Positions 1 to 64,000 of a DNA stretch of 64,000 bases are shown one piece after another. The notes under the pieces are model-generated. The model was not told the origin of the DNA and did not search any database. It worked only from the letters and a program-made list of their open reading frames with translations. How positions within the stretch are numbered: position 1 is the stretch's first letter; each line of letters begins with the position of its first letter. The position numbers and the translations under genes are program-made. Source of the stretch: Octopus sinensis (lineage: Eukaryota); NCBI RefSeq assembly GCF_006345805.1, contig NC_043014.1, forward strand, positions 52,576,001-52,640,000, given 5' to 3'.

Positions 1-219
1 TTATGGCAGCAATCCGGATACTTATTGATCAGGCCTCATGTATGTATATATATACTTATATGTATATACATACATATACACATACATACATGCATACATA
101 CATATCGTTCACTTTCTCTATCCAAAGTATTTTTAACCTAATACCTGCTTGCTCTTATTTATAGCTTTATTTGCTTCGGGTCTCAACGTCGTTATATATA
201 TATACATACATACATTCAT

Positions 220-310
<91 letters not shown>

Positions 311-449
311 CATACATTCATACATACATATATATATATGGCCTGCTCGCTTAGCCAGCGGGGTGGCGTCATTCGAAGGCTAAAACAATGCGAACGCATT
401 GTGACCAGCGATGTGTAACAACATCAGATGGTCTGATCTGTCACGTGAT

Positions 450-500
<51 letters not shown>

Positions 501-503
<3 letters not shown>

Positions 504-843
504 TGGCTGCCATCTCGTTATCGAGTATGGCCATTGCACGAAGCTTAATCAATGTTGTTATCGTGCAATGCCTGTGCAGGAAGATTTTTTTTAAAGTGAG
601 GAAAGGCTGTGCACTGAGTCAATCCCACTCACTAAGCAACAGCAGCATAATCCGAAAAGATGTACAAGTCAACATCATCGGTAACCACTGAGCCGCAGGT
701 TTTATGTCGGAGTTATCCCAGTTACCTGAGTTACCTTCTCCTAGAAGGATGCCCTAACAAAGGCTAAGAGTCCTTCATTCCCAATGGCTTAACCGCGCGA
801 TCGGATATTCAGTCCGATTATTTCTATGTCCCTGCGCATGAAT
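501..843 (-). mobile_element. 5'-truncated copy of the short non-autonomous element seen at 20314-20985
   Basis: Reverse complement aligns to about 20545-20985 apart from an indel of roughly 100 bp. Ends in a (TA)n tail. Confidence 0.75.
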
Positions 844-855
844 CATTGGTTGAAT

Positions 856-3800
856 CATACCACTTTGCCACGTGGAAAGAGGTGTATCATTTCACTACAA
901 CATCTTCCCTTTTAATTTATTTTTGGTGGCGGGGAACAGGTAATTTTATTTCACTTTATTCACCCCTCTTCCATTTTTAACGTTTTTTTTTCAAACTAAT
1001 ATTTGATTCTTTTTGGTGTTTGATTGTAGGAACTTTGTGTTCTTCCTTTCTCTTCCGCATGTGCACGTGGGTTCAACCACCTGTAACGATGTTGGTACCT
1101 GGAATGTGTCATATAGCCATTTCAATTTGTCTGGTTCATTTTCTATGAATCTCTTCTTTAACTGGTTTCTGTGTCATTTTTCAATACCTCTTTTGCTTTT
1201 TAACCCGTACATCATTTTTCCTTTGTACGTTATCATTTCGCTTTCTTCCCAGTACTGTTTTCCGTTTTTATACGAGCTCATGTACACGTTGTCACCAATT
1301 TTGAAAAATTTTGATATGTCACTTTCTGGCACTTTTTCTTTCTTCACCAGGTAACAGTTTATCAAAATTAAATTTCACCTTCCTGGTGAACATCAATTCC
1401 GCTGGTGAGCTTCCTGCTGATGTATTGGGGGTCGGTGTCACCCTGTATACCCTTAGGAATTGCTGCAGAGCGACTTCGTTGTTTGCTTTTCTCGAAGCTC
1501 TACCTGTCCATTTGTTCAGGGATGGTAAGGAGCTGTCTTTTTATGTTCTACCGTGAACTTTAGCAGAATTTTCTAAATTCACTGGACACAAACTGTGTTC
1601 CATTATCAGATACAGTCACATTTGGTATGCCGAATATTGCGAATAATTCGTGCAAAAAATTATTACAGTTGAGGCATCCGGTCTTTTGCACTTAAAAATT
1701 TCCGGCCATTTTGTAAAACTGTCAACTACTACTAAGTAGTAATAACCATTTAACGGACCCGCAAAATCGATGTGTAGTCTTGGGCCAAGGTTCCCATTTT
1801 TGAGTGAGCAGTTTTTCTGCCAGCCTACATCCGCCTCAGCCTTTTACTACGTTTTCAATTTCTTTGTCCGTCCTCAGCTAATACACATAACTGCGCATAA
1901 GCATTTTTTCATCCTTTCGATCCCCGGATGTCCAACATGGAATTCCTTCGGCATTCTTTTTTCTAGAATCTCAGTTATCGCTACCCTTTGGCCATACATC
2001 AGTACACCATCGCATGTCGAATATATGCTTACATCTTATTTTGTTTTTTGTTTTTTCCTACCGAACTTATTTTTTTGTTCTTTTTAGGTAACCACAGAGT
2101 TTACTTTGTTTCATTAATGAACTTGTCTTTTGACGCCTGTCGCTTTATCTCCAGAGTTATTGGTAACTCTCGTACAATGTTCCACATTATGTATATAATT
2201 TCCCCTTCGACCCTTAGGGCTGCTATTACTGTGTTCTCGAATGGATCGCCATTTCTTGGTATTAGCTTGGATAGGCCGTCAGCATGTCCTAACTTTTTCG
2301 AAGGTAAATATTTCATTGCATAGTCGTAGTTTAGTAGTATGGTGCCCATAAATAATTCGGCTTACCGATTTTCCTCCATGTTTGTTCATTTATGATAGTG
2401 ATGTCATTCTCCATATCTAATTTCATTGTGACACTAGTGGTTTCGATTCTCAGTTTGATGAATTTTCTGTTCGTTGTATAAACTTTTTTCTCTGATGACA
2501 AACTATTTTTTCTCGTTTCGTTCAATTTTTCGTCATCTTAGTTGTGCAGTGCGATTTAATGTGTCCTGTGTTACCACAACGCAAACATTTCGCATTTTTG
2601 AACGGACATTCTTTTCTTAGATGCCTACCACCACACACCACACATAGGTTTACCTCCTGATATATATCGTGTTTTTTGTGACACATTTTATCTGTCTTCC
2701 GACTCATTCGCACTGATTTCATCTGTAAACAATCTCTGCGTTGGCTTTCTTCTGTGTCGTGTCTTACTTTTAAAACCATATCGCACTCTTCTGACAGTTT
2801 CTGGATAGTTATATCCTGGTTCACTTTCAGGTTTGCGAGAATTTTCATCATTACTTCTGCGTCTTTTTTAGCAGTAAGTCGCTGAGCAAAAATCAGGCAC
2901 TTGAACGTATCTGAAGTTAGTTTATCCAGTTTAAATATCTCGCACTCTCTATTCATTCTACCCGCATAAGTGGTATAGTCTACGTCATCCCTTTTCTCCG
3001 CGTTCAAACACTTCCAACGTGTGTTGAATAACAATATTTCTTCACTGAACATCTTACATAAAATGTTAATTGTGTCCATGAAATTTATGTCAGAAACTTT
3101 TTTAAGCAATATAATGTTACAGTATTTATTTCTTGTGCTCTATCGTCGCCAGTTTCCTCAGAATTAGACGCGTTTTTATTCCGACCGTCCAGTTTTGGCA
3201 TTCTTTTTCGAAAATTTGTTCAAAATCTTTGGTAATACGCCTCGAAAGTTATTCCTTCTCCTGAGTCATATTTAAATTCATTTATTGAATTTGCTACATA
3301 GTCTTGCGGGAAAGTATTTTCTGGTTTGTTACCAACTTCATTAGTTGTAGTATTTGTTGCTCTTGTTGTTATTTGAGTTGTTGTTGTTGTTGTTGCTGTT
3401 TTTGCAACTCAGCTAAACCCTCTAACAAGTTTTCCATAATTTTATGGAATTTTCGTAAAATATATACAACAAAAACGTTTGTTCGGGTTAGCCTTAACCC
3501 TAATCCTAACCCTAATTTCTCCACGTAAAACCTTTTTCAACGTTGTCCGCGTGAACTGTTTATATCCTCATCACCTCTGTTATAATGTGCATCGTCATCC
3601 ACTTGTGTGTTGTTGTCGGCACTGTGATATTCTTGTCACCTCTATTATGTTGTGGCGGTATTCCGCATCTTATTATCTTTGACTCATCTATTGTAGCCCC
3701 GCAAGACAATGACTTTCAAACGTCTACCTTGATGGTAACTCGAACTCGCATATATCACGTAATTAACACTCACTCCAACTGAGAAACTCGTACGACGACT

Positions 3801-3889
3801 TTACTACTACTGACTGACTTTGACTTTATAGTGGCTGTGTCATACCACTTTTCCACGTGGGAAGGGCTGTACCATTTCACTTCAGCACA
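856..3889 (-). mobile_element. Degenerate Ty3/gypsy LTR retrotransposon with the RT region deleted
   Basis: 5' LTR about 3578-3889 (TG...TAACA). PBS-like gaggtgatgaggat at 3564-3577. Gag with two CCHC knuckles at 2522 to about 3330. Degenerate protease (MKLDMENDITII), RNaseH tail (WGTILLNYDY..HADGLS), integrase (HPG..MK, VDSF.KWP, SDNGTQF). PPT aaaagggaaga at 903-913. 3' LTR remnant 856-902 matches 3841-3889. Confidence 0.9.
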
Positions 3890-3894
3890 TCATC

Positions 3895-4175
3895 GTCATC
3901 ATCGTCGTCGTCATTAACGTCCGCTTTCTATGCTGGTATGGGTTAGACGGTTTGACTGAGGACAGGCAAACCATAAGCCTGCACCAGACTTCAATCTGAT
4001 CTGGCAAGGTTTCTATAGCTGGATACCCTTCCTAACGTCAACCAGTCCGAGAGTGTAGTAGGTTCTTTTTACGTGCCACCGTCAAGAGGGCCAGTCAGGT
4101 GGCACTGGAATCGTTCACATTCAAATGGTGCTTTTTAAGTTCCACCGGCATGAGAGCCAGTCACGTGGCACTGAC
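3895..4175 (-). mobile_element. SINE-like repeat with a (GAT)n tail, RTE-type 3' end
   Basis: (cat/cgt)n tail next to ttaacgtccgcttt...ggataccccttcctaacgtcaacc, a pattern recalled from cephalopod RTE-related short repeats. Confidence 0.45.
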
Positions 4176-4186
4176 ATCATTCATAT

Positions 4187-4230
<44 letters not shown>

Positions 4231-4283
4231 ATACATATATATATATATATTTACATAAGCTATGCAGATAGATATCAATAGAT

Positions 4284-4331
<48 letters not shown>

Positions 4332-5879
4332 AAGGAGATTAGCAGGAAAGGACAGGAGGACAGTCAAAGAATAGAATCGACCTTGATGAAACACCTGGTC
4401 TACGATGTTTAAGGCTGGTGGAAAGAAGACTCATTTTCTCGTCATTAAACACCGGAAAAAAAGAGTCAGGGCCTCTTCTCCGCCCTTACCACTCAACCTT
4501 AAAAATGGTTTTAATTGAAACGAAATCGTGGGTAACTAAACAACCAGAAGCTTCATCAGCGCGAGAAGTAACATTTTCAAGTCAACAACAAAAGTTGAAA
4601 AAAAAACAACCTAAAGAATGCCTGAAAGGAAAGTAGCAATCAAACTCTTTCCTACTTCCTCCTGCCTATCTTTCCTCCTGAAAGCTTTATGCGAAGATTA
4701 GCCTATCAATCATCAACACCATCAATATGGAGGTACTACTCGGGCAGCAGCAAATCGATACCCTTGGACTCGACAGTGTGGAATGCTACTGAGGATGTTT
4801 TGTCAAGTCGCAGAAATGTCTGTTTTGGTGTATCTTTAAAATCTCAGTAAATTATTTTTACACCTTAGCAAAAGATAGAGACAGAGAGAGTGGGGGGAGA
4901 AAAAGAAACATTTCCTAGTTCGCTTTCATATTTTATATACCAGTGATTTTTGAAGGAGGCCCCAAAGATTATACATCAGGTTGTTGTTTCTGCCTTGAGA
5001 ATACATAAGATATTACTTGAAGAATAAAGAGTTTAATCGTATACCTTCAAAATATATCCGTTTGTAACCAGTTCCCATAGTGTTCAACTTCAAGCAGGAG
5101 ACATTCTTCTGTAAGTCACTGTGGAGAAAGAATCAAACGAAACTGGGGCATATCACGAAGAAAATTATGTTGACATTTCAGATTCAACATTCTGGGCTTC
5201 TTGCTCCTTCAGTGAACCGCACTTACTATTACAAAAACTTCTCTATGACCTACTTCGTGGTTTGATCGTTTTCTTTACTTTGTGAGTGGGTGCGTGTGTT
5301 TTTCAAATATATAGGTGCATGACTATATGTTTTTTTCCAAAAATTTTATATTGCAAGCCACACAAAAACCTAACCGGATAGAGGAGTGCCGCCCATTTAT
5401 TTTGATTCACCACATAGAAACTTTTATAAAAGTTAATAGCTTGACAGGTTCGGCCGTCTGTCACAGGCCACTTCCCTATGACTAATAGTGACTCAAGTTG
5501 TTCTTTCAAAGTATCATACATTTATACACAATAGCTGGAATCGTTATTTTTTTTTTTTTAATGGATGAATCAGTCCAATTTGCGTCACTCTGTCACCTCT
5601 GGAAGTGACTTCTTTTTTTATATATAAAAAGATTTTTTTTTTAAATTGCATACAGAATCAACAATAAAACCAGTAAAAAAAAAGAAGAAAGGAATGAAAA
5701 TGTTTTTGATCGGGGTTAATGAAGTAGGGTTGATGGATATTAGAATGGTTAAAGAATGCGAAAAGTCAATTGAAAAAATAGCAGATGAGAGGGCAAACAA
5801 ACTTTTAAACGACTGATATTTCAGAGTAGAAACACATAAATAAATAAAATACCACATGTATACATTTTTTCATTCTTTT

Positions 5880-6178
5880 ACTTTTTTCAGTTCTATGACT
5901 GCTGCCATGCTGGGGCACTTCCTTGAAGAATATTAGTTAGTACTTATTTTTTTAAAGCTTGGTACTTATTATCTCGGTCTTTTTGACGAACCGCTAGTTT
6001 ACGGTTGTCCAGCTGTGGCAGGGAACAGACATATTTACACACATACATACATACAAATCCACTTTCAAGGCTTTGGTCGGCATAAGGCTATAATAGAAGA
6101 CACTTGCTCAAGCTACCATGCAGTGAGACTGACTCGGAACCATGTAGTTGGGAAACAAGCTTATCACACAACCACAAG
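5880..6178 (-). mobile_element. SINE family A, partial and diverged
   Basis: Shares gactgc..ccatgctgg, gaaccgcta, caaggctttggtcgg and agaagacacttgc blocks with 27394-27863. Confidence 0.75.
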
Positions 6179-6319
6179 ATAAATTGACATTATGCCTTTG
6201 ATTCTAGGATCGTAAATAAAGAGGAAGAATTACGATGAAATGCTTTTGATCGAGGTAATGAAGTAGAGTTGGTGGATATTAGAATGGTTAAAGAATGCGA
6301 AAAATCCCTTAAAATTTGC

Positions 6320-6465
6320 AAGCGGAAGAATTTGGAGTGTGCGAACAGTAAAGGTGGTGCCTATAATAATTGGTGCGTTGGGTGCAGTAAGCCAAGATAC
6401 AAACAAATGGCTGAAAGTAATTGGAATAGAACGCCCGGTAGAGCTCCTACAGAAAGTTTGTCTTA
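6320..6465 (+). mobile_element. R4/Dong-like LINE C-terminal fragment
   Basis: VKVVPIIIGALGAV...LLQKVCL is homologous to the RLE C-terminus at 24100-24256. Confidence 0.65.
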
Positions 6466-6715
6466 TCGGTTTTTATCATTTATTACTATTTTGGTTTGGC
6501 TCAGGTTTGGTCATATTCCAGGCAGGATTTATGTGTGTAGCAGGTTACTAGCTATAGCCTTAAGTATCCACAAGTTTTCAGCAGTTTTTCAAATGCTTAG
6601 AACCCTCCTGATGATCCTTGCTGTACTTCAGAGACAAACTTTGTTTTTCTTCCTCTTTCTTTACGATCCTGGAATCAAACGATTATGATGGATCGGTGAG
6701 AAAGGAGTTTCGCTG

Positions 6716-6767
<52 letters not shown>

Positions 6768-6965
6768 GGACGGCGAGCTGGCAAAAGCATTAGCATGCTA
6801 GGAAAAATGCTTAGTGGCATATCGCCCGTCTTACGTTCTGAGTTCACATTCCGCCGAGATCGACTTTGTCTTTCATTCTTTCAAGGTCGATAAATCAAGT
6901 ACCAGTTGAGTAATCGTCTATCCCCTTCCCCCAAATCTCAGACCTTGTGCCTATAGTAAAACTGA
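6768..6965 (+). mobile_element. tRNA-headed SINE family B
   Basis: A-box-like ggcgagctggca and B-box-like gagttcacattcc, followed by a central ctttcattctttcaaggtcgataaatcaagtacc domain. Related copies at about 35750, 45315 and 46380. Confidence 0.7.
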
Positions 6966-6984
6966 TTATGATTATTACTGTTGC

Positions 6985-7018
<34 letters not shown>

Positions 7019-7335
7019 ATTATTGTTATTGTTACCTTTCAGATAACTTTTAGCCGCCATTGTTGTTCGAAAGACATTCAAGACCTCATTCTTCAACTCG
7101 CCGGCGGAAGTAGGTTGGTACATACTTTATATTGATTTACTTTTACTACAACATTTGTATATAGGATAGTTAATAACGAGATTAGAAGCCAGAGAAATAC
7201 ACAAGTTATTTGGGGAGCTGTAGAAGTAGAATTTAATTCCTTTATACCACGGAGTCATACAGGCAATAGAAAACGTAGGACAAGATCTTGAGCAAACTAC
7301 TTTTCTGGTATATGTGTATAGGGAATCAGCAAATA

Positions 7336-8626
7336 TTGGGTTGTCCGGAAAGTTCGTGCCGATTTATAGTAGCTTACCTTTCGACTTGTTTTAGATATCG
7401 TTGAGTCCATAAATTAGGATTTGACTGCACCTCCATTTAGAGTACAATTTAAGCTATCTTTTCGTGGAAGAAGGTTTATGTTCCTATAACCTGTGTTAAT
7501 TCTGTAACCCTTTAAATTGGAAGATAAGAAAGTTCATTTTCGGTACTTGATGCTTTTCGTTTTCCGTAAAGGGAAAAATACCTCACAAGCAACCAAAGAA
7601 ATATGCGCAGTTTACGGTGATGTTTCTTTATCTGAAAGGTGTGTACGGAAGTGGTTCGCAAGGTTCCGAGCGGGAGATTGTAGCCTTATTGATAAAGAGC
7701 GATCAGGCAGATCATCCACTACAGATGATGACCAAATCAAGTCATTAATTGAGAATAACCCACATTGCACAACCCGAGAATTGGCAGAAAGCCTCAATCT
7801 ATCAAAACCCGTTGTCCATGAGCACCTAGTGAAGCTTGGGTACACAAATCGCTAAGATGTTTAGGTACCACATGAGTTGAGTGAGAAGAACCTTTTGAAT
7901 CGCATTTCCATCTGTGATTCGCTTTATAAACAGAATGAAAACGCGTCTTTTTTATAGCAAATTGTGACAGATGATGAGAAATGGATTATCTACCGAAATG
8001 TTCAGAGAAAGCGATCCTGGAGTAAGCGACATGAGCCACCCTTAGCCACCCAAAAGCCGGTCTTCACTCTAAAAAAGTCTTGCTTTGTGTCTGGTGGGAT
8101 TGGAAAGGAATTCTGAACTATGAGCTTCTCACAAGTAACCAAACAATTAATTCTGAGAAATATTGCACGCAACTGGACAAGTTAAAAGCAGCAATTCAAG
8201 AGAAACATCCAGAATTGGCCAACAGGAAGGGTGTTGTTTTCCAACATGATAATGCAAGACCGCACGTTTCTTTGGGAACCAGACAAAAGTTGCTGCAGCT
8301 CGGCTGGGATTTGTTGCTACACCCTCCATATTCACCAGATATTGCTCCTTCGGATTTCCACTTATTCAGGTCTCTGCAGAATAGTCTTAATGCTAAAAAT
8401 TTCAAATCCTTGGATGACATAAAAAGATACCTTGATGAATTCTTTGCCATGAAACCACCTCAATTCTGGGAAAAGGGTATTTTCAAGTTAAAGGAAAGAT
8501 GGAGATGCATTGTGCAACAAAATGGTTCATATTTGGTTGATTAAAAATTTAATGGCAAATATTTATTGACCTGATTTTTAAAGGAAAGTCCTTTAAAAAT
8601 CGGCACGAACTTTCCGGACAACCCAA
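7336..8626 (+). mobile_element. Full-length mariner (DD34D) transposon, 1291 bp, with pseudogenised transposase
   Basis: Perfect 30-bp TIRs (ttgggttgtccggaaagttcgtgccgattt) and TA duplication at 7334-35 and 8627-28. Transposase at 7517-8544 has VPHEL, TDDEKW, HDNARPH and YSPDIAPSD motifs, three stops, one frameshift and a lost ATG. Confidence 0.97.
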
Positions 8627-9136
8627 TAATTTGGAACATAATTGCTGGTTTATCGCAGATTACATTCACCATGAAAAGATTTTTCCCAGTTACATGATGT
8701 AAATCAATGGAAGGTGCCCTCTACGTGGTCTCTTGACCAACTTGAAATAACTACTAAGTTCTCTTTCAATTCACAAAGACATATACTATAATGTGTTCCT
8801 AGGATGCAAAAAGCCTAAAAATTAAACAGAAAGCTCATGGCTGAAATGCCTTTGGTTATAGTTTTGCTAAACCAGAGATGATCCAGGAGGGAGTTAAACG
8901 ACAGCTACAAGAACAAGTAAATGAGAAGTGAATGTCCTGCTAATAAATGCAGTAGGATACGCGAAGTGGCCTTGAACTCATGCACCTTGACATGATATTC
9001 AAGTGTTTTTGTCTATTCACTCAGTCATTTCTTTTTCACAACGCAATGAGACGGGTTGTAGTGATAGGTGTGTCTTCTTGATAGAACTAGCCTCCTGCGT
9101 TTGTTTATTTGTTTAAAATATTTTTTATATTTTCAG

Positions 9137-9214
9137 GGTCTCCAAAGTATCGCTCCAGAGTACTGATGGTGCTTATATTCCAGTCACACCCACAATGCCT
9201 ACCAATTCATCAAA
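9137..9214 (+). CDS. PDE9A: PDE9A-like phosphodiesterase exon, first one found in window (VSKVSLQSTDGAYIPVTPTMPTNSS)
   Basis: tttcag acceptor, gtaagt donor, 78 bp. Peptide resembles the vertebrate PDE9A N-terminal segment ([22 protein letters not shown]). Frame joins the next exon. Confidence 0.85.
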
Positions 9215-9254
9215 GTAAGTAAAAAAGATGAGACTTTGCTCTCGTTTAGTAGCA

Positions 9255-9261
9255 GTTGTTG

Positions 9262-9293
<32 letters not shown>

Positions 9294-9356
9294 GGTGGTG
9301 TTATTGGTGGTGGTGGTGGTGGTGGTGGTGGTGGTGGTGGTGGTGGTGGTGGTAGT
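9255..9356 (+). repeat. (GTT)n(GGT)n microsatellite
   Basis: Directly visible; starts about 40 bp after the exon donor at 9215. Confidence 0.95.
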
Positions 9357-9559
9357 GATATAATGTTTCCATTATATCACTCAACCTTGACCCCTAGTGT
9401 CATTATCTGAAAGTCAAATCTCTTACGTTAACTTAATTATAATCGTAATAGTATTAATCATAGTAATATAAACCCCAGCGACTACCATGCGAACACCTGT
9501 AACTCCCGCGAGCTTGAACTATTACGAAATAATAACGTTGGGTCACGTACCCGTAACAA

Positions 9560-9665
9560 TAAATTTCAAGTATTGGTGCAGTTGTTTAGACAAAGCATCT
9601 TGTCCGCTTTCTGGACGATGTTTAGCAGAAAATATGATTTACAAATGTGAAGTTGTAACGGAGAC
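9560..9665 (+). mobile_element. Penelope-like element fragment (linker and start of GIY-YIG)
   Basis: CSCLDKASCPLSGRCLAENMIYKCEV matches the PLE CxC..CPLxGxCL..VY pattern. Confidence 0.6.
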
Positions 9666-9675
9666 CAATACGAGG

Positions 9676-9832
9676 TGCGTCTTTGAGATCAAAATTTCCA
9701 TTTTTGAACTTGGCACACCGATCATGAGCGGTTCTTTCAGCTATGGCACCCTCTCCATACACAGCTCAAATATCGCGAGCAGCTTTTGTGGCCTTAGAAT
9801 TTCGATTAAAAGCAAAAAAAAGGAGGTGTCGA
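9676..9832 (-). mobile_element. Mariner transposase N-terminal HTH fragment
   Basis: Minus strand reads NRNSKATKAARDI*AVYGEGAIAERTAHDRCAKFKNGNFDLKDA. Confidence 0.75.
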
Positions 9833-10169
9833 AAATGCTCGTTTTTCTTAACTTGACATTCCATTTTAATGATCAGAAAATAAACAAAAATAAACAAAAA
9901 TTAACTAAAATTAACTAGAAAAAACAAAACAAAATAGATTCCAAAATGATTCAATAATAAAATTCTCGAAAATAATAGATTCCAAAATTTAAAAACGCAA
10001 TAAATTCCAAAATTTGAAAAAACGGCGGGAACTCGGTTGCCAACCCAATAGATGCTAAAGTTTTACAGTTGACTCAGAACCCTGGAGATACCACTCACCT
10101 GAAGTATGAGTCAGATGCAATAAAGGAGTGGGTTGAGGACAATAACACGCAATTTAATGCTGAAAAAAT

Positions 10170-10510
10170 TCCAAACCCTACATAATCAGTTAGCGAAGCG
10201 AAAATACAATGGGCCTGGAAGTTTTGCAGTCCCAGAATCCCAATCAGTGCTTGACCTGTCACTAACGTTTCTGTTTCTTGTTTCAAGTTTCCGTCAGCCA
10301 AAGCGAGCGGACATTTTTGATTTGCTGAAGAATTGGCCAAACAGTTTTATTTCTTTCCATTTGTTCATTCTGTTATTCTTCCTTTTCTCTTTAAATCCTC
10401 CTACTGCCGAAATTACTCTTTCTTTACTCTGTACAACATAATTTTTCAGCTCTAGTATCGCAGTACCAACAATGTCATCCGTGTTTAATAATCCTCTCAC
10501 ATTCCATTCT
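10170..10510 (-). mobile_element. R4/Dong-like LINE fragment
   Basis: KWKEIKLFGQF and GNLKQETETL are equivalent to WQEKPLHGKY and GLKAETEGFL at 23490-23610. Confidence 0.6.
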
Positions 10511-10832
10511 TGGCAGATAGATAATTCGCATGAAGTCTCAAGATGCCATAGATGCTTGGCCTTCTGAAATGCTTTATCATTCTGTAACGTTCAAGCAAAC
10601 CTTCTGCGACGCTTAAGCTTTTATAATGTTTAAGCCTTTTGCGACTTTTAAACCTTCTGTAACACTTGCGCCATCAGTGAGGTTTCATCATTTTAATTTG
10701 CATGATCCTTTTGTGGCATATAAGCCGTTTCTGGCGTTTAGATCTATTTAAGAATACTTCAGAACATTGATACACATTTCTTGCCTCATTAATTTCTCTC
10801 TCTCTCTTTCTCTCTTTCTATTTCCTCCGTAG

Positions 10833-10888
10833 TACACCATACCGAGTACACATACAAGATCTATCAAACACTTGTGACCCACGTCAAG
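10833..10888 (+). CDS. PDE9A: PDE9A-like exon (NTPYRVHIQDLSNTCDPRQ)
   Basis: cctccgtag acceptor, gtaagt donor, 56 bp. TPYRV matches PDE9A TPYKV; phases are compatible on both sides. Confidence 0.82.
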
Positions 10889-12184
10889 GTAAGTGTGCTA
10901 AAGGCAAGAAGTCTGATAATTTAACGAACCTGTTTGTTTATTTCTTGCTATTTAAAAAAACATCAATGATTAGTTGATTTAAATTTTTGCTGGTGCATTA
11001 CACCTACTTGTCAATGGGCATCGTGCTTCCATCGGAATTTCCTGTTAATGCATGTTCCAAGCTTCAGTATAATAATGACAAAATTAAGTTAATTTCAAAA
11101 TTAACTTAAATTGCAATTTAGTTTTAAAAAATAGGGGAATAAAAGTGTTAAATTCTCTATTTCGATTTCTGTTACTTTTCGCTGTTGAATCGGTCACTTC
11201 AATTTGTTCGGTGCCGCAATTCATTAAGAAACAGAGCAGCTGTTTGGGTGCGGACGATTTGGCACGGTTAAATGGACATTAAGCCTGTTTTGGCAACACT
11301 ACGTTTGGGCACTGGAGGCAAATACACGCAAGCACGTGCGCACGCGCGCACAGAAATATTTACATACAGAGAGAGAGAGTGAAAGAGAAAGGGAGAGAAA
11401 GGGACAGTGCACATACATCCAAACATCAATAGATGTATCATATACATAATCAGAGAGAAATATTAAAACAAGAGAAACATTAAATTGTCTGAAGCAAAAT
11501 AAATCTGTATCGAATCAGTGATGACAGATAGACGGCGCCAAAATGCTGGCGCCAAAACTGAGCTCAAATTTGGACTTTTTTCGCTCGTTTTTGTATTAAA
11601 AAAATATTTTGGGATGGAGTATCACAGACTTTAATGTCTTGCTGTGTTTATCACGAATATTGACGTGAGTATAAATTAGAGAAATGGAAACGGAGGCTGA
11701 CTTGAGGGAGACGGAATCTTTCTCATTTTGCCCGTTTCGCTTAAAACGTGTGCCAAAGACGGCTAAGTTCGTCTATATCACTGAATGTCTTTATGTCTGT
11801 ATACGTGATACTAATTTTTCGTTTCGTTTTGTAATTGCTTTGTTTTGTCTTTTGGATTTGTAACAAAACCGAAGTGCTATATAGGAGTACGATTTTGAGT
11901 GGCATTTTCTTAAAGTCAATTGAGCTAATACGACATTGATGTCTACATTAGGCACACCTACACAACTTTAGACGTTCGATTCAGAAATTCGTTTCGAATT
12001 CACATATTCTCTAGAACGATCCTATTGAGTGTCACATTAAGCGTTACCTACAATAATGTGGGATCGACCCACGGCGTAGGACCAGAAAAACGTTTACATC
12101 GTCGTCGTAGTCATCGTCATTATCGTCGTCATCATAATCGTATTCATCTTCGCCATTATCGTGGTTGTCGTCGTCATCATCATC

Positions 12185-12480
12185 ATCATAGTTTTATGAC
12201 TGCTTTTACAGCTTGTCCATTGTCCCTCTATCTGCGAAGATCAACTTCTTGAAATTAGCCTTCGCCACTTTTTCTTGTCTTTCTCAGCCAGCCCACCTTT
12301 TCCGTGGGTTTATTCTGCTCGGATCTGTCCTCCAGCTGTCATCCTTCATACGCATTACGTGTCCATGCCAGGCGCAGTACATATTCGTATCAACCTTCTC
12401 TCTTACATGCTACATATGGCTCCTCTTCAGTTTTTCTCGTGGCTCATTTGAATTGCGTTGTTCACCCACTCTAGCATTAC
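12185..12480 (-). mobile_element. RTE LINE 3' end fragment with (GAT)n tail
   Basis: Minus strand reads LR-WHGHVMRMKDDSW, the typical RTE ORF2 C-terminus, followed by gatgatgat. Confidence 0.65.
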
Positions 12481-13389
12481 AAATTAGCAGTTTATAGATA
12501 TTTATAATATAATATACACAGATATGGACTCAACTAAACTAGTCAGACTTCTTTGCAAAGACTTAATTAATCCACGATGTCATTGCATGCATTGAATTAT
12601 GCATATCAAACCAACCAGTTTAATTTACAAATAGTTGTAGTTTATACGTAATTCCCCTACAATTGCATTATACAATACGTCCCCCTGTTTTTAAGAAGGT
12701 ATGCTGAGAGTTGAGGGAAATTTTGTTATTTCTAGAAGATCGAACGACCATGTAGCGGCTTCTTCGTTATCTCGAATCTTAGTCGTTGTTATTTGTTGTT
12801 TGGCCTACCGGATCAAATCCATTATCAAAACATTTCTGCCATAACCTCTCAATAACCTCATTAGATATTCTAACGCTTCTTTTCAGTTTAAGAACCGGAG
12901 AGTAAGGTGAAGAAGTAATTTTCCTTTCAAATCTGCAAACTATTGAAGTGTTGTTATAGTAAAGAGTTGGTTTATCGAATATAGCCTTACAAGTTCGATG
13001 ATTGAGCAAATTACAGATAACACGTCTACGAATGCTACTTTGTGTGTGTGTGAGTGTGCGCGCTCGCATATATATATATCTCGCGCGTGTGTGTCTATGT
13101 GCATGTATATATATGTACATATTCTCTCATACACACATAGACATGTGATCAGATAGGTGGGGCAAAACAAGGGGACGAAAGTATTTCTCGATTACGAATA
13201 GTTGAGTAAAACAGTATTTTACTGACGCTGAAAGACTTCACAAGTTGTTAGGCTTTCCCACATCCATTCGTCATGTTTGTTTATATATACGTATGTATGA
13301 ATATATGTATATGTATATGTGTGTGTGTGTGCGTGTGTGTGCGTGCGCGAGTGTGTGTGAATATATATATGTATATATACATGTATATA

Positions 13390-13455
13390 TATACATGTGT
13401 ACATTCATACATGTATACCTGCATACATACATACATACATGCATACATACATACA

Positions 13456-13489
<34 letters not shown>

Positions 13490-14440
13490 CATACATACAT
13501 ACATACACACACACATACATACATACATACATACATACATACATACATACATACACACACACATACATACATACATACATACATACACACACATACATAC
13601 ATACATACATACATACATACATTCATACATGTATACATACATACATACATACATACATACATACATACATACATACATACATACATACATACATACATAC
13701 ATACATACATACATACACACACACATACATACATACATACATACATACATACATACATACATACATACATACACACACACATACATACATACATACATAC
13801 ATACACACACATACATACATACATACATACATACATACATTCATACATGTATACATACATACATACATACATACGTACATACATACATACATACATACAT
13901 ACATACATACATACATACATACATACATACATACATACATACATACATACATACATACATACACACACATACATACATACATACATACATACATTCATAC
14001 ATGTATACATACATACATACATACATACATACATACATACATACATACATACATACATACATACATACATACACACACATACATACATACATACATACAT
14101 TCATACATGTATACATACATACATACATACATACATACATACATACATACATACATACATACATACATACATACATACATACATGTATACATACATACAT
14201 ACATACATACATACATACATACATACATACATACATACATACATACATACATACATTCATACATACATACATACATACATACATACATACATACATGTAT
14301 ACATACATACATACATACATACATACATACATACATACATACATACATACATACATGTATACATACATACACACATACATACATACATACATACATACAT
14401 ACATACATACATACATACATACATACATACATACATACAT
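13390..14440. repeat. About 1.05 kb (TACA)n satellite with interspersed variant units
   Basis: Directly visible; source of the spurious HTYI and YVCM ORFs. Confidence 0.99.
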
Positions 14441-14568
14441 GGTTCAAAGAAACAGAAAAAAAGAGGCAAGTGAGAGAACAACAAGCGGGTATAACCGTTT
14501 GACCGTCGGCAAAAAAACCCCCAGAAAAGTCTTTGCCGTATCGACTCAGCGCTCTTCGACAGCAAGAG

Positions 14569-14661
<93 letters not shown>

Positions 14662-14724
14662 GATTAATTGTTCCACATGCTGAAATGACCAGAAGAGGCG
14701 CATGCCCGTGTGTGTATGTAAGGA

Positions 14725-14758
<34 letters not shown>

Positions 14759-15071
14759 AAACACATGTGTATAGCAGTTCATATTCACGTATGCCAGTGT
14801 CGTATGCGCATGCGTGTATGTATCTTTGTGCTTGTGTATGTTTGTGCTGGAAGTATGTGTTTCTGGCTCAAGTGTGTGTGTGAGACACAGTAGTTTGCGT
14901 GTGTATTGTGCGTGTTTTATGCGTTTTATGTGTGTGTAGTGGTATTGGGGAGGTAGGAACCGATGTGACAGCATGATGGAGAGCGAGGGCAGGAGCCAAG
15001 CTGGAGACCAGGAATGGAGAAGAAACTACGAACTAGTAGGTCATGTAGATTATACATACATTTATATACAT

Positions 15072-15153
<82 letters not shown>

Positions 15154-15639
15154 CGTGTCTTTATTTGGCCCAAAAAAAGACCGTCCCGAAATAATATATA
15201 TATTATTGTGTTTGGGGAGAGTATTCTCTTTTAGTACCTTATTGTTTAACACACTCGCTGGTTCGATTTCCACTCATTTACTTCTTTTTTTTTTTAATTT
15301 TCGTTGCATCTTGCAAACTTTTCGATAGTCGTTGATTCTGTCCGTTATAAGAGCTGCGATCTTTTCGTTTGTTTGTTCATCCCAAATTTTATTTAATTTG
15401 TTTTGCGGGAAGGATTGTTTCAACGAAGTCGCGTATTGTCCTTACCTTAGGAAACGCGGAGTAGATGAAATGGGGACAACTGGTGAAGGGGAATATTCTT
15501 TACGCTGCATGTCTCATTTCTCTGTTTTTTTTTCTTTTTGTAGCACCCACCACTGGCCTCAGTGGCACCCACCACCGACTCATTTACCGACTCATCACCT
15601 ACATTTCATTACCTACATTTCATTACCTACATTTCATTA

Positions 15640-15920
15640 CCTACATTTCATCTACTGTACTTCCTAATTTTTTCTGTCCTTCCCTGTACATTGGTCAAAC
15701 GGGCCACCACTTAGTCAACCGGTTCACTGAACATTTCCGAGACATCTGACTTGGCAATGACACCCAACTTCTCGCTACTTCCGCTCAACCGGTCATTCAC
15801 TACAACATCTGTCCATGTTTGGACTGTCTTTGCACAGAAGCCACCCAAGGTCTCGTCTCCGCCGGAAACAAGATTTGATTTTCCCTCCTCATTCCTTTGC
15901 TCTTAATGGTCTTAATTTGT
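15640..15920 (+). mobile_element. Penelope-like GIY-YIG endonuclease C-terminal fragment
   Basis: CPSLYIGQTGHHLVNRFTEHFRDI, followed by a C/A-rich low-complexity tail to about 16760. Confidence 0.85.
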
Positions 15921-16970
15921 CACCTCTCTTCATTTAAAACCTACCCTACTCACATTCACACACCTTCCACTTTCCACTGCCCTTCCTCCTCCACCCCACA
16001 ACTGTACACGGTGTAAGTCAGTACAATCACAACACAACATTATACAAACATCCACACGCATTGTTCAACTCAGTACCCACACCATACACCATTATACACA
16101 TATCGACACACACTCAGATTCACATGCTCTTACACACACACACACCTTGCCACTCCATACACTAGCACCCAATGCCTCCCAATCCCACTTCGCACCTCCA
16201 TGCGTTCCCTCACCACACAATATTCACTCATAACAACACACAATACAGACGCACATAACAGGCATAAACACATACAACTTTCGCACATAAACACACGCAT
16301 ACGTTAGGGTCACACACATACACACATACTTCATGCCCTAATACACACACATATACGTACACTACTCGAACAAGCACACATTAACTGCTACACACAAACG
16401 TTTGCACGCATGCACACACACATAGACAGACACCTGATAGCCTCACGCACACGTACTGTGCACAGCTTCACACGCATATACACTCGTTCGTACACACACA
16501 TACACGATACACGGAACGTATCTCACTCCACACAACGCACGCACTAGTTTACTTATGTACATACACACACACGCTCCCATACACACACAGAGGCTCACAG
16601 AATTTTAAGCTCATACGACATACATTCACACGCGCTCGTTCCCTCTCACATACCATTCTTACATACACACGCGCACTTCCGCACCCCAGTTCAGCTAAGT
16701 CACCGTTATTATCTCCCCTACATACAGCCCCTTTCTTCCGGTCATTTCTTCATGTTAAACCGTTAATCTCTACACATTTTATCTCTCTCTTCATATATCT
16801 CTCTAGTCATTCATCGTTCTCTCTTCATTTTATCCTTCTTCCATTCCCGTTTTTCGAAGAGGTAGTCTCGAAAGGTCAAAGACTTTTCCATTCTTCCCGA
16901 GCGTCAAACTACTACACCTGCCTGTTGTTCCTTCACCTGTCTTCGTCTTTTGCTTTCTGTAAATTTGAAC

Positions 16971-17078
<108 letters not shown>

Positions 17079-17109
17079 TGTGTCTGTGTCTGTCTGTCTG
17101 TCTGTCTGT

Positions 17110-17480
17110 CTGAAACAACTCTTTGGCCAATTCCCAACAAGAAAGTCAGTTGGAAGGCCACTTCGAAGACAGACTGAAAGACAATCTGAAGCGATGCAAC
17201 ATTCCCTTTTCTTCCAGCTTCTACTCAGTTCAAAGATTTGAGCAAAATCAACTCCAGCATCGGGACCAACTTCGTGCAAGCATGAAGACACACTTGCAAA
17301 ACGCCACTCTAAATAAAAGCCTTATCTATCGTTGTGGTTTTGTGGCATAAACCACTCAAGAAAATACGTCCACTCAAGAAAATACGTAGTAAATGACCCA
17401 CGAGTACTCGAGCAAACTGAGTCCTCAACTTGTTCTATTTGGCAAAAGACTTGAGAGGCACCAGTAAGCCTCAAGAGATA
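17110..17480 (+). mobile_element. RTE LINE ORF2 C-terminal fragment
   Basis: KQLFGQFPTRKSVGRP followed by FEDRLKDNLKRCNI. Confidence 0.65.
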
Positions 17481-17524
17481 CATGCTTGTCAATAGAACAT
17501 AATTACCGCTTTATTTTAAAAACG

Positions 17525-17829
17525 ATAAACGTCGCCCTTTTCAAGCCTACCCAAGCTTGTTGGCCCGGTTTCCCGGTTTCTGTGTTCCCTCACCCCAGCT
17601 GGACGGGACGCCAGTCCATCGCAGCGTTACTCAAGAAACAGTGAGAGAGAGAGAGAAAGTTGTGGCGAAAGGGTACAACAAGAGTCGCCACGACCCCCTG
17701 CCGGAGACTCGTGGAGCTTTTTAGGTGTTTTCGCTCAATAAACACACACAACGCCCGGTCTGGGAATCGAAACCGCGATCCTCCGACTGCGAGTCCGCTG
17801 CTCTAACCACTGGGCAATTGCGCCTCCAC
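17525..17829 (-). mobile_element. tRNA-headed SINE with a V-domain-like core
   Basis: Head ggcgcaattgcccagtggttagagcagcggactcg...ggtttcgattccc (A and B boxes). Core ctgcgatggactggcgtcccgtccag at 17599-17624. Confidence 0.75.
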
Positions 17830-17871
17830 ACCGCTTTATTTTACTGATACATATATATTTTTTCTTTACAG

Positions 17872-17926
17872 GTGACACTGATTTTTGCAATACAATCGTT
17901 TCTCAAGTAGCGGAGAAGTTCAATAA
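17872..17926 (+). CDS. PDE9A: PDE9A-like exon (GDTDFCNTIVSQVAEKFN)
   Basis: tttctttacag acceptor, gtaagt donor, 55 bp. SQVAEKF matches PDE9A AQVAEQF. Confidence 0.88.
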
Positions 17927-18289
17927 GTAAGTTTAACGTATTGGTGATCCATATTTTGAATGCTTGCCAGTAATGTGATTGTTTTGAATTTTGTATGGAA
18001 ATCCTGTTATGCCGGTCTTATGTTATATTTTATAAATCAGTTCAAAGACCAGATGCCGTTTCCACGACATTCAGCAAATCCTATGCAAGGCCGAGGGCCA
18101 TAACACAACTGATATTCAGTTTTAATTGCAACGTGTTTGATTAAGCAACATACAAAATAAATACTTGGTTTATTGAAACGGATATAGGTACATAGACTTT
18201 AGTATGTGTATGCGTGTCTACTTATAAATGTATGATGCTGTATATGTAGTATGTATAAATGAGTGTGTGTAAATGACTGTATGTATGTC

Positions 18290-20175
18290 TCTTCTATTTT
18301 TTAATTATTATAAATATTCCACTGAAGAGGGAGCAGGTTTCCAACAAAGATACAAGGCTCCATCTTTGGGATGTATCGTAGTTAACACAGACAAACTTAC
18401 ATTTGGAACTTGAGAAAACTCTTGCATATTTTTACTGTTCCACTCACAGATTGCACTTGTAATGTATGAATCAGCTGGGCAATTGCTCTTTCTGAAAATC
18501 CCAGTTTATCCTGAGTCTCCTTTAAGCATTTACTAACAAAACCTAGTGTTCCGATCATTATTGGTATGAATATGAATTCATATTCTGGATAGAGAAGCTG
18601 GAGGTTTCAAAGCAGTTATCTATAGATATCCTTTTTTTCTTTGATTTTCAAAGAGATATTTATATCTGCAGGGCAGCCAGCCTCTCTGACAGGGCATATC
18701 TTTGCCCCTCTGTCCCAAACAACAATATCCAGCCTGTTCTGCTTACATTTAACAGACGTTTTGAGGGGAATATTCCACCAGTATTCCATGAGTTGGTGTT
18801 TATGAATGTATTCCGAAACAGAGGAATTTTCTAAGTTTATTTCAGGACAGGCTTTTTTGTAGATGGCGTTGTAAAAAGGTTTTAGCGACAACATCGTGCC
18901 GCATTGGGACACATTTTAGGACAGCTGCTAATCATATGTATGATGTCTTCCACAGAAACATGACATAGCTTACACATGCGGTTGCACCTTGAGATTACAA
19001 GAGCATCACTGTGTCTCTTGTTCACCAGGTACTTTGTGGCAATCTCCTGTTCCTGGATTGCAAACACAAAGCCTTCAAAGTGTGATGTGATGTAGTGGTC
19101 TTGTGTCCAAGAGAGGCTGTGCTTTGTGTCAATTCTACCGTCATCTTCAAGCTTCTGGGCAACATACCCATGCATAGTCTTTTTTTTTCTTTTTGTATGC
19201 TGAATGCTTTCCATTCAGGTCGTCTCTGAGTTAAGAGAGCCCAGCTGTTTTGGGGCTGTATAGGAGATCACCTGGAAGAGAGTGCTTCTTGAGGAGCTCA
19301 CCGCCAACTCGTACAATGTTGCTCACCTCACTTTTCAGCACTGCATTTATATATTTATTTTTGCTGTTATTGTTCAGGAGGTGCAGCTTGAGTGATACCA
19401 TACAGCATTCGAAAGCCTTCTGTAATGATCTCAGGCTTCTACCACCTTCGCTTTTTCTTAGGTAGAGCCAGTCAACATTACTGTTTCTGTGGAAGTTCCC
19501 AATTGTTGTCAGGATTTTGCGGTTTTTTATATTTATGGAGTGGATTTCCTCTACAGACCAATCAAGTATCCCAAATATTAGGATTAGCACTGTGCTACAA
19601 ATGCATTGTGGGATATTGTTTTGTTGTAAGAGGAGAGTTGTAATTGTCATATTTTCCCAAGTCTGGTGTAATATTCTCGGGTCACTCTATCTTTATTCAC
19701 AGTGCCTTCATATGATACATTTTCATCTATGCCTAGGTACTAGTAACATTCTTTGTGAGGAATGGGAAGATAGAGAGACCGTTGATGCACAGGTTTGGGG
19801 TTTGGAGGACTGACTTTCCTCGTTCTATAACCAAATATGAACCTTTCTTTTCGCCAAATTCCACGCCTATATCAGCTGAAACTGTTATTAGTTTCAGTTG
19901 CTTCTTTGGCATTGTTAACACTTTTAGCATAAATCTTGAGGTCGTCTACAAAGAAATTATGAGATACATTGATATTTCTAGCAGTTGAAGATCTTAGCAT
20001 GTAACCGTTTGTTTTCTGCAGTAGGAACGAAAATGGATTCAGTGTCAAAATGAAAAGAAGTACAGAAAACCTATCTTCCGGGAATATTCCCTTTGAAATG
20101 CCTATATTATCTGAAATAATTATTCTGTTCTCAGTTGGAAGGGCGAGATTGTTTTCTATGTCTTTGTGAGTCTCG
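18290..20175 (-). mobile_element. 5'-truncated R4/Dong-like (RLE) LINE, subfamily B copy 1
   Basis: RT motifs KGIFPEDRFSVLLF and SHNFFVDDLKIYA, GGRSL, FEGFVFAIQEQEI, CCHC CKLC..EDIIHMISSCP, RHD and a PD-D/ExK-type RLE region. Many stops and frameshifts. Confidence 0.9.
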
Positions 20176-20313
20176 TCTATGTATGTATATTTGTATGTAT
20201 GTATGTATGTATGTATGTATGTATGTATGTATGTATGTATGTATGTATGTATGTATGTATGTATGTTTGTATGTATGTATGTATGTATGTGTGTATGTAT
20301 GTATGTATGTATG

Positions 20314-20985
20314 TTAGGTCACTTTCGAGTGCTACTGGTAACATGTAACCCAGAACAACCTGTTGCATGGTCGGGCCGTCGGCGACTATACCGGCAACCC
20401 CACCAAGCTTGCTTGCTGAGGAGGGTGATTATTGGACACCCTGCGGGATGAAAACAAAACCCGTCAAAGGGCGGAGGAACTCTTGAGAGTTAACGGCCAT
20501 CCGATAAATGTGCATTTTTTTTTTCTCTTAAGGCTTAAGGCTGTATCATGCGCGGGGACATAGAAATAATCAGACTGAATATCCGATCGCGCGGTTAAAC
20601 CATTGGGATTGGAGGACTCCTAGCCTTTGTTAGGGCATCCTCCTAGGAGAAGGTAACTCAGGTAACTGGGATAACTCCGACATAAAACCTGCGGCGCAGT
20701 GGTTACCGATGATGTTGACTCGTTCTTCTTTTCGGATTATGGCAGCTGTTGCTTAGTGAGTGGAATTGACTCTGTACACAGCCTTTCCTCACTTTAAAAA
20801 AAATCTTCTTGCACAGGCATTGCACGATAACAACATTGTTCATGATTGTTGATGGTGCTGTGAGTCTCAACTGAATGGTTGGATGTAGCCTTAAAAAGCA
20901 AATAAAAGTCACATTCGATCACAGCACCAATAACAGTTAAGCTTCGTGCAATGGCCATACTCGATAACGTGGGGCAGCCATCATC
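20314..20985 (+). mobile_element. Non-coding, non-autonomous element of about 670 bp flanked by (TATG)n, with an RTE-like 5'UTR signature
   Basis: Second copy at 501-843. ctaggagaaggtaactc..ataaaacc resembles RTE leaders (recalled, not verified). No ORF. Confidence 0.6.
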
Positions 20986-21056
20986 TATGTATGTATGTAT
21001 GTATGTATGTATGTATGTATGTATGTATGTATGTATGTATGTATGTATGTATGTGC

Positions 21057-22440
21057 AGATTTACATGTTTTATGTATTCTCATGCTTATAGTTATATATC
21101 TAGACATTATCATATGTAATTAAATGATAAGCTTCAGGAAAGTTTTACAGATATTTACAGTTCCAGTGATGGATTGGGTCTGTAGTCTTCGAATTAGCTT
21201 TCTCCTTTCTGGTTTTGAGAAGCCTAATTTCTCAAGATTGGTATTTAGGCAGTGTATTACATATCCCAGGACCCCAATAATTACAGTTATAAACCTGAAC
21301 TTGTAATCTGGATAAAGTCACTGCAGATTTCTCAATAGTTCAGCGTTGGTGTTCTCTTTTTCACTGATCTTCAGCTTTGTTAACATCCACTGAGCAGCTA
21401 ATTTCCACAACTGTGCACAGTCTCTCTTCTCTATCTCAAATCATTATATCAGGTATTTTGTGCTTACATTTTAATGAGGTCTTCACTGGTACATTCTACT
21501 AGTATTCCTATTCATTATGACTGACTATGGCTTCTACCATATTATGGGTTTTTATTTCTTTATCCTCAAGATTGTCCTTCCGACGGAATTTCATTATAGA
21601 ATGTACTAGCTACAACGATATGTCTCATTGGTAGATGATACCGTGGTGACATTTTCGGACAACTGCTTATGATGTGGGTGATATTTTCAGCGTGAACTCC
21701 ACAAAATCTGCATCGGTTGTCACATTTTACGGCTTTTCCTGTATCTCTATCCTTTGTGTGCATCAGGTACTTGGTTTATATTTCCTGTTCCTGGATTGCA
21801 AACGCATACCCTTCAAAGTGGAAGGTTGTAATTCGGCTGTTGGTCTATGATAAACTGCTTTGATGATCATTGTTACTATCATCACGGAGTTTTCTACTAA
21901 CAAATCCATGCATAATCTTCTGCTCATATAGGCTTATCCTTTCATATGATAATACGTTGCGGTAGAGTCGTGCAACTTCTTTGGGTATGTATTCTAGGTT
22001 ATCAGACAAAAAGTGTTGCTCAACGAAATGCCTTTCAAGTCTTATGATGTTATCAGCCTCATGTATGCAAACTTGGTCTAGGGATGCACTTCCACGCTTG
22101 GTGGTTAAAAGATGTCGCCGAAGGGATATCATGCAACATTCAAAGGCATCTTTATGCACATATTAAAATTAATCTCATTCTAATAATGGGACGAGCACTT
22201 AACCTTCATCCTTCACGTTCATATTTGCATAAAGGACATTCTTTTCTCAAACAAATTGTAAGTCATACTCGAGGCTCCGATTAAGCTACAAAGGGTTACT
22301 CAGGCACTGAATTCTAAGTCCCTTGCATTTTATAACGGAAACAGCTGTAAGCTAATGACGTTTAATTCCTTTGTCATCTCATCTTATTACCGCTCTGTAC
22401 TGGACTAACGCTTCTTTCTGGACCACATCTATACTGAGTT
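21057..22440 (-). mobile_element. 5'-truncated R4/Dong-like LINE, subfamily B copy 2
   Basis: FECCMISLRRHLL and CDNRCRFCGVHAENITHIISSCPKM are homologous to copy 1. The 3' UTR runs directly into (CATA)n. Confidence 0.88.
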
Positions 22441-22457
22441 CTACACCAATTTATTAG

Positions 22458-22593
<136 letters not shown>

Positions 22594-22809
22594 CATACAT
22601 ACATACATACATACATACATACATACACACATACATACAAGGAATGCAGAAAATGGGGATGGAGATAAAACTGATGAATAACAATTGATTTACATCAATT
22701 ATCATTTATTAATTACAAAAAGACAGAATCTCAACTTACAGCTGTTTCTGTTAGCGCGATTCCCAGGCTTAACCACCACAATAACAATATTAATAATAAT
22801 AATAATAAT

Positions 22810-24478
<1,669 letters not shown>

Positions 24479-24492
24479 TAGTAATAATAGTT

Positions 24493-25325
24493 ATCATTGT
24501 AAGTAATCAATTATACCAATTTGAATCGCGGAATTTCATCAGAGCGAAAAAGTAAAAAAAAAAACTAAAAAGAAAAAGGAGAAAGTGAGAAAACGGTGAT
24601 AATCAATTCATGCTACATGCTGATCCACTGCAAAACTTTCGATGGATAGTTATAATATCTAGTGGTTCATTCCTATATACGGGGTGAAGGCGTGGGTTAA
24701 GCAATTTGGTTAGGTTAAAAAATAAAATAAAAAGCAAGAGATATAATTAGAAATATCGGTAGTTATAGAACTAAATGATTTGACTATAATTTATTATTGA
24801 TTGATTTCGTATGTATATTATTTATTATTATAAGTAGGCAGTATACCTGAAAGAACCCCGGGTCAGGAGTAGGACTGGTCTGGACAGTAGTAAGAGGATA
24901 CCATTGGTCAGTTCTTTCAGGTATACTGCCTACTTATAATAATAAATAATATACATACGAAATCAATCAATAATAAATTATAGTCAAATCATTTAGTTCT
25001 ATAACTACCGATATTTCTAATTATATCTCTTGCTTTTTATTTTATTTTTTAACCTAACCAAATTGCTCATATAGTTATTATGTATTTAACCCACGCCTTC
25101 ACCCCGTATATAGGAATGAACCACTAGATATTATAACTATCCCAATTCTACCTCTAAATTCTAGTCGGTCAGTGGATCAGCATGGAGCAGCAACTGATTA
25201 TCAATGTTTTCCCATTTTCTCATTTTTCTTTTTCTTTTTACTTTATTTTTATTTACTTTTCCGCTCTGGTGAAGTTCTGCGATTCAAATCGATAAAATTG
25301 ATTACTTACAATGATAACTATTATT
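24493..25325. repeat. Long inverted repeat (fold-back) with a 54-bp spacer at 24857-24910
   Basis: 24700-24856 is the reverse complement of 24911-25067. The outer arms are diverged and the homology continues at 22650-22790 versus 25330-25465. Confidence 0.95.
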
Positions 25326-25674
25326 ATTATTGTGGTGGTTAAGCCTCGGAATCGCGCTAACAGGAACAGCTGTAAGTTGAGATTCTGTCTTTTTGTAATT
25401 AATTAATAAATGATAATTGATGTAAATCAGTTGTTATTCATCACCTTTATCTCCATTTTCTTCTTTTCTTGAATATTGCTAAACTTCTGTTTATTCTAGT
25501 CATTTCCTAACATTTATGAGCATTAATACCAATGCTCATGATTACATATTGGTAATACACCAGTTGATTCATTGGATACATGTATCCCTTAGACGGTCGT
25601 TATAACCTCTAACTTAACTCATATATATATATATAACCTTGCTATGCTTACTTTTCTTATTCTTTTCTCTACAG

Positions 25675-25745
25675 TGTATTTAAAGTGGAAGAATTCCGGC
25701 AGGAAGTGCATAGCAGAATCTCCTCAATTGAAAAGCGACTTGAGA
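25675..25745 (+). CDS. PDE9A: PDE9A-like exon (VFKVEEFRQEVHSRISSIEKRLE)
   Basis: ttctctacag acceptor, gtaaga donor, 71 bp. Matches [23 protein letters not shown]. Confidence 0.9.
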
Positions 25746-26819
25746 GTAAGAATATCTGTCAGTTTATTTTGCGTTTTAATGTGGTTGCATTTGCAAAGAT
25801 CTTTGTGCTCTAACTAGTGTATGTGATGGTCATAGTTGTGGTGGGGGATGTCCTTTGTGTATAAGCAGACTGATCCGGTAGCTCTTATCATCGTAGACAA
25901 TCGAGCTATGATTTTGCATATCCACAGCTATAGTATAACCATAAATACATTATCCAAGATGTGACAGAAAAACCTAAGACTCACCATCCTTCAGAAATGT
26001 TTCAACAGTGAGCAAAGAGGCAAACTCCAATTCAAACATTATGAAGATTTCATTACCAATTGCTTAACTTCACTAGCGTGTAAAACACTTCTATTTAGTA
26101 ATAGGTTAAAATGTCAGATACCGAAGAGTTGTTAGATGTATCGATTGGATCATGCGACATTGCAGATATCTGCGATCTTGTGGGTCTTTTTGTATTAAAT
26201 ACACTGAGATCCAATTTCGTATCCCACGTGGTTCATCAATACTGAGATTAAGTTTTGGGAATATCTTATGTCTTTGATTATCACTCTTGATAAATTTAGG
26301 AAAATTTTTATTCCATTAAGCTCTCAAATCACCGTTACTACTAATCTGTCAAAAGTCGATTTTTTAATGTTTCCCTAGATTTAAACACCTGCTCTTATAA
26401 AACATATCAGACCGAGAAACTTTCATACATACATAAACAGTCCTGTCACCTCCTGTAGTTTTTAAAAATCTGATAGCTAACATTAGTAATAGGATATTAA
26501 ATCAATCTCTTCCTAAACAATTATTTGTTAAAATAGCCCCCTACTATAACAACGCCCTAGGTAACAGCGGCTTCAAGGATAAGATATTTCACTTTACTAT
26601 TAACTCTTTAAGTAAAAATAAAAATTAATCTAAAAATAGACCTAAAAAGACAATTTGGTCTGCCCCTCCTTTCTCTTTAAATGTTAAGATTAACGAAGGC
26701 AAGAACTTCCTGTTTTGGGGTTTTTTTTTTTGATAAATATTTCTCAATAAATCATAAATACAGGAAAATTTTTAACAGATGCTCAATTAAAATATCATAC
26801 AGCTGCTGACCCAATATGG

Positions 26820-27350
26820 AGAACCGACATTGTTAGCCATGATATAGATGTAGGTGATGCTGTGCCTGGTAAACAACTTCCGCATCGGATGAATCCTATG
26901 AAAAGTAAAACTCTGCGGAAAGAGGTGAAACATATGCTTGACAATGATATTATTGAACCCAGTGAGTTCGTGGAGTTCGCCTTGTGTACTTGTGCTGAAG
27001 AATGGTGAAGGTGGTTGGCGCTGCTGTGCCGACATAAAAGACCTCAATGCGCTCTCAAAAAATGATTCTTACCAAATTCTGAGAATGAGCGATTGCATTG
27101 ACCACGTTGGTCAAGCTCAATATTCAAGGGCTTCTGGCAGATTCCACTCACAGACCGCGCGAAGAAAATATCTGCTTTTGCTACACCAGTTGGACTATAT
27201 CAATACAAAGTGATGGCCATGGTCTGAAGAACGCGCTAGCAAAAGATTCCAGAGACTCGTCAACAACGTCACATCCGGTCTTGACGGTGTTGAAGCCTAC
27301 ATGGATGATGTCATTACTTACTCCATGGAATGGGAAGAGCGTCTGAAGAG
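26820..27350 (+). mobile_element. Ty3/gypsy reverse transcriptase fragment
   Basis: MLDNDIIEP.SSWSSPCVLVLK..WRCCADIKDLN, GFWQIPL, SAFATP.GLYQY and AYMDDV, with frameshifts. Confidence 0.9.
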
Positions 27351-27393
27351 AATTTGGTTTAATTTATGTTTTTGTTATAATTGGAAGATTCTG

Positions 27394-27863
<470 letters not shown>

Positions 27864-28420
27864 TTTATCAAAGTTATTCAAAAAAATATATTGGAGTGTA
27901 TATTTTTTGTGAAACTAGGGCGGTTTTTATAGGTGACTTTTTTGTCAAATTGCGCCGAAAGACTAATTTTACGGGTGGTTTACCATCCATTCGGCATATT
28001 TTTATGGCTGGTTGGCTTCAAGCTGCTAGTTTTGTGGCAGTTGATCACATTATGCTTTTGTTCATGTAATATTTTAGCATTTCTCCTTCTGTCTTCGTCT
28101 TTCTATCTCCGTGTATGAGTTGTGTGTGTGTGTGTGTGTGTGTGTCTTTGTACATGTGCGTGTGTCTCTATGTGTGCGCATGCGCGCATATGTGTTTAGC
28201 TTTCTAAAAACCTTGCATTTGTTATGAGCTAATGGCAGCACCGTCCCAGATGTTGAAGTGGTCAAGTGGTATTCCACTGTGGAATTCATGCGATATTTCT
28301 ACAGACTTAGTAGTTGTGCGTAGCAGATGTTGGGGCGGCATTCAATGAGTGAGACACGTTTCTTTTTATTATTATTTTTTAACCCTAACTTTCTATCTTC
28401 TTTTCTTCTTTTTTACACAG

Positions 28421-28529
28421 TGGAGGGTCTGAAGGTTGTGGAAATTGAAAAATGTCAGCAGGATATTAAAGATATCAAGAATGAAATGTTTTCTTCTGAG
28501 AAGAAAGTCATTGATTACACTAGAATGAG
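28421..28529 (+). CDS. PDE9A: PDE9A-like exon (MEGLKVVEIEKCQQDIKDIKNEMFSSEKKVIDYTRM)
   Basis: ttttacacag acceptor, gtaagt donor, 109 bp. EGLKVVEIEKC is identical to PDE9A. Confidence 0.95.
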
Positions 28530-28578
28530 GTAAGTCATGTGTGTATGTGTTGTATATATATATATATATATATATATA

Positions 28579-31490
28579 CTAGCAGAGATACCCGGCGTTG
28601 CCCGGTTACATTCAATTGAAGAATTAGACTTTTCTGTTATATATATATGGATACACACACACACATATATGTATATTAATATAAATACATGAAAGTACAT
28701 GAAGTTTGTTAAAAAAATGGGATCATGAATATACCGCCTGGCTGTTGAGATTATAACACCTCGTTGTAAACAATGTTCCTGATGGAGTAAGAGGAATTCT
28801 TGGAATAAAGGCGTCATCACCTTTTCCACATCCAGAAAGAATGATCGCCTCGATAACGTGTGACATCATTTTCTTTATCACCAGTCGTGTTCCATCGCAA
28901 AGTCTTGGTGGTTCCAGATTGCGGAGTAGCATTACAGGAGTTCCAACTTTAAGTGCTAATATGTGTGGGGGTAGTCCAGGAGACTCCAGTGAATTGAGGA
29001 ATTCAGGAGGAGAGTTCACAACTTCATTTATATCTGAAATTGTATCAACAGACTTGTAAGTGTGTATAGTGCCGGGAAGAGAATGCATTAGCTGTTGATT
29101 AATTTTGTTAACAGCGACGTTTTTTGGAGCTAATATTGCTCTTTCACACAGCCAATTGTGATTTTGGTAGTTTTGTGTGAAGTTGTGTGAAGAGGTCATC
29201 TACAGAATTAACAACAGAGGAAAATGACCACACTTCCATTTGTCCTGCAGCATCGAGAGGCATCTTGCCTTCACCAAGTGTCAAAATGTCCTGTGCAAAC
29301 TTTGTGGACATTTTGTCGCCGTGTAGCTGAGCTCTCATGTTAGTGGTGAGACTGAGGATTGTAACATGATGCCACAGGGTAGAAGACTTTAGGCATGCTT
29401 GGACTTCATCTGCTCTAGTGCCTTTCAGAATGACAGGAAGAGTTAACCTGAAATCACCTGACAACAGAAGCGTTACACCTCCCATTGGAGCCTGACAGTC
29501 TCGGATGTCTTTCAGGGCTCTATCTAATGCTTCCAAAGCTCCCTTGTGAGCCATAGTGCACTCATCCCAGACAATCACATAACACATTTTAAGTACTTGT
29601 CCCTGATCTGAGCATTTGTTGATGTTGCATGAAGGCATTTCGGATGCTGCTAAATTGAGAGGGAGTTTAAAAGTTGAGTGTGCTGTTCTGCCACCGGGTA
29701 ACAAAGTAGCTGCAATGCCAGAGGAGGCTATAGCTACTGCAATGTCCTGATGCTGCGTAACTTCTGCAAGGAGAAGCTTTGTAATAAATGTTTTTCCTGT
29801 CCCTCCAGGAGCATCGAGGAAGAAGATTCGTCCCTCGCGTTGGCGTACACTGTTAAGAATAGTTCTGTAGGCCTGCAGATGGTCCGGAAGTAATTTAGGC
29901 TCATTTTCAACAATGCACTTTGAAAGCGCTTGAGTGTGGTGGGTTGTTTCACGAATGACAGCAGTGGGAAGGCTATTTGACCCTGACCTGAATGCTTGTG
30001 GCAGGCCATACGTCGACAATTCATTTCCACCCAGTTTAGCAATTCTGTTTTCAATGTCAATGAGTGTTTTGTTATAGATTTCATTGCTGATACCCTCCAT
30101 GTCAGGATAGAGCAGTTGAGCCTGGCGCTGAAAGTCTTCAGCCAGGTTGTCTCTATATTTGAGCCATAGAGTGGCCGGATCACACAGTTCGCATGCCTGT
30201 AGTAATACTGCAAATAGTACCCTGAGACTTTTAGATTATTGTGATAAAGCAGTCTCCTCTAAAGTTGCATCCCATTGTGTACCATCTTCTAACGGACCTT
30301 GTCGTTAGCAGGCTTCTCTGTATGGTGAGCAGACATGTCCATGAACGGTTTTTAGGGCCTGGAAAGACGTTGGCCCTCTGACCTCATACAGTAGTAGACG
30401 AAGGTCGAAGCACTCTTGTTGAGTGAGATGCGCTGAGTATACTCGCCCAAGGCAAGTGTGAAACTTAATGCCAGGGTATCCATGAACATTTTGACCTGCT
30501 TTCCGTGGGGCCCATTTGTTTTCCATTCCAAGTGTAGTACGATGGAATCTATGGATACAGCAAGGTTTGAGTGAATGGATCCACTTGACAAAGCTTGAAG
30601 AATGCAGTGAGTGTGCTATTCCTTAGTTCCTCTGCCAACAGAGAAGCATTAGCATCGGTGAAGTACACTCTTTGATCATTTTCCAGGTGCACTGCAAGCT
30701 GTTGAATGGCGGGGTGTCGTTGGTGAATTGGAAAGCCAAAGATGCGCCAGAAAGCCTCGTTGCTACTTATGTACCGTCCCACCTGATAATGCGTCACCTC
30801 ATCCTGGCAGTATTCTTGTTGAAGTCCAAACATTGCAGCGTCAGAACCCTTGTTTACATATTTGCAAACGTACTTGATGGATTTAACGGAGTTGCAAAAC
30901 TAAACGTTGATGTGGGCATTGAAAGTCTTTGACAGGAGTGGGCAGTATGGAACAATCCATCTATTATCAATGTCGTGCTGTCCGATAGCTGCTGTGAAAC
31001 CTCCGTCTTCTGGTTTTCTGCGTCTGTATGATGGATACCCATCAGCACCTGTCTGAGTTTCTTGTAGGAACCTCCTTGGAAATCTTTTTGAACATATGCT
31101 GTCCTTCAAGCATGGTATGTTTATGTTGAATCCACACCCACATGGACCATGTACCATGTTTGCTGTAACTATTTCGTATAGTTCTTTGTCTAAAGCTGGA
31201 TCAGGAAGCTCTGCAGAGATTATGTTGTCGATGTCATTGGAATCGATCTTCGCTGAGAGCCAAAGCAGGATATGAGCATGTGGAAGGCCCCTTTTTTGCC
31301 ATTCGATTGTGTACATGTCACATTGTATGGGCCCAAAGACTTGCCCTTTTTGTATGAGCTCCATGAGAGAGATTAACTTCAGATGGAAAACTCGGGCGTT
31401 GAGATTCCGGTTCGAATGTAAGGCAGGTTTGAAAGTGTTCCCAACAGTTATTAGTTGTAGTGGTAGAGTGTTTATGCCGAATATATACGT
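28579..31490 (-). mobile_element. Helitron (Rep-PIF1 helicase), 5'-truncated and internally deleted
   Basis: Rep motifs RVFHLKL, IEWQKRGLPHAHILLW and WIVPY..LSKTFNAHINV. Helicase motifs LDAPGGTGKTF, WDECTM, GDFR, LTTNMR and LKVG.PVMLLRNL. 3' hairpin accgggcaacgccgggt plus CTAG|T at 28579-28582. Confidence 0.96.
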
Positions 31491-31496
31491 ATGCAA

Positions 31497-31590
<94 letters not shown>

Positions 31591-31599
31591 GTCTGTATA

Positions 31600-31740
31600 T
31601 ATGTACAAAATCCACTGAGAAGGCTTTTGTTGGTCTGAGGCTTCAACAGAAGACACATGCCAAGTCACCACACAGTGGGACTGAACCCAGGACCATGAGT
31701 TTGGAACATAGTTTGTTACCACACAGCCACACCTGCCCCT
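31600..31740 (-). mobile_element. SINE family A head, diverged
   Basis: aaatccact..aggctt..agaagacac..gggactgaaccc..accacacagccac. Confidence 0.75.
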
Positions 31741-32489
31741 ATGTGTGTGTGTGTGTATGGGTAAATATATTATGCATGTATATATGTGTATATATATGTG
31801 TACATATTACATGTACATCTATATATATACATCTACACATAAAATACAAAATACAAAGTTATATTTTGATATCGCTAGTGATAACAATACTCAAAATATA
31901 TAACAGACTGGAATTGTAGACCCGTCTCTTGCAATTTCGATCAATTGGATCTTGTCCTCCCTCTTGTATAGAAATGTACGGCTGCAGCGAAATTCATTTT
32001 TGGACTTTCTTCTATCGAAGGCATTTTAACAAAAATGCTTCCGTAAAGACGGTGAAAATATTGTCAATTTCCCCAAACAGGGACACGATTCAATTTTTAA
32101 ACAATAACCAAAGCCCCTTCTCCGAAAGGAGGAGGGTTACGGTTTACAATTATTTAACAAATGCAACACAGCAACGTTTCCCTGACGAGGAAGCAACAAA
32201 CGTGATTACAATAGTCAAACAGTAATAATAATAACAACAAACCTTTTTAATTTATCACCATTTATGTGAAACCATTTATTCAAGTTCAAGTCATTGATGC
32301 AATTTTATACGAATTGCTAATACACACACATAATAAGGGTGAAAAATTGAATATTAATTTGATTAATATGAATTGAAAACCAGTGGTGTAGCATATAAGA
32401 CCATAGCGGATCTTCTTCTAGCAAAAAGGATGACCACTATTAATGGTTCATCCCTGTTATATAATACTTTCATTTTAATAGCTTCAGTA

Positions 32490-32752
32490 TTAAAATGAAA
32501 GTGTCTGCATTACAATAGAGAGATGTTTTTGTTTCACTTTTAACACGTAATACTGAAATAGTGGAGAAGATATGATATTGCTGTGGGGTCGCTCTAGGGA
32601 AAAAGTTAAGATTTTTTGCTGATGACACTCCCCGGACCTTAAGTAAGGCATGTGTAAAATTTGAATGAAATTGGTTGTGTAGTTCTCAATTTTTAGGGAA
32701 ACACACAGACATACAGACAGACACACACACATTCTCAGTTTTATGTATATGT
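32490..32752 (-). mobile_element. Probable 5' end of a non-autonomous Helitron-like element
   Basis: Minus strand starts (ta)cataaaactgagaatgtgtg(tctg)n...accaatttcattcaaattttac, the same architecture as 60546. No 3' end was identified. Confidence 0.45.
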
Positions 32753-32890
32753 GTGCGTGCGTGTGTGTGTGTGTGTGTGTGTATGTGTTAAGTGTCCCAC
32801 CGGTGAGGGAACGCTGCTAGATGTGTCGAAACAATCGTCGTGGTTTAATAAGAATTTTCGTATATTCCATCCTTCGTCTTTCATTTATTT

Positions 32891-32932
<42 letters not shown>

Positions 32933-33479
32933 TAGTTATCGCCATACTAATATGGCAATCTTATAAATATAAGACTAAATATTAATTTCCAGTAACGCTG
33001 CCGTAATCTCCTTTAGAGAGACTTAGTAATTTTAATATTTCTATTATATATATATACATACATACATGTGTGTGTATGTATGTGTGCATGCTTGTGCGTA
33101 TGCGTATCAATATGTATATGGGCTTGTCCACTACACTGTTTGTATTTGTGCCCTTTATGTACAATAGTTTTTTGTTATTTTTTGTTTTTGTTTATTTATA
33201 TCAATTTCTTATATTTTATCATAGATATGCGCATGTTTGTTTTGTGTGTGTGTGTGTGTGTGTGTGTGTATTACACTATTTGTATTTGTCTCTCCCCCCC
33301 ACGCCACCTTCTGTCTTTAGTCGTTGTGTTGCGCAGTGTGGTGGTGGGGGTGTTATTGTTCCATTCGTGTTTTCTATTGCAGTTCGATTAGTTTTATTGT
33401 TATGTGTGTGATCTCTGTAATATGTCCAAATATCGTATTTGTTCTATACGTTGATAATAGTTAACCTCTATGTTATTAA

Positions 33480-34620
33480 TCGAGTCTCTATGTTCTACTT
33501 GAGCAAATTGGTAGAGCACTGATGAGCTTTTCTCCTCTTTGACCTCTCACCAGTGTCCGCCTATTTGCTCCTCTATGTTGCGTGCCGTCCTTCAGTACAT
33601 TGCATGTTCTGCACCGTCCTTCAGTACATCGCATGCTATAGGTTACACTTCTAATCTTACAGTTGACCTGTGGGTTCATCCTACAGACTATACAATTGCC
33701 CTCCGTATATGGAGACCTATCGAAAGGATAAGTTCTACAGATCAAGGATTTTATGGAGGTTCCAAGTTTTTCAACTGCTTTAATCCGTAAATGTACCTTA
33801 TCTAATACTTCCCTAAAAAGGTATTCTAGTGTGTCCTCAGAGTTAGCATCAACGAACATGACACTGGTATATTTTGTTGTCATACCATGAGTGGGCATTA
33901 TCTATCTTTTTCCTGGTCCTTTCTGTGCTTTTTCAGTATTTGCTCCACTATAACGGACAGATCCCATTTGCATCACTCTCAGTGGTGGCCTTCTACTTAG
34001 CCTTAGACCTTATGTACACTCTAATCCTGATCCTTTGGTTGTAGCCAGAGAACTGCACACAGTGGATGAAGTGTTGCATATGTCTTTCTAATCCCACTGG
34101 GTCGCACATGCGGAGCACATTCCTCATCACAATTACCAAGTCCGCAATTACGATATTGAAATTGGCGTTGTCTGCAATAGCTGCGTTCTTGTGGACCAGG
34201 TATTTAGAGGCCATAGCAATGAAGGATCTGGACCTTACTATTCTAAGCTTCTAACGAGAGTTCTGTGTCTAAAACTGGTAGCCCATAGTTCGAGCGCTTG
34301 CTAAGGCAGTCTATTGTTACTTTAATACTCTGGTGGATGGAGTTAACTATTTGTTGGATGCTCTCCATAATCCTAGCTTCTAGTTCATAGACATAGTCTT
34401 GTGGCTTTGGCCTCTTGGTTGACATCATCCACACGGCGGAAATACATGATTAGGGTTATGGGGATCTTTGCTAATCTCTCCTTAAGTCTCCTATCCCATC
34501 GAACCATAAATATGTTAGCCACATCGCCAGATACTGACACCGATGGCTGCACCTTCCTCTTGGGCGTATATCTTATCAAACTTGAATATGTGGCCTTTAT
34601 ACTTGCACCCGCCGCATGTG
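33480..34620 (-). mobile_element. Penelope-like element, 5'-truncated RT plus Cys-rich linker and GIY-YIG, degenerate
   Basis: VSGDVANIFMVRWD..MYFRRVDDV (RT), LPVLD, VMFVD, IKAVEKLGTSIK..YPF and CIVC..NCKIRSVTYSMRC. Confidence 0.88.
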
Positions 34621-34985
34621 TGGCCATTTTTTAGTCGAACAAATCGACCCCATGACTTATTGTTTCTAAGCCTAGTACTTATTCTATTGCTCTCTTTTTG
34701 CCGAACCGCTAGATAACGTTGATGTAAACACGACGATATTGGTTGTTAAGCGACGGTGGTGGAGACAAACACAGACACAAATAACAAATAACATATGTAT
34801 GTGTGTGTGTGTGTGTGTGTACGACAGGCTTCTTTCAGTTTCTGTTTACCAAATCCACCCTCAAGGGTTTGATCGGCCCCGTGCTATGGTGGAATACACT
34901 TACTCTAGGTGTCGCGCAGTGGGACTGAACCTGCAGCCAAGTGGATGAGAAGGAAGCTTCTTAGCACACAGCCACTGCTGCGCCT
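34620..34985 (-). mobile_element. SINE family A
   Basis: Collinear with 27394-27863; internal (TG)n tract. Confidence 0.88.
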
Positions 34986-35427
34986 ATATCTATTACGATG
35001 TATTATCAACGAATCCTTCCGAACGCATCTTCATTCTTTTTCTGCGATATACTCTGTGATTAATATACCAAATTTATTCGGTATTCGAAACTCGGATTTA
35101 CAAATTGGGACACAGGAAGCGAATTACAGCCCATATGGATTACTTGCTCTTAACTGGACAATTTAGTTAGCAGGGTTTGATTTGTGCTAGGCACTTAAAG
35201 AAATACCATTCGCCTGGATTTATTTAATCCGTATTTTCCTGCATGATATATATATTCTAATATGTTGCAATTTGTTTCTTGCTTTGTTCTTTATTAAAGT
35301 ACACACGCGCACGCGCGCGTGCACACACTCACACATACACGCACACAAAGATACACACACTAAATTTATATCTTTCATCACACAACAATCAATGGTGCAT
35401 GCATATTGTAAACTTCTTTTCTCATAG

Positions 35428-35524
35428 GCCGGTTCTATTTCTAAATGCTGTCGATACTCTTTATAGTTCCTTAAGCGATGAGAAAAAAATCAGCCTGAAG
35501 CGAAATATACCAACTTATCCAAAG
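35428..35524 (+). CDS. PDE9A: PDE9A-like exon (RPVLFLNAVDTLYSSLSDEKKISLKRNIPTYPK)
   Basis: ttctcatag acceptor, gtaagt donor, 97 bp. YSSLSDEKKISLKRNIPTYPK aligns without gaps to YSFLDNHKKLTPRRDVPTYPK. Confidence 0.88.
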
Positions 35525-36089
35525 GTAAGTGCTTCTACGTTGAAACTTCAAACGAACATAGATTTCTAAGGAGTAAAATCATATTTAAAGGAAATGTAAA
35601 TGTTACTTCAATTATTAGTCTTTTCCGCACGGTTCTACGTGCTGACATTGTTTTTAATTTGAACAGCTTAATAGTCTAATAAGGCGAAGAACTGCTAGAA
35701 TCTTTAGCACATCGGACAAAATACTTAGCAGTATTTCTTCGCCCTGGTCAAATTTGCCTTTCATCCCTTCGGAGTCGATAGAATCTACTTGTATATATAA
35801 TGTTCCCTTGAAAATAACTGGCCTTGAACCCTGCAACGGGCCGGTGTCCCGTTGCAGGGGAAATGTTTTGATTTCGGGCGTTTATATGCCATGGAAACAG
35901 TGTAACCGGCCTATACCCACATCTTCAAGTACTTTTCTGGTGGGCTGCGGTTCATAATGGCTATGGACAACAGTTCGGCATACTTAAGTCCGGCGACGTT
36001 CTTCGTGGCCTAGTAGTGTATTTACATTCAAATCTCGTATAAAGAACCCCCGGGGCAGCTTGTGCGGCGTATTGTCTTTCCATGTACGA

Positions 36090-36125
<36 letters not shown>

Positions 36126-36402
36126 GTGCGTGTGTGTGTATGTGTGTGTGAGTGTGTGTGTGTGTGTGTGCGCGCGCGCGCGTGTGTATTAAAGTCCAAA
36201 CAAAGTTAATTGAACTATGAGAGATTACCCCACGCAGATATCTGACGTAGTGAATGATGTGTGCCAAAAGTTCTTAATGAAATTAAATGTCCTTTTCTAT
36301 TAGTAAAAGAAAACAAAAACCTAACGACAATTGCCATTAATGACTCACAAAGAAAAGGAAAGATAATTTCTTTGTTTTTCTTTCTCCCTTCTCCCCTTTT
36401 TC

Positions 36403-36449
<47 letters not shown>

Positions 36450-36619
36450 TATGGGGGTTTAGTTCAAGGTGATCTAAACGATTAGATTTCTTTCCATCTC
36501 CTTATTCTTTTACTCCCTTCCTCTGTGTTCCATCATTTCAACTTATCCGCAATCTCAGAATCTTTCAAGTGGCCGACAGTCAACCTCTTTGGAGGAGTAA
36601 TACCTTACTTTTGGCTTTA

Positions 36620-37400
36620 GCATAGACTTAATCTTTTCTCTGACGAGCCTATGGCCAGCTCAGCACTCATCAGCACGCAACGAACGAATGATCGATGCAC
36701 ATATCATGAACATCATGCCTATGGCTGGTAGAATAAGATGCCACTGCTTTGAACCAAAGTGCATCCATATAGTCTCAAATCTTTTGAAGCAAAAGTACCC
36801 GTTACCGTTACACATGCCATGTTTTCTTATGATGTTCCGTACCTTAAAATCCCTTTCTGTTCTTGCATTAGAATCACGAAGAATGATAGTTTTGTTAGCT
36901 TTAAGAATTTTCGGGACAAATTCTTTCAGAGACGTGTTGAAGAAAGCTTTTTCAGCTTCAGACGAACACAGTTGAAGCAAACACACCAACAAGTATTACA
37001 TAGCAGTCATCGATCAACAGAAGTTTCTATAGGGAAGGTTTTCCAGACCTGATGAGACTTTGGATGTTTTCACCACCAAAGTTACATCATATACTCTTAT
37101 ACTCCTCGCCTTTACCACTCAAATAAAACGTATAGCCACTAACATGTTCCGTAAAACGACCTTCATTCGCAAGCCTTGTGTCTGAGAGCGCAGCAACGTC
37201 CGAGTTGTAGGGCTGCAACTGCTTTGCTACAAATGTAGAGCTTCTTTCAGGATGTGCTATTGATTCATTATCTAGAAACATTTTCTCGCAGCCACAAGAT
37301 GACGACCGAACCTAGACTGCGGTGCCTTTGGAAACATGCTGGGCCAGAGACTTTAACAATTTGTTCCAGAGCCTCTCTTGCCATTGATACAGCACCATTG
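36620..37400 (-). mobile_element. RTE LINE apurinic endonuclease fragment
   Basis: YNSDVAALSDTRLANEG..SGYTFYLSGK and IILRDSNAR..IRKHGMCNGNG. Confidence 0.8.
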
Positions 37401-37510
37401 TTATTATTGTCATTCGCCTTCATTGAATATGATTAACCTTTTTAGACTACGACCAACCTTTCAAATGAAGACAAAAATACATAATTGTTGTCTACATTTA
37501 TTATTTCCAG

Positions 37511-37585
37511 TATACATTGTCACAAGAGACCGTTGATTATCTGAAACAGCCAACATTTGACATTTGGTATTGGGAACCGAACGAG
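37511..37585 (+). CDS. PDE9A: PDE9A-like exon (YTLSQETVDYLKQPTFDIWYWEPNE)
   Basis: tttccag acceptor, gtaagt donor, 75 bp. Strong match to the start of the PDE9A catalytic domain. Confidence 0.96.
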
Positions 37586-38163
37586 GTAAGTAAGCTAAAT
37601 GCGAATTACTGCTTCTCTGTGTTTTATTACATTTTTTTAAAATATTTTTTTCTTTTTTGTGTTCCTTCTTCCCGAGTAGCATCGTCAATCGTTAAAAACC
37701 ACATCTTCAAATACGCAAAAACACACTCGCGCATATGCACATGCATACGCACATGCACGCATACACACACATACAGTTGTACATGTACACTAATACATAC
37801 ACACACATAAATATGTACACGTAAAAATAGATGCACACAAATACACAAGGTGTGTGTACATGTGCAGATAACGTATTTGTGTGTTTATGTGTGTGTGTGT
37901 AGTATTTTTATTTGATTCATTCACTGGAGTGTGGTCAAGCGGAGTACCACCTAGAAGAGTTGTGTCTGTCAAATCTACTCCAGGACTTTTTTCAAGTTTG
38001 ATACATCATACGTGAGTATGTGTATATGTATTACTAATAATATCAAGGAAATGTGTGATAATTGAGCTAGACGGCTTGACGGCTTATGTAATAACAACAA
38101 CCCCTGTACTGAAACACGTGTATGTTATATAATAAGACTAACAAAAATAACAATTAAATTTCA

Positions 38164-38199
<36 letters not shown>

Positions 38200-38607
38200 T
38201 GTATGTATGTATATATATATATAGGTTTTTTATTCTTTTTTCTAAAAATCCCCTTGTAAACACGGTTCTAGAGCGTGCATACCAATGTAAACATTGGCTA
38301 AAACACACCTTTAGTTCATATAAGTAATTTCTATCATTATATATAATTTAAACATTAATTTTCTTTTTACATTTCACATGCACTAGATATACATTTTTCC
38401 TAATCTATAAGGTTTTATTTAATATACATATAGTCATATACTTCTCATTTAGTTTTTCTTTACTTTATCCCTCCTCCTTCTATAGGCTACCTCTGACGTC
38501 ATATCCTATAACGTTTTTTTGAAACAATATTAATAGCGTTCAGTTAATCACTATACATATTCATCATTTTCTTTTAAAATGCCTTATTGACGAGTTTCAT
38601 TTCTTCT

Positions 38608-38694
38608 TTTCCCTGAAGAGAAGATTACATTGTTTTACACCATTTTATTCCTTTGGAATAATATCAGTGATATCTTCGAAACATGTGTCGGAAG
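38608..38694 (+). ncRNA. Minimal type I hammerhead ribozyme with intact core, sense to the PDE9 intron
   Basis: tttcc-CTGAAGA-gaagat..[loop]..atcttc-GAAA-c-atgt-g-TC-ggaag. Stem I 5 bp, stem II 6 bp with basal G-C, GUC cleavage triplet at 38687-38689. Confidence 0.75.
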
Positions 38695-38699
38695 TAAAA

Positions 38700-39290
<591 letters not shown>

Positions 39291-39307
39291 TAAAAAATGC
39301 TTTCCTT

Positions 39308-39357
<50 letters not shown>

Positions 39358-39957
39358 TCGCTCGATGCAGGGTGGGGATTAAAAATGTTCGTTGCTACTT
39401 AAATCCCAGCAATGGCCCACTGCATCATTATTCCATAAAATGTGTTTATGGGGAGAAAAATATTTTAAAATGTCAATGTATGCAACAAAAAAACGAGGAA
39501 GGTAACAGGTGGTCGCCGTTGAATCACACATCTTTCCGTCTCAAAATTATACACCGAAACAAATTGCAGATTCAGACACTGGATTTATGGTGTGGGCGGG
39601 GTTAATGTAAAAATTTTAAAATTTCATAACTGTCTTAAAATTACGCTTTATTTTGTGTTTGAAGATAAAGGAAGTGGATATTGAAATGGTGATCGCCGAT
39701 TTCCATTTCTTTTAACTTCCAAAGTGTCTTCCATCGTTTTTAAGCGCATAGTGCAAAAGAAAAAGAAAATGGCGAAAATTGGTACTGAGGGGGGGGGGGT
39801 GAAAAGTACGTAATTTTTCAAGACTTTTTTTTTTGTACTGCAAAGGCGTCTCCCATTGTTTTTAAGTGCGTAATGGAAAAAAAAACAATTGGACAAAATC
39901 GTTCTGGAAGGTATCTGAAAACATTCTTGTTCATTCTTTTTTTTTTTTTACCTTCAG

Positions 39958-40044
39958 ATGTTAAGCCTTCTCGAACATATGTACCACGAAATCGGTTTAG
40001 TTGACGAATTCAACATTAACTCTATCACATTGAAACGATGGCTG
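39958..40044 (+). CDS. PDE9A: PDE9A-like exon ([29 protein letters not shown])
   Basis: Long T tract plus ccttcag acceptor, gtaagt donor, 87 bp. Matches [29 protein letters not shown]. Not present in the ORF track. Confidence 0.96.
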
Positions 40045-40374
40045 GTAAGTAGCATTTTAAGTGATTTATTGAGTAATGTTCAGATATTCTCTCTTTCTAA
40101 CTAAGCACGTTGACATATCTAACTAGATGGTAAATAAATAAGGTGGGTTGTATGTGTGTGTGTGTGTGTGTGTGGAGACACAGCATGGCCAAATGTCAAA
40201 GAATTACATAGACATGAGCTCGATCCCATACCCTTACCCATATTCGGTTCACGATCGCAAAGTCGTGAGTTCGATTCTCGTCGACGCGTTTTGTCCTTCA
40301 GCAAGACACTTTATTTAACGTTGCTCCAGTCCACTCAGTTGGTAAAATTGAGTAATATATATATATATATATAT

Positions 40375-40896
<522 letters not shown>

Positions 40897-41845
40897 ATAT
40901 AAACGTTCTAGGAAATGAATGCTTCCGTAAAAACATTGCCCACAGATGTAGCGTCTGAATTAAGGCAAAGGTATTTGCACATGTAAGTGCAACAAGCGAT
41001 TACTTCAAACATTGTTACGGTAATTAAGTTGCATCATTTCATAACATCGACAAAAAGCACACCCCGTCCCTCACCGATCTGATTAGGAGTTCCAGAGATA
41101 AGAAAATAAATTATGATATATTCTGGACGGTGGTCAGAAATGGATATCCAATTCAAGCAATCTTTGTTCTGAAGGGATACTGCGCAGTTTAATATGCAGA
41201 GGTGAACTTAATAACAGGCACTCTGAATTCGCCGTAAAATGTAACCACAGGATAAAATATTCTTCTAAGGAATTTGGAAAAATTGTTGAATATTGATCAT
41301 TCCATTAATTTGTTTGTTTAATTATACACGTGTAGGCATTTTATTCTGCAAACTCCTACTGGGTGTTTTTTTTTTTTGTTGTGAAATTTTGCAATAACTT
41401 ATACACCTATAGTGCTTATGTACCTGTATCGGTATTCATGTAGGGTACGTATATATAATGTTTCTATTTGCCTCTTATTAATTATATGTGTATAGGATTT
41501 TTGCCGTAAAATTGTCCACCGAATGATGCATGTATGTCCATATCTATATTCCTGTTGGAGTACGAATATCTAATACATGTCTATATACATAATCTAACCG
41601 CATGGGCGGTTTTGATATAAATACTATATGTTTGTGTGCGTGTGTGCGGTTACGTATTTATGTGTGAGTATATGTCAACGTAAATGAGTTTAGCTGGCTG
41701 AAACTTCGAAGTTAAGGTCATAACTATTCTTATTGAAGAACAATAAATTTGTTCTCCACTGAATGTATTGAGTAATTCTTCAATTTGATGTAAATTGTTT
41801 TTCTTATATCCTAAAAACAGACATTAATATCTGTATACATATATA

Positions 41846-42590
41846 CAGGATGTCCGTGCCAAATTTATCGATTGTTTATGCTTCCTTTTTTCGGGAACAG
41901 CTTGATGTATTGGTAAACAGTCAACAGAGCTGAAGAGCATATAGATTAAAGTTGTAGATGAGAAAAAGTTAGCTGACATGAAGAACTTAAACCCATATGA
42001 ATATTGGTAAAGAGCTACCTGTATCATGAGGATTCGCGCTGAGTATCAAAATGCTGACATCATGACAGCTTCTTAATGCTATGCTTTATGAACACTGTAA
42101 AGGTCTTAAGATGGACATGGAAAGCTACAACGAACACTAGGAAACCGTTGCCAGCAGGAATGGACACATCAGGCATTCAAACAACCGCGGGACAAAGCCT
42201 TAAGCTCGATGCAAACAATAATGTGATGTTGCTGGAGAGGGTTGCTCATATGTGTAGCAGCAGGATTTGATTCTTTGCCATACCTCAGCAAGGAGTCAGA
42301 AATGGTTGTCGGAGGATTTCTACGACTTTGCTAGCCCCAATTTCTTACCTCCTTATTCTTCCGATTGTAATTCCATGGATTATTACGTATGGGACATGGT
42401 TGAGACAGACACCAACCGTTTTGCCTGCAACGCCAAGGCCGAGCTGCTGGCCAAGATTTTGTGAAGTATTCGAACATCTTCCCATGAACACGGTGAAGAA
42501 TGCATGCACCAGGTTCATGAACCGTCTTGAGGTCGTGATGGAAGCTAAGGATGGCCACTTTGCGTCAACTGTTATCTTCCAGCCATAACT
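41846..42590 (+). mobile_element. Tc1/mariner DD37D (maT-type) transposon remnant
   Basis: TA-caggatgtcc start. LPPYSSDCNSMDYYVW..KAELLAKI..VKNACTRFMNRLEVVMEAKDGHF. Confidence 0.78.
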
Positions 42591-42651
42591 TAGATGACAG
42601 CCTTTTATTTATTTTTATTTTTGGGTGGGATATTATGTTTTCTCTTCCCTT

Positions 42652-43867
42652 TGCGATGGTATACTGAAAAGTTCATAAGCTAAGATATTCTCATGGAATG
42701 TAACCAAATGAGGTTTATTTGTCAACATAGACCTCCTTGTGGTCCACACACTTCTTCCGTTGCTTTAGCAGTGCTTGGATTTCATTGGTGAGGTTTTCGT
42801 CTTTTTGGTCAAAAAAGTCATCAACAGCAGTTATGACGTCAAGATTGCGATAATGGTTCCCAGCCGAGTGTTCTTTTAATCCTGGGGATCAGACAATAAG
42901 TCAGATGGGGGCCAAATCATGAGAATAGAGAGCGTAATCAACCAGTTCAAAGCTACAGTCACACACAGCAGTCATTGAAACCAAGGACTTGTGCGCTGTA
43001 GCATTGTTTTGATTAAGCAAGAACCTCTTCATCAGTTTAGCCTTGACGGCCTTTCGTAATTGACAAAGTAAGTTTGTATAGTACTATCCTTTGATGTAGT
43101 CATAAATATAACGCCTTTTGCATCCTAGGGCACTGATGCCGTCATCTCTTCAAATGAAACAACTTTGGCCTTCTTTAGAATAGGTGGGAAGGAGTGTTTC
43201 CACTGCATGGATTGTTTCTTTGTCTCTAACTCAAAGTGATGAACTCAACACTTAACCTGGTTTGGGAGACGTTCAAGGAAACCAGTTGGAACTGCCCCCC
43301 CCCCAAAATGTCAGATTTTCCTGCAATACGATCAGCATGGTGCGTATTCGATCAGATGTCAGAAGATGTGGCACCCACAGAGCAGAAACCTTCGTCATAC
43401 CAAGTTCATTGTACAAAATATGCTCAACCCTCTCTCGGGATATTCTGGTAGCATTGGCATATAGTGAATCGCTTGTCACCCATAACCATGTGCTGAACCA
43501 ATCAATGCTTTCCTCGGTAGTTGCAGGACGTCCAGACATTGAACCATTTTCAAAACTTCCCCTCTTATATCTAGCTGCCCACTTTTGCCTTGTTGATAAA
43601 GCTGGAAAGAAATCCGCTCATGTAGAAACCATGTCAGCATGAATGTACTTGGGGTCAGATCCTTTTTCTGAAAGTACTTGGTAACACCATGATGCCAAAT
43701 TTTGTCCATTTTCAAGAGAAGTCGCTTCTAGTTACTTTTGTCAGTTTACCTTGACAGAAACAATGGAGTTATTAATAAGAAGAGTTGAAATTCATGCATG
43801 CCAGATTTCGCAGTTTTAACATTATTCGTTCATAGTTAGCCTCTAAACTATTTAGCCCACCCTCGTA
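42652..43867 (-). mobile_element. Degenerate near full-length mariner transposon
   Basis: Diverged TIRs (tacgagggtgggctaaatagttt / tgcgatggtatactgaaaagttc). WVPHLLT, NQNNATAH and YSHDLAPSD motifs. Confidence 0.85.
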
Positions 43868-43994
43868 TGCAAACTATCAAATTTAACCCGAACACTGTAT
43901 GCTTATACATATATACAATATATACATGCACAAATGCTCGCGTGTGAAACATGTACACACGCAAGTACATACACACAAACATGCACATACTAAT

Positions 43995-44039
<45 letters not shown>

Positions 44040-44101
44040 TACATATGCCCATGTTTATATTATATGCATGTTTATCTTTCAGTGTGTATTTTATTTTTCA
44101 G

Positions 44102-44289
44102 TTATGTGTTCTTGAAAACTACCGGAACAATCCCTTCCACAACTTCCGCCATTGCTTCTGTGTGGCTCAAATGATGTACGGGATGATACACTTATGTGGG
44201 TTATCCCAATATATGCCATTGGAAGATATCGGTATACTGCTGACAGCTGCCGTGTGTCATGATCTAGATCATCCGGGCTACAACAACAC
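44102..44289 (+). CDS. PDE9A: PDE9A-like catalytic exon ([23 protein letters not shown]...[11 protein letters not shown])
   Basis: Carries the class I PDE metal-binding motifs FHNFRH and HDLDHPG. ttttcag acceptor, gtaagt donor, 188 bp. Confidence 0.98.
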
Positions 44290-45314
44290 GTAAGTCGACG
44301 AGGCGATACTGTTAATGGTTTTGCGTGGATTTTCATATCAGGGAGTTTTCAAAACAAAATGGTGTTATGGTGGTGTCATGGCAATGTAGACATGAAACCA
44401 AGCTAGAAAGGTAAAACGGAAACTTCTTCTGTTGTGAGATGTTGTTTTTGTTGATTAACTTTAGGTTAACTGCGAACCAGCAGATCTATAACCAACGGCG
44501 TTCCTATCATGACAATCCCAGCCTTGGAAACTACATTTTTCAAAGCGCCCTGTCTTAAGAAATAATTTGAGAGAGAAAGGGGAAGAAAGAGAGGAGCCAG
44601 AGAAAGAGAGATTTTGTTGCTATATCGCGTGTGCTCAGTGACCACTTCAATATCCAATCCAAGATTTAGGAAAGTCACTTTGGAAAACGCCATCCTTCTA
44701 AAAGAACGAAAACCCACTGAAAGGTTGCATATTCTTTGCAAAGTTTTCCGGAAGCAATGATATTCTCATTCATACATTTTTCTTCAGCATATTTATCTTT
44801 GCTGTCCAGTACACCTCTATTCTTGTGTGGATATTGTTGCCTTCCAAATCAGACCAGACTGAACTGACCTATAGTCAAAATTCTTCCAGTCACATCCATT
44901 CAGTATTTTATTTGTACTTAGTGCAGTCAGCGCCACATTATCTAGCATTTTCTTTCTCAATGTCCGTCTTAAAAATAGGAAGGTAATCCCACATTGGTTT
45001 GAATGAGATTTGGACACTATATCTGCCGGGAAGATGTAAAGATTCTCGTATGCCTTTAGCTTGTATTCCATGTGTTTATGATGTTAGCAATCACGTAACT
45101 CCACAAAACTATCAGTGAGCAAAGGATTGTTGCATCGATCACGCTGCTAAGCAAACAAGATTATTCGAAACTGTCATTGCAATTGAACGAAGCATCCATC
45201 AGTTATGCAGTGCCCCCACTGTTTCCAGTGGACCTGTGACTATTCATTGTGCTTCCTTACAGCTGACTAGATTCTGATTTCATATCACAAACTGGTTTTA
45301 AAGACATCCTACCT

Positions 45315-45450
45315 GGCAGTGAATTAGCTGAATCGTTAGAGCATCACACAAAATATCCATGGTGTTTGTTCTGACTCTGATCTCTGAGTTTAAATTTCGC
45401 TGAGGCCAACTTTACCTTTCATCCTTTAGGAGTCGATAAAAAAAGTGTTA
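45315..45450 (+). mobile_element. SINE family B, diverged
   Basis: gagtttaaatttcgctgaggccaactttacctttcatcctttaggagtcgataaa. Confidence 0.6.
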
Positions 45451-45827
45451 ATTAAGAGGTGTGAACGGGACTGTGAGAAAGTCATACCAAATGAAACGTG
45501 GTGTTTGCACTCTTCTGACGGCTACTTAGTTGATATGTGTATAGGTGTGAGTGTGTGTGTGTGTGTGTGTCCAGTATAAAAAGCCGTCTAAATATCGTCC
45601 TAGCAACGGAGAAGTTTTGTCTCTCGTATTTACAGTCAGTCCGTAAAAGATGTTATCTCAGGACAAATACTATAGCAACTGGCCTATAATGTATATACAT
45701 ATTGTACAATATATAGATCTTTATATCTCTCTCTCTCTCTCTGTATATATATACACATACACACACACACACACAAACACACAAACACACAAACACACAT
45801 ATATATATATATATATACACACATACA

Positions 45828-45963
<136 letters not shown>

Positions 45964-46369
45964 GTGCGTGTGTGTTACCAGTACGACATACTTAACATAC
46001 TTGTGTTGTTAAACTGCCAGAAGCCGTGCTTTTTCATCCAAGAAAAATCCCTTTGTAGACGTATAGTTATAAAAACGCGATATACTTCAGAACTAAGCGA
46101 AGCGAAATCGCACCAGAGGTGATCACGAGAGTAGAAGATACGGTATTTCACTGTAGTTGCGGTTTATCAATGCTTCGCATTCGCGTTACCTCCGAGACGA
46201 CGACGAAATCGTCTATTTGAAATATTTTCAGATAGTGTATAAACTATTTGCTGATTTACACTAGAGCTTCGTAAGTAGAATAAATTCGGATTATGCAATA
46301 GAAGTAACTCTATAATAATTTCAAATTTTAGTACGAGAAGAGTGGTTTTTGAGGAATGGTGCAAGTCGA

Positions 46370-46495
46370 TTACGTTGACCCCAGTTCTTAACCTGTACTT
46401 ATTTTATAGACCGCGAAAGGATAAAAGGCAAAGTCAACTTCAGTGGAATTTGAAATCTGAACGTATAGACGGACTAAATGCCGCTAAACTGTTCT
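46370..46495 (-). mobile_element. SINE family B, diverged
   Basis: Reverse complement carries ttcaaattccactgaagttgactttgccttttatcctttcgcggtctataaaataagtac. Confidence 0.6.
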
Positions 46496-46829
46496 ATAAT
46501 GTAAATCATTTTCGTTCACCAAGCCTTGCTGCTTTACAACTAACTCATTTATTTCGGGGTCAAGAGACATAAATCTTGATAAATCAATTGCTCATTCGTT
46601 CCGCTTAACTTCGTTCCGTCGTTATTCACAACCCTCACAAACTGGATGACATTTTCGTATCTCCAATAACAGAGAGCTAATTTTTCCACACCTACCATCT
46701 CCGGAGGGCACCTGGTTTTAGATACCTGCCCCGTTATTTAATATCCGAAACCGATTGATAAGATCGGTTAATTTATTAATACTATATATTTAAATGTGTG
46801 TGTATTTTTGTATGTATGCATGCATGTAA

Positions 46830-46919
<90 letters not shown>

Positions 46920-47442
46920 TTTCAGTTCTTCAAAAGAGAGTTCATGTGCGTCGCTAACAAACCGACGAGACGTTTTGAGTTGAGAGTTCCCGGTTTCGTA
47001 AATATGTAGTTGAGTTGGTGTGTTAGATGAACTGCCGATGCACACAGCCAACTTTGTACATCTGTTCATCTAAAGTATCTTTCGAATGTCTAACAGACCT
47101 TCACTGTGCCACTAATAGATTGGATTTGGAGAATCCGCGCCAATTTCTTTTGCTCTTTCTTCGAAAAACAGTATTTCTAGGTTTTTGTGTGAATCTGTAG
47201 ATACAAATCCAGTGCACTTATGATAAGAACTTGTTGTTAGATTAATGTATGTATGTATGTATATGTGTATGTATGTATATATGTAGGTATGTATGTATGT
47301 ACGCGTATGTATAGACAGACAGGTAGACAGATAGACAAATAGATAGACAGACAGACAAACAGACAGTCAGCCAGACAGACAGACAGATAGATAGAAAATT
47401 GTTCCTTATTGTTATAATTTTACTTTTATATTAATTTCTCAG

Positions 47443-47599
47443 ATACCAAATAAATGCCCGTACAGTTCTAGCTATCCGATATAACGATATTTCCCCATTG
47501 GAGAACCATCATTGTGCTGTGGCGTTTCAGATACTTTCAAATCCTGAGTGTAATATCTTCGCCAATTGCGACAAGGAGAAGTTCAAACGCATCAGAGCG
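47443..47599 (+). CDS. PDE9A: PDE9A-like catalytic exon ([23 protein letters not shown]...KRIRA)
   Basis: LENHH motif. tttctcag acceptor, gtacgt donor, 157 bp. Confidence 0.97.
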
Positions 47600-47647
47600 G
47601 TACGTATATTTCGGCTGGTTTCGTATATCTTGCTCCAATACATACAT

Positions 47648-47717
<70 letters not shown>

Positions 47718-47793
47718 TCTTACCAAGCCTCCAAAAATTCATTACACACATTTTAACACTTACATGCATGCACGCACACATGTGGTAGATAAC

Positions 47794-47887
<94 letters not shown>

Positions 47888-47894
47888 TTAACAT

Positions 47895-48300
47895 AATGAG
47901 ATAAAAAAAAACAAGGTTGTAAATAGATTTCATAACATTTATCAAGAAAAGGTCTTACAGCTGTTTTGGGGTTATTTTATATATCCCTTCATCAGAGACG
48001 GTGCGAGAAAATATTTGAGTATTAATTATTGTATTGAAATACAGAGGGAAGTAAGTGAATGAATATAGAACTGAGATACATAAGGATATTGTATTTGCAG
48101 TTCCATTATTGAAGTAGAATGGTGTATATAAATGGTGAAAATTTATTTTTTGGTGAAGAAATTTTCTTGTACCTGGTGCGTGAGTTCCAATCGTGGTTAT
48201 ATTTGGTCTTTCCAAGCATAGAGCATTGTAAACAGTGTTGGTCGATCGAGAGGTTTTTTGGTTTTTTTTTTGGTGTAATTTCAATTGTGTTGGTAGTGTT
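47895..48300 (-). mobile_element. Penelope-like 3' end with hammerhead motif at 47951-48001 (G12 mutated)
   Basis: GIY-YIG-like NTVYNALC remnant. cgtct-CTGATGA-agggatat..cccc-aAAA-cagctg-TA-agacc. The flank is homologous to 57062-57150. Confidence 0.7.
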
Positions 48301-48632
48301 AATGGATAGAGGCGGGAGAGATGTGTATGATTAGAAAAAGGAGATAGATCAAGTCAAAAACAGGAAGAGAGAATGGGAGGAAAAAAAGAAGAAGCAAAAG
48401 GGAGTGGAACAAAAAGAAATGAAGAGAGGGAACGAAATGAGAGAGAGTGTGTTAACTAGTGGTCAGAATAAAGTGATAGGAAGAAGAGAGAGGTGAGGGG
48501 GAGTGTTAACTAGTGGTCAGAATAAAGTGATAGGAGGAAGGGAGAGGTGGTGGTGGTGGTGGTGGTGGTGGTGGTGTCGAATACTAATTCCGGACAATTA
48601 ATGGCTGACTTCAAAGAAATTTCCATTTTCAG

Positions 48633-48746
48633 GGTATAACGATGTTGATTCTAGCGACTGATATGGCGAGACATGCTGAGATTATGGACAAATTTAATTC
48701 AATAGTTTCTGATTTCAACTTCGAAAACAAGGATCACTTGAATACG
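48633..48746 (+). CDS. PDE9A: PDE9A-like catalytic exon (GITMLILATDMARHAEIMDKF...DHLNT)
   Basis: ILATDM motif. ttttcag acceptor, gtaaag donor, 114 bp. Confidence 0.97.
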
Positions 48747-49315
48747 GTAAAGTCTCCAATAGTCTAGCTTCACTTTCACTTGGCTTCTTTCTCTCTTTCT
48801 CTCCTTCTTTCTTTCTTCCTTTCTGCCTTTCTGCCTTTCTTTCTTTCTCTTTTGCATTTTAACAGTCGTTGTAGATGGTGGTAGTGATGATGGTGGGGAT
48901 GGCAGTGGCAGCGATCCTGACATTGGTGATGAGGTGGTGGTGGTGGTGGTGGTGGTGGTGGTGGTAGCAGTAGAAGTAGGGATGTTAGTGTTACTGTTGT
49001 TGTTGGTGGTGATGGTGATGGTGGAAATGGTGATGGTGGTGGTAGTAGAGGTGGTGGTGGCATTAGGTTTGGTGATGGTGGTGTTGGTGGTGAAGGTGCT
49101 AGTGGTAGTGGGGTGTTGGTGATGGTCATAGTGTTAACTGTGATGGTAAAGATGATGATGATGGTGATGACGATGTGGTGATAATGGGTGGTGATGATGG
49201 GTGTTGATAATGAGGGTGGTGATGATGGGTGGGGAAGATAGGTGGGGATGGTGACAATAGTAGCGATGACGACGACGATGATGATGATGTTGTTATGATA
49301 TCGATGTCGTTCCAG

Positions 49316-49549
49316 CTGAAGATGGTGCTCATCAAGTGTTGCGACATCTCCAACGAAGTGCGTCCAATGGAAGTGTCCGAGCCGTGGGTTGACTGTCTCC
49401 TGGAGGAGTACTTTAACCAGGCTGACCGGGAGAAGCTAGAAGGACTACCAGTGGCACCGTTCATGGACCGAGACAAGGTCACTAAACCTTCGGCTCAGAT
49501 CGGCTTCATTAAGTTTGTCCTCTTACCCATGTTCCAGAGTGTAGCTAAG
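49316..49549 (+). CDS. PDE9A: PDE9A-like catalytic exon ([17 protein letters not shown]...[20 protein letters not shown])
   Basis: [11 protein letters not shown] and AQIGF (invariant Gln) are PDE9-diagnostic. ttccag acceptor, gtaagt donor, 234 bp. Confidence 0.98.
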
Positions 49550-50808
49550 GTAAGTTGTTGTTGTGTTGTTGCTAGTGGTGACGGTGGTGGTATGGTTGGA
49601 GTAAGGTTGTTGGTGTAAACGGCGAGAGTGGTGGTGGTGGTGGTGGTGATTAGTATTTTTGTTGTTGCTGTTGTTGTAAGAAGTGGTGTAGTGTAAGCAG
49701 CGGAAGTGATGCTAATGATAGTTTGAGTCATTTGATGAACGGTTAAAGATGGTTTTACCCATATTTATTTCCCTTTCTTTACTTTCATTGATTTTTTTTT
49801 GTCCCCTGGAATCATATAACTAATATTAATTTAATCCTTCGAGGCCTACCTTCCTTGGCGTTATTTGATCTTGTGTCTGGGATCCTGAGCCATTTGTGCC
49901 CAGCTCTGGCAGGGATTAGAAGCAAGACTTTAATAATGAGGTTTTCCCAGAGTTATCATCCAGTAATATATTTACAAACTCAATGGTCTTAGACTGACCA
50001 TTTATGCTATCTGGAATGTTTCTGGGCCCTCAATTTGAAGCATTAAATCGGCATGTGCCAATGGTTTTGGCATTGTTTTGTAGTGCCACGACCCCTTTTT
50101 GCACCGCTCGAATCATTATCTGAATCATTTCTGCTGCAGCTGCCTTCATTTCCTTCACCGTCCGTCATCATCAGAAACATCTGGCTAATCCACATCATTT
50201 TAGGCGTCCAATTCATTAAATTCATCTAAAATGCTAAGCACTTGGCTGAGAGTGTATAGCTTCTGACTCTTGCATTTTGATCCTGACTAACCCGGCTCAT
50301 TTTCACACACTAGAAATATATCGTCAAAACAATCCGACTGGGCGCAGACATATTGCCTTACTTTGGGATGTGGCAGATGTTCCCATTGGTCGATCAAAAC
50401 AGGGTCAAGACTTGCAGAATCAAACACATGCTGCACCCAATAACCCTGTACCAGTAAAGCGGTGCAGGGTTACTGAATGTACGCATTGCATTGCAACTAT
50501 ATCGGTGTTACGGGCTGAATAATGAATGGTTTCAAATTTATTTCGGAGGATGAATAATTGTTTCGAATTTATGTTAGAAAATAAACAAATTCAAAATAGA
50601 ATATAAACATGATAAATTTTAAAATCCTAAATTTTAAATTCTATTTTAATTCTTTTTAAGAAAATTTTAAATTCAAAAACTTTTATTGGAAAGAAATATT
50701 ACAATTATTCTTTAAATTTTTAAATCTAAAAAAGACTCTTGGATGGAAAAATGGCAGAACGGTGAACTCGAACCATCTATGTAGAGCAACCGGACATTCG
50801 CGATGCAA

Positions 50809-50859
<51 letters not shown>

Positions 50860-50866
<7 letters not shown>

Positions 50867-51000
50867 TGACTGTGGTTTGCTTCCGATCCACATAATTCCG
50901 AGTTCAGTTCCACTGCGTGATACCTTTGGCAAACGTCTGCTACTATACTCTCGGACTGCGAAAACTCTTGCGAGTAGACGGAACTGAAAGAATCTCGTCG
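50860..51000 (+). mobile_element. SINE family A head, sense orientation, diverged
   Basis: gagttcagttccactgcgtgatacctttggcaaacgtctgctactat..gtagacggaactgaaagaatctcgtcg(tatg)n. Confidence 0.7.
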
Positions 51001-51478
51001 TATGTATGCATGTATGTATGTATGTATGTATTTGTATGTATGTATGTATGTATGTATGTATGTATGTATGTATGTATGTATGTATTCATGTATGTATGTA
51101 TGTATGTATGCATGTATGTATGTATGCTTATACGTTGTGTTGTGCGAAGCAGCGTTAAATAAAACATATCCATATGAAATCGTAATTTCATATTCAACAC
51201 GTTCGATTACACTCGGACATGAGAAGACCGTCAGGTGCAAAGATAATCCCCGAGTCAGCTCCAAGATATGTGTGAAAACATAAGTTAGGCTGTGAATTAC
51301 GTCACACATGTCGAAGAAAATTTGCTCTCCACAGTGGAAGGTCTTCTCACGTCCGAGTGCAATTGAACGTATTGAGATGTCTTTACGTGTGTGCGCGCGC
51401 GCGTATTGATTCGAAATCAGATTTTGAATTAAAATAAACACTTTATAAAATGATTTTTTACAATTTTTATTTTCACAG

Positions 51479-51572
51479 CTTTTTCCTAAAATTGAATCGT
51501 CCATGGTAGTACAGTTACAGGGAGCACTAGAACGGTACGAGGAGATGAAATTACACGATGATGCTCGTAAAA
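51479..51572 (+). CDS. PDE9A: PDE9A-like exon (LFPKIESSMVVQLQGALERYEEMKLHDDARK)
   Basis: ttttcacag acceptor, gtaagt donor, 94 bp. Matches [31 protein letters not shown]. Confidence 0.93.
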
Positions 51573-52224
51573 GTAAGTGTCACAACAGAAGGGCAACACA
51601 TTGATGTAAACTAAATCGACTTTTCGAAGTATATTGCATATTAAACTGCCTCGACAAAATGAGTCGATAAAATAAGTACCAGGCAGAAATATATACTAGG
51701 ACCATATGATCGATCCTTGAAATCGGTGCTCCAGTTTGGTCGCAACCAAATTAGTATTTACAGTGAAAGAGTATAAGAAGGTTTACGCCAGCGACATTCA
51801 GTAAGAATTTATGTGAAAGACAGAAAATCGTTGGAAAAGATATAAGATTGTGGCGCAGAGGTCCTCTTCATAACAATGTGATTTTGAGTTCGAACCCACA
51901 GATAACACCTTAGGAGAGTTTCTTCTATGATCTTGTGTCAACCAAAGCCCTGCATCTAGAATTTAGAGGACGGAAACTGTGTGGAAATACATCGGGCTGA
52001 CTGTTGTTGCTCATGGGATTTTGGTTCGTTTATTGTCCATGTGTTACATTAGAATCCATTTGTCGCACTAGAATTACTTCTTCCTATTCTTTCCCGTTAT
52101 ATAAGCGTGTAAGTGCGTGTATTTGTATGTGTGTGTATCAACCGTGTGTATAAACGTAAACAAATATTTGGTATTTTATCTGAAGCGTCGAAATGTGTAT
52201 TGTACGATACAAATACGATGATAG

Positions 52225-52361
52225 AACGTAGAGCTGCCGTTAGGACAGCGGAAATTCTGGGAAAATTACCCTTAAAAGGCGAAAAAACTTGTCAACAATG
52301 ATTCCGCCTTTTAAGGGTAATTTTCCCAGTATTTTCGCTGTTCTAACGGCAGCTCTACGTT
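52225..52361. mobile_element. MITE-like hairpin element, arms about 56 bp
   Basis: aacgtagagctgccgttag..ttacccttaaaaggcg / cgccttttaagggtaa..ctaacggcagctctacgtt. Confidence 0.7.
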
Positions 52362-53339
52362 TGAAAAAATATAATCTTCTTATTTGTATTATAGATGTGT
52401 GTGTGTGTGTAGAGAGAGAGAGGGGGGTGAGGAGAGAGATATGGAGAAGTTAATAATAGCTCAGTCGAAGACTGATACTGAGATGCAGAAGCGGCGAGGA
52501 GTGGGGAGTTATCTGCAGAGTGAGAAAGTCTTCGCTTGCATCAGAGCCAACTTCTCAAAATGCAAATACGGGTGGCGGGGCAGCTAGTATTGTGAGAGTG
52601 GGTATAGCGTTTTAACTCTAGCATGGTTTTACGGTTAAGAATGTGTATGCAGGTACGTGTGTTTGTGCTTGTGTGTGCGTGCGTGCGAGCTAGCGTGGCT
52701 GAGTGCATATTCTCTGTTTTGATACATGAGCGCAGAATGCCAGCAACAAATCACTGTTAATACAAACGGTGTCGTTTTGTTTGCAATCCTTCACGAACGC
52801 ACGTCTAAGCTGTTCGGGTTCGATAGAACAAGGGGAAACTTGTGGAAGATATCCTTTAGTTGGTAGAGCATCCGTCTTCCAAACTCTTCGACCAAAACCG
52901 TTCCAACATGAAAAATAGGCGTTAAACGAACCCAGAAACTAAAAACAATAGCAGTCTATCCGCTATATTTCCACACAGTTCCCGTCAATCAGATTCCATT
53001 AACGGGGCTGATACAAGACTATCGCAGAAGACACTTTCCATGGTACCATGCTGGGGTCTAAAGTTTCAAGATGCAAAACAAACAAATGTTTCGCTGGTGT
53101 TGATATATATAATCAAAATAATATTTCCTGTTGCTGTTGATGACATAATCCCATTTATTTAGTAAATTGTTGATCCCTTTGTAGTAAAATTCTTCAGGTT
53201 TCGAAGCAGAAGAGTGCCCGGAATAATTTTTAGCCTCTGCACAAGAAATAAACTGTTTTCTCTATAAATAATTTTGCAATGATCTGAAATGGAGCAAGGT
53301 CAGGAGAATAAAGAGGATAAGGCAAATCTTCCGCTTTTA

Positions 53340-53900
53340 GTACCATAATCTTTTACTGAGTGTCTTGATCGATGATAGCTGCTCTGACATTACCATATAA
53401 GGGTAACGTCCTTTTATGTTTTCTTGTTTTTGCAAATTTTTGTGTAACGCTTCCAACTGACGACAACACTGCTCTGTTTCGTTTTGGTTTAACACTGATA
53501 GATAACACCCTACACATCCCACCAAACAGAGAGCAAAACTTTTCTTGGAGATGTATTCTCTTTTCTTATTGGGTGCTAATCATTGTCATTTTCGTTGAAT
53601 GTGGTTATAGAGAACGTACTTTCCATCACTTGCGATAATTCTACTCCGGAAAGGTTCGGTAGCAAGCCTATTCTTCATTGAGTAAAGGGCAACTTTTTGA
53701 GCTAAAAAGCAATCAGATGATGTGGGACCCAAAGACCAAGCTTAGAACACTTTTCCTAGATCATGAATGTATTTTATGATCGAATTGTCAATTGAACTAT
53801 TTTGCTAATCCTCGTGCAGTTTGCTTGCATTTTTCTCCACAACGATTTTCAGAAGTTCAGTATTGACAGAACTTGGTCATTCAGATCGATTCCTTATTCG
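53340..53900 (-). mobile_element. Mariner transposase remnant
   Basis: PFRSRIIASDGKYVLY (equivalent to RIVTGDEKW) and PRKVLLSVWWDV*GVIY. Confidence 0.8.
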
Positions 53901-54079
53901 TGGAAGTCAGCAATATTCAATCAGTATTGTTGTATATGCATGATACTGCCATACTGATGAGAAGTGTCGTTGAAGCAAAACGCATTGAGCGTGGTCGATA
54001 ATGTTTATTTAATTTGAGGGAGAAAGGCAGGATAAGTGACCTTTGCAGGTCATTCGATCCTTCTGGACGTGGGGAAATC

Positions 54080-54370
54080 GAGCTATTTTCAGGCCGGTTT
54101 TTTGGCTCCAGTTACATACAACAGAATGGAAGGGTCTCTAAGGGTCCTTAACAGCTAGCTGGAGATGTAAAACCGTATAAGGATTAGGTTCACCGTTTGT
54201 GTAGTAGGATGGACTTTTCTGCAGTTTCTCTCAACCCACTTTCACCGACCGATAAGACTTCAATTAATCCCTTGGCTACAGTAGATAATACTTGCTTATG
54301 GTGTAAAGCATCATGACAGAGCATGGAACCAAGTGATTGGGAATGTAACTTCTAAACCATACAGCCGTAT
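54080..54370 (-). mobile_element. SINE family A, highly diverged
   Basis: tagaagataatacttgc.., ggaaccaagtgattgggaatgtaacttctaaaccatacagcc. Confidence 0.5.
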
Positions 54371-54937
54371 CTATAGCCATAAGTCCTGTTGACGTCTGTG
54401 GACTCTGTCTTTACGATCAATCTATCTTCAATTTACACCCTACATCAACTCTGCGGTCTAACGTCCATTCAAAAACCTAAACTCCATTCCTGCCCTGGCT
54501 GCCTTTAAAAAAGAGAACAAAGACAAATTGTACAATGCGGTTCTTGGTCACACTGACCGAGAATTAAGATGGGGTGTTCACGACTAAAGCATTATTTGTC
54601 ATAGGGTTGCTACACGATCAAAGTTGACACGGGGCTAAAAAAATTATTATATCGTTTATTGACAATAAATTATTCTCTTGGTTAATATTTTTTACTCAAA
54701 TCACTCAGCTGTATTCTAATTATTTCAGATAAATAAACCAAAGCGTTTGCTGGCTGTGATATTTGGTTGACCAAGATACCACAGATTGTTTAGTAGGTAC
54801 TCTGAGAAAAAAAAATGGACCAAATAGATGAGAGAACGAAAGAAACACAGTAAGAGAAAGACACTGAAAGATGTTTGTCACTGCGAACTACAACAAGAAG
54901 TACAGCAACAACATTTTAAGACTACTTATTTTTCATT

Positions 54938-55022
<85 letters not shown>

Positions 55023-55427
55023 CAAGAACAGCACTAATAGCAGCGCCAAATGAAAGAACTAAATTTTTTATAGGAATAAAAGGAATTTAGAATAAGTTGC
55101 GTAGCCTTAAACTATCTACTTGAAACACGAAAAATATTAGGATCTCTCTACGCACCATCGCATCACTAGACTAAAATACAATGTCTGAAGTGTGTACTAG
55201 AGAAAATGATGCTCTACCTCCATTACACTACATTGCATAACACTAAACTCTTCTGTTCTACACTTCAAAACACCTCAGTACCTTTGCACTACATTAAACT
55301 AGCACGCACTGCACGAGTACACTGCATCCTAGAAAAACCACTTCACTTATTGCATAGAAAAACTGATTAACATCTCAAACATGTTCACCGTGCTCGACTA
55401 GCCATGCCAAAATTTCGCTTCTTCCAG

Positions 55428-55480
55428 TACAAAATGATAGTGATGTAGGTAGTGTAAGCAATAAAGCTTTGTTTAATTAA
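55428..55480 (+). CDS. Candidate terminal PDE9 exon (IQNDSDVGSVSNKALFN-stop)
   Basis: gcttcttccag acceptor, phase-1 compatible with the exon ending at 51572. No homology support; 53198-53226 is a competing candidate. Confidence 0.25.
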
Positions 55481-56130
55481 TTTTCGGGTTCTCTGTTTGT
55501 AAATCAACAATTCCCGTGGTGTCATGAATTTAGTAACGAACCGCTGAAAAATATTTTGCAAATGTGTCTTTGTGTGTAAAACTGCCGCTACTCAGATTAT
55601 CTACGTCACTTCCGTTTTGTACTGGAGGTGAAGGTCGGCCACATCGACTCTTCAAGGTGAACGTGTCTGAAAGGTTAACCAAGAAATATAGAGAGTTACA
55701 TAGATCTGTCAAACATTATAAAACCCCATAGAAAATGCACAGAGATTGCACTATGTTAACTACGTAGAACTATATAGTAACTATTTTGCAATACATACAT
55801 AGCTCTATAGAAATAGGTAACTGTGAAGAACTACGTAGATAATTATGTGGAAATACAGTATGTGGAAATACAGAGTAAACTATCCAGAATTACACAGAAA
55901 CTGAAGAAATGTCTACATTCCGTAGAAAACTGCATACAAATGGCACATCACTGGCTGGAAAACTTTAAAAAAACTACGGAAACCATACAGAGCTGCGAAG
56001 CTGCCCGTATGGAACTCTATGGAAAGTATACTGTACTAAATAAAAGATGCCTAAAACTACACTTAAAAATGCGTAGAAAACACAATACAGTCACACTCCA
56101 GCATTTCAACCCTCTCTACTTCTCTCTCTA

Positions 56131-56207
<77 letters not shown>

Positions 56208-56325
56208 CATGAAAAATATTTACAAGATAATCAACAACATTGGCATGTTTTGGACTGATTTGTTGGTTGTCAGAATCATTTTGTTATAAAAATACACATT
56301 ATACAACTAAAGTTTCGTTTATGCC

Positions 56326-56382
<57 letters not shown>

Positions 56383-56725
56383 TACTGAAGCACTCTTGTT
56401 GAGAATACTATTAGTTTTTGAAAAGTTTCAAAATATTATATGCATGAGGGCATGTGTATTATGTGTGTGTGAAAGGGAGAGAGATAGAGAGTGTATGTGT
56501 GTGTTTGTGTATATACGTGTAAGAATATTATATGTATTATGATGGATGCATAAATATACTCAAATATTTCTGTGTACAGACACACACATACTATATGTGT
56601 GTGTGTGTGTGTGTGTGCGTGCGTGCGTGCGTGTATATATGTATATATATATAATATTAGAGAGTATGGCTCCAAACTTACAGGGAAAAATTAGATTTAG
56701 TATTAAATCAAATTTCACAGTATAA

Positions 56726-56942
56726 ATATATAAAATATCAATTAGAGATAAAACCACTATTAGGCAACTCAAACAGTGATAGACATAAACCAATACATAA
56801 ATAACAAATAATACAAACATATATATATATATTTATTATATATTAATTATATTTGTATTATTTGTTATTTATGTATTAGTTATGTCTATCACTTTTGAGT
56901 TGCCTAATAGTGGTTTTATCTCTAATTCATATTTTATATATA
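56726..56942. repeat. Fold-back inverted repeat with AT-rich spacer
   Basis: attagagataaaaccactattaggcaactcaaa..gatagacataa versus its reverse complement at 56878-56925. Confidence 0.9.
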
Positions 56943-57012
56943 AATATATATAATAGGGAGTATAACTCCAAACTTACAGGGAAAAATTCAATTTAGTATT
57001 AAATCAAATTTC

Positions 57013-57061
<49 letters not shown>

Positions 57062-57249
57062 GTTTTTTGCGTAATGAGATAAAAAAAAACCAAGGCTGTG
57101 TAGATATTAGAACATTTATTAATAGAAGGTTTTACAGCTGTTTCCAGGATATAATTAACAAATATCCTGGAAACAGCTGTAAGACCTTCTATCAATAAAT
57201 GTTCTAATATCTACACAGCCTTGGTTTTTTATCTCATTGTGCAAAAAAT
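57062..57249. repeat. Fold-back of a PLE terminus centred on hammerhead stem II
   Basis: acagctgtttccaggatat-aattaacaa-atatcctggaaacagctgt; arms about 90 bp. Confidence 0.92.
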
Positions 57250-57397
57250 TCTTATATACACACGCTGACATATGACCAACGTTGAACCCCTTATTCGCAA
57301 AATTACCGAACCTGGAACTTAACTATGGTCTGTCTATAGCACTTATTCAGCATTACTTGACACCTTTGGGTCTCAATGACACCATTACCTCTTATAA

Positions 57398-57454
<57 letters not shown>

Positions 57455-57634
57455 ATAATAAATATTAGGGAATATATCCAAATTTACAGGGAAAAAAAAA
57501 TCAGATTTAGGATTAAATCCAATTTTATAGTAAAATATTATAAAATATTATTTGAGACAAAACCACTATTTTGCAAAACAAACAAGGAAAGACTTAATCA
57601 ATACATAAAATTTAATAAATAGTCAAAAAAACCG

Positions 57635-57677
57635 CCACTACAATCGTTTCTTGTCTTGATCGACAATCTTCAGGTGG
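57635..57677 (-). ncRNA. Minimal type I hammerhead ribozyme with intact core (43 nt)
   Basis: ccac-CTGAAGA-ttgtc-gatcaa-gacaa-GAAA-c-gatt-g-TA-gtgg. The basal stem II pair is U-A rather than G-C. Confidence 0.7.
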
Positions 57678-57824
57678 ACTTCCAATCTAAAAAATCAAAA
57701 TTTTAAAATATAAAAATAATACTTTTAAATAATTAAAGTATAAATGAAAAAATATAAGTATATAATCCATATATAACCTATATATAATCCATATCGAAAA
57801 TATAGACTAATTACCACGAATTCC

Positions 57825-57855
<31 letters not shown>

Positions 57856-57858
<3 letters not shown>

Positions 57859-58865
57859 ATGATAAAACAAAACTCTTAAAAACATATAACGATAAAATCT
57901 CCCTTTGCTAAACTCTATAACAAACCTATAAAGTAAACCCCCTAACCTAAACATTCACACACAAATACACACACGTAAAGCACAGACTCACGACTTATAC
58001 ACATACCTATACTAACTTATAAACCTCAATATACACCAAAACCCACTCCCTCCCCACACAGACAAATTAACACATACATCCCAAAACCTAAATAACAAAC
58101 CCATATACACATTCACACACAAAACACACACTCACACGCAAAACACTCACACACAAAAGATACATATACTCCCTCACATATACGCCTATACATACTCACT
58201 AAACTCGACATATACAACAATACTTACACACCCACAAAAAACATTAAATACATTTATGAGCTTTAACTCACCTTAGCATCTCTAACAAACAACTTGCAGT
58301 AACCCAATCCCATTCTCTATGCCTACCTCACTACTACACTATTCCATTCACATTCCAAGCAACGCTAGTCCACCACCCGGTTATTCACGTGGCAAAACGA
58401 ACACCACTCAAAAATTATGAATGAAACAATGTAAAAAAATAACCAACACCTAAAATAGACAAAATACCACAAATTACCTAAAAAAACCATGATAAACCAA
58501 AACTCATAAAAGCATATAACGATAAAATCTCCCTTTGCTAAACCCTATAACAAACTTATATAGCAATCCCCCTAACCTAAACATTCACACACAAAAAACC
58601 CACACATAAACCACAGACCCAAGACTTATACACAAACCTATACTAACTTATAAACCTCAATATACACCAAAAACCACTCCCTCCCCACACAGACAAATTA
58701 ACACATACATCCCAAATCCTAAATAACAAACCCAAATACACATTCACACACAAACACACACACACGCAAAACACACACACCAACAGATACATATGCTCCC
58801 TCACATATACGCATATACATACTCACTAAAACTCGATATATACAACAATATTTACACCCACACTC
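57856..58865 (+). repeat. Imperfect tandem duplication of a C/A-rich segment of about 390 bp (about 57856-58240 and 58482-58865), PLE pseudo-LTR-like
   Basis: aaaaaaccatgataaa..gataaaatctccctttgctaaa..aaacctcaatatacaccaaaa..ctccctcacatatacgc occurs twice. Confidence 0.85.
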
Positions 58866-59173
58866 ATACAGATAAATAAATTAATTATACAATTAAAAAC
58901 TCACAACCAATCTCATATACATAAACACTCTTATGAAAACAACAATAAATACATCGTAATTAACCAGAATATCAAAAATAACATTATGACATAAGGATAA
59001 ATCAAATACATACTTACAATTCAGTTACAAATTATGAAGTGAAATTAGATTCTTAGCCGTTAAAAACCAAACAAAATTACGTTACCATGGAAATAACTAA
59101 TGTAAAAAAAGAATACGCGCCATAGAAAGTAAACGTCATTCATAGTATGAATGGAGAAATATAATAAATTATA

Positions 59174-59469
59174 TATATTAGAAGAAGAAATGAGGTAATC
59201 AGAAGATCGGATGGTTTATATTTACAGATATTTATTTATGTATTACACTTTTTACATATATATCATATCACTTAGATCATTAGCGCTTTCTCCCATTCTA
59301 GTGGGGTTTTCAAATCAAAATGATTTTGATTTGAAAACCCCACTAGAATGGGAGAAAGCGCTAATGATCTAAGTGATATGATATATATGTAAAAAGTGTA
59401 ATACATACATAAATATCTGTAAATATAAACCATCCGATCTTCTGATTACCTCATTTCTTCTAATATATA
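59174..59469. repeat. Near-perfect palindrome with 1-nt centre at 59322, arms about 148 bp
   Basis: tagcgctttctcccattctagtggggttttcaaatcaaaat-g-attttgatttgaaaaccccactagaatgggagaaagcgcta. Confidence 0.95.
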
Positions 59470-59495
59470 ATACCTGTACATTATCTCCAAACCTT

Positions 59496-59590
<95 letters not shown>

Positions 59591-59614
59591 AATAAGTATA
59601 TATAGGTATATATA

Positions 59615-59662
<48 letters not shown>

Positions 59663-59719
59663 CATGCACGTATGTATGTATGTATGTATGTATGTATGTA
59701 TGTATGTATGTGTGTATGT

Positions 59720-60330
59720 ATAAAGAGTGCGGTGAATAAACTGTCCTCTAAATTATGCAGAAATGAAAATAACACTGATATCTCATTTTAACAGACATAT
59801 TTACTAAAATTACATAAAAATATCTTGAAATACTAAAGAGCAAATTTATTCAATAAAATCGCCATTGGCTTCAACCACGGCCCCCAGATGACTTCGGAAT
59901 CTCCTGCAACTCTTTTGAGCGGTCTGCTTGTTTACGTTGGTGAATGCAACCATAATCCTTGCCTTCAGTTCACTTTTGGTGCTACAAGGAGTTTTGCTGG
60001 TCTCTCGCTCAACTGCACCCCACAAATGATAATCAAAGGGGTTGCGGTCTGGGGAGTTAGGTGGTCAGTTGTTAGGAGTGATGTGGTCGCTGAAATTGTT
60101 TGACAGTCATGAATGGGTTCTCCTGCTTATGTGACATGGTGCAGAGTCCTTACAGGCATAGAGCCTTCCAGCAACCACTCTCTTGACCCAGGACAGCACT
60201 ACCTCCTCCAGGCACTTGATGTAGGCTTCCGTGTTGAGTCAGATGCCATGTAAGAAGATGAATGAAGGCATAACGTTGCCATCATTAGTGATCACTCAAA
60301 ACACCATGATGTTGACTGATGTTCGTACTG
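59720..60330 (-). mobile_element. Tc1/mariner DD37D (maT-type) 3' remnant
   Basis: Minus strand reads PPNSPDRNPFDYHLWGAVERETSKTPCSTKSELKARI..FRSHLGAVVEANGDFIE*. Confidence 0.82.
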
Positions 60331-60545
60331 AAGCTTCCCGCGTGAATGCCAAGCAGTATAGCATGTCGTTTCCAAATTTTTGGCTGAGTGGATTGCATCA
60401 TGATCCTGTTTTTCTCACATGCGGTGCCCAACCGACCCTACAATACTGTGTAGTCGACAAAATCAAAAACAAACAATACGCATAGGCTAAATTAAAAATA
60501 CAAAATGGCGATAATTTAACCGTCGCATCCTGTGCGATATATATA

Positions 60546-61645
60546 TCTTATATATAAATGGCAATTTCTGTCTGTCTGCTGTCTATCTGTCTGTCTGTTA
60601 CCATCTTGCTGCCTACACCAGCAAACCAATCCTGAAACTTTGCATATATGTTAAGCCAACATCCAGTTACATTTCAATAAAATCTATATTTTTCACCCTA
60701 CTTGGGGCTGTAGCACGTGTTTACAAATCAATAACACATTTGCTGATATAAATTAAGTAAGGCTTCTGTAAGGTTCAACCATGCACTCTTTCAAGTAAAC
60801 AACGTGCAAGCTTTGTGAGAACTCCTCAATTTTCCAAAAGGAAAACAATAGCTTTGAAGTACAAGAATGCGAAGCTACCGCGAAAGCGAGCAAAGTTTAG
60901 CTCTAAAACTGCACGCAGACGACAAATGCGGCGAAGACATTCACAGATATGCCATGCTCATGGAAAGATTGATTTTTTTTAAGAAGTTTAATCGATTAGA
61001 GTGGGTAAAGAATTTAAGTAATCTGGTCTTTGATTATCCTATTGTATAGCCCTACAAGTTTTGTTTCATATTTTGTGTACAATTATCTATTTGTAAATAT
61101 ATATGTAAATCTATTTGTAAATTTGCTTGTCAATATATTTGTAAATCTATCTATTTACGTAATTTATATTACTCAGATATTTGTTTGTTAAAATGATATA
61201 GGGGCATTCCTTATTCACCCACTAATCGAATTAATAGTTTGTAATACCTATTTTTAGCAATAAACTAATATCATAAGCGACAGGTGAACAGAAAACGGGA
61301 TAGGACATGGAACAGTGTAATTGTAAGTAAGAACTGGGGATGACCCCGCTTCCCCAGAATCACCTGTCAACACATTTATTTTACGCAGCTGCGTATTCGT
61401 TTGTTCAAATAATATGACATTCCTTATTCACCCACTAATCATATTAATAGTTTGTAATATTTATTTTTAGCAATAAACTATTGCCATAAAGGTTGATAAA
61501 ATATTTTTTGGCTTAATTTCATTAATTTATATATTGACATAGTGTTGGAGATAGGAATGGAAGTAGAACTAAAATGAGAACTGAACAGGGAACGGAAACT
61601 GGAAATAACCCCGCTTTTCCGGGTATTACGGGATAATTCAGCTGG
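60546..61645 (+). mobile_element. Non-autonomous Helitron
   Basis: A|TC ttatatataaa + (tctg)n 5' end; 3' hairpin cccg-cttttc-cggg then CTGG|T (CTRR). Internal duplication at 61205-61270 / 61420-61480. Confidence 0.72.
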
Positions 61646-61646
61646 T

Positions 61647-61838
61647 ATTCTCTTATTCTTTACTTGTTTCAGTCATTTGACTGCGACTATGCTGAGCACC
61701 GACTTTGGTCGAACAAAGTTACCCAAGGACTTATTCTTTGTAAGCTTTATTCTATCATTCCCTTTTGCTGAACTGCTAAGTTACGGGGGCATAAACACAC
61801 CAACATCGGTTGTCAAGCGATGGAAGGGGACAAACACA

Positions 61839-61881
<43 letters not shown>

Positions 61882-62045
61882 GTATATACGACGGGCTTCT
61901 TTCAGTTTCCACCTACCAAATCAACTCACAAGACTTTGGTCGGCCCGAGACTACAATAGAAGACACTTGCCCAAAGCGCCACACAATGAGTCTGAACTCG
62001 GAACCATGTGGTTTGGAAGTGAGCTTCTTACCACACAGCAACTTC
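61647..62045 (-). mobile_element. SINE family A
   Basis: Collinear with 27394-27863. Confidence 0.88.
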
Positions 62046-62605
62046 TAGTTTATATATATATATAAATAATTTAAAAATAGGATAATATCTTTATAAGAAT
62101 TTATCAAGTAGTTAGCGTGAAAAAACTGATAAGAGAAAAATTCACCAATTTTTTCTCTTAAATATATTTATTTATATTATATAGAAGGCATTACCATTCA
62201 TAAATGCCACACGCTATGGGGGGACTCTTAAAGTCAAAACTACCAAAATAATTAAACACATCGTACCGAGTGCGAGGGAATGCAAATCTCGAAACAAGCC
62301 ACTCCAAAAAAGAATTCAGCTGCAAATCACATGATTTCATAATTGGTACAGAAATGCACTTTTTAATCATCAGTGCAAGCATAATTCAAGATTTATAACG
62401 AATGAAGAAAAATCAACATACCAGACGAACAACCAATGTATCTAACATAGCATATAGAAATGTTCTATATATATACTCCGGTTAAATTTACAATTTAAAA
62501 ATAGGATAAAATCTTTATAAGAATTTATCAAGTAGTTAGCGTGAAATGCAGTTCGAAAGAGCCCGTCATTTACATAGATGTATGAAGGTTGAACATATGC
62601 ATATA

Positions 62606-62644
<39 letters not shown>

Positions 62645-62648
<4 letters not shown>

Positions 62649-62927
62649 AATTGCAGCGTGGAAGGTGTTTGTAAGCCATTTAAGAAACACACAAAAGCCG
62701 TTCAATTCACTTCAACATTTAATTTGTCAAAATATTTTCGTCGCTTTAAGACCGCGACCTGTTCACTGACAAAAATCCGTGCAGCACGGATTTTTGTCAG
62801 TGAGCGGGTCGCGGTCTTATAGCGACGAAAATATTTTGACATATTAAACTTAAATGTTGAAGTGAATTGAACGGCTTTTGTGTGTTTCTTAAATGGCTTA
62901 CAAACACCTTCCACGCTGCAATTGTTT
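62645..62927. repeat. Palindrome centred at 62783, arms about 140 bp
   Basis: cactgacaaaaatccgtgc-a-gcacggatttttgtcagtg; the arms extend to aaacaattgcagcgtgg / ccacgctgcaattgttt. Confidence 0.95.
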
Positions 62928-62978
62928 CCGTTCCAGCACACGATCTCAGATCAAATCACTTGCTATGCGAGTACATCG

Positions 62979-63193
<215 letters not shown>

Positions 63194-63285
63194 ATTTCAA
63201 CAATTGAGGGTAAAATTAATTAATTATTAATCAATTTCACCAAGTATTCAGTATGCAAAGGGACCATTTAAGGCGAATTCAAATT

Positions 63286-63688
63286 ATTACATTATATAAA
63301 AGGGCTTAGTAAAATAAATTACTTTGCCGCATACTGAACTCATTAGAAATAGTAGCTAAAAAAACTTTTTTAAAACTATTTCTAATACTTAAAGAAAACC
63401 TCTCTCATATAGTGTTTGCTCAATTCAACTCACGAAAGTATGGGGGTAAAGACATTAAAAAATCAAATGCAAAGGTTCTCAAATACGTTCTCAAATAACC
63501 TTTGGATTTGATTTTTTAATGTCTTTACCCCCATACTTTCGTGAGTTGAATTGAGCAAACACTATATGAGAGAGGTTTTCTTTAAGTATTAGAAATAGTT
63601 TTAAAAAAGTTTTTTTAGCTACTATTTCTAATGAGTTCAGTATGCGGCAAAGTAATTTATTTTACTAAGCCCTTTTATATAATGTAAT
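63286..63688. repeat. Fold-back with arms about 190 bp and a 19-bp spacer (63478-63496)
   Basis: attacattatataaaagggcttagt..caaaggtt / aacctttgg..actaagcccttttatataatgtaat, nearly identical arms. Confidence 0.95.
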
Positions 63689-63689
63689 A

Positions 63690-64000
<311 letters not shown>

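What the first reader, a model, noticed from the sequence alone, without database searches (positions are those of the whole stretch)
38608..38694. Intact hammerhead ribozyme in the sense strand of a PDE9 intron
Seen: all core nucleotides are present (CUGAAGA, GAAA, GUC). Stem I is uuucc/ggaag. Stem II is gaagau/aucuuc with basal G-C, extendable by cauug/cagug. Stem III is ACAUGUGU, only 2 bp as a monomer but fully self-complementary (two G-U pairs) as a dimer. It lies in intron 37586-39957, directly before a 600-bp fold-back. Known: PLE termini carry minimal type I hammerheads that work best as dimers, and intronic hammerheads exist in other animals. Inference: PDE9 pre-mRNA could be cut after 38689, affecting co-transcriptional splicing or releasing a structured RNA. 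Activity may be weak for a single copy.
Basis: partly seen in the sequence, partly recalled or inferred. Interest (0 to 1): 0.75.

Follow-up and report, generated by a model that had tools for sequence, protein, structure and literature searches.

The report
Solo transposon-type hammerhead motif in intron
A complete hammerhead ribozyme motif does lie in the sense strand of an octopus PDE9 intron, but it looks like one of the many stray, weakly active hammerheads that retrotransposons scatter through animal genomes, not a regulator of the gene.

Summary
Window 38608-38694 (+) carries every hammerhead core nucleotide (CUGAAGA, GAAA, GUC), a 5-bp helix I, and a helix II with a 6-bp base including G10.1-C11.1. 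Helix III is 2 bp and self-complementary. The motif sits in PDE9A intron 37586-39957 of Octopus sinensis, and a 588-nt fold-back starts 7 nt after the predicted cut.

It is not chance. Shuffles give 0.012 such motifs per window, and 0.0007 at this quality. A decoy-core control on the real sequence gives 0.006. I found a second, compact motif of the same dimer-type design at 57635-57677 (-).

The best reading is a solo copy of the minimal type I hammerheads carried by Penelope-like elements and retrozymes, which are mostly found as single motifs. That origin is inferred. No RT or endonuclease remnant, tandem partner or paralog is in the window, and Rfam scores it at 17.8 bits against a gathering score of 34.

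The functional inference is weak. Helix III is predicted unformed in the monomer. In genomic context helix I is predicted not to form and core nucleotides pair with upstream sequence. Published single PLE motifs show no detectable cleavage.

Conservation in other octopuses could not be tested with these tools.

The parts
38608..38612 (+). Helix I, 5' strand (uuucc)
   Evidence: Pairs with 38690-38694. Found by the descriptor scan. Pair probability 0.22-0.75 in the isolated 87-mer but 0.00 with genomic flanks.
38613..38619 (+). Catalytic core C3-A9 (CUGAAGA)
   Evidence: Read directly. Aligned to the Rfam Hammerhead_1 core.
38620..38677 (+). Helix II. The 6-bp base is 38620-25/38672-77 with G10.1-C11.1. 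A 46-nt distal part (38626-38671) folds into 5-bp and 7-bp segments.
   Evidence: MFE and centroid folds. Pair probability 0.88-0.95 in isolation and 0.53-0.72 in genomic context.
38678..38680 (+). Core G12 A13 A14
38681..38688 (+). Helix III region ACAUGUGU. It is 2 bp plus an AUGU loop as a monomer and 8 bp, including two G.U pairs, between two copies.
   Evidence: Monomer pair probability 0.03-0.04. The canonical double-hammerhead dimer is -37.2 kcal/mol, against -30.0 for two monomers and -40.2 for a shifted-register dimer.
38689..38689 (+). C17. The predicted scissile bond is 38689/38690 (GUC triplet).
   Evidence: Position follows from the core alignment. Cleavage itself was not tested.
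38690..38694 (+). Helix I, 3' strand (ggaag)
37586..39957 (+). Host intron of PDE9A (GT..AG), between the exons ending ...WYWEPNE and starting MLSLLEH...
   Evidence: tblastn exon map, splice sites, annotated O. sinensis protein XP_029647481.1, and locus L002, which is 100% identical to window 8195-55736.
38696..39283 (.). Fold-back. Arms about 38696-38878 and 39085-39283 (93% complementary over the outer 97 nt), around an inner palindrome 38881-38984 and a (TA)n run. The left arm starts 7 nt after the predicted cut.
   Evidence: Its relation to the hammerhead is unproven.
57635..57677 (-). Second, compact hammerhead-like motif (HH2): CCAC|CUGAAGA|UUGUC-GAUCAA-GACAA|GAAA|CGAUUGU|A|GUGG. It lies outside the annotated gene, on the other strand. 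It is supporting evidence that such motifs are enriched here.
   Evidence: Descriptor scans. The dimer MFE is exactly the double-hammerhead fold. It has U10.1-A11.1 instead of G-C and no Rfam hit at E<=10.

Best explanation
HH1 is a genuine member of the hammerhead ribozyme class. It is of the minimal, dimer-type type I design that Penelope-like retroelements and their non-autonomous derivatives (animal retrozymes) carry and scatter through invertebrate genomes. Here it is a solitary copy that landed, or was left behind by truncation or decay, in the sense strand of a PDE9A intron of Octopus sinensis.

In its original element, two neighbouring copies would pair through the self-complementary helix III to form a double hammerhead that cuts after C17. 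As a lone copy in the pre-mRNA it is expected to cut very slowly or not at all, and to be a neutral passenger of the intron.

Shown: the complete core and helices, the non-random occurrence, the intronic sense-strand position, and the dimer-type architecture. Inferred: the retroelement origin, the low activity and the absence of a host function.
For: - Complete core and topology. Rfam Hammerhead_1 aligns end to end, positions 1-45 of 45.
- Far above chance by shuffles and by decoy cores on the real sequence.
- A second motif with the same N7=A core, short helix I and self-complementary 8-nt helix III lies in the same 64 kb. Such a helix III never appeared among shuffle hits.
- Several published traits of PLE min-HHRs are present (PMC4209133): helix I of 4-5 bp without a defined loop 1, an enlarged helix II, G10.1-C11.1, and a palindromic 15.2-16.2 plus loop 3.
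- The same paper states that most such motifs occur 'widespread as single elements', probably from truncated PLEs. It also reports that single motifs show no detectable cleavage and dimers only low activity.
- Penelope elements are among the abundant repeat families in octopus genomes (PMC13282606, PMC8967140).
- Fold predictions: helix III is essentially unformed as a monomer, and the dimer is favoured by 7-10 kcal/mol.
- HH2 abuts a locally repeated ~170-bp unit that ends in (TA)n and has direct and inverted partial copies. This is the kind of arrangement reported for PLE insertions (PMC8557442).
Against: - No RT or GIY-YIG remnant was detected in ORF fragments of 36-41.3 kb or 52-63.7 kb. 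That test had low sensitivity.
- There is no paralog, tandem partner or flank similarity between HH1 and HH2 in the window.
- HH1 lacks the unpaired nucleotide between A9 and G10.1 that is typical of PLE min-HHRs.
- HH1 has an unusually long (58-nt) helix II.
- The Rfam score of 17.8 bits is below the gathering score of 34.
- Family membership by copy number and consensus could not be checked, because no octopus genome could be searched.
Confidence: 0.65

Rival explanations
1. HH1 is a solo monomer of a different hammerhead-bearing non-autonomous element, either a non-LTR retrozyme or an Sm-alpha-like SINE, and not a truncated Penelope-like element. The chemistry and the likely inertness are the same, but the parent family differs.
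For: - No PLE coding remnant lies nearby.
- A helix III of 2 bp plus a tetraloop is described as typical of invertebrate retrozyme hammerheads (PMC7229834).
- A 2026 preprint lists 'solo retrozymes' and finds about 43% of Xenopus copies in introns (10.64898/2026.07.22.740005).
Against: - There is no tandem array and no repeat unit around HH1.
- There are no recognisable loop 1 / loop 2 tertiary-contact elements.
- No tRNA-like head is present.
- The preprint argues that retrozymes derive from PLE pLTRs, so the distinction may be one of degree.
Confidence: 0.2
2. HH1 is a domesticated intronic ribozyme. It cuts the PDE9A pre-mRNA co-transcriptionally and thereby tunes mRNA output or releases the downstream fold-back RNA.
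For: - Sense-strand intronic position with an intact core and the optimal GUC triplet.
- Precedents exist: conserved intronic hammerheads of amniote RECK, CTCL and DTNB (PMC6155905), and the intronic CPEB3 ribozyme whose inhibition raises expression (PMC10919898).
- The fold-back starts 7 nt after the cut.
Against: - The 2-bp helix III is predicted to be unformed.
- In genomic context helix I is predicted at 0.00 and core nucleotides are sequestered.
- No tertiary-contact loops are recognisable.
- No partner copy lies on the same strand.
- Single PLE-type motifs are inactive in vitro (PMC4209133).
- No conservation data are available.
Confidence: 0.05
3. HH1 is a chance match with no ribozyme ancestry.
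For: - A genome of about 2.7 Gb (my own estimate of the size) would hold roughly 30 chance motifs of HH1's helix quality and about 500 at the lax level, extrapolating.
- The fold z-score of the 87-mer is only -0.8.
- The Rfam score is below the gathering score.
Against: - The per-window expectation is 0.0007-0.012 and 0.006 by decoy cores.
- A second independent motif lies in the same window.
- Both motifs have the self-complementary helix III, which was never seen among shuffle hits.
Confidence: 0.07

Closest known systems
Minimal hammerheads of Penelope-like elements (Cervera & de la Pena 2014, PMC4209133)
   Same: - Type I topology.
- Helix I of 4-5 bp with no defined loop 1.
- Enlarged helix II.
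- G10.1-C11.1.
- Very short, palindromic helix III that implies action as a dimer.
- Mostly found as single dispersed motifs away from any intact element.
- Low or undetectable activity as single copies.
   Different: - HH1 has no unpaired nucleotide between A9 and G10.1.
- Its helix II carries a 46-nt distal extension.
- No pLTR, RT or GIY-YIG context was found.
- Membership in a multi-copy consensus family is untested.
Non-LTR retrozymes and amphibian satellite type I hammerheads (Cervera & de la Pena 2020, PMC7229834; Forster et al. 1988 as cited there)
   Same: - Type I hammerhead.
- Helix III of 1-2 bp capped by a palindromic tetraloop.
- Efficient cleavage only as a double hammerhead.
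   Different: - Those occur in 150-450-bp tandem arrays and usually keep loop 1 / loop 2 tertiary contacts.
- HH1 is single, has no array, and shows no recognisable tertiary-contact loops.
Conserved intronic hammerheads of amniotes (RECK, CTCL, DTNB; de la Pena & Garcia-Robles 2010, summarised in PMC6155905)
   Same: - Type I hammerhead in the sense strand of an intron of a protein-coding gene.
- Thought to derive from retroelement hammerheads.
   Different: - Those are deeply conserved, have stable helices and tertiary contacts, and cleave efficiently.
- None of this is shown for HH1, and Rfam clan CL00010 models give only the weak Hammerhead_1 match.
CPEB3 HDV-like intronic ribozyme (PMC10919898)
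   Same: A self-cleaving RNA in an intron of a neuronal gene. It is the functional model for what HH1 would be if it were domesticated.
   Different: - It belongs to a different ribozyme class.
- It is conserved across mammals.
- It has measured co-transcriptional kinetics and an effect on expression.

Membership tests
Hammerhead ribozyme, type I (Rfam RF00163, clan CL00010) | Conserved core C3 U4 G5 A6 N7 G8 A9 / G12 A13 A14 / A15.1-U16.1 / H17 | tested here: met
   All positions are canonical, with a GUC triplet and C17.
Hammerhead ribozyme, type I (Rfam RF00163, clan CL00010) | Three helices around the core with helix I open-ended | tested here: met
   Helix I is 5 bp, helix II is 6 bp plus an extension, and helix III is only 2 bp plus a tetraloop. 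Helix III is marginal.
Hammerhead ribozyme, type I (Rfam RF00163, clan CL00010) | Score at or above Rfam's gathering threshold | tested here: not met
   17.8 bits against 34. The match is seen only when 121 nt are searched (E = 0.049). Nothing reaches the gathering score over the whole window. The 54-nt insertion in helix II costs most of the score.
Hammerhead ribozyme, type I (Rfam RF00163, clan CL00010) | Site-specific self-cleavage giving 2',3'-cyclic phosphate and 5'-OH ends | not testable with these tools
   Needs in vitro transcription or end-specific RNA-seq.
PLE minimal hammerhead (PMC4209133) | Short helix I (4-5 bp), enlarged helix II, G10.1-C11.1, palindromic 15.2-16.2 and loop 3 | tested here: met
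   HH1 has 5 bp, 6 bp plus extension, G-C, and a self-complementary ACAUGUGU. HH2 meets all of these except G10.1-C11.1.
PLE minimal hammerhead (PMC4209133) | Unpaired nucleotide between A9 and G10.1 | tested here: not met
   In both motifs helix II starts directly after A9. Allowing the bulge in the scan gave no other solution.
PLE minimal hammerhead (PMC4209133) | Location in a pLTR next to an RT / GIY-YIG ORF, or in a recognisable truncated PLE | tested here: inconclusive
   No RT or endonuclease Pfam hit in 135 ORF fragments of at least 45 aa around HH1 and HH2. Even the PDE exons were missed at this fragment size. The literature says most copies are solo.
PLE minimal hammerhead (PMC4209133) | Belongs to a multi-copy consensus family with covariation within the genome | not testable with these tools
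   No octopus genome beyond this locus could be searched. There is no paralog in the window and none in metagenome or viral contigs.
Non-LTR retrozyme (PMC7229834) | Tandem repeats of 150-450 bp, each with a type I hammerhead | tested here: not met
   No tandem unit and no second hammerhead next to HH1 or HH2.
Domesticated intronic hammerhead (amniote RECK/CTCL type) | Conservation of the motif at the orthologous intron across species | not testable with these tools
   The O. vulgaris gene range is too long for DNA retrieval. A six-frame query around HH1 found no related contigs. The only cephalopod contig reached is distant and covers another exon.

The most novel reading that the evidence does not exclude
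HH1 is a retroelement hammerhead that has been co-opted in octopus. Slow co-transcriptional self-cleavage inside the PDE9A intron competes with splicing, as proposed for the CPEB3 ribozyme. Alternatively, it frees the adjacent 588-nt fold-back RNA, which begins 7 nt after the cut, so that ribozyme kinetics set the level of a cGMP phosphodiesterase or produce a long dsRNA.
Probability: 0.04. Interest if true: 0.7.

Novelty: new member of a known kind. Interest (0 to 1): 0.25.

Why it matters
If the ordinary reading is right, this documents that octopus genomes carry the dispersed dimer-type hammerheads known from other invertebrates. I found no paper describing them in cephalopods. It also shows that some of them sit in the sense strand of introns of neuronal genes. 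This is useful for repeat annotation and as a caution for ribozyme scans, but it is not surprising.

It would matter much more if the motif proved to be conserved at this intron or active in vivo. That would add an invertebrate example to the very short list of host-gene intronic self-cleaving ribozymes.

Tried and rejected
1. Rfam at gathering score over the whole window found nothing. Rfam by E-value on 701 nt gave only spurious sub-threshold miRNA-family matches to the fold-back's inner palindrome. The hammerhead model appears only on a 121-nt stretch. HH2 gets no Rfam hammerhead match.
2. The loose pattern CTGANGA..GAAA..TH gave 19 matches. Apart from HH2, none has a helix II adjacent to the core (re-checked). 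A scan for the U3-A8 core variant found nothing.
3. I looked for a repeat family within the window. There is no other copy of the HH1 region or of either half, and no flank similarity between HH1 and HH2 beyond shuffles.
4. The search for PLE coding remnants found none.
5. Cross-species test:
   - The first PDE9 query returned only short, distant fragments.
   - The Logan contig L001 is only 77% identical in one exon.
   - The full query identified the locus as O. sinensis.
   - The O. vulgaris gene is too long to fetch.
   - The six-frame query around HH1 found nothing.
   - Exact-pattern scans of metagenome and viral contigs found nothing.
6. I considered the idea that the fold-back is an inverted cDNA copy of RNA whose 5' end was made by the ribozyme. 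The arm boundary lies 7 nt from the cut. However, the alignment allows a weak extension across the cut (GGAAG / TGTG, with a 15-nt insertion), and the arms are arranged 3'-to-3', unlike the usual PLE head-to-head inversion. This is left open and is not claimed.
7. No tRNA-like SINE head is present.

Full report
**Where the window is from.** A PDE9 query built from the window's exons matched Octopus PDE9A proteins at 100% identity. The O. sinensis gene locus for XP_029647481.1 (GCA_006345805.1, CM016876.1:52,584,195-52,631,736) is 100% identical to window 8195-55736. The window is therefore O. sinensis CM016876.1:52,576,001-52,640,000. PDE9A runs on the + strand.

- tblastn places coding exons at about 28417-28527, 37493-37585, 39958-40050, 44102-44290, 47444-47599, 48630-48752, 49298-49570 and 51455-51571.
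- The annotated protein reads ...FDIWYWEPNE|[10 protein letters not shown]....
- The donor GAG|GTAAGT is at 37586. The acceptor, a polypyrimidine tract followed by CAG|ATG, is at 39957/39958.

**The motif.** Window 38608-38694 (+) reads uuucc-CUGAAGA-gaagau...aucuuc-GAAA-CAUGUGU-C-ggaag.

- Every invariant hammerhead position is canonical: C3 U4 G5 A6 (A7) G8 A9, G10.1-C11.1, G12 A13 A14, A15.1-U16.1 and C17 in a GUC triplet. The predicted cut is at 38689/38690.
- My own structural descriptor found it independently.
- Helix II is a 58-nt three-segment hairpin of 6, 5 and 7 bp, and it appears in the MFE and centroid folds.
- Rfam's Hammerhead_1 model aligns over its whole length but scores 17.8 bits against a gathering score of 34. 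It is reported only when a 121-nt stretch is searched. At gathering score the window has no Rfam match at all. The long helix II is the main cost.

**Is it chance?**

- Dinucleotide-preserving shuffles of the window give 0.0075 (400 shuffles) to 0.012 (2998 shuffles) motifs per window, both strands, for helices I>=4, II>=4 and III>=2 bp.
- For HH1's helix lengths (I>=5, II>=6) the figure is 0.00067.
- No shuffle hit had a self-complementary helix III.
- Shuffles destroy real inverted repeats, so I also ran 539 decoy cores on the real sequence. These were permutations of CUGAGA and GAAA with the same composition. The mean was 0.0056 hits per decoy. Three decoys had one hit and none had two.
- The true core has two hits.

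**A second motif.** The second hit, which I call HH2, is at 57635-57677 on the minus strand: CCAC-CUGAAGA-UUGUC-GAUCAA-GACAA-GAAA-CGAUUGU-A-GUGG.

- It is a compact 43-nt type I motif with the same N7=A. Its helix III 8-mer (ACGAUUGU) is again fully self-complementary with G.U pairs.
- It has U10.1-A11.1 instead of G-C and no Rfam match.
- It lies about 2.9 kb beyond the annotated gene end, on the opposite strand.
- Two motifs of one unusual design in 64 kb argue that this genome is enriched in real hammerhead-derived sequences.
- Looser scans found only these two.

**Architecture and predicted behaviour.**

- In the isolated RNAs, helices I and II are likely (HH1: 0.22-0.75 and 0.88-0.95). 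Helix III is essentially unformed at 0.03-0.04.
- Two copies are predicted to pair. For HH2 the dimer MFE is exactly the classical double hammerhead (-21.4 against -13.0 kcal/mol for two monomers).
- For HH1 the canonical double hammerhead is -37.2 against -30.0 kcal/mol for two monomers. A shifted register that uses the perfect ACAUGU palindrome and pairs G12-A13 with U16.1-C17 is better still, at -40.2.
- With natural flanks (38560-38760 or 38500-39300), helix I has probability 0.00 and helix III 0.00-0.02. GAAGA of the core and GAAAC pair with upstream UCUUC and GUUUC. Only helix II persists, at 0.53-0.72.
- These are thermodynamic predictions, not measurements. They give no sign that the active fold is favoured in the pre-mRNA.
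- No second copy on the + strand exists in the window to serve as a partner.

**Surroundings.**

- HH1 lies between a (TATG)n/(TA)n run at 38160-38226 and a 588-nt fold-back at 38696-39283. The outer 97 nt of the fold-back arms are 93% complementary.
- The left arm begins 7 nt after the predicted cut. The alignment allows, but does not establish, a short extension across the cut. I leave its relation to the ribozyme open.
- The HH1 region has no other copy in the window.
- It shares no flank similarity with HH2 beyond shuffled controls.
- On its own strand, HH2 is followed by a ~170-bp unit (57621 to 57452) that ends in (TA)n. Diverged direct copies lie at 56653-56810 and 56940-57011, and an inverted copy at 56859-56938. 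All three lack the hammerhead.
- Partial tandem and inverted copies and microsatellite targets are reported features of PLE insertions (PMC8557442). This is suggestive only.
- No RT or GIY-YIG domain was detected in 135 ORF fragments of at least 45 aa from 36-41.3 kb and 52-63.7 kb. This test is insensitive.
- No tRNA-like sequence is present.

**Comparison with what is known.**

- Cervera and de la Pena described minimal type I hammerheads in the terminal repeats of Penelope-like elements. Their traits are helix I of 4-5 bp without a defined loop 1, an enlarged helix II, conserved G10.1-C11.1, an unpaired base after A9, and a palindromic 15.2-16.2 and loop 3.
[quoted passage not shown] Single motifs show no detectable self-cleavage, and dimers or trimers show only low activity (PMC4209133).
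- HH1 matches all of these traits except the unpaired base, and it adds a long helix II extension.
- Retrozyme and amphibian hammerheads share the short palindromic helix III but occur in tandem arrays (PMC7229834). HH1 and HH2 do not.
- A 2026 preprint argues that animal retrozymes derive from PLE terminal repeats and reports solo copies, many of them in introns.
- Penelope elements are abundant in octopus genomes (PMC13282606, PMC8967140).
- A full-text search found no paper describing hammerheads in octopus.
- Host-gene intronic ribozymes with likely function do exist: the amniote RECK, CTCL and DTNB hammerheads (PMC6155905) and the CPEB3 ribozyme (PMC10919898). Those are deeply conserved and fast.

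**What could not be done.** The key test is the presence and state of the motif in the orthologous intron of other octopuses, together with a count of paralogs genome-wide. It was out of reach for four reasons.

- The O. vulgaris gene range (127.6 kb) exceeds the retrieval limit.
- A six-frame query around HH1 found no called ORFs in any related contig.
- The only other cephalopod contig reached is distant and covers another exon.
- Exact-pattern scans of metagenome and viral contigs were empty.

**Verdict.**

- The most likely identity, at about 0.65, is a solitary copy of a retroelement-borne dimer-type minimal hammerhead, in the PLE and retrozyme lineage, that rides in a PDE9A intron and is at most feebly active there. 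A further 0.2 goes to the same idea with a different parent element.
- Domestication (about 0.05) and pure chance (about 0.07) are not excluded.
- It is a new member of a known kind and of modest interest.

Noticed in passing
window 57635-57677 (-): A second, compact (43-nt) hammerhead-like motif with a complete core, helix I of 4 bp, helix II of 5 bp (U10.1-A11.1) and a self-complementary helix III (ACGAUUGU). It lies about 2.9 kb past the annotated PDE9A end, on the opposite strand. It has no Rfam match.
   Followed up: yes
window 57452-57621; 56653-56810; 56940-57011; 56859-56938: A ~170-bp unit lies immediately 3' of HH2 on its own strand and ends in (TA)n. It has two diverged direct partial copies and one inverted partial copy within 1 kb, none of which carries the hammerhead. 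This may be debris from a truncated retroelement insertion.
   Followed up: partly
window 38696-39283: A 588-nt fold-back in the PDE9A intron. The outer arms are 93% complementary. An inner GA/TC-rich palindrome at 38881-38984 draws many sub-threshold miRNA-family Rfam matches (best 49.6 bits against a gathering score of 85). If transcribed it would form a long dsRNA hairpin, a plausible A-to-I editing substrate.
   Followed up: partly
window 27574-27912, 40626-40958, 61677-62048 (+): Three copies of a short interspersed repeat, each just after a microsatellite. Their ORF translations share [20 protein letters not shown]. This is probably one of the abundant octopus SINE families.
   Followed up: no
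window 7517-8544 (+), 18616-24249 (both strands), 26938-27213 (+), 28723-31658 (-), 2522-3109 (-), 36660-36992 (-): Transposon-like ORFs inside and upstream of PDE9A introns. Judged by eye from the translations, they are mariner-type transposase, reverse-transcriptase-like fragments, a PIF1/Helitron-like helicase, a zinc-knuckle gag-like ORF and an endonuclease-like fragment. None was verified by domain search.
   Followed up: no
window about 13250-14500: A compound microsatellite of more than 1.2 kb of the (TATG/CATA)n type. It produces long spurious ORFs in several frames.
   Followed up: no
window 38494-38501: A perfect TGACGTCA palindrome (CRE-like) 107 nt upstream of HH1. One or two such 8-mers are expected by chance in 64 kb.
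   Followed up: no
PDE9A locus, O. vulgaris GCA_951406725.2 compared with O. sinensis GCA_006345805.1: The annotated gene range is 127.6 kb in O. vulgaris (520-aa product with 66 extra N-terminal residues) and 45.5 kb in O. sinensis (454 aa). The O. sinensis model probably lacks upstream exons.
   Followed up: no
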